Assembly: GCF_058153355.1 (NCBI RefSeq) | Contig: NZ_CM177019.1 | Strand: one strand, 5' to 3' | Length of the DNA stretch: 64,000 bases | Part shown: positions 1 through 64,000 of the stretch, in pieces | Layout: the number at the start of each line of letters is the position of its first letter | Position numbering within the stretch: the first letter of the stretch is position 1 | Notes under the pieces: model-generated | Seen by the model: the letters and a program-made list of their open reading frames with translations, nothing else | What the model was told of the DNA's origin: nothing | Databases searched by the model: none | Position numbers and translations under genes: made by a program

Positions 1-185
1 TCCGGGCTGACTCCAGACTGGTAGTGAAATGCGCAATTTTGTAGAATTGCGCCTCCTCGCGACCTCCCCAGTGAATCTGTTGCCTCATTTTTTACATACT
101 GCGTATTCGACTTCTCCACCTGTTGCGCAAGAGAAACTGGGTTTATTCATTTTTGCGAGGCCGACTTCTTTCTGGACAGGACTTT

Positions 186-1457
186 ATGCAGCACAACACA
201 CTACCGAAACACGATCAGAAAATGCCGTTTACACGCTACGACTTCGGCTGGGTTTTATTATGCATAGGCATGGCGATTGGTGCCGGAACCGTGCTGATGC
301 CAGTACAAATTGGCTTGAAGGGAATTTGGGTATTTATTACCGCAGCGATCATTGCTTATCCTGCCACCTGGGTAGTGCAGGACATTTATTTAAAAACCCT
401 TTCTGAAAGCGATTCCTGTAATGACTACACCGATATTATCAGTCATTACCTGGGGAAGAACTGGGGAATTTTCCTCGGGGTTATCTACTTTTTGATGATT
501 ATCCACGGGATTTTTATCTACTCTCTCTCCGTGGTTTTCGACAGCGCCTCGTACCTGAAAACCTTCGGTTTAACCAATGCCGATCTTTCACAATCTCTAC
601 TTTATAAAGTCGCCATTTTCGCCGTACTGGTGGCAATTGCGTCTGGTGGTGAACGATTACTGTTTAAGATTTCCGGGCCAATGGTGGTGGTCAAAGTAGG
701 GATTATTGTCGTCTTCGGTTTTGCGATGATCCCGCACTGGAATTTCGCCAATATAACCGCCTTCCCGCAAGCCTCCGTCTTTTTCCGCGATGTCCTGCTT
801 ACCATTCCCTTTTGCTTCTTTTCTGCGGTATTTATTCAGGTACTTAACCCAATGAATATTGCCTATCGTAAACGGGAAGCGGATAAAGTACTGGCAACCC
901 GGCTCGCGCTGCGTACCCACCGAATTAGTTATGTCACGCTCATCGCGGTGATCCTGTTTTTTGCCTTTTCGTTTACCTTCTCAATTAGCCACGAAGAAGC
1001 CGTTTCTGCCTTTGAACAAAATATCTCGGCACTGGCACTGGCCGCGCAGGTGATCCCTGGGCATATCATTCATATCACCTCTACGGTGCTGAATATCTTT
1101 GCCGTACTGACCGCATTCTTTGGCATTTATCTCGGTTTCCACGAGGCCATTAAAGGCATTATTCTCAATCTGTTAAGCCGAATTATTGATACCAAGAAAA
1201 TTAACTCACGCATGCTGACTCTGGCGATCTGCGCTTTTATCGTCATTACGTTGACGATTTGGGTTTCGTTTCGTGTATCGGTGCTGGTGTTCTTTCAGTT
1301 GGGAAGCCCGTTATATGGCATTGTGTCGTGCCTCATTCCATTTTTCCTGATCTATAAAGTCTCACAACTGGAAAAACTTCGCGGGTTTAAAGCCTGGATG
1401 ATTCTGCTGTACGGCATTTTGTTATGCTTGTCGCCACTGTTGAAGCTGATTGAGTAA
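186..1457 (+). CDS. yhjV: HAAAP-family amino acid permease-like inner membrane transporter
   Basis: ORF 123-1457; recalled YhjV N-terminus [12 protein letters not shown] starts at internal ATG 186; hydrophobic multi-TM protein; convergent with dppF. Confidence 0.85.
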
Positions 1458-1486
1458 ACCGGAGCGCATGGCCCCGGTTTTGTGAG

Positions 1487-2491
1487 TTACCGCTGCGGAT
1501 TTTCATCCTGATCAACAGCAAAACAAGCTACCAGTTGACCGCCGTAGTCTTTTAGCTGCGGCTGCAACTGGGTGCAGGGGCCGAAGCGCCGACGACAGCG
1601 GGCGTTAAACGCGCAGCCCGGCGGTGGATTGAGCGGGCTTGGCAGTTCACCGGTGAGCTTGATGCGCTCGCGGCGATCGTCCGGGTTCAGGCGCGGCGTC
1701 GCGGAGAGTAGCGCCTGGGTGTACGGATGACGCGGGTTATTGAAGATTTGGTCCTTCGTTCCCTTCTCCACGCAGCGGCCCAGGTACATCACCATCACTT
1801 CATCAGCAATATGCTCCACCACCGACAGGTCGTGGGAGATAAAGACATAAGAAAGCCCCAACTCCTGCTGCAAATCCATCATCAGATTCAGCACCTGCGC
1901 ACGCACTGAAACGTCCAGCGCGGAAACCGGTTCATCGGCAATCACCACATCCGGGTCGAGCATCAGACCACGGGCAATGGCGATACGCTGACGCTGACCG
2001 CCGGAGAACATATGCGGGTAGCGGTCGTAATGCTCGGTTTTTAGGCCAACTTTTGCCATCATCGACAACGCTTTTTCCCGACGCTGTTCTTTGCTTAAAC
2101 TGGTGTTAATAAGCAGCGGCTCTTCAAGAATTTGCCCAACTTTTTTACGCGGATTTAGCGAACCATAGGGATTCTGGAAGACGATCTGGATTTTCTGCCG
2201 ACGCAACTTCTGCGCCTGCGGATCGTGCTTGAGCAGATCCTGCCCCTGGTAATACAGTTCGCCACCGGTCGGCGTTTCGATCATCGTCAGCAACCGACCG
2301 AGGGTCGACTTACCGCAGCCAGATTCACCCACTACTGCCAGCGTTTTGCCACGTTCAAGATTAAACGAAACGCCATCCAGCGCCTTTACAAGACGTTCCG
2401 GCGCGAACATGCCTTTCTTCACCGGATAATGTTTTTTCAGGTCGATAGCCTGCAACAGCGGTTGTTGCAGGGTGGCCTCTTGCGTACTCAT
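1487..2491 (-). CDS. dppF: dipeptide ABC transporter ATP-binding protein DppF
   Basis: 334 aa; Walker [13 protein letters not shown] signature LSGGQRQR; 4-bp overlap with dppD. Confidence 0.95.
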
Positions 2492-3471
2492 AGTGTGGGC
2501 CTCCCGGCATCATCAAGTGGGTAATGGCATTTGGACTGACGCCCGTCAGCGAGCATATTCAGCGCCGGTTCTTCAGCACGGCATCTGTCAGTGGCATAGG
2601 GGCAACGCGGGTTAAGCAGGCAGCCATTCGGACGGTCGTATTTGCCAGGAACGACGCCAGGCAATGACGCCAGACGTTCTTTGTCCTGGGCAAATTCCGG
2701 CAGCGCGCGCAGCAATGCCTGAGTATACGGATGACGCGGTGCATGGAAGATGGCGTGGGCATCGCCCGTTTCCACCACCTGGCCTGCATACATGACGATG
2801 ATTTTATGCGCCGCTTCCGCCACCAGCGCCAGGTCATGGGTAATCAACACCAGCGCCATGTTCTCTTTCTGCTGCAGCTCCAGCAGCAGTTCGATGATTT
2901 GTGCCTGAATGGTCACGTCCAGCGCGGTGGTCGGCTCATCAGCAATCAGCAGTTTTGGCCGACAGGCAATCGCCATGGCGATCATCACACGCTGGCTCAT
3001 GCCGCCAGAAAGCTGATGCGGGTAAACATCCAGACGCGAAGCCGGATCGGGAATACCGACCTGATTCAGCAGGTCAATCGCCCGCTGACGGCGAGTGCTC
3101 TTATTACCGCCCTGATGCACCTTAATCGCTTCCATGATCTGGAAACCAACGGTGTAGCATGGGTTAAGGCTGGTCATCGGGTCCTGAAAGATCATCGCCA
3201 CTTCGGCACCCACCAGGTTGCGGCGCTCTTTTTCCGAGATACACTGCAAATCCTGGCCGTTAAACTCCAGCTTTTCTGCCATCACGCGGCCCGGATAATC
3301 AATCAGCCCCATAATCGCCAGTGAACTGACCGACTTACCGGAGCCAGACTCACCCACAATTCCGACCACTTCGCCTTGTTTCACGCTGTAGCTGATACGG
3401 TCTACGGCGCGGAACGGTGCGCTTTCGTCACCGAAATGCACCGATAATTTATCTACATTTAATAACGCCAT
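2488..3471 (-). CDS. dppD: dipeptide ABC transporter ATP-binding protein DppD
   Basis: 327 aa; Walker A GESGSGKS, signature LSGGMSQR; operon position. Confidence 0.95.
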
Positions 3472-3481
3472 CTCGAACCTC

Positions 3482-4384
3482 TTACTGCTTCAGTTTGGGA
3501 TCGAGCGCGTCACGCAGACCGTCACCCATCAGGTTAAATGCCAGCACCGTCAGCAGGATCGCCAGACCCGGGAAGGTCACGACCCACCAGGCGCTTTGCG
3601 CGAACTGCAACACGTCAGAGAGCATGGTGCCCCACTCCGGCGTTGGCGGCTGCGCTCCCATGCCAAGGAAGCCAAGGGCGGCCATATCGAGAATGGCGTT
3701 AGAGAAACCGAGCGACGCCTGAACAATCAGCGGCGCAAGGCAGTTCGGGAAGATGTTAATAAACATCTGGCGCATCGCCCCGGCACCCGCCACGCGAGAC
3801 GCGGTAACGTAATCGCGATTCACCTCCACCAGCACGGCGGCGCGGGTTAAGCGCACATAGTGTGGCAAGGCAACGAAGGTTAGCGCCAGCGCGGCGTTAC
3901 CAATCGACGGGCCGAAAATCGCCACCAGCACCAGTGCCAACAGCAGACTTGGCAGCGCCAGCATGATATCGACCACGCGCATGATGATGTTATCGACCAG
4001 ACCGCCAAAGTAACCAGCGATCAGGCCGAGAATAACGCCCATAATCAGCGATAACACAACTACCAGACAGCCAACCAGCAGCGACAAGCGCGCGCCGTAC
4101 ATCAGCCGCGACAGCACATCACGGCCTACGTCATCGGTGCCAAGCAAGTGCGCCATGCTGCCGCCTTCCTGCCAGGCTGGCGGGGCGAGCAGTGCATCGC
4201 GGAACTGTTCCGCCGGGTTATACGGCGCAATCCAGTTGGCAAAGATCGCGATAAACAACACGATGACGACGTAAACCAGCCCGACGACCGCGCCTTTGTT
4301 GCGTTTAAAATAGTGCCAGAACTCCTGTAACGGGGTCATCGGCACCGGTGCGCTAATCACTTTATTTTCAGTAACCTGTGACAT
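3482..4384 (-). CDS. dppC: dipeptide ABC transporter permease DppC
   Basis: 300 aa multi-TM permease; operon position between dppB and dppD. Confidence 0.95.
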
Positions 4385-4393
4385 GATGTCCCC

Positions 4394-5413
4394 TTACTTC
4401 TTATGACGAATACGCGGGTTCACCACGCCGTACAGCAGATCGACCAGCAGGTTGACGAGGATAATCATCGTCGCCACCAGCAATACGCCACCCTGCACTA
4501 CCGGATAATCGCGGCGTTGCAGTGCGTCAATCAACCAGCGCCCCAGACCGGGCCACGAGAAGATGGTTTCGGTCAGAATCGCGCCTGCCAGCAATGTTCC
4601 CACCTGCAGGCCGATAACGGTCACCACCGGCAGCATGGCATTACGCAGCGCATGGACGATAATCACCCTAAGGCGGGTCAGCCCTTTGGCACGCGCGGTG
4701 CGGATGTAATCCTCGCCCAGCACTTCCAGCATCGAGGAGCGCGTCATACGTACAATGACCGCCAGCGGGATAGTACCCAGCACAATGGCGGGCAAAATCA
4801 TATGGGCGACAGCATCAATAAAGTTGCCGTCTTCACCCCAGATGGCGGTGTCGATCAGCATAAAACCGGTTAACGGATTGGAGTCATCGAGGAACACCAT
4901 GTCGCTCACGCGACCGGAGACGGGCGTCAGGTTCCAGTGCACTGAAACCAGCATGATCAACATCATGCCCCACCAGAAGATCGGCATGGAGTAGCCGGTC
5001 AGCGCCAGACCAACCGCCGTGTGATCGAAAATAGAACCGCGTTTAACCGCAGCCAGCACACCAACCGGAACACCGACCGCGGTCGCAAAAATCATCGCGC
5101 AGACGCCAAGTTCCAGCGTGGCCTGGAAGCGCGGCACGAACTCTTCCCATACCGGAATTCGGCTTTTCATCGAAATGCCTAAATCACCGTGCATTACGCC
5201 CCAAATGTAATGGAGATACTGCTGCCACATCGGTTTATCCAAGCCGAGTTCTGCCAGCAATTGCGCGTGACGCTCTGGGGAGATCCCACGTTCACCCGCC
5301 ATGATCATCACCGGATCGCCCGGGATCATGTGGACAAAGGCAAATGTGAGAAGGGTAATACCGATAAACGTGGGGATGACGAGTCCCAAACGTCGGAGAA
5401 TAAACTGCAACAT
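4394..5413 (-). CDS. dppB: dipeptide ABC transporter permease DppB
   Basis: ORF 4394-5476; recalled DppB start MLQFILRRLG at internal ATG (5411-5413 on minus strand) gives 339 aa. Confidence 0.9.
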   Translation of the reverse strand: MLQFILRRLGLVIPTFIGITLLTFAFVHMIPGDPVMIMAGERGISPERHAQLLAELGLDKPMWQQYLHYIWGVMHGDLGISMKSRIPVWEEFVPRFQATLELGVCAMIFATAVGVPVGVLAAVKRGSIFDHTAVGLALTGYSMPIFWWGMMLIMLVSVHWNLTPVSGRVSDMVFLDDSNPLTGFMLIDTAIWGEDGNFIDAVAHMILPAIVLGTIPLAVIVRMTRSSMLEVLGEDYIRTARAKGLTRLRVIIVHALRNAMLPVVTVIGLQVGTLLAGAILTETIFSWPGLGRWLIDALQRRDYPVVQGGVLLVATMIILVNLLVDLLYGVVNPRIRHKK

Positions 5414-5584
5414 AACCCGGATTCTCTGTAGTGACCCGCAGCCTGGAACTGCGAGTCTGTATTGCTCACAAATCAATTCCCGCCCTTATAGGACAAGGAA
5501 TTAAGTATTGCTGCCGGATGGCGCTGCACTTAAAGGCACAGCACCACCGGGTATGCAGATTGTTGACAAAGTACGCTTTGGTCA

Positions 5585-5680
<96 letters not shown>

Positions 5681-5720
5681 AGCAGTTTTGCATTTGCCAT
5701 CAACCTTGTATGGCTTTTAA

Positions 5721-7328
5721 TTATTCGATAGAGACGTTTTCGAAGTGATGTTTGCCTAATGGATCAACCACATAGCCTTTAACTTCTTTGCGTACCGGTT
5801 CAAACACGGTGGAGTGAGCGATGATCAGTGCCGGAGCCTGATCGTGCATCACGACCTGTGCTTGTTTGTACAGTTCAACACGCTTGTTGTGGTCGTCGGT
5901 AGCACGCGCCGGTTGAATCAGATCTTCAAACGGTTTGTAGCACCATTTTGAGTAGTTGGAGCCTTGTTCAGAGGCAGCGCAGCTAAACAGGGTAGCGAAG
6001 AAGTTATCCGGATCCCCGTTATCGCCAGTCCAGCCCATCATTACCGTCTGGTGCTCGCCATCTTTTGCACGCTTGAGGTACTCACCCCATTCGTAGGTAA
6101 CGATTTTCGCTTGTACGCCGACTTTCGCCCAGTCTGCCTGAATCATCTCTGCCATACGACGAGCGTTCGGGTTATACGGACGTTGTACCGGCATTGCCCA
6201 CAGGTCGATGGAGAAGCCTTTTTCCAGACCCGCTTCTTTCAGCAAGGCTTTCGCTTTTTCAGGATCGTAGGTGTAGTCCTGAACATCATCGTTATAGCCC
6301 CACATGGTTGGCGGGATCAGGTTTTTCGCTGATACGCCAGCGCCCTGATACACTGCTTTGATAATCGCGTCTTTGTTCACCGCATAGGTCAGTGCCTGGC
6401 GAACTTTCACGTCATCCAGTGGTTTTTTCTGCACGTTATACGAGAGATAGCCGACGTTCAGCCCCGGCATTTCCATCAGGTTGATGGATTTATCCTGCTT
6501 CATGCGGGCGATATCTGCCGGGTTCGGGTACGGCATCACCTGGCATTCATTTTTCTGCAATTTAGCGTAACGCACGGAAGCGTCAGGGGTAATAGAGAAG
6601 ACCAGCGTATCGATCTGTGGTTTGGTGCCCCAGTAGCCATCAAACGCTTTGTAGCGAATACGGGAATCTTTTTGATATTGCTGTAACTGGAACGGGCCGG
6701 TGCCGATTGGGTTGAGGTCCAGTTTTTCCGGCGTACCGGCTTTCATCATCGCGTCAGCATATTCTTTTGACAGAATAGAGGCGAAGTCCATTGCCAGGTC
6801 AGCAAGGAACGGCGCTTCCGGGCGAGTCAGCACAAACTGAACGGTGTTGTCGTCCACCTTTTTCACTTCGCTGATCAGCTCCGGCAAGCCCATACCTTCG
6901 AAGTATTCGTAGCTGCCGCCAGAAACTTTATGGTACGGGTTTTGCGCGTTTTTCTGACGATCGAACGAGAACACCACGTCATCGGCATTCAGTTCGCGCG
7001 TCGGTTTGAATTCTTTGTTGTTATGCCACTTCACACCTTTACGCAGATGGAAGGTATAGGTTTTACCGTCTTCGCTGACTTCCCACTTTTCAGCGAGGCC
7101 CGGAATCACTTCAGTGGTGCCGATTTTAAATTCAACCAGGCGGTTATAAAGCGGTACGGAAGAGGCGTCATAGGTGGTGCCGGAGGTAAACAGCTGCGGG
7201 TTAAACCCTTCCGGAGAGCCTTCTGAGCAATAAACCAGAGTTTTAGCCTGAACACTTGCTGCGACGGTCATAGCCACCAGGCTGAGACCAAGCTTCAGCA
7301 TCCCTGACTTTTTCAAGGAAATACGCAT
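5721..7328 (-). CDS. dppA: periplasmic dipeptide-binding protein DppA
   Basis: 535 aa; signal peptide MRISLKKSGMLKLGLSLVAMTVAASVQA; family 5 solute-binding protein. Confidence 0.95.
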   Translation of the reverse strand: MRISLKKSGMLKLGLSLVAMTVAASVQAKTLVYCSEGSPEGFNPQLFTSGTTYDASSVPLYNRLVEFKIGTTEVIPGLAEKWEVSEDGKTYTFHLRKGVKWHNNKEFKPTRELNADDVVFSFDRQKNAQNPYHKVSGGSYEYFEGMGLPELISEVKKVDDNTVQFVLTRPEAPFLADLAMDFASILSKEYADAMMKAGTPEKLDLNPIGTGPFQLQQYQKDSRIRYKAFDGYWGTKPQIDTLVFSITPDASVRYAKLQKNECQVMPYPNPADIARMKQDKSINLMEMPGLNVGYLSYNVQKKPLDDVKVRQALTYAVNKDAIIKAVYQGAGVSAKNLIPPTMWGYNDDVQDYTYDPEKAKALLKEAGLEKGFSIDLWAMPVQRPYNPNARRMAEMIQADWAKVGVQAKIVTYEWGEYLKRAKDGEHQTVMMGWTGDNGDPDNFFATLFSCAASEQGSNYSKWCYKPFEDLIQPARATDDHNKRVELYKQAQVVMHDQAPALIIAHSTVFEPVRKEVKGYVVDPLGKHHFENVSIE

Positions 7329-7560
7329 TATTCTGCTCCAATTGTGATGTTTGTTGTTTTAACCCTTTGCAGTGGGTTGTCGCTGCCTGACCTTTTTTGT
7401 TTTTTACCCGGTCGGGTCAACGTTATGAGGTGGGGATGCCGTACTAATTAACATCAGTGTAACAGTGCGGATCCTCCATAAAATGCCCCTCGTGACCTAC
7501 AATCTGTCAACAGAATGTGAAAACGTCAATACAGCCAACCGGGATTTACATCAACGGTGA
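7329..7560 (-). promoter_or_regulatory. dppA promoter and long 5' leader (known sRNA-regulated leader in E. coli)
   Basis: Non-coding region immediately upstream of dppA start; assignment by position and established knowledge, motifs not individually mapped. Confidence 0.35.
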
Positions 7561-7897
7561 GAATCCACAAACAAAGATTAAAAAAACTTCAAACAGCTAT
7601 TTGCAGCAGAGAAATTTGTGCTACGCCAACATAACCAGAACAATCAGCGTAATATTTAGCAACATTTGGTGATTAAGTTTTATGCATTTAATGAAAAAAA
7701 TCTGAGGAAAAGGTGGATATCTGAGCGATTAATACCATGAAAGCTAAAACGCACAGCGGAAAATGCCAGCGCCAGCCATAAGTAACGCAAAAAAAAGATT
7801 TAAGCAAATATAAAAAAGACAATGGATTCTGTCACAAATCCGTTAATGGATAGTGAGATGTGGGGCGCAAATTTGGCAGGGAAATATGTGGTGTGTC

Positions 7898-9202
<1,305 letters not shown>

Positions 9203-9402
9203 CATGCCTGCAATCTGGGAAACCGGGGTAGAAAAAAACTTGCAGGCCATAACAGTATCTACGTTCAGATTTGGTCGGTGCCAGAGGATTACTCGCCACT
9301 GCGTGGCTCGCCCTGCGGGCCGTTGCTGACGCAACGTTCTCTCGCTTTGCTCGAGTCGAACCTCTCTGCCCCCGGAGGTTCTTATCCTCTTCAGGTCGCA
9401 GA

Positions 9403-9433
9403 AAGCAAAAAACCAGCCCGTAGGCTGGTTTTT
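9403..9433 (-). terminator. intrinsic terminator downstream of proK
   Basis: Hairpin ccagcccgtaggctgg flanked by A-run and T-run (bidirectional). Confidence 0.6.
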
Positions 9434-9439
9434 CTAAAT

Positions 9440-9516
<77 letters not shown>

Positions 9517-9607
9517 AATGCGGGGCGCATCTTACTGCGCAGATACGCCCTCGTCAATCCCTTAATAGCAAAATGCCTTTTGATCGGCGAGAAAGTCAGC
9601 AGGCTTC

Positions 9608-11299
9608 TTAGTTAGCCGCTGCCTCTTTTGCCTGCGGGATGTGGCACCAGTTGTTGTTTTCGTTAATTCCACCATCCGGTGAAGTATAGCCAAGACAACC
9701 CATGATGGTGTCGTACAGCTCTACGTGACGGCGTGGCACTTTCATATCAGCTTCTTTTTTCAACTGCGCAAATGCCTGCGCGTTGGCTGGATTTTCCAGA
9801 TATTTATCCGACATCCAGACCATCATCGGTACGCGGAACTGCTCCGGCGGTGCCAGTTCACGCGGTGTGCCGTGCAGGTGCTCGCGTTCGTTAATTGACT
9901 CACCGTGGTCAGCTGCGTAGAACACAATCGCTTTCTTATCGCGAACCTGATCAATCACGCTGGAAATAAAGTGATCCACATAGGTCACCGAGTTGTCGTA
10001 GGAGTTGATCATCTGCGCTTTGGTACAGCCGCTATCAACACCAATACATTCTGGCTTCCACTGCGCAAAGCTGCGCGGGTAACGCTGGGTGTAGTTAAAG
10101 TGCGACCCCTTGGTATGCAGAATGATCAGATGCTTACCATCCGGGTTGCGCCCCAGCGATTGCTGCATTTCGTCTACCAGCAACATATCATCTACCGGCT
10201 TGCCGCGGTTACGCGGTTCCGCACCAATCTGCTCACGATAAGCAATGTTGTCTGCCATCGTGTTGCTGTAGAACCACATTTCGCTTTGCATAGCGTAGAG
10301 ATCAGAACTGAATCCTAACTGCTTCAATACCGCGAAAATGTTCTGTTCTTTTAATGTGCGCTGCGGATTATCTTCTGCTCCACCCTGACGCACAAACATG
10401 CAACGCAGAGAAAGTTTGGTCGCCGTGTCACAAGAATAGCCACGAAACGCCGCCAGATTTTTCTCCTGAGCCAGTTTCGGTGTGGTATTGCGTTCATAGC
10501 CGAAAATGCCCATATGATCCCAGCGCGTGGTTTCACCAATAATGAAAACGACATATGTATCATCAACGTTTTGTGGAGCCTGGTACGTAAACTTCTTCGC
10601 AGGGTTAAGGAGAGAATTGTTATCGGAAGATTCATCGACCCGCGCCCAGGCATAAAGACCTAACGCCGAAAGCCAGTTTGATGGCAGATAAGAGTTCGCG
10701 ACAACGCCACCATAACTCGGCAAATCAACACCTGTCGCCCTCTCCACTTTCTTCTGCTGGATATCCAGCAAACGAATCGGTGCCCAAACCATAATACCTG
10801 CCAGTACGACGACCGCCAGACTCCGAATACGTTGCCCTGGGGTTCGCAGTTGTCGGAGCAAGGTGTAGCGACAGCGGTTATTCCAGATAAGGATAAGAGG
10901 CAATGCGCTTACGGCGATTAACCAGAGAATAAAGTTCAGACCAACAACTTCTTTTGACAGGTCGATATCGGTGGTCATGACGGATGCGATGATGCCATAA
11001 CCAATGACCACATTAAGGAAAGTCATGTAATAGCTGGCACCTGCAGAAAAGAGCACCACCAGCGATGCCAGAATTCGCCAGCTGCGGCGGCCAAACAGCG
11101 AAAGCAGACGCAGTAAAAAGAAGGTCACCAGTACGGTAGCGACCAGTTCAACAACAGCAGAAACGCCTTTCCAGACGGTAAAATCGTGCGCATAGCTGCC
11201 GAAGCGGCGGTAAAAAACCGCGCCATTCATAAAAAGGCCAATATAGATTGCAAGCAAAAAGCTCAGCTTCTGCTGTGTAATCGATTTGATGTATCTCAT
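9608..11299 (-). CDS. eptB: Kdo2-lipid A phosphoethanolamine transferase EptB
   Basis: ORF 9608-11332; recalled EptB start [10 protein letters not shown] at internal ATG gives 563 aa; N-terminal TM domain plus sulfatase-like domain. Confidence 0.9.
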
Positions 11300-11622
11300 G
11301 CAAACAAACCCTGGACAAACAGGTGATAACACCCTGCTTAGTGGCTTTTCAGGCCCGGCAGGGGAAAAGTGCGGAGGTAGTCAGATTAGTAAAATCTACA
11401 CGCGCGAATAAGTAGACCACAGCAAAGGGAAAAAGTGTGGGGAAAGAGTGTGCATGAAGCACAAATTTACAAAAATGCAAGTTTGAAAAGAGACTATAGC
11501 GTTACAAAAAGCAGTAAAAAGGGCCAGTTCACTGGCCCAAATTTTACGCGTCATTGTTTATACATTGCGTTGAAGCGTTTGATTTACACTAAGGCTAAAG
11601 CCCAGTAGCTCGCGGCAGGTCA

Positions 11623-12831
11623 TTAAAGGGAGCCATGCGCCTCACGCAACATTTTCTGCTCTGGCTGGCGAATCGTCGTAGAAAGCGCCAGTGACAGAAT
11701 CAGCAGGGCGAAAATCACGTAGAATGTCACATAGAATCCGCCAAACAGTGAAGCGATAATCGAACCACAAATGCTGCCGATACCGAAACCGAGGTAAATC
11801 ACACCGTAGTTTTTTGCCAGATTATTTAGGCCGAAGAACTCACTGACCAGTGACGGGAACACAGTGATAGTGCCGCCGAAGTTAAATGCCACGCAGGCAA
11901 TCGCTGCAAAGAACGTCACTGCATTCAATGGGGCAAACAGCAGGGCCGCCATGCCCACCAGCGAAATGACCTGACCAATGGTGATAACACGGATACGGGC
12001 GATTTTGTCAGACAGAATGCCCAGCACCAGACGACCAGAAAGGTTGGCGATGGAAATAACCGTCACAGCATTGGCTGCGGAAATTGCATCAAGATGCGCC
12101 AGACTTTGAGCGATATCTTTCGCCACGCCAATCACATACAGGCCACTCATGCAGGCGGTCAGGAACATAACTGCTAACATCCAGTACTGCGGTTTACGCA
12201 TCGACTCTGCCAGCGTGTAATCCTTCTCCACCACGCCATTGCTGGTTTTCACTTCCTGCTTCGGCGCATCTTTCATTAATGTTGCGCCAAAGACAATCAT
12301 CACCAGTACAATCGCGCCCCAAATAACAAAGGTTTTTTCCAGACCGACCGTTTCCAACAGTTGCGTATCGATAAATTTGAAACCCAGACTACCAAGTCCA
12401 TAAGAACCAATAGCGAACGCAGAGATGAGTCCCTTACGCTCCGGGAACCACTTCACGCAGTTAGAGAGCGTCAACAGGTAACCCGCACCATCCGCCAGAC
12501 CAACCAACACACCGGCGCTTAACCACAGCATCATCAGGTTGTTGGAATGTGCTGTCAGGAAGAAACCTAATCCCAGCAAAATGCCGGAAGCCATAGTGAC
12601 GCGTTTAACACCAAAACGTTCTTGCAATTTGCCCGCAACAGAAGACGAAATTGCCAGCCCCAGACTTAACAAGCCGAAAGAGAAAGCAACCTGGCTTACC
12701 GGAGCCCCCAGCTTGGCAGAAAGCGCGCCGTTAAACAGACTCCAGGTATAAACCGACCCCAGGGCAAACTGGGTAATGATAGTACCGATGAGTGTCAGCC
12801 AGCGAGTACGCTGATAATTTGAAGGTGTCAT
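11623..12831 (-). CDS. yhjX: MFS transporter YhjX (oxalate/formate antiporter family)
   Basis: ORF 11623-12876; recalled start MTPSNYQRTRW at internal ATG gives 402 aa; 12 TM MFS protein. Confidence 0.85.
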   Translation of the reverse strand: MTPSNYQRTRWLTLIGTIITQFALGSVYTWSLFNGALSAKLGAPVSQVAFSFGLLSLGLAISSSVAGKLQERFGVKRVTMASGILLGLGFFLTAHSNNLMMLWLSAGVLVGLADGAGYLLTLSNCVKWFPERKGLISAFAIGSYGLGSLGFKFIDTQLLETVGLEKTFVIWGAIVLVMIVFGATLMKDAPKQEVKTSNGVVEKDYTLAESMRKPQYWMLAVMFLTACMSGLYVIGVAKDIAQSLAHLDAISAANAVTVISIANLSGRLVLGILSDKIARIRVITIGQVISLVGMAALLFAPLNAVTFFAAIACVAFNFGGTITVFPSLVSEFFGLNNLAKNYGVIYLGFGIGSICGSIIASLFGGFYVTFYVIFALLILSLALSTTIRQPEQKMLREAHGSL

Positions 12832-13059
12832 GGCAGTATTCCTGCAGTAATAAAAAGGAAAAATCTCTGCTGACAACCATAACGAAGTGCACTTTATGCC
12901 TGGGGAAAAACGGCATGAAATGCCATCAGAACGGAATGAAATGCATTAGTTCAGGAATGAATGACTCGACGATTATTCATCAAATTTATTATTTAGTAAG
13001 TTAGTCCCCACTATCGCCACATTAGTTGTTATTTATGGGTTTCAATTGTATCTATAACG

Positions 13060-13765
13060 TTAAAATCTGGCACTAACCCCCATCGTATACAGATAGTCGC
13101 TATTGTTAGTGGTATTTTCTGCCTGAGATAGCGCCGCATAGGCGGCAATATTTTGATTGAGCAACATATCAGCGCCTAAGGTGACATCCAGCCAGTTGCC
13201 GTTCTGGTTTGTCGCCGTCATCCGGCTTAAGCCTGATTGCGCCTTCCAGATATTCTCGCCAAATTGCTGGTTATAGCTGATTTGCGCCCAGGGTCGGAGA
13301 TCGCCAAGCCGGGAGTCAACACGCCAGCCTAAGGTACTCACACTGGCATGCCATAACGGATCAGTCAGTGTAGTAGTACTGTCGCCAAACTCGTTATACA
13401 TCGAGGTGGTTGTACCATCGTAATGTAATGCCGCGACCGGGCCGGTTGTAACCTGTTCATATAAAGGAAAATTCCAGCCCATACTCATACTGCTGGTCAC
13501 ATCCACAGGGGTTTCTTCCGCCAGATTGACTTCCAGTCCCAGCGCCCTTTGGCTACTTTGAATACGTTGCGACAGAATATCTGTTGTAATCAGGTTGATG
13601 ATCGCTATCCCAGGTGTAGCGCTCTGTGGAATGTCCGGGTTGCGTATCAACGATATATTCTTGTTGCCAGGCGTAAGCTGTGTTGAGAAAAAAGGCACTG
13701 ATTACCACGCTCGCCAGCAGGCTTAACTGCCAGCGACCACCGCTTTTTTTTATGATCATTAACAC
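13060..13765 (-). pseudogene. yhjY: autotransporter beta-domain protein YhjY, apparent +1 frameshift
   Basis: Signal-peptide N-terminus (ORF 13553-13765) and beta-domain C-terminus (ORF 13060-13698) lie in different frames; the junction near 13573-13591 restores a 232-aa protein if one base is removed. Confidence 0.6.
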
Positions 13766-13916
13766 GACTCCAGGGAAGAGCCGAATTCGGCAATATTATT
13801 GTCATTGTATGAAGGATATCGGGCATAGTAGCCCTGTATTAAATATTGACTTTTTCACCGATGCGTCAAGAAAAGGGGCTGAAATTTTTACGATCGGGTA
13901 CATAGCGAGGGAAAGT

Positions 13917-14480
13917 ATGGAACGTTGCGGCTGGGTGAGTCAGGACCCGCTTTATATTGCCTACCATGATAATGAGTGGGGCGTGCCTGAAACTGACAGT
14001 AAAAAACTGTTCGAAATGATCTGCCTTGAAGGGCAACAAGCAGGGTTATCGTGGATCACCGTCCTCAAAAAACGCGAAAACTATCGCGCCTGCTTTCATC
14101 AGTTCGATCCGGTGAAGGTGGCTGCAATGCAGGAAGAGGATGTCGAAAGACTGGTACAGGACGCCGGGATTATCCGCCATCGCGGGAAAATTCAGGCAAT
14201 TATTGGTAATGCGCGGGCGTACCTGCAAATGGAACAGAACGGCGAACCGTTTGCCGACTTTGTTTGGTCGTTTGTCAATCATCAACCACAGGTGACACAA
14301 GCCACAACGTTGAGCGAAATCCCTACATCTACGCCCGCCTCCGACGCTCTATCTAAAGCCCTGAAAAAGCGTGGTTTTAAGTTTGTTGGTACCACAATCT
14401 GTTACTCCTTTATGCAGGCATGTGGGCTGGTGAATGATCATGTGGTTGGCTGCTGTTGCTATCCGGGAAATAAACCATGA
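13917..14480 (+). CDS. tag: 3-methyladenine DNA glycosylase I
   Basis: ORF 13680-14480; recalled Tag start MERCGWVSQDPLY at ATG 13917 gives 187 aa. Confidence 0.9.
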   Translation: MERCGWVSQDPLYIAYHDNEWGVPETDSKKLFEMICLEGQQAGLSWITVLKKRENYRACFHQFDPVKVAAMQEEDVERLVQDAGIIRHRGKIQAIIGNARAYLQMEQNGEPFADFVWSFVNHQPQVTQATTLSEIPTSTPASDALSKALKKRGFKFVGTTICYSFMQACGLVNDHVVGCCCYPGNKP

Positions 14481-14917
14481 TTCGGGAAGCGCAACGTTCA
14501 GAACTCCCCGCGATCCTCGAATTGTGGCTGGAAAGTACAACCTGGGGGCATCCCTTTATAAAAGCGAATTACTGGCGTGATTGCATTCCGCTGGTGCGGG
14601 ATGCCTATCTTGCCAACGCGCAAAACTGGGTCTGGGAAGAAGACGGTAAGCTTCTCGGTTTTGTCAGCATTATGGAAGGCCGATTTCTGGCTGCAATGTT
14701 TGTCGCACCGAAGGCCGTCAGACGCGGTATTGGTAAGGCGCTAATGCAGTATGTGCAGCAGCGCCATCCCCATCTGATGCTGGAGGTTTATCAAAAAAAT
14801 CAACCGGCGATAGATTTTTACCATGCGCAGGGTTTTCACATTGTCGACTGCGCATGGCAGGATGAAACCCAACTACCCACCTGGATTATGAGCTGGCCGG
14901 TGGTTCAAACGCTGTAA
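14477..14917 (+). CDS. yiaC: GNAT family N-acetyltransferase YiaC
   Basis: 146 aa; 4-bp overlap with tag; acetyltransferase fold motifs. Confidence 0.88.
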
Positions 14918-17219
14918 GTGTCAGTTCCGGACCGTTGTATTTTTCCAGCCATGCCAGCGCCGTATTACCCGCACAGCCATTCCCCAGCCGCGAGCTGGGG
15001 AGATCTTTGGTCAGAACGTTCACCGCGCCGTTTTTACAAATACCGTCAGCGGTTAAATCCAGATCCGGCCATGCCCCTTCATGAATGCAAATCACGCCAG
15101 GTTTAATTCCCTCGCTAATGACCGCTCCGGCAAGAATTTGCCCGCGTGCGTTCCACAACCGAACAATATCGCCATCTTGTATGCCGCGCGCCTGGGCATC
15201 GTCAGGATGAATGGTGACAGGCTCACGATTTGCCACCGCGTACAATTCGCGCAGAGAACTGTAATTCAGCTGGCTGTGCAGACGATGTGCCGGATGAGCA
15301 GAAAGTACCTGCAACTGTTCCGGTTCGGCATTGCCCTGCCATTCGTCCGGCTCCAGCCACATTGGATGCCCAGGGCAATCCGGATAAGCGTAATCGGCAA
15401 TACGCTGCGAGAAGATTTCAATCTTGCCGCTGGCGGTTTTTAATGGATGCGCCTGCGGATCGCGGCGAAAATCAGCGAAGCGAATAAACCGCTCACTGTC
15501 CGGGTTTTCCGGCATCTCAATTAACTGGTTGGCCTGCCAGAATTCAGCAAAAGGCGGCAATTCAACCCGCTGGCTTGTCCCACGTTGCCGGGCGACGTTA
15601 TAAAACGTTTCCAGCCATTGCAGCTCACTTTTCCCTTCCGTAAACCGCGCATAGCCGCCCTTCTCCCAACGTTCACTCAACTCGGCAAAGACATCAAAAT
15701 CATTACGCGCTTCATAACGTGGAGGCACCACTTGCTTCATCGGCATCAGATGCTGATTACTGTAATCGCCGGTCATGGTGAGGTCATTACGCTCAAACGA
15801 GGTGGTTGCAGGGAGGACGATATCGGCGTGTTTCGCCGCTGCCGTCCAGAAGCATTCGGAGATCACCACCAGCTCCGGTTTTTGCCAGGCACGAATCAGA
15901 CGATTGGTATCCTGATGATGAGTAAAGTTGGCGCCGCCCGCCCACCAGATAAAACGAATATCCGGGAAGTGACGATTCATGCCATTGTGTTGGTATGCAC
16001 CGCCAGGGTTTTCCAGAGCTTCAACAATACGGGCTACAGGGATTTTATCTACCGCATCGGTGCCACCTGGCAAGCTGCCCTGCATAGATGAAAGCACCGC
16101 AGCGCGGCGCGTAGGGTTACCACCATTGGCAAAATGGTAAGAAAGACCAAAGCCCCCGCCAGGCGTGCCGATTTGCCCTAACATTGCTGCCAGGGTGACG
16201 ATCATCCAGTGTTTTTGCTCACCAAACTGCTGGCGCTGCATTCCCCAGCCAGCCATCAGCATGGTGGTATTTTGGTGAAAAATAGCCGCCAGTTCGCGGA
16301 TTTTCTCTGCGTTAATCCCACAAATCTCTGCCGCCCATTCGGCATTTTTCGCTATTCCGTCACTCTCGCCCAGCAAATAAGAGGCGAAGACGTCATAACC
16401 TGTGGTGCAACGCGCCAGAAACGCTTCGTCGTGCCAGCCATTTTCCACCAGCGTATGGGCGATCCCCAGCATCAGCGCAACATCGGTGCCCATGTGCGGT
16501 GCCACCCACTCCATTTTATCGCCAAAGAAATCGACGGTTTCCGATCGCATTGGATCAATGCAGATCAGCTTTTTCCCGCTGTCACGCAGTGCGGAAAAGT
16601 AAGAAAGCCCCTGCTCATCGGATGCATTCCACGCAATTTTCAGCGTATTGAGTGGGTTAGCACTCCATAGCACCACGACATCGCTATGTTCCAATACCAA
16701 CGGCCAACTGGTTTGCTGTTGATAAACTTCGCTGCCCCCCACGACATACGGCATGATCGCCTGTGCTGCACCGGTCGAATAATCCCCCAGATGCCCAGTA
16801 TAACCGCCTGCCAGCGCCATATAGCGTTGTAATAATGTCGAGGCCTTATGCAGCACGCCGTTTGAACGCCAGCCGTAGGAACCAGCAAAAATCGATGCCG
16901 GACCATAAGCCTCACGAATACGTTTATGTTGTTGGTGAATAAGCTCCAGCGCCTCATCCCAACTCACGCGAACAAATTCATCCTGCCCACGAATGCCTTG
17001 CGGGTTTTCCGGTGACGCGAGAAAGCCCTTGCGCACCATTGGAAATCGTACCCGTGTTTTGCTGTGAACCTGGTCGCGAACCGCACTCTGCAAGGAGTTT
17101 TTCATTTCTGTGACTAACGCGCCACGCGAGCTAAACACGGTTTCGCCGTCGGTTTCAACCAGCATGGGCCCCCAGTGAGCGGCAGTAAGAACAGAATAAC
17201 GTGAGGATGAGTTGGCCAA
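14886..17219 (-). CDS. bisC: biotin sulfoxide reductase (molybdopterin oxidoreductase)
   Basis: 777 aa; DMSO reductase-family molybdopterin enzyme. Confidence 0.9.
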
Positions 17220-17371
17220 ACCGAAGGCTCCTGAAAGATTAGATGTATTGAGCAGTTAAATATTACTTACAAATTTCCGAGTATTCCCAGGAATAATCTT
17301 CATGTTCACGCGGCATAATCTCCCGCCACGGAACCCGTGGCAAAGAATAAAAAGGTTATTAAGGATTAACA

Positions 17372-18031
17372 ATGAAGAAACGTGTTTATCTTATTGCCGC
17401 CGTAGTGAGTGGCGCTCTGGCGGTATCTGGCTGCACCACTAACCCTTACACAGGTGAACGCGAAGCAGGTAAATCTGCTATCGGTGCAGGTCTGGGCTCT
17501 CTCGTTGGCGCGGGTATTGGTGCGCTCTCTTCTTCGAAGAAAGATCGCGGTAAAGGCGCGCTGATTGGCGCAGCAGCGGGTGCAGCTCTGGGCGGCGGCG
17601 TTGGTTATTACATGGATGTGCAGGAAGCGAAGCTACGTGACAAAATGCGCGGCACTGGTGTTAGCGTAACCCGCAGCGGGGATAACATTATCCTCAATAT
17701 GCCGAACAATGTAACCTTCGACAGCAGCAGCGCGACCCTGAAACCGGCAGGCGCTAACACCCTAACCGGCGTGGCAATGGTGCTGAAAGAGTATCCGAAA
17801 ACGGCGGTTAACGTGATTGGTTATACCGACAGCACGGGTGGTCACGACCTGAACATGCGTCTCTCCCAGCAGCGTGCGGATTCCGTTGCCAGCGCGTTGA
17901 TCACCCAGGGCGTGGACGCCAGCCGCATCCGTACTCAGGGCCTTGGCCCGGCTAACCCAATCGCCAGCAACAGCACCGCAGAAGGTAAGGCGCAAAACCG
18001 CCGTGTAGAAATTACCTTAAGCCCGCTGTAA
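17372..18031 (+). CDS. yiaD: OmpA-family outer membrane lipoprotein YiaD
   Basis: 219 aa; lipobox LAVSGC; C-terminal OmpA-like domain (NRRVEI). Confidence 0.9.
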   Translation: MKKRVYLIAAVVSGALAVSGCTTNPYTGEREAGKSAIGAGLGSLVGAGIGALSSSKKDRGKGALIGAAAGAALGGGVGYYMDVQEAKLRDKMRGTGVSVTRSGDNIILNMPNNVTFDSSSATLKPAGANTLTGVAMVLKEYPKTAVNVIGYTDSTGGHDLNMRLSQQRADSVASALITQGVDASRIRTQGLGPANPIASNSTAEGKAQNRRVEITLSPL

Positions 18032-18040
18032 TCCCTTTCA

Positions 18041-18080
18041 TGCCAGGTGATGCAAAAATCACCTGGCATTCTTCAGTTTT
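18041..18080 (+). terminator. intrinsic terminator after yiaD
   Basis: Hairpin tgccaggtgatgcaaaaatcacctggca followed by T-rich tract. Confidence 0.55.
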
Positions 18081-18134
18081 CCTTCATCATATTTCAGGCT
18101 AAGGTGATCGCCTTATCAGTGAATGGAGAGAAGA

Positions 18135-19109
18135 ATGAAGCCGTCCGTTATCCTCTACAAAGCCTTACCTGATGATTTACTGCAACGCCTGCAAGAGCAT
18201 TTCACCGTTCATCAGGTGGCAAACCTCAGCACACAAACCGTCGAACAAAATGCAGCAATTTTTGCCGAAGCTGAAGGTTTACTGGGTTCAAACGAGAATG
18301 TTGATGCCGCATTGCTGGAAAAAATGCCGAAACTGCGTGCCACATCAACGATCTCCGTCGGCTATGACAATTTTGATGTCGATGCGCTTACCGCCCGAAA
18401 AATTCTGCTGATGCACACACCAACCGTATTAACAGAAACCGTCGCCGATACGCTGATGGCGCTGGTGTTGTCTACCGCTCGTCGGGTTGTGGAGGTAGCA
18501 GAACGGGTAAAAGCAGGCGAATGGACCGCGAGCATAGGCCCGGACTGGTACGGCACTGACGTTCACCATAAAACACTGGGCATTGTCGGGATGGGACGGA
18601 TCGGCATGGCGCTGGCACAACGTGCGCACCTTGGCTTCAACATGCCCATCCTCTATAACGCGCGCCGCCACCATAAAGAAGCAGAAGAACGCTTCAACGC
18701 CCGCTACTGCGATTTGGATACACTGTTACAAGAGTCAGATTTCGTTTGCCTGATCCTGCCGTTAACTGATGAAACGCATCATCTGTTTAGCGCAGAACAA
18801 TTCGCCAAAATGAAATCCTCCGCCATTTTCATTAATGCCGGACGTGGTCCAGTGGTTGACGAAAATGCACTGATTGCAGCATTGCAGAAAGGGGAAATTC
18901 ACGCTGCCGGGCTGGATGTATTCGAACAAGAGCCACTGCCCGTAGATTCTCCGTTGCTCTCAATGGCCAACGTCGTCGCCGTACCGCATATTGGTTCTGC
19001 CACCCATGAGACGCGTTATGGCATGGCCGCCTGCGCCGTGGATAATTTGATTAATGCGTTACAGGGAAAAGTTGAGAAGAACTGTGTGAATCCGCACGTC
19101 GCGGAATAA
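18135..19109 (+). CDS. ghrB: glyoxylate/hydroxypyruvate reductase B (2-ketogluconate reductase)
   Basis: ORF 18123-19109; start MKPSVILYK at ATG 18135 gives 324 aa; D-2-hydroxyacid dehydrogenase NAD-binding motif GIVGMGRIG. Confidence 0.9.
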
Positions 19110-19124
19110 CCGCGACTGCGGGAA

Positions 19125-19160
19125 GTAAAGCCCGATAATCGCCCGGGCTTTTACTCTTTA
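19125..19160. terminator. bidirectional terminator between convergent ghrB and yiaF
   Basis: Hairpin aaagcccgataatcgcccgggcttt with flanking T/A runs. Confidence 0.5.
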
Positions 19161-19868
19161 TTGGGTTGCAGTGACTGCTGTAGTCCAGGCCTGATTAAAC
19201 GCCTGATGCTGTGCCGGTAATGGCGCAATCAGTTTGTTATATTCACTTGCCTGCTGCGAAGTCGGGAACTGGATGCCATTTGCGACAAAACTCACCTGAG
19301 TACCTTGCTGAGCAATGTAGTCTCCAACCATCACCAGTTGTTGCGTGAAAGTTTGTGCCGCCGGAATCAACGGTTGCAAAGCATCAGCTGGCGTCGTTAC
19401 CACTTTGGTGAATGCCTGATCAAAGACCGGTTTCAGGTCATCGCTCTGTTTTAGCGCAGAGTGCGCAGCATCGGCCTGCAACTTCGCATTTTGCAACTGT
19501 TGCGCCAGTACGCCCAGAGAACCGTTCATTTCACGCAGTGGGCCGCTTTGCGTAACGTAATCCTGCGGTACGCGAATTGCGTTAACGCTGTCTACAACCG
19601 GGCGCAGACCGGAATCCATCGCCTGATTCACCTGCTGTGAATAACCATACAGAATCGCGTAATCAGAGACAAAAGGACCAAACTGTTTTTTCTGATCGGC
19701 AGTCAGGGTTGGTAGACGTTCACCGCTACGCATCACTGTATTCTGCAGGAAGTCGATAAACGCTTTACGCTGATCGCCTTCTTTATCAAAACACCCACTC
19801 AGGCTAACTACCATTAATAACGCCGCAAGAGGCGCAAACCAGCGAGAGCAGGACTTTCCTGTCGCCAT
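19158..19868 (-). CDS. yiaF: DUF3053 lipoprotein YiaF
   Basis: ORF 19158-19988; start MATGKSCSRWF at internal ATG gives 236 aa; lipobox LSGC. Confidence 0.85.
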   Translation of the reverse strand: MATGKSCSRWFAPLAALLMVVSLSGCFDKEGDQRKAFIDFLQNTVMRSGERLPTLTADQKKQFGPFVSDYAILYGYSQQVNQAMDSGLRPVVDSVNAIRVPQDYVTQSGPLREMNGSLGVLAQQLQNAKLQADAAHSALKQSDDLKPVFDQAFTKVVTTPADALQPLIPAAQTFTQQLVMVGDYIAQQGTQVSFVANGIQFPTSQQASEYNKLIAPLPAQHQAFNQAWTTAVTATQ

Positions 19869-20301
19869 TTTCTTACTCCTTTCACCCAAAAAAAGCGCAC
19901 AACGACACACGCGTGTCTGACGTGACAAGGATAGTCCAGGACAGGCTTGCAGGATACCCTTTCTACGTAATCTTCCTGGTAAAATCATGGAGAAAATGAA
20001 ACAAGGTTAATTTGTTGTTTCATTGTTAAAAAATGATAGTGCCGTTGCTTTTTTTGTAGCCAGAGATTTACGCCTTCTCAGAACGTTAGATTTTCGAAAT
20101 CTTTACAAACCGGGAGTGGTAAGAGATATATCGGCATTTATCAGATCGTTAGGTGGCTATAAGTCACGCTAAATGACTGGCTGAATCGAATCATAGCCAG
20201 AGCATGCCCTGACTACACCCCGCTGTGTCTGTTTTTCCCGACTATTCTTAATGAGCTTCGATGCAATTCACGATCCCGCAGTGTGATTTGAGGAGTTTTC
20301 A

Positions 20302-20592
20302 ATGGAATATAAAGATCCCATGCATGAGCTGTTGAGCAGCCTGGAACAGATTGTTTTTAAAGATGAAACGCAGAAGATTACTCTGACGCATAGAACAACG
20401 TCCTGTACCGAGATTGAGCAGTTACGTAAAGGTACGGGGTTAAAAATCGATGATTTCGCTCGGGTTTTGGGCGTTTCCGTCGCCATGGTAAAGGAATGGG
20501 AATCCCGACGCGTTAAGCCTTCAAGTGCCGAACTAAAATTGATGCGTCTGATTCAAGCTAACCCAGCGTTAAGTAAGCAGTTGATGGAATAG
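20302..20592 (+). CDS. yiaG: putative HTH (XRE-like) transcriptional regulator YiaG
   Basis: 96 aa; helix-turn-helix region LRKGTGLKIDDFARVLGVSVAMVKEWE. Confidence 0.85.
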   Translation: MEYKDPMHELLSSLEQIVFKDETQKITLTHRTTSCTEIEQLRKGTGLKIDDFARVLGVSVAMVKEWESRRVKPSSAELKLMRLIQANPALSKQLME

Positions 20593-20699
20593 ACTTTTAT
20601 CCACTTTATTGCTGTTTACGGTCCTGATGACAGGACCGTTTTCCAACCGATTAATCATAAATATGAAAAATAATTGTTGCATCACCCGCCAATGCGTGG

Positions 20700-20872
20700 C
20701 TTAATGCACATCAACGGTTTGACGTACAGACCATTAAAGCAGTGTAGTAAGGCAAGTCCCTTCAAGAGTTATCGTTGATACCCCTCGTAGTGCATTTCCT
20801 TTAACGCTTCAAAATCTGTAAAGCACGCCATATCGCCGAAAGGCACATTTAAATTATTAAAGGTAATACACT
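20700..20872 (+). promoter_or_regulatory. cspA promoter and long 5' UTR (cold-box leader)
   Basis: Region immediately upstream of cspA ATG; known about 160-nt leader in E. coli; motifs not individually mapped. Confidence 0.5.
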
Positions 20873-21085
20873 ATGTCCGGTAAAATGACTGGTATCGTAA
20901 AATGGTTCAACGCTGACAAAGGCTTCGGCTTCATCACTCCTGACGATGGCTCTAAAGACGTGTTCGTACACTTCTCTGCTATCCAGAACGATGGTTACAA
21001 ATCTCTGGACGAAGGTCAGAAAGTGTCCTTCACCATCGAAAGCGGCGCTAAAGGCCCAGCAGCTGGTAACGTAACCAGCCTGTAA
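20873..21085 (+). CDS. cspA: major cold shock protein CspA
   Basis: 70 aa, [21 protein letters not shown]...; RNP1/RNP2 motifs. Confidence 0.97.
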
Positions 21086-21111
21086 TCTCTGCTTAAAAGC
21101 ACAGAATCTAA

Positions 21112-21141
21112 GATCCCTGCCAAATGGCGGGGATTTTTTTA
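21112..21141 (+). terminator. cspA intrinsic terminator
   Basis: Hairpin atccctgccaaatggcgggga followed by ttttttt. Confidence 0.65.
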
Positions 21142-21273
21142 TTTGTTTATTCAGGAAATGAATAATCGTTCGCGTAATAAAATCTATTATTATTTTTGTG
21201 AAGAATAAATTTGGGTGCAATGAGAATGCGCAACGCCGTAAGAAAGGCGGGAATAACTTCCCGCCGAAGACTC

Positions 21274-21426
21274 TTACTCTTTCAATTTGCAGGCTAAAAA
21301 CGCCGCCAGCTCATAATTCTCCTGTTTAATATGCAATTCACACAGTGAATCTCTTATCATCCAGGTGAAAAATAAAAGCGTGAAACAAATCACTATTAAA
21401 GAAAGTAATCTATATTTCTGCGGCAT
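21274..21426 (-). CDS. hokA: Hok-family type I toxin HokA
   Basis: 50 aa MPQKYRLLSLIVICFTLLFFTWMIRDSLCELHIKQENYELAAFLACKLKE; single TM; the ORF track extends it upstream in-frame. Confidence 0.85.
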   Translation of the reverse strand: MPQKYRLLSLIVICFTLLFFTWMIRDSLCELHIKQENYELAAFLACKLKE

Positions 21427-21703
21427 TCCCAGCCTCCTGTGTTGATTTCCAACGAGTAAGAGGCTAACCTTATGGTGTTCAGGCATAGGGTAGCCTCACT
21501 TTGATTTATAGTCAGGTGGGGCTTTTCTCTGTCTGCCTTTCGGTGAATACCTGAGACAAACAGTCTCAAGCACCCGTGGCTATTCTAGCTTAATAAGTTC
21601 TTTTCTTCTCCTTGATATAATCCTAAAAAAATCTCATAAAATTAATATATGAGACAATCTTTATTCAGCAGAAGATTATTAAAGGTTGCTCTATTATTTA
21701 GCG

Positions 21704-21731
21704 ATAAAAAAGCCTGCCAGATGGCAGGCTT
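21704..21731 (-). terminator. glyQS operon intrinsic terminator
   Basis: Hairpin gcctgccagatggcaggc immediately after glyS stop with a T-run on the minus strand. Confidence 0.65.
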
Positions 21732-21747
21732 TTTAATAACGACGTTA

Positions 21748-23817
21748 TTACTGCAACAGCGAAATATCCGCAACTCGCAGGAATAATTCGCGCAGTTTCT
21801 CCAGCATGGTAAGACGGTTGATTCGCAATTCTTTGTCATCAACCATGACCATCACTTTATCGAAGAAGGCATCAACCGGTTCACGCAGCTCAGCCAGTTC
21901 GACCAGCGCATCCTGGTAACGACCTTCAGCAAAGTACGGCTCTAGCTTGTCACGTAGCACCACAACCTGCATCGCCAGTTTAATTTCTTCCGGCTCTTTC
22001 AGAGTAGAGGCATTCACGCGGTCGCTCAGCACTTCGTCAGATTTCGCCAGAATGTTAGATACACGCTTGTTCGCCGCCGCCAGTGCTGCAGCTGCATCCA
22101 GGGTACGGAAGTGCGATACCGCTTTCATTCGGGCATCGAAATCAGCCGGACGAGTCGGACGACGCGCCAGTACCGCCTGGATGGTGTCAACGGTGTAACC
22201 TTCGTCCTGATACCAGGCGCGGAAGCGACCGAGCATAAAGTCGATAACATCATCAACCACGTTGGCATTAGTCAGCTTATCGCCATACAGACGCACTGCT
22301 TCTTCGGTCAGGGTTTGCAGGTCAAGATTGAGGTTCTTCTCAACGATAATACGCAGCACGCCAAGTGCGGCACGACGCAACGCAAACGGGTCTTTGTCGC
22401 CTTTCGGATGCTGGCCGATACCGAAGATACCCGCCAGAGTATCCATCTTGTCAGCTATCGCCAGCGCACAGGCTACCGGGTTAGACGGCAGGTCATCACC
22501 GGCAAAGCGCGGCTGATACTGCTCGTTCAGCGCCACTGCGACATCTTCCGCTTCACCATCGTGACGCGCGTAGTGCATACCCATAACGCCCTGAGTGTCG
22601 GTGAACTCGAAGACCATGTTAGTCATCAGGTCACACTTAGACAGCAGGCCCGCACGGGTGGCATGATTCACGTCAGCGCCAATCTGTTCAGCAATCCAGC
22701 CAGCCAGCGCCTGAATGCGGTCAGTTTTGTCGCGCAGCGTACCCAGTTGTTGCTGGAACAGCACGGTTTGCAGGCGCGGCAGGTTATCTTCCAGACGTTT
22801 TTTACGGTCGGTATTGAAGAAGAACTCGGCATCCGCCAGACGTGGACGAACGACTTTCTCGTTACCAGAGATAATTTGCTGCGGATCTTTCGATTCGATA
22901 TTGGCAACGAAGATAAAGTTCGGCAGCAGTTTGCCGTCGTTCGCATACACCGGGAAGTATTTCTGGTCACCTTTCATGGTGTAAACCAGCGCTTCAGACG
23001 GCACCGCGAGGAATTTCTCTTCGAATTTTGCGGTCAGCACAACCGGCCATTCCACCAGCGAAGCGACTTCTTCCAACAGGCTTTCGCTTAAGTCAGCGTT
23101 ACCGCCAATCTTACGCGCCGCTTCTTCGGCATCGGCTTTAATCTTCGCCTTACGTTCTTCGTAATCGGCGATGACTTTCCCGCGCTCACGCAGAATTTCC
23201 GGATACTGATCAGCATTGTCGATAGTGAATTCCGGCTCGCCCATAAAGCGGTGGCCGCGAATCACGCGATCGGACTGAATGCCCAGAATGGTTGCCGGAA
23301 TGACTTTGTCGCCCAGCAGCAGGGTCACGGTGTGCACCGGACGCACGAAGTGCACGTCGCTTGCACCCCAACGCATCAGTTTCGGGATCGGCAGTTTCGC
23401 CAGCGAAGTCGCAACCATATTCGGCAACAGTGCTTCAGTGCTTTCGCCCTTCACGTGGGCGCGATACAGCAGCCATTCGCCTTTATCGGTAGTCAGACGC
23501 TCAGCCTGGTCAACGGTAATACCGCAACCACGCGCCCAGCCTTCTGCCGCTTTGCTCGGTTTGCCTTCAGCGTCGAACGCCTGGGCAATCGCCGGGCCGC
23601 GTTTTTCGATTTCACGATCCGGTTGTGCTTCCGCCAGGTTAGCTACTTTCAGCGCCAGACGACGCGGAGCAGCAAACCATTGAACGGTGCCATGTGCGAG
23701 GCCAGCGTTATCCAGCTCCGCAGTAAAGTTCGCAGCAAAGGACTCAGCCAGGCTGCGCAGTGCTTTTGGTGGCAGCTCTTCAGTGCCGATTTCCACCAGA
23801 AAAGTTTTCTCAGACAT
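21748..23817 (-). CDS. glyS: glycine--tRNA ligase beta subunit
   Basis: 689 aa; downstream of glyQ in operon. Confidence 0.95.
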
Positions 23818-23826
23818 AGCCGCCTC

Positions 23827-24738
23827 TTACTTATCTTTGTTGCACATCGGGAAGCCGAGGGCTTCACGGGAAGCGTAGTATGCTTCTGCCACTGCTTTGG
23901 TCAGGGTGCGAATGCGCAGAATATAGCGCTGACGCTCAGTGACGGAGATGGCTTTACGCGCATCCAGCAGGTTGAAGCTGTGGGCGGCTTTCAGAATACG
24001 CTCGTAGGCTGGCAGCGGCAGCGGATTTTCCAGCGCCAGCAGCTGCTGCGCTTCTTTCTCGTATTGCTCGAAGCAGGTGAACAGGAAGTCCACATCCGCG
24101 TATTCGAAGTTGTAAGTGGACTGCTCCACTTCGTTCTGATGGAACACGTCGCCGTAGGTGGTTTTACCCAGCGGGCCGTCGCTCCAGACCAGGTCGTAAA
24201 CGCTGTCTACGCCCTGAATGTACATTGCCAGACGTTCCAGACCGTAGGTGATCTCGCCGGTAACCGGTTTACACTCCAGACCACCAACCTGCTGGAAGTA
24301 AGTGAACTGCGTCACTTCCATGCCGTTCAGCCACACTTCCCAGCCCAGCCCCCAGGCACCCAAAGTCGGGTTTTCCCAGTTATCTTCCACGAAACGGATA
24401 TCGTGGATAGTCGGGTCCATGCCCAGCTCTTTCAGAGAACCAAGGTACAGCTCCTGAATATTGTCCGGCGATGGCTTAATGACCACCTGGAACTGATAGT
24501 AGTGCTGTAAACGGTTGGGGTTTTCGCCGTAGCGACCATCGGTCGGGCGACGAGAAGGCTGAACATAAGCAGCCGCCATCGGTTCTGGCCCCAGCGCGCG
24601 CAGACAGGTCATTGGGTGAGAGGTTCCCGCGCCGACTTCCATGTCCAATGGTTGAACAATGGTGCAGCCCTGGCGAGCCCAGTAATCCTGTAAGGTCAGG
24701 ATCAAGCCCTGGAAGGTCCTGGTATCAAACTTTTGCAT
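23827..24738 (-). CDS. glyQ: glycine--tRNA ligase alpha subunit
   Basis: 303 aa, [25 protein letters not shown]... Confidence 0.95.
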
Positions 24739-24832
24739 ATTATTTCGTGCTGGATACGTGTGGATTTAAAGGAAGGGATCAGTATACCCGCTGGATGGAA
24801 GATATACAGTACGAAACGGGAAAAAGCAGGGC

Positions 24833-25141
24833 TTAACGCATGGAAAGATGCAAAAAATGGCCATCCGCGTCAAAAGAACAGACAAACTGCTCTTTCCGGA
24901 AGGTATAACCACGCATTTCGTAGCTTCCCTGGAACTGTTCGAAGGCGGTGACGTCGATTTTTTGCTCGCCGGTGTTATAACGTTTTGCCGCCTGATCCTT
25001 GCATAACGCTTCCATATTCAACGAACGCAGAGGATCAACCTTTACCCGTTGTGCTTTCTGCACGGGTGGCGGTGTAGAACAACCCACTAGCGCCATAAGC
25101 ACTATAAGCGCCATTGCCGGAAAGAAAGAGTTCATCATCAT
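24833..25141 (-). CDS. ysaB: small lipoprotein YsaB
   Basis: About 100 aa with signal peptide and lipobox LVGCS; exact start uncertain. Confidence 0.7.
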   Translation of the reverse strand: MMMNSFFPAMALIVLMALVGCSTPPPVQKAQRVKVDPLRSLNMEALCKDQAAKRYNTGEQKIDVTAFEQFQGSYEMRGYTFRKEQFVCSFDADGHFLHLSMR

Positions 25142-25315
25142 TAAATTACCGTCTGGTTTGCAGGTGAGTCTTATTATTTATATCGGTATAGTGGCTGATA
25201 TCTTACGAATTTCCTTAAGCCTCTATAAGCTGTAGTGATAAAACTCAGATTATTCCAGTGCGCCAACCGAATGATTTATCGGTCAGACTTTTTTTAACCA
25301 GATACAGAGACACAG

Positions 25316-26311
25316 ATGCAGCCCAAAATTTACTGGATTGATAACCTGCGAGGGATAGCGTGTTTAATGGTGGTGATGATTCACACCACAACCTGGTATG
25401 TGACCAATGCTCATAGTGTTAGCCCCGCTACCTGGGATATCGCCAATGTTCTGAATTCTGCCTCTCGTGTCAGCGTGCCGCTATTTTTCATGATTTCCGG
25501 CTATCTCTTTTTTGGCGAACGCAGCGCCCAGCCGCGCCATTTCTTACGTATCGGCTTATGTCTGCTTTTTTATAGCGCAATCGCACTGCTCTACATTGCG
25601 CTGCTTACCTCCATCAATGTGGAGTTAGCGCTGAAAAACCTGCTGCAAAAGCCAGTGTTTTACCACTTATGGTTTTTCTTCGCGATTGCGGTGATTTATC
25701 TGGTTTCACCGCTGATTCAGGTGAAGAACGTTGGCGGAAAAATGTTGCTGGTACTAATGGTGGTGATTGGTATTATCGCTAACCCAAACACAGTGCCGCA
25801 GAAAATTGACGGTTTTGAATGGCTGCCAATTAACTTATATATCAATGGCGATACTTTTTACTACATCCTGTATGGCATGTTGGGCCGCGCTATAGGGATG
25901 ATGGACACACAGCATAAAGCACTGTCGTGGGTGTGCGCCGCACTGTTTGCGACGGGGGTTTTTATTATCTCTCGCGGGACATTATATGAATTGCAGTGGC
26001 GCGGAAATTTTGCCGATACCTGGTATCTTTACTGTGGGCCGATGGTTTTTATCTGCGCAATCGCACTATTGACTCTGGTTAAAAATACGCTGGATACACA
26101 CACTGTTCCCGGGCTTGGGCTGATATCACGCCATTCTTTAGGTATATACGGGTTCCACGCATTGATTATCCATGCGCTGCGTACCCGGGGGATTGAGCTT
26201 AAAAACTGGCCAATACTGGATATTATTTGGATCTTTTGCGCGACGTTGGCAGCGAGTTTGTTACTTTCTATGCTGGTACAACGAATCGACAGAAACAGAC
26301 TAGTGAGTTAA
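25316..26311 (+). CDS. wecH: membrane O-acetyltransferase WecH (acyltransferase 3 family)
   Basis: 331 aa multi-TM acyltransferase-3 protein. Confidence 0.85.
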
Positions 26312-26314
26312 ATA

Positions 26315-26346
26315 AAAGCCCGGTCACATTGGACTGACCGGGCTTA
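26315..26346. terminator. bidirectional terminator between wecH and yiaA
   Basis: Hairpin aaagcccggtcacattggactgaccgggctt. Confidence 0.5.
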
Positions 26347-26352
26347 TGTGAA

Positions 26353-26782
26353 TTATTCGCTGTATTCTTCCTGGGTAACCTGTGTTTCTTTTGGTGGGTT
26401 TATTCCGGCATCACGAATATTCTTCTGCACCGCTACTGCACCAAACAAGCTTAAGAAGAAAGCCAGTCCATAAAAACCTTTCTCGCTGAGTAATAACGTC
26501 GCATTCCACAGACCTACCATCAGTAACGCAACAGAGATAATAAAGACAGTCAGGCAGGTCATATAATAAATGGAGGTGGTCGGTATGCCTTCATACTTGT
26601 CCCGAACGGTCTTTTGATAAGATGCCGCAGAAAACAGTCCTAGCACCAGCACGGCAAAATAATATCCTTTTTCATTTAACTGCATCTCTGCATTCCATAG
26701 CCCTAACAGATAGGTAACGATACCACCAACAAGAGCTATCCATGACACAATACTAAATGCCGGAGAATAGGTTGATATTTTG
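26353..26782 (-). pseudogene. yiaA: yiaA inner membrane protein gene, 5' end severed by IS66-family insertion
   Basis: Encodes YiaA from residue 6 (KISTYSPAF...) to the C-terminus; codons 1-5 (ATG GAC AAC AAA ATA) lie on the other side of the IS at 29253-29267. Confidence 0.75.
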
Positions 26783-26857
26783 GTAAGCGTCTTATCAGGA
26801 CCGTCTGGCAAATTCCCGATGCTTTGGACAAAGTATCCACCACTAAATTAATAGTGG

Positions 26858-27286
26858 GTGATAAAAATGTCAGATATACAAAAAAATGCCTCTCCGGGAA
26901 GGCCTAAAGGGTGCCTGAATTATCCTCCTGAATTCAAACAACGACTCATAGAAGCATCATTCCAGCCAGGTGTTTCAATTTCCAGACTGGCCCTGGACAA
27001 TGGTATTAATGCCAATCTGTTGTTCAAATGGCGTCAGAAATGGCGGCAGGGGAAGATAAAATTGCCATCATCAGAATCAGGCAGAGAATCTCAGTTAATT
27101 CCTGTCACTATTGATGCCCAACTCCCAACTGCTCCGGCTAATGAGCCACTGACCGCAAGACCGTCAGTAACACCGGAAATACACAGCATCTCCTGTGAGA
27201 TTACGTTCAGAAACGGCACCCTTCGGTTGAACGGGGCAGTGAATGAAAATCTGCTGTCCTTGCTTATACAGGAGCTGAGACGGTGA
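26858..27286 (+). CDS. IS66-family accessory protein TnpA (orfA)
   Basis: 142 aa; small HTH-like first ORF of the IS66 operon; 4-bp overlap with orfB. Confidence 0.8.
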   Translation: MIKMSDIQKNASPGRPKGCLNYPPEFKQRLIEASFQPGVSISRLALDNGINANLLFKWRQKWRQGKIKLPSSESGRESQLIPVTIDAQLPTAPANEPLTARPSVTPEIHSISCEITFRNGTLRLNGAVNENLLSLLIQELRR

Positions 27287-27630
27287 TATCTCTCCCTGCA
27301 GGTTCGCGTATCTGGCTGGTTGCAGGTATCACCGATATGCGAAATGGCTTTAACGGCCTGGCCTCAAAAGTTCAGAACGTCCTGAAGGATGACCCGTTCT
27401 CCGGGCATCTGTTCATCTTCCGCGGACGCCGGGGTGACCAGATAAAAGTGTTGTGGGCTGACAGTGACGGACTGTGCCTCTTCACCAGACGCCTGGAGCG
27501 GGGCCGCTTCGTCTGGCCGGTCACCCGTGACGGCAAGGTGCACCTTACTCCGGCCCAGTTATCCATGCTTCTTGAGGGCATCGACTGGAAACACCCGAAA
27601 CGAACGGAACGCGCTGGCATCCGCATATAA
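27283..27630 (+). CDS. IS66-family accessory protein TnpB (orfB)
   Basis: 115 aa, MISLPAGSRIWLVAGITDMRNGFNGLA..., typical IS66 Orf2. Confidence 0.85.
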   Translation: MISLPAGSRIWLVAGITDMRNGFNGLASKVQNVLKDDPFSGHLFIFRGRRGDQIKVLWADSDGLCLFTRRLERGRFVWPVTRDGKVHLTPAQLSMLLEGIDWKHPKRTERAGIRI

Positions 27631-27649
27631 CCCGTTGTAAAGTGAGGAT

Positions 27650-29221
27650 ATGGACACCTCACTTGCTCATGAGAATGCCCGCCTGCGGGCACTGTTGCAG
27701 ACGCAACAGGACACCATCCGCCAGATGGCGAAATACAACCGCCTGCTCTCACAGCGGGTGGCGGCTTATGCTTCCGAAATCAACCGGCTGAAGGCGCTGG
27801 TTGCAAAACTGCAGCGCATGCAGTTCGGTAAAAGCTCAGAAAAACTTCGTGCAAAAACCGAACGGCAGATACAGGAAGCACAGGAGCGAATCAGCGCTCT
27901 TCAGGAAGAAATGGCGGAAACGCTGGGTGAGCAATATGACCCGGTACTGCCATCTCCCCTGCGCCAGTCTTCAGCCCGTAAACCGTTACCTGCCTCACTT
28001 CCCCGTGAAACCCGGGTCATCCGTCCGGAAGAGGAATGCTGCCCGGCCTGTGGTGGCGAACTCAGTTCTCTGGGATGTGATGTGTCAGAGCAACTGGAGC
28101 TTATCAGCAGCGCCTTTAAGGTTATCGAAACACAACGTCCGAAACTGGCCTGTTGCCGGTGCGACCATATCGTGCAGGCTCCGGTGCCTTCAAAACCCAT
28201 TGCACGCAGTTATGCCGGAGCGGGGCTTCTGGCCCATGTTGTCGCTGGAAAATATGCAGACCATCTGCCGTTATACCGCCAGTCAGAAATATACCGTCGT
28301 CAGGGCGTGGAGCTGAGCCGTGCCACACTGGGGCGCTGGACAGGTGCTGTTGCTGAACTGCTGGAACCGCTGTATGACATCCTGCGCCAGTATGTGCTGA
28401 TGCCCGGTAAAGTCCATGCCGATGATATCCCCGTTCCGGTCCAGGAGCCGGGCAGCGGTAAAACAAGGACTGCCCGGCTGTGGGTCTACGTTCGTGATGA
28501 CCGTAACGCCGGTTCGGAAATGCCTCCGGCGGTCTGGTTCGCGTACAGCCCGGACCGGAAAGGTATCCATCCACAGAATCATCTGGCCGGTTACAGCGGA
28601 GTGCTTCAGGCCGATGCTTACGGTGGTTACCGGGCGTTGTACGAATCCGGCAGAATAACGGAAGCCGCATGTATGGCTCATGCCCGGAGAAAAATCCACG
28701 ATGTGCATGCAAGAGTGCCCACCGACATCACCACGGAAGCCCTGCAGCGTATCGGTGAACTGTATGCCATCGAGGCAGAGGTCCGGGGCTGTTCAGCAGA
28801 ACAGCGTCTGGCGGCAAGAAAAGCCAGAGCCGCGCCACTGATGCAGTCACTGTATGACTGGATACAGCAACAGATGAAAACACTGTCGCGTCACTCGGAC
28901 ACGGCAAAAGCGTTCGCATACCTGCTGAAACAGTGGGATGCACTGAACGTGTACTGCAGTAATGGCTGGGTGGAAATCGACAACAACATCGCAGAGAACG
29001 CCTTACGGGGAGTGGCCGTAGGCCGGAAAAACTGGCTCTTCGCGGGTTCTGACAGCGGTGGTGAACATGCTGCGGTGTTGTACTCGCTGATCGGCACATG
29101 CCGTCTGAACAATGTGGAGCCAGAAAAGTGGCTGCGTTACGTCATTGAACATATCCAGGACTGGCCGGCAAACCGGGTACGCGATCTGTTGCCCTGGAAA
29201 GTTGATCTGAGCTCTCAGTAA
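27650..29221 (+). CDS. IS66-family transposase (orfC)
   Basis: 523 aa; N-terminal coiled coil/leucine zipper, CxxC zinc motifs (CCPACGG, CCRCDH), DDE domain. Confidence 0.88.
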
Positions 29222-29312
29222 ATATCAATACGGTTCTGGCGAGCCGCTTACATATTTTGTTGTCCATCACAGTATTCCTTTCATTCCTGAATGTGTAAGA
29301 GCTTTATGTTGC

Positions 29313-29654
29313 TCATGCCGGGCGAAACAAACGCATTTGACCAAACAAGCAGACAAAAAAGGCGATAGGGTAGATCACCATTTCATAAGCATTGATAGGT
29401 GCGTTTAAAACACCGATAAACAAGAGACCGATAGTGATTAACGCAACTAACTGGCAGATGTGAATAAAAAAATCATCCAGTTGCCCGAGTTTTTCTGCGC
29501 GAAGATATGCATAGTTGCTAAAAGTTGCCGTCATTAACACGCCAAGAAAATAGCCTTTTCCACTTAACAATGGGCATGAGATCCATAGCCCAAGCAGATA
29601 AACCAGCGCCCCGACAACAAATAATAGTTTTGCCACAGTCTTTGAGGTTTTCAT
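29313..29654 (-). CDS. yiaB: inner membrane protein YiaB (YiaA paralog)
   Basis: ORF 29313-29696; start MKTSKTVAKLLFVVG at internal ATG gives 113 aa. Confidence 0.8.
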   Translation of the reverse strand: MKTSKTVAKLLFVVGALVYLLGLWISCPLLSGKGYFLGVLMTATFSNYAYLRAEKLGQLDDFFIHICQLVALITIGLLFIGVLNAPINAYEMVIYPIAFFVCLFGQMRLFRPA

Positions 29655-29821
29655 AACGATCTCCATATCTACCAGCGATACATTACGAGTAACCAACGAA
29701 AGACAAAACTGAAAAATGCCATTAACAAATGATTTCAGAATAAATTCATACTAAATATTAATTAATTACTGATATATATAGATGTGAATTATCCCCCACC
29801 CGGTCAGGCAGGGGATAACGT

Positions 29822-31276
29822 TTACGCCATTAATGGCAGAAGTTGCTGATAGAGGCGACGGAACGTTTCACGTCGTGGCTGATAAGTGGCATAACGCTGC
29901 GCATCTGGTAAATGCGACTGTTCTAACGGCAGTTGTGGCAACAACTCAATGAGCGATTTCTCTGGATTCGCCACAATCTGCGCCAGCCTTGCTGCGCCCA
30001 GTGCTGGCCCCACATCCCCCCCCGTGCGGTAATCGAGTTGCTGACCGCTGATATCCGCCAGCATCTGACGCCAGTACTCACTACGCGCCCCGCCACCAAT
30101 CAACGTAACACTTTGCGGTTTAATGCCGCAGGCATGCACGACATCCATGCCATCTGCCAGCGCATAACCCACGCCTTCCAGCACTGCTCGCGCCAGTTCA
30201 TTGGGGCCATGTTGATGAGTCAAACCAAAGAAAACCCCCTTCGCCTGGGGATTATTGTGTGGTGTACGCTCGCCGGAAAGATAAGGCAGAAACCAAACTG
30301 GCTCGGCACTTTCATCAGCCTGTTGAGCAGCCGCGATTAAAGCTGGGACATTGTTCAGGCCCGTTAATTTCGCGGCCCAATCCAGACACGACGCTGCACT
30401 CAGCATCACAGACATTAAATGCCAACGCTGCGGGAGCGCATGGCAAAAGCTGTGTACGGCGCTTTCTGGCTTGCTTAAGAACCCTTCGCTGACAGCAAAA
30501 TAGACCCCCGACGTCCCCAGCGATAACATTGCCTGATTAGCATCAACCATTCCTACACCAACCGCACCAGCTGCATTATCACCACCGCCTGCGACAACTG
30601 GCACTGCCGCCATACCCCACGCTTTCGCAACTTCAGGTAGCAAAGCACCAGTAATTTCGCTGCCTTCGTATAATGCGGGCATCTGGTCACGAGATAAGTG
30701 GCAAGCCTGCAGCATGACGTCACTCCAGTCACGCTTTGCGACATCCAGCCACATGGTGCCAGCTGCGTCAGACATATCGCTGGCAAACTCCCCCGTCATA
30801 CGCAGACGCAAGTAATCTTTCGGTAATAATACTTTGTCGATTTGACGGAATATCTCCGGCTCATGCCGCTGAACCCATAGCAATTTAGGCGCAGTAAATC
30901 CGGGCATCATCAGGTTACCGGTAATCACCCGTGATTGCGGAACTCGCGCTTCCAGCAAAGTGCACTCTTGCGCACAGCGCCCGTCGTTCCACAAAATGGC
31001 AGGGCGTAATACCCGTTGCTGGGCATCCAGTAAGGTTGCACCGTGCATCTGGCCGGCAATACCCAATGCTTTAACGTCCTGCAGAGAATGCTGATCGCCC
31101 AGAGCTTTCATTGCGCGATCAGTTGCCTGCCACCACTGTTCCGGGTCTTGTTCCGACCAGAGTGGATGCGGGCGCGAAACGGTCAGCTTTTCCGTTTGCG
31201 AAGCAACCACCTCACCCTGCTCGTTGAGCAAAATAACTTTTACGCCCGAGGTGCCAAGATCTATCCCGATATACAT
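29822..31276 (-). CDS. xylB: xylulokinase
   Basis: 484 aa FGGY-family kinase, MYIGIDLGTSGVKV... Confidence 0.95.
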   Translation of the reverse strand: MYIGIDLGTSGVKVILLNEQGEVVASQTEKLTVSRPHPLWSEQDPEQWWQATDRAMKALGDQHSLQDVKALGIAGQMHGATLLDAQQRVLRPAILWNDGRCAQECTLLEARVPQSRVITGNLMMPGFTAPKLLWVQRHEPEIFRQIDKVLLPKDYLRLRMTGEFASDMSDAAGTMWLDVAKRDWSDVMLQACHLSRDQMPALYEGSEITGALLPEVAKAWGMAAVPVVAGGGDNAAGAVGVGMVDANQAMLSLGTSGVYFAVSEGFLSKPESAVHSFCHALPQRWHLMSVMLSAASCLDWAAKLTGLNNVPALIAAAQQADESAEPVWFLPYLSGERTPHNNPQAKGVFFGLTHQHGPNELARAVLEGVGYALADGMDVVHACGIKPQSVTLIGGGARSEYWRQMLADISGQQLDYRTGGDVGPALGAARLAQIVANPEKSLIELLPQLPLEQSHLPDAQRYATYQPRRETFRRLYQQLLPLMA

Positions 31277-31347
31277 ATCGATCGTTCCTTAAAAAAATGC
31301 CCGGTATCGCTACCGATAACCGGGCCAACGGACTGCACAGTTAGCCG

Positions 31348-32670
31348 TTATTTGTCGAACAGATAATGGTTTACCAGATTTTCCAGTTGCTCCTGGCGAC
31401 CACTCTGATGCACCGGAGACAAATTATGTTCCTGAGCATATTTGGCTAAATCTGCCAGTGACATTTGGCCTTTCAGGATTTGCTGGCCTAATTCGCTATT
31501 CCAGCCGGAATAACGCTGCGCGATGCGTTTATCCAGCTCGCCATCTTCAATCATGCGTGCTGCAATTTTCAGCGCCAACGCCATCGTATCCATCGCGCCG
31601 ATATGACCGTAAAACAGATCATATTTATCAGTACTTTGACGACGGACTTTGGCATCGAAGTTCAGACCGCCGGTGGTGAAACCGCCTGCTTTGAGAATTT
31701 CATACATCACCAGCGCATTCTCTTCCACACTGTTCGGGAACTGGTCGGTGTCCCAGCCCAGTTGTGCATCGCCACGGTTGGCGTCGACAGAACCGAACAG
31801 GCCAAGCGCAATGGCGGTGGCTATTTCATGATGGAAAGAGTGACCTGCCAGCGTCGCGTGGTTAGCTTCAATGTTCAGTTTAATCTCTTTTTCCAGACCA
31901 AACTGTTTCAGGAAGCCATACACCGTCGCGGCATCGTAATCATATTGATGTTTAGTCGGTTCTTGCGGTTTCGGTTCGATAAGCAACGTCCCCTGGAAAC
32001 CGATTTTATGTTTATGCTCAACCACCATTTGCATAAAGCGGCCCAGTTGTTCACGCTCCTGACGCAAGTCGGTATTTAACAGCGTTTCGTAACCTTCACG
32101 ACCGCCCCACAGGACATAGTTTTCACCGCCCAATTTATGGGTTGCTTCCATCGCTGTAACAACTTGAGTTGCCGCCCAACTAAAGACTTCTGGATCTGGG
32201 TTCGTCGCCGCACCCGCACCGTAGCGAGGGTTTGTAAAGCAGTTAGCGGTTCCCCACAGCAGCTTCACGCCGCTCTCTTCTTGCTTGCCTGCCAGGACAT
32301 CAACCATTTGCGCAAAATTATTGATGTACTCTTTTAACGACGCGCCCTCAGGGGAAACATCCACATCGTGGAAGCAATAAAATGGCACATGTAATTTGTG
32401 GAAAAACTCAAATGCGACATCTGCTTTACGCTTCGCCAACGACAGTGCCTCACCAGGCTGCTGCCACGGACGATTAAACGCCCCCACACCAAACATGTCC
32501 GCCCCGTTCCAGCAGAAGGTGTGCCAGTAGCAGGCGGCAAAACGCAAGTGCTCTTCCATACGCTTGCCCAACACCAGTTCGTCGGGATTGTAGTGACGGA
32601 ATGCTAACGGGTTAGTGGATTTTGAGCCTTCATAACGAACGCGATCGAGCTGGTCAAAATAGGCTTGCAT
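31348..32670 (-). CDS. xylA: xylose isomerase
   Basis: ORF 31348-32682; start [15 protein letters not shown] at internal ATG gives 440 aa. Confidence 0.95.
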
Positions 32671-33035
32671 ATTGAACTCCATAATCAGGTAATGCCGCGG
32701 GTGATGGATGATGTCGTAATATTGGGCACTCCCTTTCAGTTGCTCAATTATGTTATTTCACACTGCTATTGAGATAATTCACAAGTGTGCGCTCGCTCGC
32801 AAAATAAAATGGAATGATGAAACTGGGTAATTCCTCGAAGAGAAAAATGCAATAAGTACAATTGCGCAACAAAAGTAAGATCTCTGTCATAAATCAAGAA
32901 ATAAACCAAAAATCGTAATCGAAAGATAAAAATCTGTAATTGTTTTCCCCTGTTTAGTTGCTAAAAATTGGTTACGTTTATCGCGGTGATTGTTACTTAT
33001 TAAAGCTGTCCTCTAACTACAGAAGGCCCTACACC
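32671..33035. promoter_or_regulatory. divergent xylAB / xylFGH promoter region (XylR and CRP control)
   Basis: 365-bp AT-rich divergent intergenic region; assignment by position and established xyl regulon architecture; sites not individually mapped. Confidence 0.5.
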
Positions 33036-34028
33036 ATGAAAATAAAGAACATTCTACTCACCCTTTGCACCTCACTTCTGCTTACCAACGTTGCGGCGCA
33101 CGCCAAAGAAGTCAAAATAGGTATGGCGATTGATGATCTCCGTCTTGAACGCTGGCAAAAAGATCGAGATATCTTTGTGAAAAAGGCAGAATCTCTCGGC
33201 GCGAAAGTATTTGTACAGTCTGCAAATGGCAATGAAGAAACACAAATGTCGCAGATTGAAAACATGATTAACCGGGGTGTCGATGTTCTTGTCATTATTC
33301 CGTATAACGGTCAGGTATTAAGTAACGTTGTAAAAGAAGCCAAACAAGAAGGTATTAAAGTATTAGCTTACGACCGTATGATTAACGATGCGGATATCGA
33401 TTTTTATATTTCTTTCGATAATGAAAAAGTCGGTGAACTGCAGGCAAAAGCCCTGGTCGATATTGTTCCGCAAGGTAATTACTTCCTGATGGGCGGTTCG
33501 CCGGTAGATAACAACGCTAAGCTGTTCCGCGCCGGACAAATGAAAGTGTTAAAACCTTACGTTGATTCCGGAAAAATTAAAGTCGTTGGTGACCAATGGG
33601 TTGATGGCTGGTTACCGGAAAACGCACTGAAAATTATGGAAAACGCGCTGACCGCCAATAATAACAAAATTGATGCCGTGGTTGCCTCAAACGATGCCAC
33701 CGCCGGCGGGGCAATTCAGGCATTAAGCGCGCAAGGTTTATCAGGGAAAGTAGCAATATCCGGCCAGGATGCGGATCTCGCAGGTATTAAACGTATTGCT
33801 GCCGGTACGCAAACTATGACGGTGTATAAACCTATTACATTGTTGGCAAATACTGCCGCAGAAATTGCCGTTGAGTTGGGCAATGGTCAGGAACCAAAAG
33901 CAGATACCACACTGAATAATGGTCTGAAAGATGTTCCCTCCCGCCTGCTGACACCGATCGATGTGAATAAAAACAACATCAAAGATACGGTAGTTAAAGA
34001 CGGATTCCACAAAGAGAGCGAGCTGTAA
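33036..34028 (+). CDS. xylF: D-xylose ABC transporter periplasmic binding protein
   Basis: ORF 32958-34028; start MKIKNILLTLCTSLLLTNVAAHA (signal peptide) at ATG 33036 gives 330 aa. Confidence 0.93.
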   Translation: MKIKNILLTLCTSLLLTNVAAHAKEVKIGMAIDDLRLERWQKDRDIFVKKAESLGAKVFVQSANGNEETQMSQIENMINRGVDVLVIIPYNGQVLSNVVKEAKQEGIKVLAYDRMINDADIDFYISFDNEKVGELQAKALVDIVPQGNYFLMGGSPVDNNAKLFRAGQMKVLKPYVDSGKIKVVGDQWVDGWLPENALKIMENALTANNNKIDAVVASNDATAGGAIQALSAQGLSGKVAISGQDADLAGIKRIAAGTQTMTVYKPITLLANTAAEIAVELGNGQEPKADTTLNNGLKDVPSRLLTPIDVNKNNIKDTVVKDGFHKESEL

Positions 34029-34105
34029 GCGTTACGCCCCGGCACAGAGCGGGGGCGTGATTTCTCTCCATGCCGTGTAAATTAATTGGCTTAGGTGGAG
34101 TCGTT

Positions 34106-35647
34106 ATGCCTTATCTACTTGAAATGAAGAACATTACCAAAACCTTCGGCAGTGTGAAGGCAATTGATAACGTTAGCTTGCGGTTGAATGCCGGCGAAAT
34201 CGTCTCACTCTGCGGGGAAAATGGGTCTGGTAAATCAACGCTGATGAAAGTGCTGTGTGGTATTTATCCCCATGGCTCCTACGAAGGCGAAATTATTTTT
34301 GCGGGAGAAGAGATTCAGGCGAGTCACATCCGCGATACCGAACGCAAAGGTATCGCCATCATTCACCAGGAATTGGCCCTGGTGAAAGAATTGACCGTGC
34401 TGGAAAATATCTTCCTGGGTAACGAAATAACCCATAATGGCATTATGGATTATGATCTGATGACGCTACGCTGTCAGAAGCTGCTCGCACAGGTCAGTTT
34501 ATCCATTTCACCAGATACCCGCGTTGGCGATTTAGGGCTTGGGCAACAACAACTGGTTGAAATTGCCAAGGCACTTAATAAACAGGTGCGTTTGTTAATT
34601 CTCGATGAGCCGACAGCCTCATTAACTGAGCAGGAAACGTCGGTTTTACTGGATATTATTCGCGATCTACAACAGCACGGTATCGCCTGTATTTATATTT
34701 CGCACAAACTCAACGAAGTCAAAGCGATTTCCGATACGATTTGCGTTATTCGCGACGGTCAGCACATTGGTACGCGTGATGCTGCCGGAATGAGTGAAGA
34801 CGATATTATCACCATGATGGTCGGGCGAGAGTTAACCGCGCTTTACCCTAATGAACCACATACCACCGGAGATGAAATATTACGTATTGAACATCTGACG
34901 GCATGGCATCCGGTTAATCGTCATATTAAACGAGTTAATGATGTCTCGTTTTCCCTGAAACGTGGCGAAATACTGGGTATTGCCGGACTCGTTGGTGCCG
35001 GACGTACCGAGACCATTCAGTGCCTGTTTGGCGTGTGGCCCGGACAATGGGAAGGAAAAATTTATATTGATGGCAAACAGGTAGATATTCGTAACTGTCA
35101 GCAAGCCATCGCCCAGGGGATTGCGATGGTACCCGAAGACAGAAAGCGCGACGGCATCGTTCCGGTAATGGCGGTTGGTAAAAATATTACCCTCGCCGCA
35201 CTCAATAAATTTACCGGCGGTATTAGCCAGCTTGATGACGCGGCAGAGCAAAAATGTATTCTGGAATCAATCCAGCAACTCAAAGTTAAAACGTCGTCCC
35301 CCGACCTTGCTATTGGACGTTTGAGCGGCGGCAATCAGCAAAAAGCGATCCTCGCTCGCTGTCTGTTACTCAACCCGCGCATTCTCATTCTTGATGAACC
35401 TACCAGGGGTATCGATATTGGCGCGAAATACGAGATCTACAAATTAATTAACCAACTCGTCCAGCAGGGTATTGCCGTTATTGTCATCTCTTCCGAATTA
35501 CCTGAAGTGCTCGGCCTTAGCGATCGTGTACTGGTGATGCATGAAGGGAAACTAAAAGCCAACCTGATAAATCATAACCTGACTCAGGAGCAGGTGATGG
35601 AAGCCGCATTGAGGAGCGAACATCATGTCGAAAAGCAATCCGTCTGA
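34106..35647 (+). CDS. xylG: D-xylose ABC transporter ATP-binding protein
   Basis: ORF 34070-35647; start [12 protein letters not shown] at ATG 34106 gives 513 aa; duplicated ABC domains. Confidence 0.93.
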
Positions 35648-36806
35648 AGTGAAATTGGCCGTACCGACATCCGGTGGCTTTTCCGGGCTGAAGTCACTGA
35701 ATTTGCAGGTCTTCGTGATGATTGCAGCTATCATCGCAATCATGCTGTTCTTTACCTGGACCACCGATGGTGCCTACTTAAGCGCCCGTAACGTCTCCAA
35801 CCTGTTACGCCAGACCGCGATTACCGGCATCCTCGCGGTAGGAATGGTGTTCGTCATAATTTCTGCTGAAATCGACCTTTCCGTCGGCTCAATGATGGGG
35901 CTATTAGGTGGCGTCGCGGCGATTTGTGACGTCTGGCTAGGCTGGCCTTTGCCACTTACCATCATTGTGACGTTGGTTCTGGGACTGCTTCTCGGTGCCT
36001 GGAACGGATGGTGGGTTGCATACCGCAAAGTCCCTTCATTTATTGTCACCCTCGCGGGCATGTTGGCATTTCGCGGCATACTCATTGGCATCACCAACGG
36101 CACGACTGTATCCCCCACCAGCGCCGCGATGTCACAAATCGGGCAAAGCTATCTACCCGCCAGCACCGGCTTCATCATTGGCGCGCTTGGCTTAATGGCT
36201 TTTGTTGGCTGGCAATGGCGCGGAAGAATGCGCCGTCAGGCTTTGGGTTTGCAGTCTCCGGCCTCTACCGCAGTTGTCGGTCGCCAGGCATTAACGGCGA
36301 TTATCGTCTTAGGCGCAATCTGGCTGTTGAACGATTACCGTGGCGTTCCCACTCCTGTTCTGCTGCTGACGTTGCTGTTACTCGGCGGAATGTTTATGGC
36401 AACGCGGACGGCATTTGGAAGACGCATTTATGCCATCGGCGGCAATCTGGAAGCAGCACGGCTCTCCGGGATTAACGTTGAACGCACCAAACTTGCCGTG
36501 TTCGCTATTAACGGATTAATGGTAGCCATCGCCGGATTAATCCTCAGTTCTCGACTTGGCGCAGGTTCACCTTCTGCGGGAAATATCGCCGAACTGGACG
36601 CAATTGCCGCATGTGTGATTGGCGGCACCAGTCTGGCAGGCGGAGTCGGGAGCGTGGCCGGAGCAGTAATGGGGGCATTCATCATGGCTTCACTGGATAA
36701 CGGCATGAGTATGATGGATGTACCGACCTTCTGGCAGTATATCGTTAAAGGTGCGATTCTGTTGCTGGCAGTATGGATGGACTCCGCAACCAAACGCCGT
36801 TCTTGA
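35625..36806 (+). CDS. xylH: D-xylose ABC transporter permease
   Basis: 393 aa multi-TM permease overlapping xylG stop. Confidence 0.93.
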
Positions 36807-36825
36807 TTTTGATAAAAATTTTCTC

Positions 36826-36859
36826 AAAACCGGTAACGTATTACCGGTTTTGAGTTTTT
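36826..36859 (+). terminator. xylFGH intrinsic terminator
   Basis: Hairpin aaaaccggtaacgtattaccggtttt followed by gagttttt. Confidence 0.6.
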
Positions 36860-36883
36860 GCATGATTCAGCAGGAAAAGAACC

Positions 36884-38062
36884 ATGTTTACTAAACGTCA
36901 CCGCATCACATTGCTGTTCAATGCTAATAAAGCCTATGACCGTCAGGTAGTAGAAGGCGTAGGGGAATATTTACAGGCGTCACAATCGGAATGGGATATT
37001 TTCATTGAAGAAGATTTCCGCGCCCGCATTGATAAAATCAAGGACTGGTTAGGAGATGGCGTCATTGCCGACTTCGATGACAAACAAATCGAGCAAGCAC
37101 TGGCTAACGTCGACGTCCCCATTGTTGGGGTTGGTGGTTCGTATCACCTTGCCGAAAGTTACCCACCCGTTCATTACATTGCCACCGATAACTATGCACT
37201 GGTTGAAAGCGCATTTTTGCATTTAAAAGAGAAAGGCGTTAACCGCTTTGCTTTTTATGGTCTTCCGGAATCCAGCGGCAAACGTTGGGCCACTGAACGC
37301 GAATATGCATTCCGTCAGCTTGTCGCCGAAGAAAAGTATCGCGGAGTGGTTTATCAGGGGTTAGAAACAGCGCCAGAGAACTGGCAACACGCGCAAAATC
37401 GGCTGGCAGACTGGCTACAAACGCTGCCGCCGCAAACCGGGATCATTGCCGTTACTGACGCCCGGGCGCGGCACATTCTGCAAGTATGCGAACATCTGCA
37501 TATTCCTGTGCCGGAAAAATTATGTGTGATTGGCATCGATAACGAAGAACTTACCCGCTATCTGTCGCGTGTCGCTCTTTCTTCGGTCGCTCAGGGCGCG
37601 CGGCAAATGGGATATCAGGCGGCAAAACTGTTGCATCGATTATTAGATAAAGAAGAAATGCCGCTACAGCGGATTTTGGTCCCACCAGTTCGCGTCATTG
37701 AACGGCGCTCAACAGATTACCGTTCGCTGACCGATCCCGCCGTTATTCAGGCCATGCATTACATTCGTAATCACGCCTGTAAAGGGATTAAAGTGGATCA
37801 GGTACTCGATGCCGTCGGGATCTCTCGCTCCAATCTTGAGAAGCGTTTTAAAGAAGAGGTGGGTGAAACCATCCATGCCATGATTCATGCCGAGAAGCTG
37901 GAAAAAGCGCGCAGTCTGCTGATTTCAACCACCTTATCGATCAATGAGATATCGCAAATGTGCGGTTATCCATCGCTGCAATATTTCTACTCTGTTTTTA
38001 AAAAAGCATATGACACGACGCCAAAAGAGTATCGCGATGTAAATAGCGAGGTCATGTTGTAG
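36884..38062 (+). CDS. xylR: xylose operon AraC-family transcriptional activator
   Basis: 392 aa; periplasmic-binding-like sensor domain plus C-terminal AraC HTH. Confidence 0.93.
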   Translation: MFTKRHRITLLFNANKAYDRQVVEGVGEYLQASQSEWDIFIEEDFRARIDKIKDWLGDGVIADFDDKQIEQALANVDVPIVGVGGSYHLAESYPPVHYIATDNYALVESAFLHLKEKGVNRFAFYGLPESSGKRWATEREYAFRQLVAEEKYRGVVYQGLETAPENWQHAQNRLADWLQTLPPQTGIIAVTDARARHILQVCEHLHIPVPEKLCVIGIDNEELTRYLSRVALSSVAQGARQMGYQAAKLLHRLLDKEEMPLQRILVPPVRVIERRSTDYRSLTDPAVIQAMHYIRNHACKGIKVDQVLDAVGISRSNLEKRFKEEVGETIHAMIHAEKLEKARSLLISTTLSINEISQMCGYPSLQYFYSVFKKAYDTTPKEYRDVNSEVML

Positions 38063-38077
38063 CGATGATGAGAATTG

Positions 38078-38160
38078 TCGGCGTCGCATCAGGCAACGCT
38101 GCGTGGTTGTCGCATGCGACGTGAACGCCTTATCCGACCAACAAGTCGGATAAGGCTTCA
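38078..38160. repeat. REP elements between xylR and bax
   Basis: Palindromic units gcgtcgcatcaggcaacgctgcg... / gcgacgtgaacgccttatccgacc. Confidence 0.6.
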
Positions 38161-38170
38161 GGGAATACAA

Positions 38171-38995
38171 TTACATATGCGCCGCGATTAACCGTTGGTT
38201 ATCCTGGTACATTGCGAACAGGTAGTTGTTATAACTCTTCCCTTTGGTCGAGTAGCCCTTCAGCTTGTGAATCATCGCTGTGGCAGTCACTTCCTGATCC
38301 GCTTTACGCAGTTGTGCACGCGATTTACGGAACGAAGAGTAAGCCGGGTGAGTATTCAGGTTAGTGACATAGGCGCTCACCGATTCTTTGACAGAACTAA
38401 ACTGTGAGTACCCCTTCACTTTACCCGGCGCATTGGTACAACGTCCTTTCATGCACTTCATGCCGAATAGGTTGTTGTTGCTACGCGCCAGCTTCGACGT
38501 TCCCCAACCGCTTTCTGCTGCAGCCATCGTCGCCACCATACTGGTAGGAATAATGTCTACGCGTTCCAGCAAGGTATTCCACGGGATTTTTCGCGTATTA
38601 CCAGACCACTTCACCTTGTAGCGTTTGGCGATGTCTTTCAGACGCGCACGCTCAGCAGGTGACCATTGGCCCTGATACTGTTTTGAAATGAGCCAGTTAC
38701 GTTCCTCAGTAATGGCCGCATTTTGGCTGGTAATGTAAGGCATTACGGTCCGGAGAAACGCTTTTTTCCTTGGTGTTCCGGAAGGGTATTTTCGCAAATC
38801 AGGAAGTGAACTACTCTTTGCACTATTGCGAGAATACTCTTGTTTACTGCTTACCTGTTTATTACTAGCTTTAATTAAGTGGGACTTTTGACTCGCTGTT
38901 GTTGTGTGCGTCTTCGCTAACACCTCACTCGAAAACACCAGAGTGAGTAACATAAGAATCATCGCCCCATATCGTCGTATGGGAGTCAAAATCAT
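38171..38995 (-). CDS. bax: Bax protein (putative glucosaminidase domain)
   Basis: 274 aa with signal peptide and C-terminal glucosaminidase-like domain. Confidence 0.85.
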   Translation of the reverse strand: MILTPIRRYGAMILMLLTLVFSSEVLAKTHTTTASQKSHLIKASNKQVSSKQEYSRNSAKSSSLPDLRKYPSGTPRKKAFLRTVMPYITSQNAAITEERNWLISKQYQGQWSPAERARLKDIAKRYKVKWSGNTRKIPWNTLLERVDIIPTSMVATMAAAESGWGTSKLARSNNNLFGMKCMKGRCTNAPGKVKGYSQFSSVKESVSAYVTNLNTHPAYSSFRKSRAQLRKADQEVTATAMIHKLKGYSTKGKSYNNYLFAMYQDNQRLIAAHM

Positions 38996-39219
38996 CAGGT
39001 CTCCTGGTCGGATTTAATCATTCCAACACCTTATATTTTTCACAAATTTGAGAGTTGAATCTCAAATCATATCAAAAATAGCCGTCAAGAGCACCCCAAG
39101 GAATAGTCCAAATCTGAAACTATGTCACGTGTTAACGATTCAGATTGGCGCTAAATCGCAGAAAATGTGGGGTTTATCGCAAAATTCAGCCGTTTTTTGC
39201 GCGCGATCGCTCACCCTTG

Positions 39220-39256
39220 CTTCTCATCCTGTGGACTTACCGCTCAGGGATGAGTT
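39220..39256 (+). promoter_or_regulatory. malS promoter region with MalT-box-like GGATGA motifs
   Basis: ctcatcc (39223-39229, reverse GGATGAG) and gggatgag (39248-39255) 60-90 bp upstream of the malS ATG. Confidence 0.45.
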
Positions 39257-39314
39257 TTGTCTAGCTTATCGCTGGCAAACTGTCTGAAATCGCAGCAATA
39301 AGGACTCATCCGCC

Positions 39315-41345
39315 ATGAAACTCGCCGCCTGTTTTCTGACACTCCTTCCTGGCTTCGCCGTTGCCGCCAGCTGGACTTCTCCGGGGTTCCCTGCCTTTAG
39401 CGAACAGGGAACGGGAACATTTGTCAGCCACGCGCAGTTGCCCAAAGGTACGCGTCCACTAACGCTAAATTTTGACCAACAGTGCTGGCAGCCTGCGGAT
39501 GCGATAAAACTCAATCAGATGCTTTCCCTGCAACCTTGTAGCAACACGCCACCTCAATGGCGATTGTTCAGGGACGGCGAATATACGCTGCAACTAGACA
39601 CCCGCTCCGGTACACCAACATTGATGATTTCCATCCAGAACGCCGTCGAACCGGTAGCAAGCCTGGTCCGTGAATGCCCGAAATGGGATGGATTACCGCT
39701 CACACTGGATGTCAGCGCCACTTTTCCGGAGGGAGCCGCAGTCCGGGATTATTACAGCCAGCAAATTGCGATAGTGAAGAACGGTCAAATAACGTTACAA
39801 CCCGCTGCCACCAGCAACGGTTTACTCCTGCTGGAACGGGCAGAAACTGACACATCCGCCCCTTTCGACTGGCATAACGCCACGGTTTACTTTGTGCTGA
39901 CAGATCGTTTCGAAAACGGCGATCCCAGTAATGACCAGAGTTACGGACGCCATAAAGACGGTATGGCAGAAATTGGAACTTTTCACGGCGGCGATTTACG
40001 CGGCCTGACCAACAAACTGGATTACCTCCAGCAGCTGGGCGTCAATGCTTTATGGATAAGTGCCCCATTTGAGCAAATTCACGGCTGGGTCGGCGGCGGT
40101 ACAAAAGGCGATTTCCCGCATTATGCCTACCACGGTTATTACACACAGGACTGGACGAATCTTGATGCCAATATGGGCAGCGAAGCCGATCTCCGGACGC
40201 TGGTTGATAGCGCGCATCAGCGCGGTATTCGTATTCTCTTTGATGTCGTGATGAACCACACCGGCTATGCCACACTGGCGGATATGCAGGAGTATCAGTT
40301 TGGCGCGTTATACCTTTCTGGTGATGAGCTGAAAAAAACGTTAGGTGACCGCTGGAGCGACTGGAAGCCCGCCGCCGGGCAAACCTGGCATAGCTTTAAC
40401 GATTACATTAATTTCAGCGACAAAACAGGCTGGGATAAATGGTGGGGAAAAAACTGGATCAGAACGGATATCGGCGACTACGACAATCCTGGATTTGACG
40501 ATCTCACCATGTCGCTGGCCTTTTTACCGGATATCAAAACCGAATCAACTACCGCTTCTGGCCTGCCAGTGTTCTATAACAACAAAACGGATACCCACGC
40601 TAAAGCCATTGACGGCTTTACCCCTCGAGATTACTTAACCCATTGGTTAAGCCAGTGGGTCCGTGACTACGGAATTGATGGTTTTCGGGTCGATACCGCC
40701 AAGCATGTTGAGTTGCCCGCCTGGCAGCAACTGAAAACCGAAGCCAGCGCCGCACTTCGCGAATGGAAAAAAGCGAATCCCGATAAAGCGTTAGATGACA
40801 CACCGTTCTGGATGACCGGTGAAGCCTGGGGCCACGGCGTGATGCAAAGTGACTACTATCGCCACGGCTTCGATGCGATGATCAATTTCGATTATCAGGA
40901 GCAGGCGGCTAAAGCAGTCGATTGTCTGGCGCAGATGGATACGACCTGGCAGCAAATGGCAGAGAAATTGCAGGATTTCAACGTGTTGAGCTATCTTTCG
41001 TCGCATGATACCCGCCTGTTTCGTGAAGGGGGCGACAAAGCAGCAGAGTTATTGTTATTAGCGCCAGGCGCAGTACAAATCTTTTATGGTGATGAATCCT
41101 CTCGTCCGTTCGGTCCTACCGGTTCTGATCCGCTGCAAGGCACGCGTTCGGATATGAACTGGCAGGATGTTAACGGTAAATCTGCCGCTAGCGTCGCGCA
41201 CTGGCAGAAAATCAGCCAGTTCCGCGCCCGCCATCCCGCAATTGGCGCGGGCAAACAAACGACACTTTCGCTGAAGCAGGGCTACGGCTTTGTTCGTGAG
41301 CATGGCGACGATAAAGTGCTGGTCATCTGGGCTGGGCAACAGTGA
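39315..41345 (+). CDS. malS: periplasmic alpha-amylase
   Basis: 676 aa; signal peptide; GH13 catalytic motifs (GFRVDTAKH, FDVVMNHTG). Confidence 0.95.
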   Translation: MKLAACFLTLLPGFAVAASWTSPGFPAFSEQGTGTFVSHAQLPKGTRPLTLNFDQQCWQPADAIKLNQMLSLQPCSNTPPQWRLFRDGEYTLQLDTRSGTPTLMISIQNAVEPVASLVRECPKWDGLPLTLDVSATFPEGAAVRDYYSQQIAIVKNGQITLQPAATSNGLLLLERAETDTSAPFDWHNATVYFVLTDRFENGDPSNDQSYGRHKDGMAEIGTFHGGDLRGLTNKLDYLQQLGVNALWISAPFEQIHGWVGGGTKGDFPHYAYHGYYTQDWTNLDANMGSEADLRTLVDSAHQRGIRILFDVVMNHTGYATLADMQEYQFGALYLSGDELKKTLGDRWSDWKPAAGQTWHSFNDYINFSDKTGWDKWWGKNWIRTDIGDYDNPGFDDLTMSLAFLPDIKTESTTASGLPVFYNNKTDTHAKAIDGFTPRDYLTHWLSQWVRDYGIDGFRVDTAKHVELPAWQQLKTEASAALREWKKANPDKALDDTPFWMTGEAWGHGVMQSDYYRHGFDAMINFDYQEQAAKAVDCLAQMDTTWQQMAEKLQDFNVLSYLSSHDTRLFREGGDKAAELLLLAPGAVQIFYGDESSRPFGPTGSDPLQGTRSDMNWQDVNGKSAASVAHWQKISQFRARHPAIGAGKQTTLSLKQGYGFVREHGDDKVLVIWAGQQ

Positions 41346-41521
41346 CTTTCCGGCTTCCCGTTCGTCAGTACCTCGGGAAGCCGCCAACCAGGATAAAATG
41401 TCAGCCCTAATCAGAGTTGCAGGATAAAGCACCGCTCCCTCTTCAACAGAGCGATTTGCACCCCAGCAAATGTAGCGTTATTGTTACCTTCCTTGCTACA
41501 GAGTTCGACAGATATCCCGCT

Positions 41522-42775
41522 ATGACATTCTCCCTTTTTGGTGACAAATTTACCCGCCACTCCGGCATTACGCTGCTGATGGAAGATCTGAACGACGGTT
41601 TACGCACGCCTGGCGCGATTATGCTCGGCGGCGGTAATCCAGCGCAGATCCCGGAAATGCAGGACTACTTCCAGACGCTACTGACCGACATGCTGGAAAG
41701 TGGCAAAGCGACTGATGCACTGTGCAATTACGACGGTCCACAGGGGAAAACGGAGCTACTCACACTGCTTGCCGGAATGCTACGCGAGAAGTTGGGTTGG
41801 GATATCGAACCACAGAATATTGCACTAACAAACGGCAGCCAGAGCGCGTTTTTCTACTTATTTAATCTGTTCGCCGGACGCCGTGCCGATGGTCGGATCA
41901 AAAAAGTGCTGTTTCCGCTGGCACCGGAATACATTGGCTACGCTGACGCCGGACTGGAAGAAGATCTGTTTGTCTCTGCGCGTCCGAATATTGAACTGCT
42001 GCCGGAAGGCCAGTTTAAATACCACGTTGATTTTGAGCATCTGCATATTGGCGAAGAAACCGGGATGATTTGCGTCTCCCGGCCGACGAATCCAACAGGC
42101 AATGTGATTACTGACGAAGAGTTGCTGAAGCTTGACGCGCTGGCGAATCAACACGGCATTCCGCTGGTGATTGATAACGCTTATGGCGTCCCGTTCCCGG
42201 GTATCATCTTCAGCGAAGCGCGCCCGCTGTGGAATCCGAATATCGTACTGTGCATGAGTCTTTCCAAGCTGGGTCTACCAGGCTCCCGCTGCGGCATTAT
42301 CATCGCCAATGAAAAAATCATCACCGCCATCACCAATATGAACGGCATTATCAGCCTTGCACCTGGCGGTATTGGTCCAGCGATGATGTGTGAAATGATT
42401 AAGCGTAACGATCTGCTGCGCCTGTCTGAAACAGTCATCAAACCGTTTTACTACCAGCGTGTTCAGGAAACTATCGCCATCATTCGCCGCTATTTACCAG
42501 AAGATCGCTGCCTGATTCATAAACCCGAAGGGGCCATTTTTCTCTGGCTATGGTTTAAGGATTTGCCAATTACGACCGAGCAGCTTTACCAGCACCTGAA
42601 ATCGCGCGGCGTGCTAATGGTACCGGGGCACAACTTCTTCCCAGGGCTGGATAAACCGTGGCCACATACACATCAATGTATGCGCATGAACTACGTGCCG
42701 GAGCCGGAGAAAATTGAGGCGGGTGTGAAGATTCTGGCAGAAGAGATAGAAAGAGCCTGGGCTGAAAGTCATTAA
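41522..42775 (+). CDS. avtA: valine--pyruvate aminotransferase
   Basis: ORF 41417-42775; start MTFSLFGDKFTRHSG at ATG 41522 gives 417 aa; PLP aminotransferase motif SLSKLG. Confidence 0.93.
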   Translation: MTFSLFGDKFTRHSGITLLMEDLNDGLRTPGAIMLGGGNPAQIPEMQDYFQTLLTDMLESGKATDALCNYDGPQGKTELLTLLAGMLREKLGWDIEPQNIALTNGSQSAFFYLFNLFAGRRADGRIKKVLFPLAPEYIGYADAGLEEDLFVSARPNIELLPEGQFKYHVDFEHLHIGEETGMICVSRPTNPTGNVITDEELLKLDALANQHGIPLVIDNAYGVPFPGIIFSEARPLWNPNIVLCMSLSKLGLPGSRCGIIIANEKIITAITNMNGIISLAPGGIGPAMMCEMIKRNDLLRLSETVIKPFYYQRVQETIAIIRRYLPEDRCLIHKPEGAIFLWLWFKDLPITTEQLYQHLKSRGVLMVPGHNFFPGLDKPWPHTHQCMRMNYVPEPEKIEAGVKILAEEIERAWAESH

Positions 42776-42780
42776 AAATT

Positions 42781-44029
<1,249 letters not shown>

Positions 44030-44059
44030 CATGCCTGCAATCTGGGAAACCGGGGTAGA

Positions 44060-44090
<31 letters not shown>

Positions 44091-44124
44091 TCATTTCTGC
44101 AATATATTGAATTTGGAATAATTT

Positions 44125-44158
44125 GTAGGCCGGATAAGGCGTTTAAGCCGCATCCGGC
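44125..44158. repeat. REP element downstream of IS621 copy 2
   Basis: gtaggccggataaggcgtttaagccgcatccggc palindromic unit. Confidence 0.6.
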
Positions 44159-44206
44159 ATAAACAAAGCGCACTATTCCTGCGTTAAAAAACGCCGGAAA
44201 AACGTT

Positions 44207-44680
44207 TCAAACAGACTGCTGCCGTAGCCGATGCCGCTGCACTTTCTCGACATCCATGCATTGCAACGCTTGTGTTGGGCAAGCTTCAACACAAGCCGGT
44301 CCCGTCGCCCGATGCCAGCACAGATCGCACTTAATCGCCCTCGCCTTTGTGCGTGAAGAAACGACCTCCATCGCACCAAACGGGCAAGCCAGCATACAGC
44401 TTTTACAGCCAATACAACGTGATTGTTCAACGAAAATATGCCCATGTTCGCGACTTATCGCGTCAACAGGGCACACATTTGCGCTCGGTGCATCTTCACA
44501 CTGATGACAGGCTACTGCCGTGGTGTAAGTATGATCTTTAATGACACGAATACGCGAAATAAACTCACCGGGTGACAACGCAGCGCAATCCTGATTCTCC
44601 TGATGCGACACTGCGCAAGCCACTTCACAGGTACGGCAACCGATACATTTCGTCGCATCCGCAATAATAAACCGGTTCAT
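44207..44680 (-). CDS. ysaA: 4Fe-4S ferredoxin-type protein YsaA
   Basis: 157 aa; four CxxCxxCxxxCP cluster motifs. Confidence 0.85.
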   Translation of the reverse strand: MNRFIIADATKCIGCRTCEVACAVSHQENQDCAALSPGEFISRIRVIKDHTYTTAVACHQCEDAPSANVCPVDAISREHGHIFVEQSRCIGCKSCMLACPFGAMEVVSSRTKARAIKCDLCWHRATGPACVEACPTQALQCMDVEKVQRHRLRQQSV

Positions 44681-44781
44681 GATCACTCCTTTGCACTAAA
44701 ACAGCAGAGTGCCAGAGAGCGCGTCTCTACTGCTTTGATCCAACGAAGGAAATGTTAAAGTTTTGGCACTTGTCCAGAGCG

Positions 44782-45630
44782 TTATGTGATCGCGCCCTGG
44801 TCGTCCCTGACAGTAAATCCCAGTTCATTAGAAATAGCCTGCGCGGTTTCACGCAGTGGTTTCAGGAGATTTTTCTCCCCCACCTGTTTCAGACGTGATG
44901 TCGAAAGCGAAATCGACACGGCGTACGGCACCCGCCCATGAATATCAAACACCGGAACAGCAATACAGGAGACGCCGAGTTCGTTTTCTTCTCTGTCCAT
45001 CGCCGCTCCGCTTTCACGAATGTGCGCCAGTTCGTCGAACATCGCGGGCAGCTCGGTAATGGTATTGCGGGTTAACGGCTGGATCTCATGCTGATGGCTT
45101 TCCCAGTATGACTTCACGTAGTCCGGGTGACCAAACGCCATGTAGATCTTGCCCATTGCGGAACAGTAGAGCGGCATATGCTGGCCTATATAAGCTCGGG
45201 TTCGCAGCATCCCGGTCGTGGGTTCCAGCTTATAAATCAAAATAGCGTGATCGTCTTCGCGGCTGGAGAAGTTAATGGTTTCACCAGTGTCGATGTTCAG
45301 TGCCTCAAGATGCGGAGCGGCGATATGAATGATATTCAGCGAAGACAGCGCCTTCTGCCCGACGGCAATAAATTTGGTAGTCAGGCGGTAACTCCCTGCG
45401 GCGGGCGCGGTGGTCACATAGCCGCAGGATTGTAATCCCTGCAATAAGCGATGGACGGTACTCTTATTTAAACCAGCCAGCTCCGAAAGATGCGCCAACG
45501 GACAACCGTTTGGATAGTTGCTCAAAATCTCAATCAGCATCAACCCGCGAAACAGACTCTGGCTTCCGGCTGGACGCTCTTTTTCCTGCGCCATCTCGTT
45601 CTCTTTTTTTCCCATCACTTCTTTCCCCAT
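44782..45630 (-). CDS. yiaJ: IclR-family transcriptional repressor of the yiaK-S operon
   Basis: 282 aa; N-terminal IclR HTH, C-terminal effector domain; divergent from yiaK. Confidence 0.88.
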   Translation of the reverse strand: MGKEVMGKKENEMAQEKERPAGSQSLFRGLMLIEILSNYPNGCPLAHLSELAGLNKSTVHRLLQGLQSCGYVTTAPAAGSYRLTTKFIAVGQKALSSLNIIHIAAPHLEALNIDTGETINFSSREDDHAILIYKLEPTTGMLRTRAYIGQHMPLYCSAMGKIYMAFGHPDYVKSYWESHQHEIQPLTRNTITELPAMFDELAHIRESGAAMDREENELGVSCIAVPVFDIHGRVPYAVSISLSTSRLKQVGEKNLLKPLRETAQAISNELGFTVRDDQGAIT

Positions 45631-45831
45631 TTTGTCGCGTCCTGATGGTAGCGCAAAGTGTGTCGTAGTTCACGATCTCGACAGATAATTTATAACCACT
45701 TGATTTTTAAGTTTTTTGAAATTCATCAATCAGATTGCTTTGTTAAAAAGCGATCGATATATTTGAAATCAGATTTCACATATTGAAATTTTAAGCCAAA
45801 AAAAGCGTTCAAAAAAATAAGGAAGCCAGGG

Positions 45832-46830
45832 ATGAAAGTCACATTTGAGCAGTTAAAAGCAGCCTTTAATCGGGTCTTAATTTCACGCGGTGTTGACAGC
45901 GAAACGGCTGATGCCTGTGCAGAGATGTTCGCCCGCACCACCGAATCCGGTGTTTATTCTCACGGTGTTAACCGCTTCCCACGCTTCATCCAACAATTGG
46001 ATAATGGCGATATCATTCCTGACGCCCAAGCCAAACGTATAACCAGCCTCGGCGCAATTGAACAGTGGGACGCCCAGCGTTCGATCGGTAACCTGACAGC
46101 GAAAAAGATGATGGATCGCGCCATTGAACTGGCTGCCGATCACGGTATTGGTCTGGTGGCGTTGCGTAATGCCAACCACTGGATGCGCGGCGGCAGCTAC
46201 GGCTGGCAGGCGGCGGAAAAAGGCTATATTGGCATTTGCTGGACCAACTCCATCGCCGTAATGCCGCCGTGGGGCGCAAAAGAGTGTCGCATCGGCACTA
46301 ACCCGCTGATCGTCGCCATTCCTTCTACCCCAATCACCATGGTCGATATGTCGATGTCGATGTTTTCCTACGGCATGTTAGAAGTTAACCGCCTTGCAGG
46401 TCGTCAGCTCCCGGTCGATGGCGGCTTTGACGATGAAGGCAATCTCACCAAAGAACCTGGTGTAATCGAGAAAAATCGCCGTATTTTGCCAATGGGTTAC
46501 TGGAAAGGTTCCGGTATGTCGATCGTATTGGATATGATCGCTACTCTTCTTTCTGACGGCGCGTCAGTTGCTGAAGTCACCCAGGATAACAGCGACGAAT
46601 ACGGTGTTTCGCAAATCTTTATCGCCATTGAAGTGGACAAGCTTATCGACGGCCCCACCCGCGATGCCAAGCTGCAACGCATCATGGATTATGTTACTAC
46701 CGCTGAACGCGCCGATGAAAACCAGGCCATTCGCTTACCCGGCCACGAATTTACCACCCTGCTGGCAGAAAACCGCCGTAACGGTATTACCGTTGATGAC
46801 AGCGTATGGGCAAAAATCCAGGCGTTATAA
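45832..46830 (+). CDS. yiaK: 2,3-diketo-L-gulonate reductase
   Basis: 332 aa Ldh_2 family oxidoreductase; first gene of the operon. Confidence 0.88.
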
Positions 46831-46838
46831 GGAGATAA

Positions 46839-47309
<471 letters not shown>

Positions 47310-47426
47310 TCGAATAATCGTCTACGCCAGAACGCCTGGGTAATGTTATTGCTCTAACTATATTAATAATTCAGGTTGCTGCACATGCAACTTGAATTAT
47401 GACAAACATAGCCTCAAGGAATAGCT

Positions 47427-47901
47427 ATGAAAAAAAATACTTGAAGCAATACTGGCGATTAATCTCGCCGTACTTTCCTGTATTGTGTTTATAAACATTA
47501 TTTTAAGATATGGTTTTCAGACAAGTATTTTATCTGTAGATGAATTGTCGCGTTATTTATTTGTCTGGTTAACCTTTATTGGCGCGATTGTGGCTTTTAT
47601 GGATAACGCCCACGTTCAGGTTACCTTTCTGGTGGAGAAACTCTCCCCCGCGTGGCAGCGACGAGTCGCTCTGGTTACCCACGCCTTAATATTATTTATT
47701 TGTGGCGCACTGGCCTGGGGCGCAACGCTAAAAACAATTCAGGACTGGAGCGATTATTCACCGATCCTCGGCTTGCCCATCGGCCTGATGTATGCCGCTT
47801 GTCTGCCCACCAGCCTCGTTATCGCATTCTTTGAGCTGCGCCTTTTATATCAACTCATCACGCGTAGCAATTCTCTAACGCCGCCACCGCAAGGAGCTTA
47901 A
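47427..47901 (+). pseudogene. yiaM: TRAP transporter small permease YiaM, apparent +1 frameshift in A-run at codon 2-4
   Basis: ATG 47427 followed by 8 A (47430-47437) leads to a stop at 47442-47444; with 7 A the frame reads [15 protein letters not shown]... continuous with ORF 47485-47901. Confidence 0.65.
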
Positions 47902-47903
47902 TC

Positions 47904-49181
47904 ATGGCTGTGCTGATTTTTCTGGGCTGCCTGTTGGGTGGCATTGCCATCGGTTTGCCTATTGCCTGGTCGCTACTGTTGTGCGGGGCGGCGCTTATGT
48001 TCTGGCTGGATATGTTTGATGTCCAGATCATGGCGCAAACGCTGGTAAACGGTGCTGACAGCTTCTCCCTGCTGGCGATTCCGTTCTTTGTACTGGCGGG
48101 TGAAATCATGAATGCGGGCGGCTTATCAAAACGCATTGTTGACCTGCCGATGAAACTGGTCGGGCATAAACCAGGCGGGTTGGGCTACGTAGGCGTGCTG
48201 GCGGCAATGATTATGGCGAGCCTTTCCGGTTCTGCTGTTGCGGATACCGCCGCCGTTGCCGCGCTACTGGTGCCGATGATGCGCAGCGCTAACTACCCGG
48301 TCAACCGTGCTGCGGGGCTGATTGCCTCTGGCGGGATTATCGCGCCAATTATTCCCCCTTCCATTCCGTTTATTATCTTCGGTGTTTCCAGCGGATTATC
48401 CATCAGTAAGTTGTTTATGGCGGGAATTGCCCCAGGCATTATGATGGGCGCAACGCTGATGCTCACATGGTGGTGGCAGGCCAGTCGTCTTAATTTACCC
48501 CGTCAGCAAAAAGCAACGAAACGAGAAATCTGGCACTCTTTTGTTTCCGGTATCTGGGCGCTATTTCTTCCGGTCATTATTATTGGCGGCTTTCGCTCCG
48601 GTCTGTTTACCCCTACCGAAGCCGGGGCCGTTGCTGCTTTCTATGCGTTATTTGTCGCCACGGTTATTTACCGTGAAATGACCTTCGCCACACTTTGGCA
48701 TGTACTTATTGGCGCGGCGAAAACCACCTCAGTGGTAATGTTTCTGGTAGCTTCGGCACAAGTTTCCGCCTGGCTAATTACCATTGCTGAACTGCCAATG
48801 ATGGTTTCTGATTTACTGCAACCGTTAGTGGAATCACCGCGTCTGCTGTTTATCGTTATTATGCTGGCGATTTTGATAGTCGGTATGGTAATGGATTTAA
48901 CGCCGACGGTGTTAATTCTTACCCCGGTATTAATGCCTTTAGTTAAAGAGGCAGGAATCGATCCGATTTACTTCGGAGTCATGTTTATCATCAACTGCTC
49001 AATCGGCTTAATTACACCGCCTATCGGTAATGTGCTTAACGTTATTTCAGGGGTGGCTAAACTCAAATTCGATGATGCAGTCAGAGGCGTTTTCCCTTAC
49101 GTCCTGGTTTTATATTCCTTATTAGCCTTATTTGTTTTTATTCCCGATCTCATCATCCTCCCGTTGAAATGGATTAATTAA
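47904..49181 (+). CDS. yiaN: TRAP transporter large permease (DctM-like)
   Basis: 425 aa multi-TM DctM family protein. Confidence 0.9.
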   Translation: MAVLIFLGCLLGGIAIGLPIAWSLLLCGAALMFWLDMFDVQIMAQTLVNGADSFSLLAIPFFVLAGEIMNAGGLSKRIVDLPMKLVGHKPGGLGYVGVLAAMIMASLSGSAVADTAAVAALLVPMMRSANYPVNRAAGLIASGGIIAPIIPPSIPFIIFGVSSGLSISKLFMAGIAPGIMMGATLMLTWWWQASRLNLPRQQKATKREIWHSFVSGIWALFLPVIIIGGFRSGLFTPTEAGAVAAFYALFVATVIYREMTFATLWHVLIGAAKTTSVVMFLVASAQVSAWLITIAELPMMVSDLLQPLVESPRLLFIVIMLAILIVGMVMDLTPTVLILTPVLMPLVKEAGIDPIYFGVMFIINCSIGLITPPIGNVLNVISGVAKLKFDDAVRGVFPYVLVLYSLLALFVFIPDLIILPLKWIN

Positions 49182-49193
49182 AAGGAAAATATA

Positions 49194-50180
49194 ATGAAAT
49201 TACGCTCTGTAACCTACGCATTATTCATTGCTGGCCTCGCTGCATTCAGTACGTCTTCGCTGGCGGCACAATCATTACGTTTCGGTTATGAAACCTCACA
49301 AACCGACTCACAACATATTGCAGCGAAAAAATTTAATGAATTATTACAGGAGAGAACCAAAGGCGAGCTGAAATTAAAACTGTTCCCGGACAGTACTCTC
49401 GGCAACGCACAAGCGATGATCAGCGGCGTGCGTGGCGGCACTATTGATATGGAGATGTCTGGCTCGAATAACTTTGCCGGATTATCACCTGTGATGAACC
49501 TGCTGGATGTTCCTTTCCTGTTCCGCGATACCGCCCACGCGCATAAAACACTCGACGGCAAAGTCGGCGATGAACTGAAGGCCTCCCTTGAAGGTAAGGG
49601 ACTGAAAGTACTGGCCTACTGGGAAAACGGCTGGCGCGATGTCACCAACTCACGCCAACCGGTTAAAACGCCTGGCGACCTGAAAGGGCTGAAAATCCGC
49701 ACCAACAACAGCCCGATGAATATCGCCGCATTTAAAGTATTTGGCGCTAACCCTATCCCGATGCCGTTTGCCGAAGTCTATACCGGACTGGAAACACGCA
49801 CTATCGACGCTCAGGAACATCCCATCAACGTCGTCTGGTCGGCAAAATTTTATGAAGTGCAGAAGTACCTATCTCTGACTCACCATGCCTATTCCCCGCT
49901 TCTGGTAGTGATCAACAAAGCGAAATTTGATGGCTTAAGCCCGGAGTTCCAGCAAGCGCTAATTTCATCTGCGCAAGAAGCGGGTAATTACCAGCGCAAA
50001 TTGGTCGCCGAAAATCAGCAAAAAATCATCGACGGCATGAAAGACGCTGGCGTGGAAGTCATCACCGAACTTGATCGCAAAGCCTTTAGCGACGTACTGG
50101 GTACTCAGGTCCGCGACATGTTTGTAAAAGATGTTCCGCAGGGCGATGAACTGCTGAAAGCCGTGGATGAGGTGCAATAA
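49194..50180 (+). CDS. yiaO: TRAP transporter periplasmic solute-binding protein (2,3-diketo-L-gulonate)
   Basis: 328 aa; signal peptide; DctP family. Confidence 0.9.
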   Translation: MKLRSVTYALFIAGLAAFSTSSLAAQSLRFGYETSQTDSQHIAAKKFNELLQERTKGELKLKLFPDSTLGNAQAMISGVRGGTIDMEMSGSNNFAGLSPVMNLLDVPFLFRDTAHAHKTLDGKVGDELKASLEGKGLKVLAYWENGWRDVTNSRQPVKTPGDLKGLKIRTNNSPMNIAAFKVFGANPIPMPFAEVYTGLETRTIDAQEHPINVVWSAKFYEVQKYLSLTHHAYSPLLVVINKAKFDGLSPEFQQALISSAQEAGNYQRKLVAENQQKIIDGMKDAGVEVITELDRKAFSDVLGTQVRDMFVKDVPQGDELLKAVDEVQ

Positions 50181-50183
50181 GCC

Positions 50184-51680
50184 ATGACGCAATACTGGCT
50201 GGGGTTAGATTGTGGCGGAAGCTGGCTAAAAGCCGGACTGTATGACCGCGAAGGCCGGGAGGCAGGCGTGCAGCGCCTGCCGCTGTGCGCATTAAGCCCG
50301 CAGCCAGGCTGGGCAGAGCGCGATATGGAAGAACTGTGGCAATGCTGCATGGCTGTCATTCGCGCCCTGCTTACCCATTCCAGCGTTAGCGGGGAGCAAA
50401 TTGTCGGCATCGGTATCTCCGCACAGGGAAAGGGCTTGTTTTTGCTGGATAAAAACGACAAGCCGCTCGGTAACGCCATTTTGTCCTCGGATCGCCGGGC
50501 GATGGAAATCGTTCGTCGCTGGCAGGAAGATAGCATCCCGGAAAAACTCTACCCGCTGACCCGACAAACCTTGTGGACCGGGCATCCGGTGTCGCTGTTA
50601 CGCTGGCTGAAAGTGCACGAACCAGAACGCTACGCGCAAATTGGCTGCGTGATGATGACGCACGACTACCTGCGTTGGTGTTTAACCGGCGTCAAAGGCT
50701 GTGAAGAGAGCAATATTTCCGAATCCAATCTCTACAACATGAGTCGCGGGGAATATGACCCGTGCCTCACCGACTGGCTGGGGATCAGTGAAATCAATCA
50801 CGCCCTGCCGCCTGTTGTTGGATCTGCCGAAATCTGCGGGGAAATCACCGCTCAGACAGCCGCACTGACCGGTCTGCAAGCGGGTACGCCCGTTGTCGGC
50901 GGCCTGTTTGATGTGGTTTCTACCGCACTCTGCGCCGGAATCGAAGACGAATTTACCCTCAATGCGGTGATGGGGACCTGGGCGGTGACCAGCGGCATAA
51001 CCTGCGGTTTACGTGACGGTGAAGCGCATCCGTATGTCTATGGTCGCTACGTTAACGATGGTGAATTTATCGTTCACGAAGCCAGCCCTACCTCTTCCGG
51101 CAATCTCGAATGGTTTACCGCGCAGTGGGGAGAAATCTCGTTTGCAGAGATCAACCAGGCTGTTGCCAGCTTACCGAAAGCCGGTGGCGATCTCTTTTTC
51201 CTGCCGTTCCTGTACGGCAGCAACGCCGGACTCGAGATGACCAGCGGTTTCTACGGGATGCAGGCCATTCACACCCGCGCACACCTGTTGCAGGCCATTT
51301 ATGAAGGCGTGGTGTTCAGCCATATGACCCACCTCAACCGGATGCGCGAACGTTTTACTGATGTGCACACCCTGCGCGTCACTGGCGGCCCGGCGCACTC
51401 CGATGTCTGGATGCAAATGCTGGCGGACGTTAGCGGACTGCGTATCGAACTGCCGCAGGTGCAAGAAACGGGCTGTTTTGGCGCGGCGCTTGCCGCCCGC
51501 GTCGGCACCGGAGTTTATCGCGATTTCAGCGAAGCCCAGCGCGATCAACAGCACCCGGTGCGTACCCTGTTACCGGATATGACCGCCCATCAGCTTTACC
51601 AACAAAAATACCAACGCTATCAGCACCTCATTGCCGCACTACAGGGCTTTCATGCCCGCGTTAAGGAGAACACATTATGA
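50184..51680 (+). CDS. lyxK: L-xylulose/3-keto-L-gulonate kinase
   Basis: 498 aa FGGY-family carbohydrate kinase. Confidence 0.9.
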   Translation: MTQYWLGLDCGGSWLKAGLYDREGREAGVQRLPLCALSPQPGWAERDMEELWQCCMAVIRALLTHSSVSGEQIVGIGISAQGKGLFLLDKNDKPLGNAILSSDRRAMEIVRRWQEDSIPEKLYPLTRQTLWTGHPVSLLRWLKVHEPERYAQIGCVMMTHDYLRWCLTGVKGCEESNISESNLYNMSRGEYDPCLTDWLGISEINHALPPVVGSAEICGEITAQTAALTGLQAGTPVVGGLFDVVSTALCAGIEDEFTLNAVMGTWAVTSGITCGLRDGEAHPYVYGRYVNDGEFIVHEASPTSSGNLEWFTAQWGEISFAEINQAVASLPKAGGDLFFLPFLYGSNAGLEMTSGFYGMQAIHTRAHLLQAIYEGVVFSHMTHLNRMRERFTDVHTLRVTGGPAHSDVWMQMLADVSGLRIELPQVQETGCFGAALAARVGTGVYRDFSEAQRDQQHPVRTLLPDMTAHQLYQQKYQRYQHLIAALQGFHARVKENTL

Positions 51681-52339
51681 GCAGACCACTTCTGCAACTG
51701 GCCCTCGACCACTCATCACTTGAAGCCGCACAGCGCGACGTTACGCTGTTAAAAGACAGCGTCGATATCGTCGAAGCAGGCACTATTCTCTGTTTAAACG
51801 AAGGGCTTGGCGCGGTGAAAGCCTTGCGCGAACAGTGCCCGGACAAAATCATCGTTGCTGACTGGAAGGTCGCCGATGCTGGTGAAACGCTCGCGCAACA
51901 GGCGTTTGGCGCAGGCGCTAACTGGATGACCATCATCTGCGCCGCACCGCTCGCGACGGTGGAAAAAGGCCACGCGATGGCGCAACGCTGCGGTGGTGAA
52001 ATCCAGATAGAGCTTTTTGGTAACTGGACGCTGGACGACGCCCGCGACTGGCATCGTATTGGCGTGCGGCAGGCGATTTATCATCGTGGTCGTGACGCGC
52101 AGGCCAGCGGGCAACAGTGGGGCGAAGCCGATCTGGCACGCATGAAGGCGCTTTCCGATATCGGCCTTGAGCTTTCCATTACCGGCGGGATTACGCCTGC
52201 TGACCTGCCGCTGTTTAAAGATATCCGCGTGAAAGCGTTTATTGCCGGGCGGGCGCTGGCAGGCGCAGCAAATCCGGCACAGGTAGCTGCCGACTTCCAT
52301 GCGCAAATCGACGCTATCTGGGGAGGCGCGCGTGCGTAA
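51677..52339 (+). CDS. sgbH: 3-keto-L-gulonate-6-phosphate decarboxylase
   Basis: 220 aa OMP-decarboxylase-like family member. Confidence 0.9.
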
Positions 52340-53192
52340 TCATCCGTTAGGGATTTATGAAAAAGCGCTGGCGAAAGATCTCTCCTGGCCGGAGCGGCTG
52401 GTGCTGGCAAAAAGCTGCGGTTTTGATTTTGTCGAAATGTCGGTGGATGAAACCGACGAGCGTCTGTCGCGCCTTGACTGGAGCGCCGCACAAAGGACTT
52501 CGCTGGTTGCCGCGATGATCGAAACGGGTGTTGGGATCCCGTCGATGTGCCTGTCCGCACATCGTCGTTTTCCCTTTGGTAGCCGTGACGACGCGGCACG
52601 CCAGCGAGCACGGGAGATCATGAGTAAAGCAATTCGTCTGGCGCGCGATCTCGGTATTCGCACCATTCAACTGGCGGGCTACGACGTCTATTACGAAGCC
52701 CATGACGAAGGCACGCAGCAACGTTTTGCCGAAGGGCTGGCGTGGGCGGTTGAACAGGCAGCCGCCGCGCAGGTGATGCTGGCGGTGGAGATTATGGATA
52801 CTGCGTTTATGAACTCCATCAGCAAATGGAAAAAATGGGACGAGATACTCGCTTCGCCGTGGTTCACCGTCTACCCGGACGTCGGCAACCTTAGCGCCTG
52901 GGGCAATGATGTTCCCGCTGAACTGAAACTGGGCATTGACCGTATCGCCGCCATCCACCTGAAAGATACCCAGCCAGTGACCGAGCATAGCCCCGGACAG
53001 TTCCGCGACGTGCCGTTTGGCGAAGGCTGCGTCGATTTCGTTGGTATCTTCAAAACGCTGCATGAACTGAACTATCGCGGATCATTTCTGATTGAGATGT
53101 GGACCGAAAAAGCCAAAGAGCCGGTGCTGGAGATTATTCAGGCGCGGCGCTGGATTGAAGCGCGTATGCAGGAGGCCGGATTTATATGTTAG
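52332..53192 (+). CDS. sgbU: L-ribulose-5-phosphate 3-epimerase
   Basis: ORF 52299-53192; start [12 protein letters not shown] at GTG 52332 gives 286 aa; xylose-isomerase-like TIM barrel. Confidence 0.88.
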
Positions 53193-53680
53193 AGCGATTG
53201 AAAGCCGACGTGCTGGCGGCGAATCTGGCGCTTTATCGTCGCTATGCAGAAATTGGCGGTATTGTGCATACCCACTCGCGCCACGCCACCATCTGGTCAC
53301 AGGCCGGGCTGGATCTCCCCGCCTGGGGCACCACGCACGCCGATTATTTCTATGGTGCCATCCCCTGCACGCGACAGATGACCGCAGAGGAGATTAACGG
53401 CGAATATGAATATCAGACCGGCGAAGTGATCATTGAAACTTTCGAAGAACGCGGCAGGAGTCCGGCACAAATCCCGGCGGTATTGGTGCATTCTCACGGT
53501 CCGTTCGCCTGGGGCAATAACGCCGCCGATGCGGTGCATAATGCCGTGGTACTCGAAGAGTGCGCCTATATGGGCCTGTTCTCGCGCCAGCTTGCGCCGC
53601 AGCTTCCTGCGATGCAAAACGAACTTCTGGATAAGCATTACCTGCGTAAGCATGGGGCCAATGCCTATTACGGGCAGTAA
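53186..53680 (+). CDS. sgbE: L-ribulose-5-phosphate 4-epimerase SgbE with 67-codon in-frame internal deletion
   Basis: 164 aa instead of about 231; N-terminus [16 protein letters not shown] joins directly to [17 protein letters not shown], omitting the conserved N-terminal class II aldolase segment. Confidence 0.75.
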
Positions 53681-53688
53681 TCTATCAC

Positions 53689-53710
53689 GCCGGGGCTTCA
53701 TTGCCCCGGC
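53689..53710. terminator. bidirectional hairpin between sgbE and convergent AraC-family gene
   Basis: gccggggcttcattgccccggc. Confidence 0.45.
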
Positions 53711-53711
53711 A

Positions 53712-54527
53712 CTACGAATTGATATGTTCCTTGCTGTAACGTCGCTTCCACGCAGCTGGCGTTAAACCGGTGTGTTTGCGAAAAATCTGTCGGAAATAGC
53801 CAACGTCATTAAACCCGCACAACGCCGCCACTTCCGTGAGCGATCGCGCTTCGCTAATTAACAGCTTTTCGGCTTCGCGCACTCGCTGGCGGTGGATTGC
53901 TTCTGTTAACGTCAGATGAAACACCCGCCGATAGACACGCCCAAGATAATCGGCATTGCAGTACAGCTCGCGGGCTAAAAGCGCCGTAGAAAGCGGGCGA
54001 TGATATTGCGTGCGGATCAGTTTCTGCGCTTTCCAGGCAAGCGTGGTACCTGCGGCATCGGCCTGTTCATCAAGACGCGCGTCACGGGTGAGTTGCTGCA
54101 AAATCAGCAGCACAATAAACTCCAGCGCCGGAGTGCGTTGATGCTTTTCCTGTTCGCTTAAGAACTGGCGAAACAGGGCCACCAGCGCCTGCGGATCGGC
54201 AACCTTCGTTTGTTGCGGCACGCTAAGATGAGTGAGCCAGCGCGGGTCGCTATCCGGCGCTTTAACCTCAAAATGCAGCCAGTAAAATTTGAGATCGGCG
54301 GGAAAATCCTCTACCCCAACATGCTGTCGGTTCGGCCAGAGTAATAAACTCTCTCCCGCATCGACCAGAAATATCCGCTCTTCTTCCTGAATCGTTAATC
54401 GACCTTTTTCGACAAAGATAATTTCCCATGACTCCAGCCGCCTTGCCGGATGCCTCCCTACGCCACGGGAAATAAATAATCCACCATTTTGCACTTTAAT
54501 CGGTAACGTCATGGATAATTCGAGCAT
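53712..54527 (-). CDS. AraC-family transcriptional regulator (cupin sensor domain plus HTH)
   Basis: 271 aa; C-terminal AraC HTH signature (GFNDVGYFRQIFRKHTGLTPAAWKRR); divergent from transporter gene. Confidence 0.85.
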   Translation of the reverse strand: MLELSMTLPIKVQNGGLFISRGVGRHPARRLESWEIIFVEKGRLTIQEEERIFLVDAGESLLLWPNRQHVGVEDFPADLKFYWLHFEVKAPDSDPRWLTHLSVPQQTKVADPQALVALFRQFLSEQEKHQRTPALEFIVLLILQQLTRDARLDEQADAAGTTLAWKAQKLIRTQYHRPLSTALLARELYCNADYLGRVYRRVFHLTLTEAIHRQRVREAEKLLISEARSLTEVAALCGFNDVGYFRQIFRKHTGLTPAAWKRRYSKEHINS

Positions 54528-54752
54528 TGATATGTAATTTCCCGCTTATTCATTAATGATTAAACACATTACCTTTTGATTATTAATCAAAAACATTAAT
54601 TTCACCTGATCCAATTCACACTTTTAAATTCAGGTCGGAATCGTCACCTTTTTTTACTCTTTTCTCGCCTTGTTGATATTCCCGTTCACGGCAGAATTAA
54701 TCATGTCATTTCAATAAAACTAAAAATTGCTCCCTATGCACGAGGAATATCT

Positions 54753-56153
54753 ATGACCTCTACACCGATTACTACCGCTGATATCGCTAAAGGTAAAATT
54801 GACGATGCGTTATCTGTACGGGAAAAAATAGGCTACGGCCTGGGTGACGCAGGCGGCACCGTAATAACTTGCCTGATCATGAACTTTCTCACCTTTTTCT
54901 ACACCGACGTTTTTGGCTTAACTCCGGCGCTGGTCGGCACGCTGTTTATTGCACTGCGCGTGTTTGATGCCATCTCCGACCCGGTGATGGGCGTCATTGC
55001 CGACCGGACGCAAAGCCGCTGGGGGCGTTTTCGTCCGTGGCAGCTATGGATTGCCGTCCCTATTGGCATTATCGGCATCCTGACGTTCACCGTACCGGAC
55101 GCCAGTATGGGGGTGAAGATCGCCTGGGCGTTCGGCACCTATCTGCTGCTTTCCGTCGGTTATACCGCCATCAACGTGCCGTACTGCGCGCTGATCAACA
55201 CCATGACGACCCGCCACAATGAGGTAATTTCGTGCCAGTCCTGGCGATTCGTTCTCTGCGGCGTAGCGGGATTTCTGGTTTCGGTTGGCCTGCCGTGGAT
55301 GGTAGATCTCTTCGGTCAGGGTAATGCCGCGCGCGGCTATCAACTGGGCGTCGGCGTGCTGTGCGCCATCGCTGTGGTGATGTTCCTGTGCTGTTTCTTC
55401 TGGGTTCGTGAACGGGTGCCACTCTCCACAATGGGGAAATTTACCCTGCGCGAACATCTTGCCGGGCTGCGAAACAACGACCAACTGCTGCTGATGCTGG
55501 TCATGTCTTTCCTGCTGATTAACGTCTTTAATATTCGCGGCGGTGGGTATATGTACTTCATTACCTACGTCTTACAAGGCAGTACGGGCTACACGTCGCT
55601 GTTCTTCACTATGGTCACCTTCGCCTCCATTATCGGCTCGGTGATTGTCAGCCCGTTAACGCGACGTTTCGATACCGTCAAAATTTACTACTACACCAAC
55701 CTGCTCCTCGCCGCGCTGGCGGTGTTGATGTGGTTCCTGCCTTCTGGCCCGGCTTATCAAACGCTGTGGCTGGCGGTGATCCTTGGTAATGGCGTGATTC
55801 TTGGCTTCACATTGCCATTGCACTTCTCATTGATGGCCTTTGCCGATGACTACGGCGAGTGGAAAACCCGCGTACGTTCTTCCGGCATGAACTTCGCCTT
55901 CAATCTGTTTTTCATCAAGCTGGCCTGGGCCTCCAGCGCCGGGATCATCAGCCTGCTGTTTATTTTTGTCGCCTACCAGCCTGGCGTGGAAAACCAGACC
56001 GCCAGTTCGCTTGGCGGGATCGCGGCGATGGAAACATTGCTGCCTGCGCTGTTCCACCTGCTGCTGGCGATGGCGATCCGCTTTTGCAAACTCAATAACC
56101 CTATGATGTCACGCATTGCTAGCGACCTGCGTCAGCGTCATGTACAGCCTTAA
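54753..56153 (+). CDS. GPH-family glycoside-pentoside-hexuronide:cation symporter
   Basis: 466 aa, 12 TM; MelB/YicJ-like N-terminal motif ([24 protein letters not shown]). Confidence 0.85.
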
Positions 56154-56163
56154 GGAGCACAAG

Positions 56164-58134
56164 ATGAACATTTCGGAAGTCGATCTGCATAAACTGACGG
56201 TCAGCGATCCGTTCCTCGGTCAGTACCAACAACTGGTCCGCGACGTGGTGATTCCTTATCAGTGGGATGCCTTGAACGATCGTATCCCAGAAGCGGAACC
56301 CAGCCATGCGATTGAAAACTTTCGCATTGCCGCAGGACTGCAAGACGGTGAATTTTACGGGATGGTGTTTCAGGACAGCGACGTCGCCAAATGGCTGGAA
56401 GCGGTAGCCTGGTCGCTGTGCCAGAAGCCGGATGCCGAACTGGAAAAAACTGCTGACGAGGTAATCGAACTGGTCGCTTCCGCCCAGTGCGAAGATGGCT
56501 ATCTCAATACTTACTTTACGGTAAAAGCGCCCGAAGAACGCTGGAGCAATCTGGCGGAGTGTCATGAACTTTACTGCGCCGGTCATCTGATTGAAGCCGG
56601 AGTCGCCTTCTTCCAGGCCACGGGCAAGCGGCGCTTGCTGGAAGTGGTTTGCCGTCTGGCCGATCATATCGACAGCGTATTTGGTCCAGGTGAAAGTAAG
56701 TTACACGGTTATCCTGGTCATCCGGAAATTGAACTGGCACTGATGCGCCTGTATGAAGTGACCGAAGAGCCGCGCTACCTGGCGCTGACGAACTATTTTG
56801 TCGAACAGCGTGGTGCGCAACCGCACTATTACGACTAGGAATATGAAAAGCGCGGGCAGACCTCGCACTGGCACACCTACGGCCCGGCGTGGATGGTGAA
56901 AGACAAAGCCTACAGCCAGGCACATTTGCCCATCGCACAGCAGCAAACCGCCATTGGTCACGCGGTACGTTTTGTCTACCTGATGACCGGCGTCGCGCAT
57001 CTCGCGCGTTTAAGTCACGATGAAAGCAAGCGTCAGGACTGCCTGCGGCTGTGGAACAATATGGCCCAGCGTCAGTTATATATTACCGGCGGCATTGGCT
57101 CACAAAGCAGCGGCGAAGCGTTCAGCAGCGATTACGATCTGCCGAATGACACGGTATACGCCGAAAGCTGTGCTTCCATCGGCCTGATGATGTTCGCCCG
57201 GCGAATGCTGGAAATGGAAGGCGACAGTCACTATGCCGATGTGATGGAGCGCGCACTGTACAACACCGTGCTCGGCGGCATGGCGCTGGATGGCAAACAT
57301 TTCTTCTATGTGAATCCGCTGGAAGTACATCCAAAATCGCTGAAATTCAACCATATCTACGATCACGTTAAGCCGATCCGCCAGCGTTGGTTTGGTTGCG
57401 CTTGTTGTCCGCCAAATATCGCCCGCGTGCTAACCTCGATTGGTCATTATCTCTACACGCCGCGTGAAGATGCGTTGTATATCAACATCTACGCAGGAAA
57501 CAGCATGGAAGTGCCGGTAGAAAATGGCACGCTGCGTCTGCGGGTTAGCGGAAACTATCCGTGGCAGGAACAGGTGACAATTGCGGTTGAATCGCCCCAG
57601 CCGGTGCGTCATACGCTGGCTTTACGTCTGCCGGACTGGTGCACACAGCCGCAGATTACATTGAATGGGGAAGAGGTCGAGCAGGATATTCGTAAAGGGT
57701 ATTTGCACATTACCCGCGAATGGCAGGAGGGCGACACGCTGAATCTGACTTTGCCAATGCCGGTACGTCGCGTTTACGGTAACCCGCTGGTGCGTCACGT
57801 CGCCGGAAAAGTGGCGATTCAGCGCGGCCCGCTGGTGTATTGCCTGGAACAGGCCGACAACGGCGAGTCACTGCATAACCTGTGGCTGCCCGCCGATGCG
57901 CCATTTACGACATTTGAAGGTAATGGATTGTTCCGCCATAAGATCTTAATCCAGGCACCGGGTTACCGGTATGAACAGAGCAATCCAGAGCAGCAACCGC
58001 TGTGGCATTACGACAGCGCGCCAGCCAAACGCCAGCCGCAAACTCTGACATTTATCCCGTGGTTTAGCTGGGCTAACCGGGGTGAAGGCGAAATGCGGAT
58101 CTGGGTGAATGAGGAAAACCAGTGCCATCCGTAG
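56164..58134 (+). pseudogene. GH127-like (DUF1680, beta-L-arabinofuranosidase family) glycoside hydrolase interrupted by in-frame TAG
   Basis: ORFs 56116-56838 and 56893-58134 are in the same frame, separated by TAG at 56836-56838; combined about 655 aa; RBS aaggag before ATG 56164. Confidence 0.7.
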
Positions 58135-58215
58135 GTAGGATAAGGCGCTCGCGCCGCATCCAACCTAGGGTGCACATTGCCTGATGCGACGCTTAACGCG
58201 TCTTATCAAGCCTGA
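58135..58215. repeat. REP elements between GH127 gene and yiaT
   Basis: ggataaggcgctcgcgccgcatcc and gcctgatgcgacgcttaacgcgtcttatcaagcct units. Confidence 0.6.
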
Positions 58216-58263
58216 AGGTCAGTGCGAGAGCGTAGGCCAGCCGCACCGACATCCACCGGTAAA

Positions 58264-59004
58264 TTAAAAACGCCAGCTCACGCCGGTGACAAAGGTAAAA
58301 CTCTCATTACGATCAATCATCGGGCTGTCGGTAATCTCTTCCGGCAGCTCGCTGTATCCGGCACTCGCCATCAATACGATGTGCTCTCCTATCGGGTATT
58401 TTGCCGTCAGGCTGACATAGGGCACCCAGGCATCCTGCGCGGAATAACTTGCCAGACCGCTACGACGGGACTCACTCTCTGAAATGCCATAGTAATAGTC
58501 ACTGAAATTCTCGTCATAATAGAGAACGCCCAGTGCAGGTGTCAGCGACAGGCGACCTATCTGCATTTTGTGAAATACCGATAGCTCCCCCACCCAGCCG
58601 TTGCTGTTATCCAGAACGTCCGCAGCCGCAGAGGCTTTCACGGTTCCCCAACGCTCGTGGTGATACCAGGCAACCCCCGCCATAGCCGTACTATCACGCT
58701 TATCAAGCTGTTGCATGGCATGATCGTCATTATCTGCAGGGTCAAATTCCAGCGGCATCCAGGATGCGGTCAGGCTAAGTTCATTTTTTTCACTTTGCGA
58801 CAGAATAAAACCTAACGTGGTCTGACGAACATAAAAAGAATCACCTTCATAACTAATCAGCGGAATTGCCTTTGTATTTTCATTATAACCACGATAAGGC
58901 GATTCATTATAAGCTGCACCAGCACCAATGGATAATTCAGAAGCAGTAGCGCTTGCCATAAAAGGCAACGTAAATAACGCCACAATATTGCGGTTAATTA
59001 ACAT
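58264..59004 (-). CDS. yiaT: MipA/OmpV-family outer membrane protein YiaT
   Basis: 246 aa; signal peptide; beta-barrel C-terminal F. Confidence 0.85.
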   Translation of the reverse strand: MLINRNIVALFTLPFMASATASELSIGAGAAYNESPYRGYNENTKAIPLISYEGDSFYVRQTTLGFILSQSEKNELSLTASWMPLEFDPADNDDHAMQQLDKRDSTAMAGVAWYHHERWGTVKASAAADVLDNSNGWVGELSVFHKMQIGRLSLTPALGVLYYDENFSDYYYGISESESRRSGLASYSAQDAWVPYVSLTAKYPIGEHIVLMASAGYSELPEEITDSPMIDRNESFTFVTGVSWRF

Positions 59005-59127
59005 GTCCGGTATTCCATTTTAAAATAAGATAAAAAAGAGTCGGCATAATAATGCTTACAATTTCTCCGGTGCAAGATTCATATTTATATAGTAATATAT
59101 AAAATTATATATAATTGGGCTGTTGCG

Positions 59128-60102
59128 ATGACAAAATTACAACTTAAGTACCGGGAGTTAAAAATTATCTCGGTAATCGCTGCCAGTGAAAATATCAGCC
59201 ATGCCGCGACTGTACTTGGATTCGCACAGGCCAACGTCAGCAAATATCTTGCTGATTTTGAATCAAAAGTAGGTTTAAAAGTCTTTGACCGAACCACCCG
59301 GCAGTTGATGCTCACACCTTTTGGTACCGCGCTGTTACCGTACATCAACGACATGCTGGACAGAAACGAGCAACTTAATAATTTTATTGCAGATTATAAG
59401 CATGAGAAACGTGGTCGGGTCACCATCTACGCCCCAACCGGCATAATTACCTATTTATCCAAACATGTTATCGATAAAATTAAAGATATCGGTGATATCA
59501 CCTTATCGCTAAAAACCTGCAATCTTGAGCGTAATGCCTTTTATGAAGGTGTCGAATTTCCCGATGATTGTGATGTTTTAATCAGCTATGCTCCACCAAA
59601 AGATGAATCGCTGGTTGCCAGTTTTATTACGCAATATGCCGTAACCGCTTATGCCAGTCAGCGCTATCTTGAGAAACATCCCATTAGCCGTCCTGACGAA
59701 CTCGAACATCACTCCTGTATTTTGATCGACTCGATGATGATCGACGACGCGAATATCTGGCGCTTCAACGTCGCCGGGAGTAAAGAGGTGCGGGATTATC
59801 GCGTGAAGGGAAATTACGTTTGCGACAACACGCAATCGGCGCTGGAGCTGGCACGAAATCACCTGGGGATTGTGTTTGCGCCAGACAAAAGTGTGCAGAG
59901 CGACCTGCAAGACGGCACGCTGGTGCCCTGCTTTCAGCAACCGTATGAATGGTGGCTGGATCTGGTGGCTATCTTCCGTAAACGGGAATACCAGCCCTGG
60001 CGGGTCCAGTATGTGCTGGATGAAATGCTGCGTGAAATTCGCCACCAGCTTGCTCAGTCGCAGCAACTGCGGCCTGAACAAGCGGCGGAAAGCGAAGATT
60101 AA
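59128..60102 (+). CDS. yiaU: LysR-family transcriptional regulator YiaU
   Basis: 324 aa; N-terminal LysR HTH. Confidence 0.85.
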
Positions 60103-61235
60103 TGATCGAGATAAAGGTAATGCACCCAACTGGTCATGCGTAACAGCACTTTGCGCATCACCGAGACATGGCTGAAATGATCAGAGTAAACCGCCACCTG
60201 GGCGTAAATACCGTCTGGTAAAGCGCTCAACTCAGTGTGCTCATCCAGTTCAATGGTCGCGATAACGCCATCTGAACCCGGTGCTGTGTTTAACGTCTGT
60301 AAGGTGCCGGTCGACTGATAAGCTCCGCCGGGAACAGCTGGGCTAATGGCTGCCAGCTTACCGCTGAATACCTTACCTGGCAGAGCATTAAACACCACTT
60401 CCGCATCATCGCCGGGAGCCAGTCGCAGCAAGGAGTTCTGACGGAACTGCGCCACAATTTGTCGTTTCTGATCGGGTATAAACACCATCACAGGACGTAG
60501 CGGCAGCGATGCGGCATAGGTACCCGGACGAATCAGCACTTGCGTCACATAACCATCGCTCGGCGCACGCACTATCGTCTGCTCAAGGTTATATTTTGCT
60601 TCCGCGAGCTGCGCTTTCAGGCTGGCGATTTGAGAATGTTCACCCAACACCAGGCTATCCAGCTGGCTCTGGATCTGTTTTTGTTCCGCCGCCGATGACT
60701 TTACGGAGGCTTCCTGCGCCAGATAATTTTGCCGCGCCACATCAATATCGCGTTCTGAAAACGGGTTTACTTTCGCCTGGCTGCCGCGTGCGTAACGCTG
60801 GTACTCTTTAGCGAATTTATCCCGCGTGGCCTTTGCCTGCTGAGTATTCGCCGCCATCTCATCTAACTCTGCGCCCAACGCCCGCTGTTTATGTTCTGCG
60901 GTAACGATATCCGCCATCAGCCGATCCACCCGCGCCTGATAACGCGTCGGGTCCAGTCGAAATAGCACCTCACCTTTTTTAATCAGCGTATTTTTCTTGT
61001 CCGTCACTTCGATCACCACGCCTGTCACCTGCGGGACAACAGGAATAGAAATAACTGCTTTTTGCGCTTTAAAGGTATACGGATGGTTATAGTTCATTAA
61101 CAGAATTAGACCGCTGACAATAAATATGCCACCCAGGGCCGCGGTGGGAATGGTCCATTTATTTACAGGAATTTTGAAGATCTTAAACATTGCCCATGCG
61201 AAAGCCACATAGGTCAAAATAATCAGTAAATCCAT
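60099..61235 (-). CDS. yiaV: HlyD-family membrane fusion (periplasmic adaptor) protein YiaV
   Basis: 378 aa; N-terminal TM, coiled coil, barrel-sandwich domain. Confidence 0.85.
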
Positions 61236-61240
61236 AAGTA

Positions 61241-61564
61241 TTACTCGGCAGAAGAGGATTTGATGTCGGCGAGCTGTTTCTCCAGCCCGGCAATACGCTG
61301 TTGTAGTTGCACAACGGAGGAGTCATGGTTTTGCATTCCCCATCCCCGCTCCGGGCGATAAAGCGTGGCCCAAATCCACAAAAATGGCCAGATAACATGC
61401 AGCGTAAAAAGACTCACCCAACCAGCAACATGAATGGCGTCGGCATGAGGATGATTACGTTTTTTAGCAATCAGGTAGGGAATATCATGTAAAATAATAA
61501 TCCCATAGAATATCACCAGAAATACAAAAATAAGCACTCCCAGTGCAAAATAGTCCAGGAACAT
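61241..61564 (-). CDS. yiaW: DUF3302 inner membrane protein YiaW
   Basis: ORF 61241-61594; start [11 protein letters not shown] at internal ATG gives 107 aa. Confidence 0.8.
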
Positions 61565-61725
61565 ATTTCCCTCAGAGAATATAAAAAAGAACAATTAACG
61601 CATATTATGAAATGCCATGATGCAGTGCAATTTCCTTATTTATATAACGACATATTGTTTTTTATATACTTTCCGAAGTGTGCTACCTGGCTTTTCAACA
61701 GGTCGAGGTTTATCATATTGAAATA

Positions 61726-62061
61726 ATGGAACTATTGACCAAACTAATGAATAACCCCAGTAAAACATCCACAGTACAGATAAAGCGTATTAAACCTTCA
61801 ATTATCTACCGTTTATTGCTGATTGGCCTCGGAACACCAATGGTGATTTACGGTCTGGTTTGCGGCGTTTTAGGCATATTTGGCTACGATCAGGTGAGAT
61901 GGAACGACACCGTGATCCACGGCCTGCTGGCCCTGCCTGCGGGATTGCTTGCAGGCCTGTCAGTCAGTGTGTTCCTCACCGTGGTGATTGGCACCATCGC
62001 TTGTTTTGGTCTGTGGCTGTACAGCCTGGTCCGCCCGCTCACCATCGAAACGCGAGATTAA
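61726..62061 (+). CDS. hypothetical small inner membrane protein (3 predicted TM helices)
   Basis: ORF 61678-62061; likely start MELLTKLMNNPSK at ATG 61726 (111 aa); hydrophobic segments; tail-to-tail 4-bp overlap with hicB-like gene. Confidence 0.5.
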   Translation: MELLTKLMNNPSKTSTVQIKRIKPSIIYRLLLIGLGTPMVIYGLVCGVLGIFGYDQVRWNDTVIHGLLALPAGLLAGLSVSVFLTVVIGTIACFGLWLYSLVRPLTIETRD

Positions 62062-62468
62062 ACGCCCGGCAATACACGCCGGGCGGCTTCCGCCAGAAAC
62101 GCACTTCTGTTGGCGTAGTCTGGGTTATTGCGCACGTAGGTATCAATCTTGTTCAGTAATCTTTTCGGCATCGTAATATTGATACGTTCAGCCCGACCTT
62201 CGAACTGATTCATATTGATATCCACCAGCAACCATTGCCCGCCAATAAAGTCCTGCGCACGCTGGACCAGATGTGTTTCCACAGAGCCTGGAAGCGGCAA
62301 CTCTTCATTCATCTCGCATAAGGTTTCGAAGTGCGCGACCAGTGCACTTCGCGCATCCTGGAAAGCGTTGTCCAGCGTATCACCAGCAAAATAACAGCCT
62401 GGAACATCAGGGAAAAAACCGCTGGCGCTGCCGTCAGGATCACTGTGGATATAGGCGGGATAAAACAT
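62058..62468 (-). CDS. hicB: HicB-family antitoxin (RNase H-like fold plus C-terminal ribbon-helix-helix)
   Basis: 136 aa; C-terminal RHH motif ERINITMPKRLLNKIDTYV...RSAFLAEAA; immediately downstream of hicA-like gene. Confidence 0.75.
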   Translation of the reverse strand: MFYPAYIHSDPDGSASGFFPDVPGCYFAGDTLDNAFQDARSALVAHFETLCEMNEELPLPGSVETHLVQRAQDFIGGQWLLVDINMNQFEGRAERINITMPKRLLNKIDTYVRNNPDYANRSAFLAEAARRVLPGV

Positions 62469-62484
62469 ATTGCCTCCTGAAATT

Positions 62485-62670
62485 TTAAAATGTTAAACCA
62501 GCCTGACGCCCAATTTGCGCCAGCGTACCGGGCTTAATATCTTTTTTAGGGTGCGGAACCGTCACCAGACCCGGATGAACAGGGTGGCGGAACTGATGAT
62601 GACTACCACGGGTTCGAATATGTTCCCAGCCATGCTGCTTCAGGATGGCGATCACGTCTGCACTTTTCAC
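62485..62670 (-). CDS. hicA: HicA-family toxin (YcfA-like mRNA interferase)
   Basis: 61 aa; dsRBD-like motif with conserved GSHHQF...PGLVTVPHPKKD. Confidence 0.8.
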   Translation of the reverse strand: MKSADVIAILKQHGWEHIRTRGSHHQFRHPVHPGLVTVPHPKKDIKPGTLAQIGRQAGLTF

Positions 62671-62947
62671 ATCCCTGCCCTTCCATGATTATACACACGA
62701 TACACACACATTTAGCAATAACAATCACGATAGCGCGATTTATATGGGCCGTCAGGGGGATAAAGTTGACTCAGGAATGCCGTTCGGAAGAAGAATAACG
62801 GTGTGCAGTAACTTGTTGAAAAGATGTGAGGAGACTCGTAATTAAGTTCAATCAATATTCAGTCATTCAAGACGTAGACATTTGAATTGGTAAAACGCGA
62901 AAGCGTCGCATCAGGCAATGAATACCCGATGCGACCAGCTTCTTACA

Positions 62948-64000
62948 TCAGAACAGCCCCAACGGTTTATCTGAGTAGCTCACCAGCAGGCACTTGGTTT
63001 GCTGATAATGCTCAAGCATCATCTTATGGGTTTCGCGCCCAATACCCGACTGCTTATAGCCACCAAACGCCGCATGTGTCGGGTAAGCGTGATAACAGTT
63101 GGTCCACACTCGCCCGGCCTGAATGCCGCGCCCCATCTTATAGGCCAGATTACCGTTGCGGCTCCAGACACCAGCCCCCAGACCATATTGCGTGTCGTTC
63201 GCCAGCTCCAGCGCTTCTTCCATCGTTTTGAAGGTGGTTACCGCCAGCACCGGACCAAAAATTTCTTCCTGGAACACGCGCATATTATTCTGACCAAACA
63301 GAATCGTCGGTTCGAGGTAGTAGCCGTCTTTCAGTTCGCCTTCCAGCAGCTTGCGCCGCCCACCGGTGAGCACGTCTGCGCCCTCTTTTTTACCGATATC
63401 AATGTAGTTGAGGATGGTTTCCAGTTGCCCGTGCGAAACTTGCGCCCCCATTTGCGTCACGCTATCGAGCGGGTTACCGCTGCGAATGCTTTCGACACGG
63501 CGGATGGCGCGTTCCATAAAGCGTTCGTAGATAGACTCCTGCACTAAAGCACGGCTTGGACAGGTGCAAACTTCGCCCTGGTTAAAGGCAAACAGTGCAA
63601 AGCCTTCCAGCGCTTTATCGAAAAAGGCATCTTCTTCATCCATCACATCAGCAAAGAAGATATTGGCGACTTGCCGCCCAGCTCCAGGGTTACCGGAATA
63701 ATATTTTGCGTGGCGTACTGCATAATTTGTTGGCCCACTTCCGTTGAGCCGGTAAACGCCACTTTAGCGATGCGTTTCGAGGTCGCCAGATATTCGCCAA
63801 TTTCCCCACCAGCACCGTTGACCACGTTCACCACGCCCGGCGGCAGTAAATCACCGACGATTTCCATTAGCAGCAGTACAGAAAGCGGGGTAAGACGTGC
63901 GGGTTTCAGCACCACACAGTTGCCCGCCGCCAGCGCGGGAGCCATTTTCCAGCTCGCCATCAGCAGCGGGAAGTTCCACGGAATAATCTGCCCCACCACG
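62948..64000 (-). pseudogene. aldB: aldehyde dehydrogenase B, 3' portion, with -1 frameshift
   Basis: C-terminal 232 aa (ORF 62948-63646) and upstream segment (ORF 63643-63999) are in different frames; the frame breaks after LELGGKSP where the plus strand reads gatattggcga (TT at 63663-63664) instead of an expected TTT; gene continues beyond the window. Confidence 0.7.

Follow-up and report, generated by a model that had tools for sequence, protein, structure and literature searches.

A one-base insertion interrupts yhjY, the gene of a small autotransporter-type barrel protein, in a rare Escherichia coli lineage

Introduction

Why does the DNA between yhjX and tag in an Escherichia coli chromosome encode a signal peptide in one reading frame and an outer-membrane barrel in another? 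The question is posed by a stretch of 64,000 nucleotides from contig NZ_CM177019.1 of RefSeq assembly GCF_058153355.1 (hereafter, the window), in which a first-pass annotation, made from the letters of the sequence, had recognized yhjY and attributed its two frames to an extra base (aacAgat). The product of intact alleles, YhjY, is a small, conserved, uncharacterised outer-membrane barrel protein, listed for the K-12 gene b3548 as 'Uncharacterized protein YhjY' (UniProt P37663). Frameshift pseudogenes are known from decaying Escherichia and Shigella genomes rich in insertion sequences. Here, the lesion is described, its presence in other assemblies is followed, and the readings under which the locus would be an assembly error, a recoded gene, a phase-variable gene or a gene under repair are weighed against that of ordinary decay.

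Results

The gene and its lesion

The locus is on the minus strand and runs from 13759 to 13060, with yhjX (11623-12831, minus strand) on one side and tag (13917-14480, plus strand), followed by yiaC and bisC, on the other. Annotated genomes have the same order, yhjX-yhjY-tag, with yhjY and tag on opposite strands, and RefSeq names the orthologous 699-bp CDS at this place 'yhjY: autotransporter outer membrane beta-barrel domain-containing protein', in agreement with the earlier identification of the gene. Annotated yhjY alleles match the window gene with 100% coverage and 96.8-98.4% nucleotide identity; against a 699-bp intact allele, the 700 bp of the window copy (13060..13759) show 98.4% identity over the full length and one gap.

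Alignment to two annotated intact alleles (699 bp, 232 aa) places the sole gap column at 13582, within the interval 13570-13595 to which the frameshift had been assigned, where the window reads ACAAC[A]GATAT and the intact genes read ACAAC-GATAT. The inserted base, an A on the coding strand (T on the plus strand), falls between codon 59 (AAC) and codon 60 (GAT) and is flanked by C and G, with no homopolymer or short repeat at the site. Deletion of base 13582 yields exactly 232 aa, the annotated length, where about 232 had been expected. The window gene thus shares with intact b3548-type yhjY the locus, the repaired length and the PF03797 match, and differs from it by the additional base at codon 60 and a stop after 68 codons; having no continuous 232-codon frame, it is a pseudogene allele of the yhjY orthologue.

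Two reading frames in place of one

Translation from the ATG at 13759 gives 68 codons closed by a TAG at 13555-13553 (frame 13553..13759, minus strand), of which 59 are native (MIIKK...HQPDYN; MIIKKSGGRWQLSLLASVVISAFFLNTAYAWQQEYIVDTQPGHSTERYTWDSDHQPDYN) and the last nine encode RYSVATYSK. The product would consist of a signal peptide (residues 1-30), 29 native mature residues and nine aberrant ones. The predicted Sec signal peptide, encoded by codons 1-30 (13670..13759, minus strand), is MIIKKSGGRWQLSLLASVVISAFFLNTAYA, cut before WQQ; it was recognized by eye from a basic start (KK/R), a 14-residue hydrophobic core, LSLLASVVISAFFL, and an A-x-A motif, AYA, immediately followed by the W of the mature protein. 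The first helix of the AlphaFold model described below (residues 8-29) lies in this predicted signal peptide.

The barrel frame (13060..13701, minus strand), which carries residues 60-232 of the repaired protein, is open only downstream of a TAA at 13704-13702, encodes native YhjY from ...DILSQRIQSSQRALGLEVN onward and ends at the normal yhjY stop (13060-13062). Its free-standing ORF starts at a GTG (13698) and comprises 212 aa, with no signal peptide; the same ORF, with a Pfam PF03797 match, has been picked by the gene caller of the Logan collection. The insertion falls in the first turn of a predicted alpha-helix (residues 58-72, NDILSQRIQSSQRAL; 13543..13588, minus strand), which was delineated from the AlphaFold model and the family alignment and contains the conserved motif 'DILAERI'. 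Further downstream, the Pfam autotransporter beta-domain match (repaired residues 88-209; 13132..13497, minus strand) is now out of frame relative to the signal peptide. With the lesion at codon 60, the first-pass annotation was right to place it between signal peptide and beta-domain, and erred only in the extent of the overlap, for which it gave about 13573-13591: the open frames overlap from 13553 to 13701 (149 nt). A promoter and terminator scan returned no more sites than were obtained with shuffled sequence.

The protein that is interrupted

The repaired protein matches the autotransporter beta-domain PF03797 with E=5e-12, residues 88-209 corresponding to profile positions 119-253 of 255, and matches NCBIfam TIGR01414 at positions 285-432 of 432 only. 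An AlphaFold model based on a 32-sequence alignment (mean pLDDT 72.6) consists of a helix (8-29), a disordered segment (30-57), a second helix (58-72) and about eight strands (88-230). Foldseek comparison of this model gave weak, generic outer-membrane barrel matches only, the best being the BrkA beta-domain with a TM score of 0.42, a result compatible with a 12-stranded autotransporter barrel for YhjY but no proof of one; a search of solved structures by sequence found no YhjY relative. In a published review, too, YhjY came out only as a "deformed or broken barrel" (PMC7383365).

Searched exhaustively, 1.84 billion representative proteins contained just 111 relatives of YhjY, a very small family. 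The short relatives (210-240 aa) have a conserved N-terminal motif, AWQQEYI...ERYTWDSDHQPxYxDILAERI, and, like YhjY, only the C-terminal ~57% of the autotransporter barrel model; across the 32 sequences of the family alignment, the C-terminal F232 does not vary. The long relatives (~660-700 aa), in which the beta-domain is complete, are GDSL-lipase/esterase autotransporters, the type to which Pseudomonas aeruginosa EstA and Salmonella ApeE belong. Their C-terminal ~150 residues align with YhjY ~89-232 at 29-44% identity and, as in YhjY, end in an invariant Phe. They differ from YhjY in having a GDSL passenger of ~350 aa, of which YhjY has no counterpart, and in matching the beta-domain profile at positions 2-254 of 255 rather than 119-253; YhjY, for its part, has its own conserved N-terminal motif, and its model shows about eight strands rather than 12. 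This kinship explains the old "lipase" label of the protein, which has also been paired with Photorhabdus Lip-1 in the literature (PMC6637259).

Measured against a classical (type Va) autotransporter, YhjY has an N-terminal Sec signal peptide, as judged by inspection and from the modelled helix 8-29, and a C-terminal beta-signal with an aromatic end (...YTMGVSARF, F232). In the place of a passenger, only ~27 residues (31-57, low pLDDT) separate the cleavage site from the linker helix, and instead of a complete beta-domain (~250-280 aa, 12 strands) there are partial profile matches and about eight modelled strands. YhjY is thus not a classical autotransporter but a protein with a partial barrel of the autotransporter type and without a passenger; the label 'autotransporter' of the first-pass annotation holds at the level of the domain (PF03797) and fails for the protein as a whole, which lacks the passenger and matches the β-domain model over its C-terminal ~57% only.

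The inserted base is genuine

The window spans three repeated insertion sequences and so probably derives from a long-read or hybrid assembly, of a kind that can carry indel errors, and two other frameshifts in it are located in short homopolymers (A7 to A8 in yiaM, T3 to T2 in aldB). The extra base could accordingly be taken for a sequencing or assembly error in an isolate whose true yhjY is intact. This explanation is very improbable. The inserted base is outside any homopolymer, and it is included in Logan contig SRR31441161_140 (17,577 bp), which was built directly from reads and is 100% identical to the window over all stretches retrieved (12,464, 10,334 and 14,975 bp). The contig perhaps stems from the read set of the window's own assembly and hence may not represent an independent isolate; whether or not the read set is the same, an assembly-only artefact is ruled out. 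The exact 212-aa ORF occurs on two Logan contigs, and its presence in this public protein collection again attests to the frameshift, since the ORF requires it; among the candidate products, only this ORF had an exact match there, and the 68-aa and 70-aa N-terminal fragments and the 142-aa fragment from an internal ATG had none. Two more assemblies from this lineage, Logan SRR28786219_123 and NCBI GCA_043012465.1, have the base as well. Finally, the yiaM lesion is common to the window and the independent assembly GCA_015332025.1, so that indels in the window are not generally artefacts. The insertion at 13582 is genuine.

The allele is private to one lineage

Two observations had been named at the outset as speaking against a frameshift, namely, an intact frame in the reads, which the read-based assembly does not have, and a two-frame layout in reference alleles. 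The latter was sought with a megablast of the 761-bp yhjY region against 5,426 complete RefSeq E. coli genomes, which detected yhjY in 5,422 of them (99.9%); among the matches listed, each is 760 bases long, one fewer than the 761-base query. A 35-mer centred on the insertion, from which megablast can seed only when the insertion is present, matched 0 of the 5,426 complete genomes, and a 32-mer across the insertion had no match among the GTDB species representatives; the source genome of the window belongs to neither collection. Among 60 evenly sampled genomes, 58 matches span 760 bases, as expected without the insertion; of the remaining two, one spans 761 bases on account of a different indel, and the other is in a laboratory strain with an interrupted yhjY.

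The best complete genome is 98.8% identical to the window over 12 kb around yhjY, and proteins exactly matching those of the window are labelled E. coli and come from a small number of draft assemblies (EGO8354604/606 and HFG3511316 among them). The allele with the additional A is private to one rare E. coli lineage. Contigs encoding an identical BisC fall into two groups, one with the 212-aa ORF (n=5) and one with intact yhjY (n=18), as judged from one example inspected per group. The intact-yhjY example was considered as the immediate ancestor and rejected, being only 99.07% identical.

The repaired YhjY is identical to the protein of the lineage represented by Logan SRR36619567, the DNA of which is 96.3% identical in this region. 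All 18 substitutions between the two yhjY genes are synonymous (18/18), which indicates strong purifying selection on YhjY across Escherichia. Since the window allele has acquired no further amino-acid changes, stops or indels, the insertion looks evolutionarily recent from the sequence comparison.

Recoding and phase variation

A gene split between two overlapping frames might still be expressed at full length, through programmed +1 ribosomal frameshifting or transcriptional slippage across the overlap. The 149 nt shared by the open frames offer room for such an event, and AGA, the zero-frame codon directly behind the insertion, is seldom used for Arg in E. coli; codons of low usage can promote +1 shifts. 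Recoding is nevertheless scarcely credible here. Recoding sites are usually conserved among orthologues, as the two-frame layout is in +1 genes of the prfB type, and the other genomes have a plain continuous frame, with the layout of the window in 0 of 5,426. Inspection of AAC AGA TAT revealed neither a shift-prone codon pair with a stimulator, nor a slippery motif or an upstream Shine-Dalgarno-like element, and AAC is unable to re-pair in the +1 frame (ACA). Of the homopolymers, the T6 tract (codons 23-24, TTT TTT; 13688..13693, minus strand) is too short for appreciable RNA-polymerase slippage, and the A8 tract (codons 3-6; 13744..13751, minus strand) is upstream of the in-frame TAA of the barrel frame, so that slippage there is unable to rescue yhjY.

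In phase-variable genes, the switching indel occurs in a homopolymer or tandem repeat, whereas base 13582 is a lone A between C and G. As the primary lesion is outside repeats, classical phase variation was rejected as its cause. The difference from repeat-mediated phase variation extends to the T-run, which is only six bases long. In assemblies of very close isolates, the tract reads T6 (window and SRR31441161) or T5 (SRR28786219 and GCA_043012465.1), a single variant of a short tract at the assembly level, and no sign of recurrent switching was seen.

A second change restores the frame in sister assemblies

The T5 variant deserves separate consideration. Over 10,525 bp, the window and Logan SRR28786219_123 are identical but for one base, namely, the T6-to-T5 change at 13688-13693; the NCBI third-party assembly GCA_043012465.1 has the same change and, in addition, one SNP in 14,975 bp. 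In both, T5 combined with the insertion 106 nt downstream produces an uninterrupted 232-codon ORF in which residues 25-59 are recoded as STQLTPGNKNISLIRNPDIPQSATPGIAIINLITT. The arrangement resembles the +1/-1 intragenic pairs of the classical rII frameshift-suppressor experiments, the sister isolate pairing the +1 with a -1 in the T-run upstream and a recoded stretch between them.

These data admit a history in two steps, possibly selected, in which the +1 at 13582 was later suppressed by a -1 slip in T6; the window would then represent an OFF intermediate of a barrel that is still wanted. That a near-identical isolate differs in this region by T6-to-T5 alone, that a second assembly shares the T5, and that both encode the uninterrupted 232-aa ORF are all in accord with such a history. 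Furthermore, T6 is the sole run of at least six identical bases within the 149-nt stretch where a -1 rescues the frame, compared with 77 such runs in the 64-kb window (which scales to several thousand per genome), so that a neutral indel in this very run between near-identical isolates looks improbable a priori (by our own estimate, below about 1%) and hints at selection for frame restoration. Other observations weigh in the opposite direction: the recoding removes both the AYA cleavage site before W and the family motif WQQEYI..YTWDSDHQPxY, so that the restored protein may be non-functional; PGAP calls no CDS at the T5 locus; the two T5 assemblies perhaps come from one read set; and a six-base tract is short for true phase variation. 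On balance, such toggling of the frame is unlikely, and it is doubtful that the +1 (13582) and the -1 (13688-13693) constitute a selected intragenic suppressor pair through which the barrel frame was lost and then regained with 35 recoded residues. The sister assemblies do suggest that the locus may not simply be decaying.

Codon 21 of yhjY (~13697-13699) is one codon upstream of T6. The same synonymous change in this codon, YhjY S21S, has been reported in 5 of 12 E. coli populations in an evolution study (bioRxiv 10.1101/2023.01.13.524028), which may point to a local hot spot of mutation or to a regulatory site at this position.

Other damage in the window

Scored against the annotated strain EC42405, six of the ~55 genes in the window are damaged (yhjY, yiaM, a GH127 glycoside hydrolase gene, sgbE, aldB and yiaA), and three insertion-sequence copies are present. 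In yiaM, the expansion of A7 to A8 at 47431-47438, ten bases after the ATG, shifts the frame; the lesion is common to GCA_015332025.1 and Logan SRR31441161 and is therefore real. The start of the gene now reads ATG AAA AAA AAT ACT TGA, and PGAP and the Logan caller choose downstream starts (154 and 138 aa). The GH127 gene (56164-58134) has a nonsense codon, TAG at 56836-56838, in position 225 of 656 and is split into ORFs of 224 and 413 aa; the N-terminal fragment is found on 12 Logan contigs, so that the lesion extends more widely than the one in yhjY. The araD-like gene sgbE (L-ribulose-5-phosphate 4-epimerase) has a 190-bp deletion at ~53186-53233, by which it is deprived of its 5' 235 nt; a 164-aa ORF remains, annotated as EGO8354242.1 in GCA_015332025.1. 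Along with the yiaM change, the GH127 and sgbE lesions recur in the independent GCA_015332025.1 and in SRR31441161. The aldB gene, which runs off the window end, is frameshifted by a one-base deletion at 63665 (ATATTTGG to ATATTGG).

The sixth gene, yiaA, is interrupted 16 nt from its start by an IS66-family element of 2,469 bp (26783-29251; a TnpA-like protein of 142 aa and a transposase of 523 aa) with an 8-bp target-site duplication, and a hybrid 152-aa ORF reads from the end of the element into yiaA. The other two insertion sequences are IS621-like (IS110-family) copies, 100% identical to each other and absent from EC42405. One (7969-9262) is in a repeat region between dppA and tRNA-Pro, beside eptB, and the other (42796-44089) is downstream of avtA; their 326-aa transposase matches the NCBIfam family 'IS110 family RNA-guided transposase'. 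A 6-bp tandem duplication (CGATGT) at 46358-46363 in yiaK is in frame and adds two codons relative to EC42405.

Over the 64 kb examined, the yhjY frameshift is one among several gene inactivations in a lineage that seems to accumulate them. Like decaying Escherichia and Shigella genomes, the window has a single-base indel in a conserved chromosomal gene beside inactivated genes and insertion sequences; in contrast to Shigella, its proteins are labelled E. coli, and the likeness extends over 64 kb. A Shigella origin, to which the insertion sequences and the best complete-genome identity of only 98.8% had pointed, finds no support in these labels.

Discussion

The reading favoured here, to which we assign a probability of roughly 0.85, is that a recent one-base insertion made yhjY an ordinary pseudogene in one rare E. 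coli lineage, in keeping with the local pattern of gene decay. The allele is probably a functional null, because the signal peptide is no longer in frame with the predicted linker helix, the β-strands and the C-terminal Phe. A 68-residue product would be made, exported and then degraded; the conserved DILxxRI helix, the ~8 predicted beta-strands and the C-terminal ...GVSARF are in the other frame and would have no export signal; and a restart at the GTG (13698) would give a 212-aa product confined to the cytoplasm. Loss of function is predicted here from the topology of the protein.

Should the suppressor pair nevertheless be true, the YhjY barrel would give a fitness benefit in the niche of these isolates, and either the conserved N-terminal motif and the canonical cleavage site would be dispensable or the tract would act as a crude on/off switch.

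Under the preferred reading of simple inactivation, the locus is to be annotated as one frameshifted pseudogene and not as two small ORFs. In other respects it is ordinary, a lineage-private insertion amid other lesions and insertion sequences that bears on no open mechanistic question. With it, a core E. coli gene without an assigned function gains a further natural knockout, and natural yhjY nulls, together with the frame-restored sister allele, could be used to probe the role of YhjY and the need for its N-terminal motif.

Follow-up and report, generated by a model that had tools for sequence, protein, structure and literature searches.

The mechanism of hok/sok toxin-antitoxin systems has been described for plasmid R1, where the mok reading frame has a regulatory role (PMC9841398). 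The hok loci on the chromosome of E. coli K-12 are inactivated by IS elements that are absent from wild-type strains, according to Pedersen & Gerdes (1999) as cited in PMC7337300 and PMC7232551, and the latter text also mentions an IS-free hokA in the AIEC strain NRG857c. Pedersen & Gerdes (1999, Mol Microbiol 32:1090) worked on the IS-free hokA/sokA locus of E. coli C, as cited in PMC3562002. According to a preprint that cites the same study (bioRxiv 10.1101/2025.08.07.668861), this locus, the regulatory core of which is identical to the one described below, did not mediate post-segregational killing and did not respond to rifampicin by activation.

The locus described here is located between cspA and glyS in a stretch of 64,000 nucleotides of contig NZ_CM177019.1, referred to below as the window. 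Every element of an R1-type hok/sok locus is present in the window, at the corresponding position and with the corresponding predicted pairing, and IS150 is absent. Considering the predicted RNA structures together with the sequence, we estimate at roughly 85% the probability that the region is an uninterrupted chromosomal hokA/mokA/sokA type I toxin-antitoxin locus, which would be expected to work like R1 hok/sok.

Organization of the hokA locus

The hokA coding sequence (21274-21426, minus strand), taken from the list of open reading frames, encodes a protein of 50 residues, MPQKYRLLSLIVICFTLLFFTWMIRDSLCELHIKQENYELAAFLACKLKE. The protein matches the Pfam family HOK_GEF (PF01848) with 77 bits (cutoff 22) and the NCBIfam HokA equivalog NF007290 with 129.5 bits (cutoff 89), which identifies the frame as a Hok/Gef toxin of about 50 residues, and the HokA of strain AF19 (annotated WP_001135731.1), when translated, has the same sequence. 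Upstream on the plus strand lies cspA (20873-21085), with a match to the cspA thermoregulator (Rfam RF01766) that spans 20713-21140. On the other side the stop codon of glyS is located at 21748 on the minus strand, so that the gap between the hokA ATG and glyS measures 321 bp (21427-21747), in agreement with the contiguous stretch of about 320 bp claimed in the preliminary description. The glyS terminator hairpin (21707-21734, AAAAAGCCTGCCATCTGGCAGGCTTTTTT) would insulate the hokA promoter from glyQS read-through. Sub-threshold Rfam matches are found on both strands at this hairpin; those between 21641 and 21847 (STnc370, STnc540, leader peptides, istR and others) are driven by the terminator and were dismissed as chance.

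The hok locus of the IncFII plasmid pMTY1886 was used as the R1-type plasmid comparator; its Hok protein is 100% identical to that of R1. In the window a mokA frame of 70 codons (21274-21486, minus strand) extends hokA in frame on the N-terminal side and shares the stop codon with it. The mok and hok start codons are 60 nt apart, compared to 57 nt in the plasmid comparator, and the two genes are in frame in both, which bears out the earlier suggestion that the upstream extension is mok-like; by the same comparison, the idea that an in-frame mok is something unusual was rejected. The overlapping upstream frame has its own Shine-Dalgarno (SD) sequence, GAGG (21494-21497, minus strand), 7 nt 5′ of the mok ATG (21486) and within the segment that is deleted in K-12. 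The hokA SD sequence, GGAGG (21433-21437, minus strand), was read directly and corresponds to GGGGG in E. coli C. By homology with R1, the translation of hok would be coupled to that of mok.

In AF19 and p11B a deletion of 1 nt just 5′ of the hokA ATG (equivalent to approximately 21427) puts mok out of frame and shortens it to 29 codons, while hokA is left intact. For this reason the mok extension is not conserved as a protein, and the C-terminal sequence of Mok is evidently dispensable in natural alleles. On the opposite strand, a small open reading frame (21211-21297, plus strand) overlaps the 3′ end of hokA as well as the fbi element and the 3′ stem-loop of the hokA mRNA; it corresponds to ysaE (b4793) of K-12 and is annotated as 'hypothetical protein' in other genomes.

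Elements and predicted folding of the hokA mRNA

The 5′ leader of the hokA mRNA (21424-21575, minus strand; 5′ end placed at G21575) comprises the tac stem, the complement of the Sok terminator hairpin, the antisense-target hairpin and the hok SD sequence and AUG. Rfam RF01794 aligns with this region over the full model (1-157), from 21575 to 21424, at 124 bits (E=2.4e-29; gathering score 59). The alignment runs in the direction of hokA and reaches as far as the AUG of that gene, in keeping with a conserved hok leader structure. Although RF01794 is named 'sok antitoxin', it begins at the 5′ end of the hok mRNA on the sense strand of hokA. From its strand and its end at the AUG it follows that the model represents the hok mRNA leader in the tac-stem form and not the antisense Sok RNA, and its use without regard to the strand would put 'sok' on the wrong strand.

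The translational activator element tac (21564-21575, minus strand) reads 5′ GGGUGCUUGAGA, and GGGTGCTTGAG at the putative mRNA 5′ end (21575) aligns with GGCGCTTGAG in the plasmid locus. A candidate hokA promoter has the -10 hexamer TAGAAT (21582-21587, minus strand), 6 nt 5′ of the presumed +1 and at a position homologous to the TATGAT that precedes GGCGCTTGAG in the R1-type locus. Its -35 region is poor, without a recognisable hexamer, and the promoter is not called by the consensus scan. The upstream complementary box ucb, with the anti-SD sequence AAGCCCC, is located at 21518-21524 (minus strand). Downstream of the hokA stop codon, a stem-loop with a terminator-like match (21246-21265, minus strand) corresponds in the alignment to GGCGGGCGCAGGCCCGCCUUUU of the plasmid locus, and it is followed by the fold-back inhibitory element fbi (21213-21225, minus strand; UCUCAUUGCACCC), within which CTCATTGCACCC corresponds to CTGAAGCGCC of the plasmid locus. 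The cspA terminator hairpin (21110-21137), found by the terminator scan and at the end of the RF01766 match, faces hokA and is likely to define the 3′ end of the full-length hokA mRNA; no other G+C-rich hairpin was found downstream of fbi.

For folding, the putative full-length hokA RNA was taken to run from 21575 to 21100 (476 nt). In its minimum free energy (MFE) structure nucleotides 1-12 pair with 21213-21225, with pair probabilities of 0.97-1.0, giving the predicted closure of the full-length mRNA by 5′ tac and 3′ fbi. For the isolated tac/fbi duplex the energy is -18.9 kcal/mol, and among 2000 shuffled 3′ UTRs only 7 attain this value. As a positive control, the plasmid hok mRNA (IncFII), folded likewise, closes via its known tac/fbi pairing. 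In the same full-length fold AGCCCCAC, which holds ucb (21524-21518), pairs with GUGAGGCU, which holds the mok SD sequence. In RNAs that end before fbi, tac is predicted to switch its partner to ucb, and in a nascent RNA of 100 nt tac is predicted to be sequestered in a 5′ metastable hairpin. Both tac/ucb pairing after 3′ truncation and ucb/mok-SD pairing in the full-length form are thus predicted by the folds; the MFE structure of the truncated RNA does not exactly give the canonical target hairpin, but the covariance model RF01794 does. The closed, open and metastable states seen in the window folds are those described for the R1 hok mRNA (PMC9841398).

The sokA antisense gene

The sokA promoter is located on the plus strand (21442-21470) and consists of the -35 hexamer TTGATT (21442-21447), a 17-nt spacer and the -10 hexamer TAACCT (21465-21470). 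Base for base, its position corresponds in the alignment to that of TTGCGC-17-TATCCT, the antisense-strand promoter of the R1-type locus. Each of the two sok promoters shares 7 of 12 positions with the consensus, which is below the threshold of the scan, and both promoters of the window, that of hokA and that of sokA, were missed by the sigma-70 consensus scan. Because the functional sok promoter of R1 is equally far from the consensus, the miss was not counted against the locus.

The predicted SokA antisense RNA (plus strand, about 21477-21532) has a length of approximately 56 nt, with a 5′ end that was placed from the position of the promoter. It would comprise a single-stranded 5′ tail (21477-21491), complementary to the mok start region, a terminator hairpin (21492-21523) and a U-rich tail to 21532. 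The hairpin is followed by CUUUUCUCUGU and corresponds to the terminator hairpin of the plasmid Sok. The remnant of the K-12 sokA pseudogene (3722077-3722111, 35 nt) maps to 21498-21532 of the window, and therefore the 3′ end of SokA is fixed and the RNA is placed at about 21477-21532. At the sequence level the window thus has a cis-encoded antisense Sok gene with promoter, 5′ tail and terminator hairpin. The preliminary description had correctly expected the antisense RNA on the plus strand, but its range of 21430-21520 has to be shifted by about 45 nt at the 5′ end and about 12 nt at the 3′ end; that range takes in the sok promoter and stops some 12 nt short of the predicted SokA 3′ end at 21532.

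The alleles of O157:H7 and WP4-S18 carry 6-7 substitutions within 14 nt (21476-21489), over the mok start and the SokA 5′ tail, compared to a difference of about 3-4% in the remainder of the locus. The N-terminus of Mok in these alleles is MYRHH or MHRHH instead of MPEHH. This cluster of substitutions could be the result of gene conversion, or could represent a diverged antisense specificity.

In the alignment with the R1-type hok/sok locus, mok, fbi, tac, ucb, the sok promoter and the sok terminator were all located, and a search by alignment for missing or mutated regulatory elements found none. The intact hok/sok-type type I locus that had been suspected is therefore supported as far as sequence and predicted structure go, with every element present and folding as expected.

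IS150 insertions in K-12 and other E. coli genomes

In the record of K-12 MG1655 the gene order is cspA, ysaE, hokA, mokA pseudogene, IS150 (insJ/insK), sokA pseudogene and glyS. In a BLAST comparison with this record the window aligns as two collinear blocks (20601-21458 and 21498-22020; 98.3% and 96.6% identical), which in K-12 are parted by the 1443-bp IS150. The left K-12 junction reads ...CCAACGAGTA directly followed by TGTACTG, and the right junction reads ...CAGTACA followed by a single A and ACTTTGATTT. The insertion is located between 21458 and 21459 and is accompanied by a deletion of 38-39 bp, such that the segment 21459-21497 of the window is replaced by IS150. With this segment K-12 has lost the -10 hexamer of sok, the 5′ end of Sok and both the SD sequence and the ATG of mok. 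Across 21458-21498 the window is uninterrupted, and it does not have a hokA disrupted by IS150 as in K-12, so that the claim that the element lies between hokA and glyS in K-12 and is absent here is borne out by the alignment. The hokA/mokA/sokA genes of MG1655 (b4455/b4647/b4614) are orthologous to those of the window, and HokA differs by S37N only. However, the hokA frame of K-12 is cut off from its own promoter and from tac, whereas the window is without such lesions. An annotation of the window should have hokA, mokA and an intact sokA, whereas in K-12 sokA and the truncated remnant of mokA are annotated as pseudogenes.

In other E. coli, for example p11B (NZ_CP103755.1, 3411-4853), IS150 has inserted independently at a second site, 45 bp from that of K-12 and in the opposite orientation. 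This target site (21501-21503; minus-strand AAG, with a duplication of 3 bp) is empty in the window.

The distribution of these forms was surveyed with a query of 671 bp across the locus against 5,426 complete E. coli genomes. A match was obtained in all but one of them (5,425), on the chromosome every time, and in 2,830 of the 5,425 matched genomes (52%) the locus is contiguous and IS-free. The IS-free state is the majority state in E. coli and no peculiarity of the window; in the IS-free loci of six other strains hokA is intact. The K-12-type hokA/IS150 junction is found in 1,659 of the 5,426 genomes. For the junction with IS150 in the opposite orientation the count is at most 1,166 genomes, an upper bound inflated by plasmid matches, and subtraction of the contiguous and K-12-type counts gives approximately 900. 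Taking both types together, about 48% of the complete E. coli genomes have IS150 within this stretch of approximately 50 bp.

Two further observations were made in the course of the survey. The locus at 198309-199372 of NZ_CM132957.1 contains approximately 390 bp of extra sequence (two aligned pieces, 92% coverage), which differs from IS150 and has a 'yidD' annotation under the match. The surrounding 6 kb of the window (19000-25000) are at best 99.0% identical to any of the 5,426 complete E. coli genomes, and with nearly all of them the identity is 95-99%. Since the best match is only 99.0%, the source strain is E. coli-like but not closely represented among those genomes.

Proposed mode of action and alternative explanations

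If the locus of the window works like R1 hok/sok, the hokA mRNA would be transcribed from the weak promoter with the -10 hexamer TAGAAT (21582-21587), starting near 21575 and continuing through hokA to beyond 21213. In the full-length RNA tac (21564-21575) would pair with fbi (21213-21225), and ucb (21518-21524) would sequester the mok SD sequence; as a result of these pairings, the full-length RNA is proposed to be neither translated nor bound by Sok. Slow trimming of the 3′ end to the stem-loop at 21246-21265 would then remove fbi, upon which tac could pair with ucb, freeing the mok SD sequence and start codon (21486) and exposing the antisense target. As long as SokA (about 21477-21532, plus strand) is present, it would pair across the mok start, block the translation of mok and trigger cleavage of the duplex. 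With mok translation blocked in this way, the coupled translation of hokA is proposed to be blocked too. Upon loss of SokA, Mok and Hok would be translated and the membrane toxin of 50 residues would be made.

Although the locus is intact by sequence and predicted structure, its native activity is doubtful or conditional, because E. coli C, with the same regulatory core, gave no post-segregational killing. The published evidence on an allele with this core is mostly negative with respect to activity. It is conceivable, at somewhat under even odds in our estimate, that the locus is physiologically silent despite its intact sequence. In that case its mRNA would be made and processed, but under native conditions the translation of hokA would never attain toxic levels, and the locus would persist as a near-neutral relic instead of a working toxin-antitoxin module. 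The absence of post-segregational killing and of rifampicin activation for the IS-free hokA of E. coli C, as given in secondary accounts of Pedersen & Gerdes (1999), agrees with such a silent state, as do the identity of the regulatory core in the window and in E. coli C, the poor -35 region of the hokA promoter and the poor in vitro translation of chromosomal hok mRNAs that is reported in PMC7337300. On the other hand, the elements and the reading frame are free of lesions across divergent E. coli alleles, which is not expected of a neutral relic, overexpressed HokA peptide is toxic according to the literature, and hok loci of the ECOR strains are described as active by Faridani et al. (2006). 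Moreover, the presence of IS150 in the regulatory leader in about 48% of the genomes could reflect selection against an active toxin. One reading of this kind, which we consider unlikely, is that the IS-free allele is natively active and that the two IS150 insertions 45 bp apart record repeated selection for silencing, or else a strong IS150 hot spot that results from the structure of the leader; they could equally be two old events that were inherited clonally.

Two other explanations concern the window allele and the mok frame. An inactivating point mutation specific to this strain might be sought in the A at 21601, in the spacer of the hokA promoter, which is found in the window alone, with a C in nine other aligned alleles (eight and E. 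coli C). This position, however, is in the promoter spacer and not in a hexamer; tac, ucb, fbi, the mok SD sequence and ATG, and the sok promoter and RNA are the same as in E. coli C; the hokA frame has its full length; and the hok SD sequence of the window (GGAGG) is nearer to the consensus than that of E. coli C (GGGGG). Such a mutation is very improbable, and by the element-by-element comparison with E. coli C an inactivating private substitution was ruled out as far as sequence can do so. It is even harder to believe that the frame of 70 residues, being in frame with hokA and sharing its stop codon, is a real product, i.e., a longer Hok-like protein, rather than the regulatory mok frame. 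The R1-type locus has the same in-frame layout with a regulatory mok (PMC9841398), hokA has a strong SD sequence of its own (GGAGG), and the deletion in AF19 and p11B truncates mok with hokA left intact.

The uninterrupted hokA/mokA/sokA locus of the window is real but ordinary, because about half of the sequenced E. coli carry the IS-free form, which was described in 1999; it is the ordinary majority form and was already known. On the role of chromosomal hok loci the window adds nothing beyond the literature and the thousands of genomes available. To find out what chromosomal hok/sok loci do, one should turn to strains with an IS-free locus and not to K-12.

Comparison with E. coli C and plasmid R1

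The closest described counterpart is the locus of E. coli C (NZ_CP020543.1, 346016-346690; hokA 346202-346354; glyS ending at 346677), which is likewise without an IS element. It has the same position between cspA and glyS, the same gene order and the same orientation, with a hokA-glyS gap of 322 bp compared to 321 bp in the window. The two loci differ at 24 positions in 675 bp. They are identical across the regulatory core (21442-21575), in fbi and in the 3′ hairpin, with no differences in tac, ucb, the mok SD sequence and ATG, the sok promoter, the Sok RNA, the 3′ hairpin and fbi. The differences comprise five bases in the reading frame, one in the hok SD sequence and one in the promoter spacer (21601), the remainder being located in flanking non-coding sequence; the HokA proteins differ by three residues, that of E. 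coli C being ...KQGSYELAAFLACNLKE.

With the hok/mok/sok (parB) locus of R1 and the IncF plasmids the window shares the order of promoter, tac, ucb, mok SD sequence and ATG, antisense sok, hok SD sequence, Hok/Gef frame, 3′ stem-loop and fbi, as well as an in-frame mok and the predicted tac/fbi closure. In contrast to R1, the window locus is chromosomal instead of plasmid-borne and lacks a dedicated strong terminator directly after fbi. R1 hok/sok mediates post-segregational killing, whereas hokA reportedly does not. Outside the conserved motifs the nucleotide similarity is low, and the hokA leader is approximately 20 nt shorter. Yet the tac and fbi elements, which have changed on both sides, are still complementary, pairing as GGCGC with GCGCC in R1 and as GGGUGC with GCACCC in the window.

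Follow-up and report, generated by a model that had tools for sequence, protein, structure and literature searches.

What is left of yiaA, and of its expression, when an insertion sequence lies close behind its start codon? yiaA is a non-essential membrane-protein gene of E. coli, the function of which is not known. In the 64 kb stretch of DNA analysed here, referred to below as the window, the gene is split. The most probable reading, to which we assign a probability of about 0.93, is that an IS66-family element recently inserted after codon 5 of yiaA and produced a null or near-null allele. The event is an ordinary insertion mutation. In a divergent lineage of E. coli, a 2,469 bp IS66-family element, a relative of ISCro1 with another left end and tnpA, moved into the chromosomal yiaA; integration duplicated an 8 bp target, ATATTTTG, and the element landed after codon 5.

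Architecture of the split yiaA locus

Positions 26783-29251 hold an intact IS66-family element, the sole copy within the window, with its three genes on the plus strand and thus antisense to yiaA (Table 1). The first-pass annotation had described a 2469-bp IS66-type element with three open reading frames, and it was right on both counts: the length is exact and all three proteins score above their NCBIfam cut-offs. The clean 8-bp target duplication that it reported was borne out by direct reading of the letters. The match between the two copies of ATATTTTG ends at 8 bp on both sides, and exactly 2,469 bp separates them. The octamer occurs only 5 times on the plus strand of the window, and the chance recurrence of a given 8-mer at one pre-specified position is ~1.5e-5. 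Codons 1-5 of yiaA had been placed at 29253-29267 on the minus strand, cut off from the gene; here the reverse complement ATGGACAACAAAATA indeed reads MDNKI. The remainder of the gene had been assigned to 26353-26782. These coordinates stand, but not their description as the rest of the gene: 26776-26782 is duplicated sequence, and the physical break lies inside codon 6, after its first base.

Table 1 Features of the yiaA locus and of the inserted element
Feature	Position	Strand	Basis or remark
Terminator-like hairpin after yiaA, between convergent yiaA and wecH	26316..26345	-	Terminator scan, ORF layout
Promoterless yiaA body: codons 6-145, stop, duplicated bases of codons 3-5	26353..26782	-	PRK11383
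Hypothetical TTG-start fusion ORF, 152 aa; probably not expressed	26353..26811	-	ORF list
Target-site duplication ATATTTTG, left copy, 8 bp	26775..26782		Single in empty-site relatives L016, L017, L002
IRL GTAAGCGTCTTATCAGGACCGTCTGG	26783..26808	+	19/26 versus right end, first 7 perfect; ends identical in L003, L012, L013
Stable hairpin over tnpA ribosome-binding site and start codon	26827..26871	+	-15.5 kcal/mol, z = -4.0
tnpA, 139 aa accessory protein, helix-turn-helix; alternative GTG at 26858	26867..27286	+	NCBIfam NF047595
tnpB, 115 aa IS66 accessory protein, GTG start	27283..27630	+	NCBIfam NF033819
tnpC, 523 aa DDE transposase	27650..29221	+	NCBIfam NF033517
Orphaned yiaA start: ATG 29267 and five codons running into antisense IS	29142..29267	-	ATG = R32_14_1F annotated start
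IRR, terminating CGCTTAC	29226..29251	+	Position-by-position end comparison
Target-site duplication ATATTTTG, right copy, 8 bp	29252..29259		Direct reading
yiaB, intact upstream neighbour	29313..29654	-	Mapped from R32_14_1F annotation

The comparison with an IS-free yiaA-yiaB, which the first-pass annotation had proposed as its check, shows the split directly. Once the element and a single octamer are taken out, yiaA-yiaB matches the empty site of E. coli R32_14_1F at 100% identity across 600 bp, and the restored protein of 145 aa is identical to YiaA of K-12 (YIAA_ECOLI). The yiaA annotated in R32_14_1F is 438 bp long, and its start ATG corresponds to window position 29267. Since the restored protein is identical to YiaA and the annotated ATG corresponds to 29267, the insertion lies after codon 5. 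The alignment of the window to intact yiaA terminates exactly at 26782, and in the empty-site relatives L016 and L017 the flank matches overlap by exactly 8 bp. The same comparison upholds the claim that the body of yiaA has been detached from its promoter and start codon, to which the ribosome-binding site can be added.

We also looked at the case that had been named as fatal to this account, i.e. a yiaA that normally starts downstream of the insertion, and rejected it. The annotation of R32_14_1F starts yiaA at the native ATG, the native ATG of the window has a Shine-Dalgarno match spaced 7 nt from it, and the NCBIfam model PRK11383 (197.6 bits for the remnant, cut-off 150) aligns from native YiaA residue 9, which is upstream of the next in-frame start, a GTG at codon 15. 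Intact YiaA homologues carry Pfam YiaAB (inner membrane protein, YiaAB two-helix-domain family).

The surrounding gene order, wecH / yiaA / yiaB / xylB next to xylAB, is that of R32_14_1F and of other genomes. The native promoter of yiaA must be situated within yiaB or just behind it; yiaB and yiaA have been handled as separate transcription units (PMC10127797). With wecH convergent and no further gene downstream of yiaA, a polar effect is not to be expected.

Fate of the yiaA remnant

The insertion leaves the promoter, the ribosome-binding site, the ATG and five codons 2.5 kb away from the body of yiaA, where they would drive only a 41-residue junk peptide (MDNKI followed by 36 residues, with a stop at 29142-29144). 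The 140-codon body would be left with neither a recognisable promoter nor a usable translation start, and for this reason we predict a simple null or near-null allele: yiaA has almost certainly been switched off.

The reading that competes best with this one, although we hold it to be improbable, is that yiaA is still active, with transcription from or through the left IS end and translation from a TTG at 26811 giving an N-terminally altered YiaA. The first-pass annotation had suggested such a TTG-start fusion and a read-out from the IS, and the open reading frame it pointed to is present in the sequence. It is open and in frame, and in it 10 residues replace MDN and are followed by YiaA residues 4-145; as the model aligns from native residue 9 onward, all of the conserved core is retained. 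GGGA stands directly before the TTG. The expression signals, however, speak against its use in promoter, spacing and hairpin alike. On the minus strand, no outward sigma-70-like site with at least 9/12 matches was found in a crude consensus scan, which could miss a weak or non-sigma-70 promoter; when 8/12 was accepted, outward candidates appeared only 100 bp or more into tnpA, and these are upstream of a hairpin. Pairing at the Shine-Dalgarno-like GGGA stops 1 nt short of the TTG, compared to 7 nt at the native ATG, and TTG initiates translation weakly. A further argument against the fusion is the inverted repeat over the tnpA start, which on the minus strand forms a terminator-like hairpin ahead of the TTG (site 26857..26837). 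Altogether 8 terminator-like sites, all on the minus strand, were scored in 26300-29800, against 3.4 +/- 1.9 expected. Before reaching the remnant, transcription from yiaB would have to extend over 2.5 kb as untranslated antisense RNA. In the sole published test, insertion of ISCro1 lowered, rather than raised, adjacent transcription (PMC8764528). The exact 152 aa fusion protein has no record in the protein collection; a gene call of '152 aa' in contig L018 was rejected as support for the TTG start, since it is incomplete and continues past the contig end. Low-level expression, by which the in-frame TTG would let the strain make an altered but functional YiaA, is the less likely outcome.

Age of the insertion and other lesions in yiaA

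Among 5,426 complete E. coli genomes, the uninterrupted site is covered in 5,314, across all identity bands, and the insertion junction is found in 0. Relatives that are ~99.3% identical have an empty site, which shows that the insertion is recent and makes the site usable as a lineage marker. Both junctions recur in a separate public read set, SRR31441161, although it may derive from the isolate of the window and so be less than fully independent: two of its contigs match at 100% identity, over 7.5 kb and 8.1 kb, and stop 29 nt within the respective IS ends. A contig of GCA_043012465.1 breaks at 26780. These data bear on two further readings, both of which we regard as having almost no chance of being correct. 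An assembly artefact would have misplaced a repeat into yiaA, and repeats of such kind commonly cause misjoins; the IS is apparently multicopy in SRR31441161, given that the contigs break 29 nt inside both of its ends, but contigs that were assembled separately carry both junctions with 100% identity, the break in a second assembly falls on the same base, and an exact 8 bp duplication whose removal restores a perfect open reading frame is the signature of transposition, not of a misjoin. An element ancestral at this site, with the empty sites produced by precise excision, has no specific support and is opposed by the genome counts, by the empty ~99.3% identical relatives and by the 99.8% identity of the IS to a plasmid copy, as expected of a recent arrival. 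An ancestral element would leave insertion-bearing genomes basal and widespread, the reverse of the distribution seen.

The recent insertion in yiaA has parallels, in that the gene is independently damaged in other E. coli and Shigella genomes. In the yiaA::IS1 alleles of other E. coli lineages (L006), an IS likewise inserted, independently, within the first dozen codons, and the contigs of L007-L010 break at the same base as the L006 IS1 insertion. These alleles differ from the present allele in the element, in its position (~codon 10, ~20 bp downstream) and in the background, with flanks ~97% identical. In L004, yiaA has a 2 bp deletion (frameshift). The 131 aa, GTG-start yiaA calls in 149 contigs were considered as a sign of widespread truncation, but this was rejected: they partly reflect a start choice on an intact gene (L005), and the remainder are real lesions (the IS1 in L006 and the 2 bp deletion in L004). 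With no function known for yiaA and independent damage to it elsewhere, we predict no phenotype. The correct annotation of yiaA in the window is a pseudogene interrupted by an IS66-family element, rather than a protein of 131 aa or 152 aa; beyond correct annotation, the importance of the allele is small.

The element and its relatives

The element has a TnpC, a TnpB encoded upstream of tnpC, a tnpA that comes first with a stop overlap, an 8 bp duplication and inverted ends, all as in the IS66 family. TnpC scores 479.3 bits against NF033517 (cut-off 180) with 383/387 profile positions covered, and Pfam LZ_Tnp_IS66, zf-IS66, DDE_Tnp_IS66 and DDE_Tnp_IS66_C are recorded on a protein identical to it. 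TnpB scores 127.8 bits against NF033819 (cut-off 50), an identical protein carrying Pfam TnpB_IS66, and TnpA scores 88.8 bits against NF047595 (cut-off 74), with Pfam HTH_Tnp_1 recorded on an identical protein. A Shine-Dalgarno match precedes the tnpA ATG, the GTG start of tnpB overlaps the tnpA stop (GTGA, 27283-27286), and a 19 bp spacer separates the end of tnpB from tnpC. The ends were scored by direct position-specific comparison and form imperfect inverted repeats, perfect over their first 7 bases (7/7; GTAAGCG / CGCTTAC) and scoring 17/22 and then 19/26 over longer stretches. A general repeat search of 26700-29330 returned dozens of short chance repeats, among which the true terminal repeats went unranked. 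IS66-family elements have imperfect terminal inverted repeats of ~20-30 bp beginning GTAAGCG, a feature attributed to Han et al. 2001 and ISfinder, and the three-gene layout with GTAAGCG ends is reportedly described in Han et al. 2001 and Gourbeyre et al. 2010. The IS66 target duplication is reported as 8 bp (PMC6778807). The IS66 and IS679 prototypes are alike in tnpA-tnpB-tnpC order, 8 bp duplication and imperfect inverted ends, but are other members of the family than the window element.

ISCro1, an IS66-family element first named in Citrobacter rodentium and frequent in E. coli, is similar over part of the length. Bases 502-2469 of the window element (tnpB, tnpC and the right end) have ~97% DNA identity to it, and the ISCro1-type proteins are 97.4% (TnpB) and 98.7% (TnpC) identical to those of the window element. 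Gene order and the 19 bp tnpB-tnpC spacer are common to both, as is GTAAsCGTCT...ACCGTCT in the left ends. In contrast, the left 501 bp of the window element gave no detectable DNA similarity to ISCro1 in the search, the similarity switching exactly at the tnpA stop / tnpB start. ISCro1-type TnpA has 216 aa compared to 139 aa here, with 37.5% identity over 120 aa, and an ISCro1-type copy in L014 measures ~2,704 bp, so that the window element is ~235 bp shorter. That the window element is an ISCro1 isoform was ruled out, since similarity begins only at base 502 and TnpA is 77 residues shorter. Judged by TnpC alone (98.7%), the element would pass as ISCro1.

Intact copies of the element are rare. 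Full-length 2,469 bp copies with 95.7-95.9% identity reside on the E. albertii plasmids pESA134_1 and pESA134_2 (NZ_CP070285.2, NZ_CP070286.2), one of them (L012) at 95.9% with equal ends and length. A further copy, in GCA_047897835.1 (L003), an F-like plasmid contig from E. coli, is 99.8% identical, and all of these copies agree with the window element in length, ends and the three genes. The 30-base left end matched none of 100,044 species-representative genomes scanned, which likewise indicates that the element is rare. Two of the three plasmid copies have 8 bp duplications of their own, CACCGGAC (L003) and GAATAAGG (L012). The targets of the plasmid copies are inside a Tn3-family transposase gene or beside a serine-protease autotransporter gene, while the window copy is chromosomal, in yiaA. 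Judged from sequence, the element is probably a working unit, as it occupies three independent sites, each with its own 8 bp duplication, and near relatives are empty.

The location of the other intact copies, on conjugative-type plasmids, suggests a plasmid origin for the copy in yiaA. In a look-up of the neighbouring autotransporter protein, SRR31441161 was absent from the samples in which that protein occurs. Tentatively, the combination of an ISCro1-like transposase and TnpB with an unrelated, shorter TnpA, a diverged left end and clean transposition may mark an undescribed variant of the IS66 family, though we would put this at well below even odds. If so, tnpA plus the left end would be an interchangeable module in the IS66 family, and the two elements would form a natural pair for testing the role of the poorly understood TnpA. 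The wider interest of this rare element, in which an ISCro1-type transposase is joined to a different TnpA and left end, is limited to IS specialists.

Structure of the insertion and its empty site

The element has all the sequence-level defining features of the IS66 family that could be tested. Its ends are imperfect inverted repeats, matching at 7/7 positions over the first 7 bases and then at 17/22 and 19/26. The two copies of ATATTTTG are identical over 8 bp only, the next base differing on both sides, and 8 bp is the target duplication length reported for IS66 (PMC6778807). All three proteins score above the NCBI curated IS66 cut-offs (TnpA, 88.8 bits against 74; TnpB, 127.8 against 50; TnpC, the transposase, 479.3 against 180), and identical proteins carry the Pfam domains HTH_Tnp_1, TnpB_IS66 and four IS66 transposase domains. 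No second copy is present within the window. A stable plus-strand hairpin at 26827-26871 (-15.5 kcal/mol, z = -4.0) covers the Shine-Dalgarno/ribosome-binding site and start codon of tnpA; it may block translation of read-in transcripts, which would be a customary IS defence against read-in transcription. The hairpin stretch is near-invariant among related copies, which leaves covariation no power.

Features of the insertion and of the surrounding window
Feature	Position	Strand	Remarks
8 bp target-site duplication ATATTTTG	26775-26782 and 29252-29259		direct reading and scripted position check
IS66-family element	26783-29251		2,469 bp; start GTAAGCG, end CGCTTAC
tnpA	26867-27286	+	139 aa counted from ATG; Shine-Dalgarno match before ATG; alternative GTG at 26858
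tnpB	27283-27630	+	GTG start shares GTGA with tnpA stop
tnpC	27650-29221	+	
yiaA body	26353-26782	-	
TTG-start fusion ORF	TTG at 26811, inside left IS end	-	152 aa; 10-residue stretch replaces MDN
K-12-type RNA features	5620-5662, 7898-7979, 9272-9516, 20713-21575, 58134-58212		ordinary

An empty site of 600 bp was built by joining 26483-26782 to 29260-29559, i.e. with the element and one 8 bp copy removed. E. coli R32_14_1F matches it at 100%, and 5,314 of 5,426 complete E. coli genomes cover at least 80% of it. The annotation of R32_14_1F places yiaA (438 bp, "inner membrane protein YiaA") and yiaB here, with the yiaA ATG mapping to window position 29267. The restored YiaA of 145 aa is identical to the K-12 reference YIAA_ECOLI. 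The comparison with this IS-free strain agrees fully with the first-pass annotation, which had an IS66-family element splitting yiaA after codon 5 with a clean 8 bp duplication and whose coordinates all proved exact on direct reading and by script. Read on the minus strand, yiaA begins ATG GAC AAC AAA ATA T and then runs into the IS, so the break falls after codon 5 plus one base; the duplication covers the third base of codon 3, codons 4 and 5, and the first base of codon 6. With a 400 bp query centred on the left junction, 5,401 genomes matched the yiaA half only, ending exactly at 26782, and the junction itself was covered by none of the 5,426.

The insertion is genuine and took place recently, within a narrow lineage. 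Public contigs of the same lineage were found through the exact flanking XylB and WecH proteins. Two from SRR31441161 match the window at 100% over 7,496 and 8,054 bp and stop 29 bases into the IS, the first at its left end and the second at its right; both junctions are thus present in that read set, which may derive from the same isolate as the window, so that the independence of its support is not assured. A contig of GCA_043012465.1 breaks at 26780, with 1 mismatch in 7,465 bp. Contigs of GCA_029997195.1 and of an ENA metagenome, 99.2-99.4% identical to the flanks, have an intact 145 aa yiaA, and their alignments to the two flanks overlap by precisely the 8 bp.

Predicted fate of yiaA

The yiaA body had been described as cut off from its promoter and start codon, and it does now lie 2.5 kb from the native ATG. 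The genes of the element are antisense to yiaA, and the frame opened by the native start encodes MDNKI and then 36 residues from antisense IS sequence, up to a stop at 29142-29144.

The earlier proposal that a TTG start inside the IS end or IS-driven read-out could express the remnant was correct in that the 152 aa in-frame ORF exists, and the fusion would keep the whole conserved YiaA core, since the alignment to the curated YiaA model begins at native residue 9. Its expression signals, however, are poor and do not support it. A consensus scan of 26300-29800 found no sigma-70-like site on the minus strand, and a laxer one (8 of 12 matches) gave weak candidates only, inside tnpA at 26919-27094 and all upstream of a hairpin. 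Before the TTG, the best anti-Shine-Dalgarno pairing (-4.3 kcal/mol) stops 1 nt short of the codon; the values for the native ATG are -5.6 kcal/mol and 7 nt, and the next in-frame starts, GTG at 26748 and ATG at 26685, have practically no Shine-Dalgarno match. The inverted repeat at 26837-26857, which also forms the plus-strand hairpin over the tnpA ribosome-binding site, is rated terminator-like on the minus strand, and that strand carries all eight terminator-like sites in 26300-29800 (expected 3.4 +/- 1.9), mostly inside the IS. In the one published test of the element's nearest named relative, ISCro1 insertion lowered transcription and promoter activity of the adjacent afaA (PMC8764528). 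Judged by these signals, expression of the remnant through the TTG fusion or IS read-out is very improbable.

We conclude from sequence that the yiaA allele is probably null or nearly null. No polar effect is expected, because yiaA is regarded as a separate transcription unit with a promoter of its own (PMC10127797) and nothing lies beyond it but a terminator-like hairpin and the convergent wecH.

Relatives of the element

The element is already present and annotated in public records, namely E. albertii plasmids and E. coli drafts. As a whole it occurs in none of the complete E. coli genomes searched. Its bases 502-2469 (tnpB, tnpC and right end) have ~97% matches in thousands of these genomes, annotated as "IS66-like element ISCro1 family transposase", whereas the left 501 bp (left end and tnpA) have 93-96% matches in few records only. 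Those examined are truncated relics: one is chromosomal and adjoins a toxin-antitoxin pair (L001), and two directly follow the cof operon, for the CFA/III type IVb pilus, on E. coli plasmids of ~100 kb (L023/L024, 3501-4889). The 30-base left end was found in 0 of 100,044 species-representative genomes.

Identity with ISCro1 itself was rejected because the left 500 bp and tnpA differ. An ISCro1-type copy has TnpB and TnpC 97.4% and 98.7% identical to those of the element, but its TnpA is only 37.5% identical over 120 residues, the element's TnpA being 77 residues shorter; similarity switches exactly at the tnpA/tnpB boundary, and the left ends, GTAACCGTCTCATTTAAACCGTCT in ISCro1 and GTAAGCGTCTTATCAGGACCGTCT in the element, are related yet distinct. 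The description that fits it best is that of an ISCro1 relative carrying an alternative module for tnpA and the left end.

A search of plasmid records gave full-length 2,469 bp copies (95.7-95.9% identical) in just four, all of Escherichia albertii from bats. Proteins identical to the window copy's TnpA and TnpC are each recorded on one other contig, the F-like plasmid contig of E. coli GCA_047897835.1 (L003, 608-7485), where a gene for a serine-protease autotransporter of 1,363 aa is followed after 317 bp by an intact copy; traM and traJ lie farther out on that contig. Virulence-type plasmid genes were thus seen next to both copies and relics of this type of IS (L003, L023, L024). Copies with identical ends on L003 and on an E. 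albertii plasmid (L012) have their own 8 bp duplications, CACCGGAC and GAATAAGG, respectively, which indicates that the 2,469 bp unit moves as such. The full-length copy on E. albertii plasmid pESA134_2 (L013, 1501-3969) is without a duplication, its flanking 8-mers ATTTAACC and TTATGGGT being different, which suggests rearrangement between two IS copies on that plasmid.

The L003 and window copies are 99.8% identical, with five differences, all in tnpB. These cluster in 94 bp (27405-27498), leave the protein unaltered and show a mixed pattern of ISCro1-type or E. albertii-type bases. The cluster resembles a short patch of gene conversion between copies of the IS66 family.

Other yiaA lesions and the surrounding chromosome

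In kind, the window event is already known: it is an ordinary IS insertion mutation. Two lesions independent of it lie within the first 15 codons of yiaA, an IS1 near codon 10, flanked by a duplication of its own, CACCGGCC (L006, 3214-3986) and an allele with a 2 bp deletion (L004, about 4000). Four draft contigs (L007-L010) start or break at the same base as this IS1 site, and truncated YiaA forms of 110 aa and shorter are recorded for many Shigella and E. coli contigs. The yiaA 5' end is hit repeatedly across E. coli lineages. The gene is without an assigned function, and a literature search turned up incidental mentions only. Since yiaA has been damaged independently elsewhere, its knockout by an IS comes as no surprise, and a strong phenotype is unlikely.

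Divergence of the chromosome around the insertion is unusually high and uneven: among the 5,426 complete E. coli genomes, identity reaches at best only 96.3% for window 1-25000, 98.1% for 29260-49259 and 99.0% for 49000-64000, and each segment has a different best-matching strain. The pattern is suggestive of a deep or recombinant lineage of E. coli. Window 49000-64000, which holds genes for a glycoside hydrolase of family 127 and an MFS transporter near lyxK, yiaV and aldB, is a variable accessory segment, covered to at least 80% in only 829 of 5,413 matching genomes. The RNA features of the window are ES036 sRNA, two naRNA4 copies, RtT adjoining tRNA-Pro(CGG), the cspA thermoregulator and sok of a hok/sok locus.

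Follow-up and report, generated by a model that had tools for sequence, protein, structure and literature searches.

The closest described transporter is YiaMNO of E. coli K-12, a TRAP transporter for 2,3-diketo-L-gulonate (Plantinga 2004/2005 and Thomas 2006, as summarized in the cited part of PMC7660916). In the phase-variable loci of Neisseria, Haemophilus, and Campylobacter covered in the cited part of PMC5084427, a tract in the first codons differs in length among near-identical genomes. Transcriptional slippage at poly(A) can rescue genes that carry an A run at the frameshift and otherwise look functional, as in the cited parts of Baranov 2005 (PMC1088944) and, for Citrobacter rodentium tssM, of PMC4256274. 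Enterobacteria also have slipped-strand frameshift pseudogenes, with a one-base insertion in a run, an immediate stop, and an ORF that is otherwise intact, in dispensable catabolic operons with lesions nearby.

We analyzed yiaM in one stretch of 64,000 nucleotides (the window) from contig NZ_CM177019.1 of assembly GCF_058153355.1. The window has the same transporter genes in the same order as K-12. Both YiaN and YiaO are intact in it and share 99% identity with the proteins of an E. coli reference genome (MFDS1022581), and its YiaM, once repaired, is a full-length equivalog match. It differs from K-12 in that the Q subunit cannot be made from the native start and sgbE has a 63-codon deletion. 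The locus has the features listed above for slipped-strand pseudogenes and differs from them in that the site recurs unusually often (102 of ~3,815 genomes, in many backgrounds) and is masked in RefSeq by a non-canonical start. Like the rescued genes, it has an A run at the frameshift and looks functional otherwise, but the known cases in the cited parts of PMC1088944 and PMC4256274 have at least nine A's or a conserved frameshifted arrangement, whereas yiaM has eight in a derived, minority arrangement. For yiaM, the rescuing transcript would also have to be one A short, and slippage in E. coli rarely goes that way (PMC5574713). With the phase-variable loci it shares a first-codon tract and length polymorphism in near-identical genomes, but the yiaM tract is much shorter than those in the cited part of PMC5084427 and E. 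coli has intact mismatch repair. Our literature search found nothing relevant on a yiaM frameshift or pseudogene.

We consider it likely that the window carries a real A7 to A8 slippage insertion that leaves yiaM null or near null and YiaMNO dead, as one step in the decay of the region. The gene has an indel in a mononucleotide run relative to the ancestral allele, and this indel belongs to the organism's own DNA. We classify it as a putative homopolymer frameshift pseudogene, real, recurrent, and tolerated, that appears to have arisen by ordinary slipped-strand gene loss. Mildly new are the frequent recurrence of the site and the systematic RefSeq annotation of A8 and A9 as intact YiaM.

The yiaM start and its operon

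The gene order is yiaJ / yiaK-yiaL-yiaM-yiaN-yiaO-lyxK-sgbH-sgbU-sgbE. The features at yiaM and its partners are:

47427..47429, plus strand: native yiaM start codon ATG, which with A7 opens MKKILEAIL...; this start is annotated in K-12, 7/2, and MFDS1022581
47427..47444, plus strand: five-codon ORF MKKNT with the stop TGA at 47442-47444, the present product of the native start by translation
47430..47437, plus strand: A8 homopolymer, the apparently ancestral A7 plus one A, spanning yiaM codons 2-4
47431..47901, plus strand: YiaM body, residues 2-157 and the stop, with the DctQ domain, intact in the +1 frame
47904..49181, plus strand: yiaN (DctM large permease; NF011634), intact, with its ATG 2 nt past the yiaM stop and its own GGAG
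49194..50180, plus strand: yiaO (DctP binding protein; TIGR00787), intact by profile match

Direct reading of the sequence gives ATG at 47427, AAAAAAAA (A8) at 47430-47437, and then TACTTGA. An earlier sequence-only reading of this DNA had described ATG plus A8 as giving MKKNT and a stop, which direct reading and translation confirm. Its second point, that A7 would restore the YiaM N-terminus, holds as well: with one A removed, the sequence encodes a full-length YiaM of 157 aa that matches the YiaM equivalog NF007374 (NCBIfam) over residues 1-157 at 323.7 bits (cut-off 260) and Pfam PF04290 (DctQ) at 104.9 bits, with the domain beginning at residue 17. Translation from 47431 is free of stops for 156 codons, ends in PPPQGA and the stop, and contains one private substitution, S86A. 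The gene thus has the DctQ domain, the full-length NF007374 match, and adjoining DctM and DctP partners in one operon that are expected of a YiaM equivalog. It lacks an uninterrupted ORF from a canonical start served by a Shine-Dalgarno (SD) motif, as the native ATG leads only to MKKNT and a stop.

The 64-kb window contains two A8 runs and one T8 run, against ~2.4 and 2.0 expected under a first-order Markov model. The A8 run as such is within chance; what is non-random is its position in codons 2-4 of an ancestrally A7 gene, together with its recurrence in the population.

The upstream gene yiaL is unusually divergent, with 92.9% amino-acid identity against 99% for its neighbors, which suggests an imported or old allele. 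The yiaL-yiaM spacer has a 10-bp indel at 47314-47323 relative to MFDS1022581.

Translation starts and predicted effect of A8

The starts and signals near the A run are:

47366..47400, plus strand: hairpin in the yiaL-yiaM spacer with a 14-bp stem and a 7-nt loop, from a fold of 47340-47470
47399..47401, plus strand: upstream ATG that shares the frame of the YiaM body only at A9 (the 167-aa RefSeq form), with no visible SD
47416..47421, plus strand: SD-like AAGGAA, 5-6 nt before the native ATG, conserved in all aligned E. coli loci and in a divergent Escherichia (L056)
47437..47439, plus strand: ATA codon, the RefSeq/PGAP start of the 154-aa 'YiaM' in A8 genomes, 15 nt past the SD-like AAGGAA
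47485..47487, plus strand: GTG codon 20, the first canonical in-frame start, giving a 138-aa product that is called as a gene in Logan assemblies

The fold of 47340-47470 has an energy of -36.7 kcal/mol (z = -5.0; 0 of 200 shuffles are as stable), and the first two bases of the upstream ATG at 47399 lie inside the 3' arm of the hairpin. The hairpin may possibly act in mRNA processing, stability, or translational control. In a second stem of 6 bp, CAU at 47407-47409 pairs with the AUG of yiaM, so that the SD stays in the loop.

The ATA at 47437 shares the frame of the YiaM body, but AAGGAA, the one SD-like motif available to it, ends 15 nt upstream, in our judgment too far for efficient initiation. 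Before codon 20, the only in-frame candidates for a start are near-cognates. We saw no SD-like purine run upstream of the GTG at codon 20, and its product lacks most of the first hydrophobic N-terminal segment.

From these features we infer a chain that runs from the A run to the transporter. Slipped-strand mispairing during replication of the run in codons 2-4 would have turned A7 into A8. Ribosomes that start at the native, SD-served ATG would halt after five codons (MKKNT), and the YiaM body in the +1 frame would be left with no usable start (the ATA too far from the SD, the GTG with no visible SD), so that YiaM protein would be lost. The resulting ~460 nt of untranslated mRNA may lower expression of yiaN-sgbE by polarity. 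TRAP transporters require the Q (small) subunit, so YiaMNO uptake of 2,3-diketo-L-gulonate would be lost with A8, and YiaMNO is probably inactive in A8 strains.

It is unlikely that A8 is instead a leaky allele, a hypomorph kept by selection, in which some functional YiaM comes from (re-)initiation at AUA 47437, +1 ribosomal slippage by tRNA-Lys, or RNA-polymerase slippage. An in-frame AUA stands directly after the run, and the terminating ribosome comes within 5 nt of it. This AUA is judged too distant from AAGGAA, though AUA and other near-cognate codons do initiate at 0.02-3% of AUG in E. coli (10.1101/063800), a level that applies even at good placement. Runs of eight A's are productive in some systems (PMC1088944), and slippage of E. 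coli RNA polymerase at A/T runs rises with length up to 9 nt (PMC5574713). The same work finds insertions and almost never deletions, so A8 would give mainly A9 mRNA, which is in frame only with ATG 47399, the start in the hairpin arm with no visible SD. The A8 tract is slippery, but the frame is restored only if one A is dropped from the RNA or the ribosome shifts by +1, and we saw no stimulatory element at the yiaM start. Programmed recoding would predict a conserved frameshifted arrangement; here only a derived minority of genomes has that arrangement, most have the apparently ancestral A7, and the run is missing from Pseudocitrobacter. Together with the rare direction of the slippage required, this speaks against a programmed recoding site. 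Most A8 genomes keep the downstream ORF intact (27 of 29 B1-type A8 genomes are annotated as having yiaM), which is compatible with residual function but may mean that the alleles are simply too young for more decay. Against a maintained hypomorph, the operon gathers secondary lesions (below).

Allele frequencies, ancestral state, and recurrence

We counted exact 64-66-mers across the run in 5,426 complete RefSeq E. coli genomes, with T and C variants at base 47442:

A7/T: 2,251 genomes
A7/C: 1,460 genomes
A8/T: 29 genomes
A8/C: 73 genomes
A9/T: 2 genomes

These make ~3,815 classified genomes out of roughly 3,800-3,840 with the region: 3,711 with A7, 102 (2.7%) with A8, and 2 with A9. The start region of yiaM is unmatched in ~1,600 of the 5,426 genomes, which fits a dispensable function. 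The sequence-only reading missed that A8 is a common polymorphism, found in 102 complete genomes and annotated by RefSeq as an intact gene. In ATCC 8739, a C replaces the T at 47442 and abolishes the TGA; this change is not compensatory, as K-12, with A7, also has C there.

Among metagenome contigs, a pattern scan found 47 matches: 44 with A7, one with A8, one error-ridden A6, and one with another +1 insertion. The last, on a human-gut contig (L040, 313-352), has A7 followed by TT (ATGAAAAAAATTACTTGA) with an equivalent early stop; coverage is low, and this insertion may be an error. In the protein collection, the gene-call forms that arise only from A8, of 154 aa (ATA) and 138 aa (GTG), each occur on at least 1,000 contigs, and the A9 form (167 aa, from the upstream ATG) on 208 contigs. 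An exact look-up in this collection, the index of which is incomplete, did not recover the 154-aa and 138-aa products specific to the lineage of the window.

A divergent Escherichia lineage (L056) has A7 (MKKILEA), and Pseudocitrobacter has ATG AAG AGA GTT CTC (MKRVLEG) at the same place, with no run. The A7 of the former and the same start without a run in the latter indicate that ATG 47427 with A7 is ancestral and A8 derived, an assignment that rests on the two close outgroups in our scan of species-representative genomes and on the majority state.

At least three deep haplotypes carry A8: that of the window, a K-12-like one, and a common B1-type one (O26/O111-like). The nearest A7 relatives of the window haplotype (MFDS1022581, L126, and L130) are 98-98.7% identical to it. 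The K-12-like haplotype is represented by ATCC 8739 (A8), which is 4 SNPs from K-12 in 3 kb. On the B1-type haplotype, an otherwise identical 3.1 kb carries A7 (at least 37 genomes), A8 (13 identical genomes and ~8 more with one SNP), or A9 (2 genomes). Over 20,657 shared sites in the 43-kb flanks, seven B1-type A8 genomes fall into five groups that are 108-254 SNPs apart, and every group has some A7 genome nearer to it than any other A8 group. One pair, SJ2D (A8) and E2865 (A7), has 0 SNPs over 20.6 kb. Haplotypes and flanks together rule out a single A8 clade. The allele could also be moved by recombination, but repeated slippage is the simpler reading of the spread. Over 3 kb, the A9 genomes match A8 genomes exactly, which suggests the order A7 to A8 to A9. 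Each A8 lineage has only 0-1 private substitutions, too few for dN/dS. The sequence-only reading had proposed a slippage-type inactivation of the TRAP small permease. Its slippage part is borne out by an insertion in a mononucleotide run, A7 as the apparent ancestor, and the recurrence; its inactivation part we would still word as a prediction.

In malS, 6 kb from yiaM, another A7 run shows no A8 allele in any of 4,087 genomes, compared with 102 for yiaM. Tracts of equal length are expected to mutate at similar rates, so we attribute this contrast to selection, with frameshifts purged in malS and tolerated in yiaM. The yiaM run appears to be a mutational hot spot, and selection on the operon is weak, so that A8 arises repeatedly and persists. 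The site offers a clear case in nature of a hot spot that weak selection makes visible.

Among 13 long homopolymers in the 43-kb region, four vary among 15 genomes, and the only coding ones of these are yiaM and the C8 run of xylB. The xylB C8/G8 run (window 30016-30023, minus strand) is intact in the window; F8704-2, E110019, and W2-5 have only 7 bases in it, and these are the three genomes with xylB annotated as frameshifted. It looks like a second recurrent homopolymer hot spot of the region. The divergent yiaJ-yiaK promoter region has two A7 runs, at 45798-45804 and 45811-45817. The first is A6 in MFDS1022581 and L126; a run just upstream of yiaK (L140 position 19932, probably 45811-45817) is A8 in F8704-2 and ST2350. 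These run-length polymorphisms could affect expression of the operon.

The same data bear on an adaptive ON/OFF contingency tract, in which A7 is ON, A8 is OFF, and A9 is ON again via the upstream ATG, so that lineages toggle the transporter. A simple repeat at the extreme 5' end of yiaM is polymorphic in length among close relatives, with three lengths on one otherwise identical 3.1-kb haplotype and an A7/A8 pair (SJ2D and E2865) at 0 SNPs. The A8 allele is polyphyletic, the malS control makes the pattern locus-specific, and A9, identical to A8 over 3 kb, opens a 167-aa ORF. The tract fits only these descriptive criteria of a contingency locus. Seven to nine A's are short for a bacterial contingency tract, and to our knowledge E. 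coli does not use such tracts. No reversion from A8 to A7 was demonstrated. The A9 'ON' state depends on the ATG buried in the hairpin, with no visible SD, and both A9 genomes are otherwise damaged (xylB is frameshifted in both, and E110019 has a stop in sgbE). As relaxed selection and ordinary slippage explain all the data, we find an adaptive switch very unlikely. A broader claim, that the tract is a low-frequency switch (A7 on, A8 off, A9 partly on) or that A8 is kept as a leaky hypomorph (through AUA or slippage), we rate as quite unlikely. If either were true, lineages would tune or toggle uptake of an ascorbate breakdown product, which is not plain decay.

Second lesions in the operon

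Operon lesions in addition to the yiaM tract were found in the following genomes:

2014C-3061 and 13E0780: lyxK nonsense
JNE23-001: lyxK frameshift
16F5M1D1: yiaO truncated
E110019: sgbE stop
2013C-3342: a further 98-bp loss in yiaM
STEC388: IS1 in yiaM
Window: sgbE (L-ribulose-5-P 4-epimerase) at 53186..53680, plus strand, with a 189-bp in-frame deletion of 63 codons between 11-bp direct repeats ATCTGGCGCTT, junction ~53223-53233

Among the A7 genomes inspected, only MFDS1022581 has an operon lesion (a stop in yiaO). Second operon lesions thus occur in 5 of 9 A8/A9 lineages and 1 of 9 A7 genomes, a difference that is not significant (Fisher p = 0.13). The excess is suggestive only; it would be consistent with a real loss of function.

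Assemblies of the same lineage

The nearest complete RefSeq E. coli genome to the yia region is no closer than 98.5% identity, so the source of the window cannot be checked directly in that set. We traced this rare E. coli lineage via private features: an exact look-up of the SgbE-deletion protein and of the window YiaL led to four assemblies, two NCBI drafts and two Logan SRA assemblies, all of which carry A8:

GCA_015332025.1: 19.6 kb aligned to the window, 4 SNPs, 0 gaps
GCA_043012465.1: 11.2 kb aligned, 2 SNPs, 0 gaps
Logan SRR31441161: 14.1 kb, identical
Logan SRR8656992: 3 SNPs, 0 gaps

Their alignments to the window cover 11-19.6 kb without a gap, at 99.98-100% identity, and the 0-4 SNPs between them and the window indicate at least three distinct isolates. 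Over ~38 kb, the window has only seven indels relative to a reference that is 2% divergent, which indicates that its assembly is not full of homopolymer errors. The change from A7 to A8 is genuine, heritable, and in the DNA of the organism.

A homopolymer sequencing or assembly error over a true A7 genome with an intact yiaM is scarcely conceivable: A8 runs are classic error sites and one low-coverage metagenome contig (L025) has run lengths that are plainly wrong, but the A8 is common to four independent, gap-free assemblies from different samples, which also share the other private lesions of the window (such as the 189-bp deletion, impossible as a base-calling error), the A8-derived protein forms come mostly from drafts, and the malS zero argues against assembly artefact as the source of A8 calls. 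The sequence-only reading had kept such an error as its alternative, which the four A8 assemblies refute, and had named A7-supporting reads as the finding that would undo its frameshift; all four read-derived assemblies have A8. Some A8 calls in complete genomes made from long reads only could be assembly errors.

Annotation of A8 and A9 alleles

On A8, RefSeq/PGAP annotates an intact 154-aa YiaM from the ATA (WP_032148054.1 and WP_042185990.1; L002 1558-2022 and L004 1532-1996), and 154-aa gene calls are also present in L123 and L129. On A9, it annotates a 167-aa YiaM from the upstream ATG (WP_000129599.1; L005 1494-1997). None of the RefSeq A8 or A9 YiaM entries is flagged as a pseudogene, and these intact-protein labels are probably over-generous. 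Thousands of public E. coli assemblies have A8 or A9 labelled by RefSeq as intact YiaM (ATA or upstream ATG start), so metabolic reconstructions and pan-genome presence/absence tables would overstate YiaMNO. In the window, we suggest that yiaM be called a frameshift pseudogene and the yiaK-sgbE pathway be scored as broken. The A8 allele is also a convenient test case for leaky expression at a run of eight A's.

Other lesions and mobile elements

Two more genes in the window are damaged:

56836-56838: TAG at codon 225 of a GH127 gene (656 aa, 56164-58134)
~63663: -1 frameshift in aldB (TTT to TT), which places residues 163-274 and 270-512 in different frames

With yiaM and sgbE, these make four inactivating lesions within 17 kb of the window. 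The sgbE deletion junction is absent from all 5,426 complete E. coli genomes and present in the other assemblies of the lineage. The aldB frameshift is in no complete E. coli genome; GCA_015332025.1 spans its site without a gap and shares both the aldB and sgbE lesions. The Logan assemblies split the GH127 gene into calls of 224 aa and 413 aa, and the NCBI draft has no gene call at this place.

The window also contains these mobile elements:

7969-9262 and ~42800-44090: two copies of IS621 (IS110 family), with transposase ORFs at 8173-9153 and 43000-43980
26858-29221: IS66-family element (tnpA, tnpB, and tnpC, with a DDE_Tnp_IS66 domain) between yiaA and yiaB

The density of lesions and IS elements prompted us to consider a Shigella origin, which is unsupported; the xyl genes are intact and proteins of the lineage are labelled E. 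coli. The IS66-family insertion between yiaA and yiaB is not present in the reference genomes inspected. The second IS621 lies between avtA and ysaA, and MFDS1022581, 2014C-3061, and 13E0780 have it at the same site. In 2014C-3061 (L131 1-17000), the sequence to the left of this IS621 is rhaBADM-frv-fdo and not avtA-malS-xyl, which points to a large IS621-bounded rearrangement or inversion beside the yia operon.

Follow-up and report, generated by a model that had tools for sequence, protein, structure and literature searches.

An in-frame 201-bp deletion at a short direct repeat truncates sgbE in a rare Escherichia coli lineage

The sgbE locus and its reading frame

The window considered here, meaning the whole 64-kb stretch of DNA that was analysed, carries on its plus strand an ATG-to-TAA open reading frame of 164 codons (53186-53680), as compared with 231 aa for the intact form of the encoded protein. 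The E. coli genome that matches best has, by its RefSeq annotation, the gene order yiaO-lyxK-ulaD(sgbH)-sgbU-araD(sgbE), after which come genes for a helix-turn-helix (AraC-type) regulator and an MFS transporter and then a GH127 gene. Judged by this gene order in an annotated relative, the 164-aa reading frame is therefore sgbE, which encodes a paralogue of L-ribulose-5-phosphate 4-epimerase at the end of the yiaK-S operon (for operon layout and the role of SgbE, see PMC6237786). The neighbours agree: the genes on the 5′ side match lyxK, sgbH (UlaD-type decarboxylase) and sgbU (L-ribulose-5-P 3-epimerase), the latter two by their NCBIfam families, and on the 3′ side a convergent AraC-type regulator precedes a GPH-family transporter. 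The best NCBIfam match of the product itself is NF009002 (E = 6.5e-102). Compared gene by gene with E. coli MFDS1022581, the operon genes 5′ of sgbE (45832-53192, plus strand) all have full-length reading frames except yiaM.

Translation signals are in place. A Shine-Dalgarno sequence, AGGAGG (53170-53175, plus strand), can be read 10 nt 5′ of the sgbE ATG, which overlaps the stop codon of sgbU (ATGTTAG) and matches the start position in the RefSeq annotation of the intact allele. With these signals intact, the truncated frame should be translatable whenever the operon is transcribed. The same locus, operon position and overlap with the sgbU stop are found for SgbE (YiaS) of K-12. Relative to K-12, the window protein lacks residues 17-83 (201 bp), and only two of the 164 retained residues differ. 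Indeed, comparison of the translation with the SgbE proteins of K-12 and E200086 resolved the product into residues 1-16 joined to residues 84-231 of the intact protein, so that both the reading frame and the junction lie exactly where the first-pass annotation, made from the sequence alone, had placed them. The retained part deviates by one to three residues from each of 11 intact SgbE alleles.

A 201-bp in-frame deletion at an 11-bp direct repeat

A 2,301-base query around sgbE covered 2,502 bases in its best E. coli matches, aligning in two pieces that are separated by 201 extra bases. Intact sgbE measures 696 nt (231 aa): ten of the E. coli alleles examined encode 231 aa and the eleventh is annotated at the same 696-nt length. 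What the window lacks is exactly 201 bp, or 67 codons in frame, that are present in all 11 of these alleles, which bears out the in-frame loss of 67 codons proposed earlier against an expected length of ~231 aa. Alignment to the AraD structures in the PDB (1jdi, 1k0w) broke into two blocks in the same way, query residues 1-18 pairing with 1-18 and residues 14-164 with 81-231 (E = 4e-79).

The boundaries coincide with a direct repeat. In the closest intact allele, the 11-bp sequence ATCTGGCGCTT occurs at gene positions 38 and 239, or 3924 and 4125 of the record, a spacing of 201 bp, with the first copy embedded in ...GCGA ATCTGGCGCTT CCCGCT... and the second in ...ACGC ATCTGGCGCTT TACCGT.... 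The window reads ...GCGA ATCTGGCGCTT TATCGT... at the junction, which in wider context is ...AATCTGGCGCTTTATCG..., and passes directly from codon 16 to codon 84. The sole surviving copy (53223-53233, plus strand) encodes (N)LAL, and the lost copy encoded (H)LAL. The two repeats are found 201 bp apart in 11 of 11 intact alleles, as a perfect 11-mer in ten of them and with 10 bp shared in K-12, whereas the window and both independent assemblies of the deletion allele (see below) hold one copy each. A short direct repeat had been suspected from the junction; the predicted ctggcgctt turned out to be the 3′ nine bases of ATCTGGCGCTT, the repeat being two bases longer than guessed. As both copies stand in the same frame (N-L-A-L and H-L-A-L) and are spaced by exactly the number of bases deleted (201 = 3 × 67), the reading frame was kept, making a 164-aa protein possible.

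Could the missing region be supplied from elsewhere? The 201-bp segment of the intact allele gave no meaningful match at any other place in the 64-kb window, and a tblastn search of the window revealed no sgbE paralogue. Since the deleted bases are absent elsewhere in the window, no alternative start, including one further upstream, restores the region, and a relocated segment can be discarded on the same grounds. Inspection of the junction sequence also revealed no IS remnant, target-site duplication, mobile-element or other foreign sequence.

Lost length, repeat spacing and the single remaining copy together form the pattern typical of a deletion between short direct repeats, a textbook type of mutation in bacteria for which RecA-independent slipped-strand mispairing is a known route in E. 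coli. Spontaneous lacI deletions between short direct repeats were reportedly described in E. coli by Albertini and colleagues in 1982. Deletions of the lacI type resemble the present case in that two perfect repeats flank the lost segment, one copy is kept and the length equals the spacing, but they are laboratory mutants whereas the sgbE deletion arose in nature and is fixed in a wild lineage. By analogy, an ancestral sgbE would have held ATCTGGCGCTT twice in one frame, 201 bp apart, and mispairing of the two copies would have removed one copy plus all sequence in between. Replication slippage or microhomology annealing after a break may have provided the occasion for mispairing, with the same sequence outcome from both. 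A stimulating hairpin, considered as a further point of comparison with lacI-type deletions, was not found in the deleted interval: folded as ssDNA, the interval in an intact allele was in no way unusual (z = -0.48 vs. shuffles), leaving hairpin-stimulated slippage unsupported. Intact sgbE holds three further 11-bp repeat pairs; the repeat thus accounts for the location of the deletion but not for its fixation.

A terminator-like site also spans the junction (53210-53240), consisting of a 7-bp stem with four GC pairs and then TTTATCGTCG. One such site was found where 0.6 were expected in shuffled sequence, and the candidate terminator (53210-53231) was dismissed as a chance-level match.

Conserved and structural elements of the truncated SgbE

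Residues 17-83 make up 29% of a single-domain protein. In an AlphaFold2 (AF2) model of the intact enzyme (pLDDT 97), secondary structure begins with a helix at 2-18, strands at 28-32, 38-41, 57-60 and 66-68, a helix at 77-86 and a strand at 92-95, and continues onward from there. According to this model, the deletion takes out four of seven strands (28-32, 38-41, 57-60 and 66-68) as well as most of the second helix (77-86), in keeping with the earlier suggestion that the N-terminal β-strands are gone. Conservation was assessed in an alignment of 42 full-length family members that are 41-99% identical to SgbE. Five of nine invariant columns are lost (G27, S30, K42, D76 and H80), along with eight of 31 nearly invariant ones (L21, N28, I41, P43, S44, G45, P73 and S74). 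The motifs GNVS (27-30), KPSG (42-45) and PSSD (73-76) all lie inside the deleted stretch. These motifs are said, in 2001 studies by Luo and by Samuel and their respective colleagues, to form the phosphate-binding pocket of AraD, in which we take N28, K42, S44, G45, S74 and S75 to bind the substrate phosphate; large Km defects were reportedly seen by Samuel and colleagues for the AraD variants N28A and K42M. Provided that these roles apply, the conserved phosphate-binding region has been lost from the window protein, as the first reading of the sequence had assumed.

Domain searches point in the same direction. The Pfam Aldolase_II match extends only over model positions 75-181 of 183, the first 74 being gone. 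NCBIfam matches cover positions 78-231 of 231, and all 4-epimerase models stay under their curated cut-offs, e.g. NF009002 with 339.7 bits (cut-off 386) and another 4-epimerase model with 284.9 (cut-off 389.1).

The remnant nonetheless keeps much of what has been implicated in catalysis. The zinc site of this enzyme group consists of three histidines and an acidic residue; in AraD, Asp76 was the residue first predicted to be catalytic, and Asp120 and Tyr229 were identified later (PMC5434028, citing Luo et al. 2001). In the 164-aa protein, the zinc ligands His95, His97 and His171 (AraD numbering), whose columns are invariant or nearly so, correspond to H28, H30 and H104, and the acid/base pair Asp120 and Tyr229 to D53 and Y162. 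AraD, a structurally and mechanistically characterised protein of the class II aldolase fold (1JDI, 1K0W), thus has its zinc histidines, Asp120 and Tyr229 conserved in the window SgbE, whereas its residues 19-80 find no counterpart there, and Asp76 is absent together with N28, K42, S44, G45, S74 and S75, the presumed pocket residues.

Taken by descent, the product is a member of the family, as evident from its homology to characterised members (AraD 1jdi, E = 4.2e-79), its locus, the zinc histidines and the catalytic pair Asp120 and Tyr229. Functionally, it falls short of membership in two defining features: the 164 residues do not comprise the complete class II aldolase domain (~231 aa), and they lack both Asp76 and the GNVS, KPSG and PSSD motifs. 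From the loss of strands, helix, conserved columns and Pfam positions we strongly infer a loss of activity, and the protein is probably misfolded. An inactive product had been considered probable at the outset, and the partial Pfam match (75-181 of 183) and the NCBIfam scores below cut-off favour that view. An AF2 prediction of the truncated protein, guided by the family alignment, reached a pLDDT of 94 with a continuous helix across the junction, so that a stable remnant is conceivable; as an alignment-guided model is no test of stability, it was given no weight either way.

Distribution of the allele and state of the surrounding genes

The exact 164-aa protein has been deposited before, as EGO8354242.1. 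At the nucleotide level, the 26,389-nt contig in GCA_015332025.1 showed one mismatch to the window in 12,495 nt, a 14,146-nt contig of the Logan assembly SRR31441161 showed none in 11,021 nt, and two further similar places were found beyond these. Gene neighbourhoods of the deletion allele were the same in the GCA_015332025.1 and Logan assemblies. Because the junction is shared by independent assemblies that are essentially base-identical, the deletion is genuine and lineage-specific; from their near-identity, these records represent a single clonal lineage sequenced several times. A junction-spanning 41-mer, which neither flank alone can seed, had no match in 5,426 complete E. coli genomes, as compared with matches in 3,231 of them for a control 41-mer located 30 nt downstream. 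Likewise, neither the exact junction 40-mer nor a codon-degenerate junction pattern was found among GTDB species-representative genomes, and the degenerate pattern had no match in JGI metagenomes.

Relative to the 11 intact alleles, the retained 495 nt contain no private nucleotide or amino-acid change; the nearest intact allele differs from them by five synonymous and one non-synonymous substitutions. As the retained part has gathered no private mutations, the event was probably recent. All eight listed contigs with an identical SgbU protein encode a 231-aa SgbE, but these contigs are only 96.3-98.9% identical to the window, and an immediate ancestor with intact sgbE was not found among these eight.

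For a census of other lesions, the window was compared with two complete E. coli genomes, which supplied 61 annotated entries as references. Not counted were both entries for IS621, a 166-aa ORF of doubtful status next to the upstream IS621 copy, yiaY, which falls beyond the window, and aldB, which is cut off at the window end. Of the 56 genes that remained, all wholly inside the window, four are disrupted (yhjY, yiaM, sgbE and GH127), with aldB at the window end as a fifth case. In yiaM, which encodes the small permease of a TRAP transporter, a homopolymer directly after the ATG (start region 47427-47437) has eight adenines (47430-47437, plus strand) instead of the seven in K-12 and most E. 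coli, which shifts the frame by +1 at codon 3/4; thereafter, a canonical start in frame first occurs as a GTG at 47485, from which 138 instead of 157 aa would be made. An ungapped match to the window across this tract was seen in at least one complete genome (2013C-3342). In the 656-aa GH127 gene (beta-L-arabinofuranosidase-like; 56164-58134, plus strand), part of the module just 3′ of sgbE, codon 225 has changed from CAG to TAG (56836-56838), and gene callers split the gene into fragments of 224 and 413 aa. Both the A8 tract and the TAG codon are identical in the two independent assemblies. On the minus strand, yhjY (13060-13759) appears to carry a +1 insertion at about 13582 that turns ACAACGA into ACAACAGA relative to E. 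coli C5, with the first stop at codon 69 of 232, and aldB, of which the 3′ part lies inside the window, is frameshifted by a 1-nt deletion at about 63662 (GCCAAATATC to GCCAATATC vs. the reference). The aldB lesion is located outside the span of the independent assemblies and may be a sequencing error.

Of the five lesions, the three in the yia/sgb locus and the module next to it recur in the independent assemblies, which confirms them. The frameshift in the TRAP small permease probably leaves the pathway unfed, in which case loss of the terminal epimerase would be neutral. Lesions beyond yia/sgb weaken the case for relaxed selection on this locus specifically, and given these lesions and the IS insertions (see below), general pseudogene accumulation is an equally valid description of the lineage.

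The same neighbourhood has deteriorated in other strains. In E. coli MFDS1022581, the closest complete genome over window positions 40-60 kb, yiaO is annotated as a pseudogene with an internal stop (23684-24670 of that record) and is intact in the window; operon decay in that strain is independent. Downstream of sgbE, the window has the AraC-type regulator, GPH transporter and GH127 (53712-58134), whereas K-12 retains only pseudogene remnants of this module between sgbE and yiaT (15533-15826 of the compared record). A query containing part of the module was covered to 80% or more in 1,889 of the 5,426 complete E. coli genomes, or roughly a third. The yiaO stop of MFDS1022581 and the module loss of K-12 together show that the neighbourhood decays repeatedly in E. 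coli.

With a probability of roughly 90%, we consider sgbE in this rare E. coli lineage to have undergone a recent, repeat-mediated deletion of 201 bp within a decaying locus, leaving a remnant that is most likely dead. Misfolded or blind to its substrate, the product would be catalytically inert and sgbE in effect a pseudogene of the lineage, lost neutrally from a pathway that may have been dispensable or already disabled.

It is scarcely credible that full-length sgbE is real and that 201 bp were lost to repeat collapse in sequencing or assembly. Assemblers do sometimes collapse sequence at repeats such as those that bound the deletion, and among the other lesions of the window are single-base indels, which sequencing errors can produce; yet an 11-bp repeat is below any usual assembly k-mer or read, and the same junction recurred in an independent assembly from NCBI and in Logan assemblies of public reads, with zero to one base different over 11-12.5 kb and on contigs of different extent (26,389 and 14,146 nt vs. 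the 64 kb of the window). Just as little credence goes to another route to the same deletion, by gene conversion or recombination with araD or ulaF or by imprecise excision of a mobile element. The ~75% nucleotide identity of sgbE to araD (PMC12636600 / bioRxiv 10.1101/2025.10.31.685825) makes exchange between paralogues conceivable, and the strain has active-looking IS elements (IS621 twice and one of the IS66 family). However, both junction flanks are of the sgbE type without private or araD-like bases, the clean junction described above bears no trace of an insertion element, and the lost length matches the repeat spacing exactly with one copy left.

A functional 164-aa product, be it a weak epimerase, a subunit co-assembling with AraD or UlaF, or a protein with a new role, is very unlikely. 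Frame, Shine-Dalgarno sequence and translational coupling to sgbU are all intact, the retained part is free of disabling mutations, the five zinc and acid/base residues are kept, and AF2 models the remnant confidently. Against this, a lack of further mutations is equally expected from a recent neutral deletion; the losses of 29% of a single domain, of four of seven modelled strands and of five of nine invariant columns are severe; and the residues gone include those reportedly binding phosphate in the work of Samuel and colleagues (2001). Moreover, the allele belongs to one clonal lineage, with no recurrence in the 5,426 complete genomes, GTDB representatives or JGI metagenomes, and the yiaM frameshift in the same operon suggests that the pathway is unused. 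Co-assembly could take a dominant-negative form, or Asp120 and Tyr229 might be donated in trans across the subunit interface. Since the C-terminal two-thirds persist, and with them all zinc and acid/base residues named above and a large part of the tetramer interface, the remnant could join the ~70%-identical AraD or UlaF and poison or modulate L-arabinose or L-ascorbate catabolism; that it is a selected regulatory or dominant-negative allele of this kind is more doubtful still.

Under the favoured interpretation of a dead remnant, the sgbE case is an ordinary lineage-specific gene inactivation, with gene, fold and mutational mechanism already known. It has little significance beyond strain-level annotation and neither opens nor closes a standing question, but offers a clean natural example of deletion between 11-bp direct repeats. 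Together, the lesions in sgbE, yiaM and GH127 document how the yiaK-S locus (2,3-diketo-L-gulonate / L-xylulose) is decaying in this rare lineage of E. coli. For annotation, the deposited EGO8354242.1 is named plainly 'L-ribulose-5-phosphate 4-epimerase [Escherichia coli]', with no sign that 29% of the domain is missing; given this normal epimerase name, metabolic reconstructions of the lineage would wrongly count a working SgbE.

Elsewhere in the window, yiaA and yiaB, neighbours in the reference, are separated by an insertion (26858-29221) with three ORFs (142, 115 and 523 aa) of the kind found in IS66-family elements. It reaches up to the 5′ end of yiaA; the alignment of that gene begins only at reference nt 9, without the canonical start. 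The transposase gene of IS621 (IS110-like) is present in two copies, one between dppA and eptB upstream of dppA (8173-9153) and one between avtA and ysaA (43000-43980); the references carry one each at the same sites, C5 at dppA/eptB and MFDS1022581 at avtA/ysaA. Identity to complete E. coli genomes, taken gene by gene at the nucleotide level, forms a mosaic ranging from 93 to 100% (window 1-24000 vs. 29800-42800), with 93-98% for dpp, eptB, yhjX, bisC and glyS, 97-99% (mostly about 99%) from xylB to malS, and 99.4-100% from yiaT to hicA. This pattern suggests a divergent backbone with recombined segments.

Follow-up and report, generated by a model that had tools for sequence, protein, structure and literature searches.

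The three genes that lie between sgbE and yiaT in this Escherichia coli chromosome, an AraC-like regulator, a GPH-family symporter and a GH127 hydrolase, raise the question of whether the locus was gained by some lineages or lost by others such as K-12, and of what it would take up and cleave. We think it very probable that the locus has long been part of the chromosome in the Enterobacteriaceae, as a module for uptake of β-L-arabinofuranosides and their cleavage by a GH127 enzyme, that its absence from K-12 reflects deletion and not insertion elsewhere, and that the hydrolase is dead in the strain from which the window, the whole stretch of 64,000 nucleotides analyzed here, derives.

Layout of the locus

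The module and its flanks comprise the following features (window coordinates).

53186-53680, + strand: sgbE, L-ribulose-5-phosphate 4-epimerase, left flank; 164 aa against the usual 231 aa
53689-53710: G+C-rich hairpin, 8-bp stems 53689-53696 and 53703-53710; dG -20.6 kcal/mol, z -4.83
53712-54527, - strand: AraC-like regulator gene, 271 aa, intact (open reading frame and Pfam)
54528-54752: divergent control region, AT-rich, G+C 0.40
54753-56153, + strand: GPH/MFS_2 symporter gene, 466 aa, intact (open reading frame and family models)
55026-55232, + strand: patch in the GPH gene, 207 bp, 20 window-private changes, 19 of them synonymous
56164-58134, + strand: GH127 hydrolase gene, 656 codons, pseudogene in the window strain
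56835-56839, + strand: CTAGG in place of the CCAGG (Dcm site) of other E. coli; with T56836, codon 225 reads TAG (amber) and not CAG (Gln)
58134-58212: REP pair, BIME-like, downstream of the hydrolase gene; Rfam naRNA4/REP, 63.1 bits against a gathering score of 59.5
58264-59004, - strand: yiaT, MipA/OmpV family, right flank

Open reading frames for all three genes were found in 53712-58134, where a preliminary description of the locus had placed them, and Pfam and NCBIfam returned the same families that it had named (AraC, MFS_2/GPH and GH127). The regulator gene points away from an operon of the transporter and hydrolase genes, which are 10 nt apart. An AAGGAG lies 6 nt ahead of the hydrolase ATG and overlaps the stop codon of the transporter gene; translation of the hydrolase is probably coupled to the transporter gene. 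The module is ordinary and had been annotated before now. Its layout is that of the self-contained, regulated unit of uptake and hydrolysis originally proposed, but the hydrolysis part fails in the window strain, where the hydrolase is stopped before its active site. A non-coli Escherichia was rejected as the source of the window, which is 99.3% identical to an E. coli genome over 53220-61198 and only ~90% identical to E. whittamii.

Family, active site and probable substrate of the hydrolase

Domain searches with the hydrolase were read on a conceptual translation in which codon 225 was masked. As first described, they gave GH127 (DUF1680) and no other family, with the full three-domain architecture of a catalytic (α/α)6 domain (PF07944, 2e-111, residues 12-427) followed by middle (PF20736, 4e-24, 438-532) and C-terminal (PF20737, 3.5e-25, 534-649) β domains. 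The closest solved relative, of equal three-domain architecture, is the GH127 β-L-arabinofuranosidase of the Gram-positive thermophile Geobacillus stearothermophilus (4QJY/4QK0; to 4QJY, E 9.8e-236, 788 bits, residues 11-650), and HypBA1 (BLLJ_0211) of Bifidobacterium longum is less similar (5e-153). HypBA1 employs Cys417 as nucleophile, Glu322 as acid/base and a (Cys)3-Glu zinc site (PMC8106489). Residues E318, E334, C336, C414 and C415 of the hydrolase align with HypBA1 E322, E338, C340, C417 and C418, so that the cysteine nucleophile, the Glu acid/base and the zinc site are all conserved in the aligned translation; HypBA1 H142, H194 and H270 likewise face identical residues. Inspection by eye revealed no evident signal peptide. 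Homology favours β-L-arabinofuranosidase activity for the intact hydrolase, and the substrate class suggested at the outset gains plausibility from the best solved relatives being GH127 β-L-arabinofuranosidases whose catalytic residues are conserved here.

GH127 also includes aceric-acid hydrolase and 3,6-anhydro-D-galactosidase, and because the family holds these other specificities, membership alone does not fix the substrate. It is accordingly conceivable, if rather unlikely, that the hydrolase, with equal architecture, acts on another glycoside (another furanoside, an aceric-acid-type sugar or an anhydro-sugar) and that the transporter imports that compound. The functional heterogeneity of GH127 allows for this, neither the transporter nor the regulator fits a characterised specificity, and the sole NCBIfam match of the hydrolase is an aceric acid hydrolase model. 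That match, at 455 bits, is however under half the model cutoff of 950 and covers residues 252-649 only, the BT1003-like enzyme 5MQO is a far weaker match than both β-L-arabinofuranosidases (4e-95 against 1e-235 and 5e-153), and the HypBA1 subsite -1 residues that we checked are all identical in the hydrolase. A β-L-arabinofuranoside is, judged by these comparisons, the most likely substrate class.

The symporter and the regulator

The symporter matched the GPH family model TIGR00792 with 332.6 bits (cutoff 231.35) over profile positions 1-437 of 437, and its Pfam MFS_2 match spans model positions 1-426 of 427, which places it within the family. Its scores fall below the cutoff of every named subfamily, with 356 of 610 bits for YagG, 325 of 836 for the YicJ-like model (PRK11462), 209 of 456 for MelB and 193 of 528 for GusB, and it therefore represents a separate GPH branch. 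In the alignment with MelB (residues 20-460, E 4e-38), the helix II carboxylates D55 and D59, which we take to be cation-site residues, correspond to D72 and D76 of the symporter, while N58 is replaced by S75 and D124 by N141. The 207-bp patch in its gene is 89% identical to other E. coli alleles and 95-96% identical to E. whittamii and Escherichia sp. E1V33, and resembles a short tract recombined in from an Escherichia donor akin to the cryptic clades.

The regulator, which differs from WP_000891823.1 by one amino acid, displays the AraC/XylS architecture of an N-terminal cupin-type ligand domain (AraC_binding, 2.5e-9, residues 26-132) and a C-terminal double helix-turn-helix (HTH_18, 4e-19, residues 184-263; HTH_AraC, 5e-8). 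AraC itself is its top NCBIfam model (NF007860), yet at 61.5 bits, far under the cutoff of 208, the score indicates a distant likeness only and not an ortholog of the arabinose sensor. Alignment of the divergent control region across 15 genera/species, with coordinates rechecked on the window, yielded these blocks, each conserved in 15 species.

54576-54590: palindrome TTGATTATTAATCAA
within 54605-54625: CRP-like GATCnnnnTCACAyTTT
54634-54641: block GTCGGAAT
54648-54658: block CTTTTTwTACT
54670-54675: -35-like TTGTTG
54692-54697: -10-like CAGAAT, separated from the -35-like block by a 16-nt spacer

From their conservation and a reading by eye, the blocks are putative CRP, activator or promoter sites. 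The arrangement resembles araC-ParaBAD, which likewise has a divergent regulator gene for a protein with a cupin domain and a double helix-turn-helix, and an equivalent reading of the module would place a putative CRP-like half-site near -92, activator-like blocks at about -71 to -47, and a weak -35. A generic sigma-70 promoter scan of 53600-58400 made no call at this site, and a search of 53000-59200 against Rfam at a permissive threshold gave no riboswitch or sRNA match in the leader; only the REP-derived naRNA4 passed.

An ancestral module with a deletion scar in K-12

The gene order sgbU-sgbE-araC-like-GPH-GH127-yiaT-yiaU recurs in Citrobacter, Enterobacter, Lelliottia and Huaxiibacter, linkage of the triad to sgbE is kept in Klebsiella, Raoultella, Salmonella diarizonae and Kosakonia, and the triad is known from about 70 species. 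Protein identity drops with phylogenetic distance, from 97% in Escherichia through 87-88% in Citrobacter and 83% in Salmonella to 80% in Enterobacter. In line with the preliminary description, none of the three genes is intact in K-12, but sgbE is not directly followed there by yiaT, contrary to that description. The K-12 deletion runs from 53816, inside the regulator gene, to 57836, inside the hydrolase gene, and the 102-bp 3' end of the former and 190 bp of the latter persist between sgbE and yiaT as a scar. The survey of presence and absence that had been proposed for E. coli was answered as counts over complete genomes: the module occurs in 2,324 of 5,426 (43%) and one and the same K-12-type junction in 2,453.

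Module alleles are 96-99% identical across E. coli, which is within the range of the core genome. Polymorphic codons with synonymous-only and amino-acid-changing differences number 34 and 8 in the regulator gene, 74 and 11 in the transporter gene, and 107 and 32 in the hydrolase gene (8 alleles), and the module is under purifying selection within the species. It is dispensable in many niches, since it is lost or damaged in over half of E. coli genomes.

The initial interpretation had taken the genes for an accessory islet that certain E. coli lineages acquired horizontally, by insertion between sgbE and yiaT, and that the hairpin and the REPs delimit. The limited occurrence of the module among complete genomes and the lack of intact genes in K-12 would fit an islet, as would the REP elements at one end and a rearrangement-prone neighbourhood in which the right flank is yiaT, hicAB or aldB depending on the strain. 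This interpretation is already contradicted, and we regard it as highly improbable. The site is not empty in the four genera with the full gene order, where position and orientation are identical, nor in those that keep the linkage to sgbE, and K-12-type strains are not free of remnants, because both outer genes leave them at the single common junction. Apart from the promoter region, the G+C content of the module (0.52-0.59) is that of its flanks, and no mobility ORF (integrase, transposase), tRNA, or att-like or direct repeat lies between 53689 and 58263; the core-genome range of allele identity also speaks against an islet. The hairpin and the REPs are both real, but they do not border the variable segment, whose ends fall inside genes, and the hairpin is kept in K-12 and is therefore not an islet border. 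Thus, the evidence points to an ancestral module that K-12-type strains have lost by deletion.

An amber codon at a Dcm hotspot

The hydrolase gene, initially read as one open gene, is split by an in-frame TAG at 56836-56838 into ORFs of 224 aa and 413 aa. Because the TAG precedes every catalytic residue, the module cannot hydrolyse anything in the window strain, and no phenotype is to be expected from this pseudogene. The nearest relative and at least 2,170 genomes carry an uninterrupted gene: the 41-mer with CAG was found in 2,170 of the 5,426 complete genomes and that with TAG in none. A Logan contig from independent reads (SRR31441161; L096) equals the window over 3,348 nt and carries both the TAG and a deletion in sgbE, while two other contigs with the TAG (L091, L092) have 0 other differences to the CAG allele of an ST69 strain and 90 to the window. 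By this comparison the amber mutation arose at least twice, on unrelated haplotypes in public read assemblies, and the base change is that of a C-to-T mutation at the methylated inner C of the Dcm site. Six further contigs (L095, L097-L101) that appeared to carry amber alleles with a 224-aa fragment just end at the polymorphic site and were left uncounted, and the "frameshifted" GH127 gene of strain AVS0068 was rejected as a case of decay, since its 1-nt indel lies in the last few codons and is common to alleles annotated as intact.

That the TAG arose in sequencing or assembly, or is read through, so that the hydrolase functions in the window strain, is scarcely credible. In favour of this view, the TAG is a single-base difference present in no complete genome, the rest of the hydrolase gene carries no window-private change besides Q356H and no further decay, and a supE-type Gln-inserting amber suppressor would give back the wild-type residue. 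Against it, the independent read set is identical, equal TAG codons occur in other samples on other haplotypes, the NCBI record of the lineage holds SgbE (EGO8354242.1) and the MFS protein (EGO8354244.1), with both hydrolase fragments found in Logan read assemblies only, and supE is not known from natural isolates.

The hydrolase gene contains four further amber-capable Dcm sites. Amber hotspots at Dcm sites of lacI were reportedly the finding of Coulondre and Miller. The recurrent change from CCAGG to CTAGG is a natural example of the classical 5-methylcytosine hotspot. Amber hotspots at CCAGG are indeed classical, and those of lacI likewise involve recurrent C-to-T changes at the second C that convert CAG to TAG (PMC12606429), although they come from a laboratory mutation screen and the hydrolase mutation from natural populations.

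Proposed working mode and related systems

In strains with an intact hydrolase, the symporter would import a small β-L-arabinofuranoside, most likely Araf-β1,2-Araf or a similar oligomer that other microbes, of the gut or associated with plants, set free from plant hydroxyproline-rich glycoproteins or pectin. The cytoplasmic GH127 enzyme, a retaining cysteine glycosidase, would then cut it to L-arabinose for the araBAD pathway, and the AraC-type sensor/activator together with CRP may turn on the operon from its weak -35 promoter in an araBAD-like layout. Substrate, inducer and promoter logic are here inferred from the sequence.

The same logic of import followed by cytoplasmic cleavage applies to HypBA1, a GH127 enzyme with the equivalent catalytic and zinc-binding residues, which is intracellular and cleaves imported β-Ara2 (PMC7263609). 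Bifidobacterium imports through an ABC system, secretes GH121 and GH43 enzymes and has another regulator, whereas the enterobacterial module has a GPH symporter and an AraC-type regulator and, having no secreted enzyme, would rely on substrates freed by others. The Geobacillus GH127 gene lies in an L-arabinan utilisation cluster with ABC transporters. Within E. coli, yicJ-yicI, yagG-yagH, uidB-uidA and melB-melA likewise set a GPH transporter gene beside that of a cytoplasmic glycoside hydrolase, but their partners belong to GH31, GH43, GH2 or GH4 in place of GH127, and gene order and regulator type differ.

Implications

By the standard of K-12 the locus looks accessory, yet it is ancestral, and K-12 is the deletion mutant with a recognisable scar. 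We suggest tentatively, as a possibility that falls somewhat short of an even chance, that nearly half of E. coli strains and species in many genera of the Enterobacteriaceae and neighbouring families may scavenge β-L-arabinofuranosides (for example β-arabinobiose from plant hydroxyproline-rich glycoproteins) by an ancestral GPH route that a Dcm hotspot repeatedly switches off. If so, the symporter would be the first GPH member assigned to β-L-arabinofuranosides, and the K-12 deletion would explain how the route escaped classical genetics. Confirmed function would make the module a trait for cross-feeding on plant glycans in which E. coli lineages differ, and having or lacking it could influence cross-feeding with bifidobacteria in the gut as well as the reported association with invasive isolates from IBD. 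Literature searches for biochemistry, transport or expression of enterobacterial members returned only a pangenome association, in which a GH127 gene was flagged with epithelial invasion (PMC11879602).

Flanking elements

The hairpin lies between the convergent sgbE and araC-like genes with no U-tract on either strand, and a terminator scan (53600-58400) passed over it because no T-run follows. Weak matches at the permissive Rfam threshold, to CRISPR-DR16 on the hairpin (E 0.17) and to c4-a1b1 (E 0.56), were taken as chance. The REP core occurs 5 times in the window against 0.11 expected, and K-12 has lost the REP pair through a second deletion, of 210 bp, between CCAGCCGCA repeats. A separate change affects sgbE and was missed in the earlier reading. 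The 164-aa product is due to the in-frame loss of 201 bp between two copies of ATCTGGCGCTT, of which a single copy remains at 53223-53233, and the NCBIfam match of the shortened SgbE is limited to profile positions 78-231. The 41-mer across this junction is found in 0 of the 5,426 complete genomes, and the exact 164-aa protein is known as EGO8354242.1 and from Logan contig L096.

Gene content and ancestry of the sgbE-yiaT interval

The interval between sgbE and yiaT in the window is occupied by three genes, laid out as follows:

sgbE 3' end, stop at 53680: left neighbour of the module
53712-54527, minus strand: AraC/XylS regulator gene, 271 aa (Pfam HTH_18, 4e-19; AraC_binding, 2.5e-9)
54753-56153, plus strand: GPH symporter gene, 466 aa (Pfam MFS_2, 5e-73, entire model)
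56164-58134, plus strand: GH127 hydrolase reading frame, 656 codons (PF07944, 2e-111, with GH127 middle and C-terminal domains)
58264-59004, minus strand: yiaT, right neighbour of the module

Pfam and NCBIfam searches bear out the family calls of the preliminary description (AraC, GPH and GH127), the symporter scoring 332.6 bits with TIGR00792 against a cutoff of 231. The module is composed of well-known families in a standard arrangement, and RefSeq annotation already covers it in thousands of genomes. The transporter and hydrolase genes lie 10 nt apart and the hydrolase ATG is preceded at 6 nt by AAGGAG, which overlaps the transporter stop codon; the two genes therefore make up one operon, from which the divergent regulator gene is separated by a 225-bp AT-rich region (G+C 0.40).

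To place the module among relatives, we scanned one genome per species and located neighbouring genes by tblastn. Hydrolases closely related to this one, at 71-97% protein identity, were found at 80 loci, about 70 of which carry the regulator(-)/GPH(+)/GH127(+) triad with unchanged spacing, in genera that include Escherichia, Citrobacter, Klebsiella, Raoultella, Enterobacter, Lelliottia and Kluyvera, and further in Kosakonia, Phytobacter, Salmonella diarizonae, Pantoea, Mixta, Buttiauxella and others. The entire window-like order sgbU-sgbE-regulator-GPH-GH127-yiaT-yiaU is shared by Citrobacter youngae, Enterobacter asburiae, E. mori, Lelliottia and Huaxiibacter, and linkage to sgbE alone by Klebsiella, Raoultella, Salmonella diarizonae, Kosakonia and Phytobacter. 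The module genes have the same G+C as their flanks (0.52-0.59), and no mobility gene is present in the module. Together with the gene remnants in K-12 described below, these observations contradict the earlier view of the segment as an inserted islet.

In several Bradyrhizobium spp. genomes (loci L073-L077 and L079) a GH127 protein 72% identical to that of E. coli is encoded without GPH or AraC-type neighbours; for proteins of alpha- and gamma-proteobacteria this identity is unusually high, which suggests that the hydrolase gene was once transferred by itself. The locus labelled "Chryseobacterium sp. 18061" (L025) has neighbour coordinates and percent identities equal to those of Citrobacter sp. 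18056 (L024), which belongs to the same project; mislabelling or contamination of the assembly is more probable than a Bacteroidota homologue.

Loss of the module in K-12 and its distribution in E. coli

At sgbE-yiaT, K-12 is the derived state. Its interval retains three pieces, namely the hairpin listed below, the final 102 bp of the regulator gene (a partial AraC-family pseudogene in the PGAP annotation) and, from the hydrolase gene, 190 bp that correspond to window 57837-58026 at 89.5% identity. The first K-12 gap relative to the window spans 53816-57836 (4,021 bp), with no clear microhomology seen at it, and the second, of 210 bp at about 58027-58236 between CCAGCCGCA repeats, removes the REPs together with the 3' end of the hydrolase gene. 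Two elements had been proposed as bounds of the segment:

53689-53710: hairpin lying where sgbE and the regulator gene converge (dG -20.6 kcal/mol, z -4.8)
58134-58212: REP pair, above the Rfam naRNA4 threshold

Both exist, but they do not mark the edge of the variable segment; the hairpin, which has no U-tract, is kept in K-12.

The module interior is present in 2,324 of 5,426 complete E. coli genomes, single-copy and chromosomal, including O157:H7, O145, one ST69 strain and one APEC strain. The K-12 junction 41-mer occurs in 2,453 of the 5,426, pointing to a single old deletion. Among the remaining ~650 genomes are several other states: the regulator gene through yiaW may be absent, leaving sgbE beside aldB; the regulator gene may be the sole survivor (ETEC strains); or an IS1 family transposase gene may lie inside the matched stretch, beside a regulator gene annotated merely as helix-turn-helix domain-containing. 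The right flank of the module is variously yiaT, hicAB (a toxin-antitoxin pair) or aldB, and O157:H7 has lost yiaK-sgbE, so that a yiaJ remnant adjoins the regulator gene. In E. coli the stretch to the right of the module is a hot spot for rearrangement (loci and contigs L083, L084, L088, L090-L094; L085; L086; L089). Across eight alleles, synonymous-only polymorphic codons far exceed amino-acid-changing ones (regulator 34/8, transporter 74/11, hydrolase 107/32); retained copies of the module are under purifying selection.

Predicted function of the hydrolase

The closest solved proteins to the hydrolase are two GH127 beta-L-arabinofuranosidases, Geobacillus 4QJY (E 9.8e-236, residues 11-650 aligned) and Bifidobacterium HypBA1 (E 5e-153). 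With residue roles taken from work on HypBA1 (PMC8106489), the alignment matches the nucleophile Cys417 to C414, the acid/base Glu322 to E318 and the zinc ligands Glu338, Cys340 and Cys418 to E334, C336 and C415, all identical; His142, His194 and His270 are also matched by identical residues. The NCBIfam aceric-acid hydrolase model reached just 455 bits, its cutoff being 950, and no signal-peptide-like hydrophobic stretch was found in the N-terminus (MNISEVDLHKLTVSDPF...) when read by eye. HypBA1 is likewise intracellular (PMC7263609), as predicted for the enterobacterial enzyme without an evident signal peptide. Because of these closest relatives, the matching active-site residues, the weak aceric-acid score and the lack of an evident signal peptide, the best-supported prediction is a cytoplasmic beta-L-arabinofuranosidase supplied by the adjacent symporter. 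The earlier guess of beta-L-arabinofuranoside use appears sound. A search of the E. coli literature returned a single item, a pangenome association of a GH127 gene with epithelial invasion (PMC11879602).

An amber stop in the hydrolase gene

Codon 225 of the GH127 gene is TAG in the window (56836-56838). In the nearest complete genome, strain 2020CK-00188 (99.3% identity over 53220-61198), this codon is CAG and the 656-aa protein is intact. All catalytic residues lie 3' of the stop; the N-terminal 224-aa product has no active site, and the 413-aa downstream ORF starts too late to encode the beginning of the (alpha/alpha)6 catalytic domain (Pfam residues 12-427). The module's key enzyme is represented in the window by a pseudogene, a point that the preliminary description missed. 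A sequencing error is ruled out, since public data contain the exact 224-aa and 413-aa products together with the shortened SgbE and the same transporter allele, and L096, a read assembly of SRR31441161, follows the window for 3,348 nt without a difference. The TAG-centred 41-mer occurs in 0 of 5,426 complete E. coli genomes and its CAG version in 2,170. Examples of intact orthologs are WP_032185424.1 and, from O157, WP_001026882.1. Q225* and Q356H are the only window-private GH127 changes in the eight-allele comparison, which marks the inactivation as recent.

In the wild type codon 225 sits in CCAGG, a Dcm methylation site, which in the window reads CTAGG (56835-56839), the changed base being the inner, methylated C. 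This context is identical to that of the classical lacI amber hotspots, which arose by 5-methylcytosine deamination in exactly CCAGG (PMC12606429). TAG is also found in public assemblies L090-L094, where sgbE is intact and the right flank is hicAB wherever the contig extends far enough. Over 3,348 nt, L091 and L092 match the CAG allele carried by an ST69 strain (NZ_CP102488) everywhere else but differ from the window at 90 positions; L090 is a third haplotype, which departs from the ST69 allele at 45 positions and from the window at 107. Because TAG is borne by haplotypes this far apart, it has had two or more independent origins, probably three. Six more contigs with an apparent 224-aa product stop at the codon 225 site and were left out of this tally. 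The gene holds nine Dcm sites, of which the five at codons 83, 151, 225, 252 and 597 are amber-capable, and the recurrence survey covered the codon 225 site. Such recurrence is a neat but expected example of a textbook mechanism.

Divergent control region

Aligned across 15 genera, the divergent intergenic region proves to contain strongly conserved blocks amid freely drifting sequence:

54576-54590: palindrome TTGATTATTAATCAA
54605-54625: GATCnnnnTCACAyTTT, putative CRP site with a good right half
54634-54641: GTCGGAAT
54648-54658: CTTTTTwTACT
54668-54675: CCTTGTTG
54691-54697: GCAGAAT

We hypothesize that TTGTTG serves as a weak -35 and CAGAAT as the -10, with a 16-nt spacer; on this assumption the CRP-like site would be centred near -92 and the two middle blocks would fall between about -71 and -47. 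The spacing of these predicted elements upstream of the putative -35 would, hypothetically, resemble that of ParaBAD. A generic promoter scan made no call at the putative TTGTTG/CAGAAT site.

Neighbouring variation in the window

The adjacent sgbE gene is also altered:

53186-53680: sgbE, with a 201-bp in-frame deletion between two ATCTGGCGCTT copies (repeat copy at 53223-53233)

The window SgbE has 164 aa as against 231 aa, residues 17-83 being removed, a segment that includes phosphate-binding and metal-ligand positions of AraD-type epimerases. The deletion junction occurs in 0 of 5,426 complete genomes; the exact shortened protein is on record as EGO8354242.1. In E. whittamii (L004, about 4508-4552) the regulator gene follows sgbU almost directly and sgbE is missing, window 53182-53676 having no counterpart; by this comparison it is another independent sgbE loss beside the module.

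Within the GPH gene, a 207-bp patch (55026-55232) carries 20 private substitutions, 19 of them synonymous. Its identity is 89% with other E. coli alleles but 95-96% with E. whittamii and Escherichia sp. E1V33, which gives it the look of a short tract acquired by recombination from a cryptic-clade donor. Identity to K-12 is 94.1% on the left (lyxK-sgbE, 50600-53233) and 98.0% on the right (yiaT-yiaV, 58237-61199), so the locus lies in a stretch of mosaic ancestry.

Elsewhere in the window, two 1,294-bp repeats (7969-9262 and 42796-44089) are 100% identical, each encoding a 326-aa 'RNA-guided transposase' of the IS110 family, which scores 253 bits with NF033542 (cutoff 140); the size fits IS621. 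A REP-like sequence at 7947-7961 lies just before the first repeat, and a REP-targeted insertion of that copy would fit.
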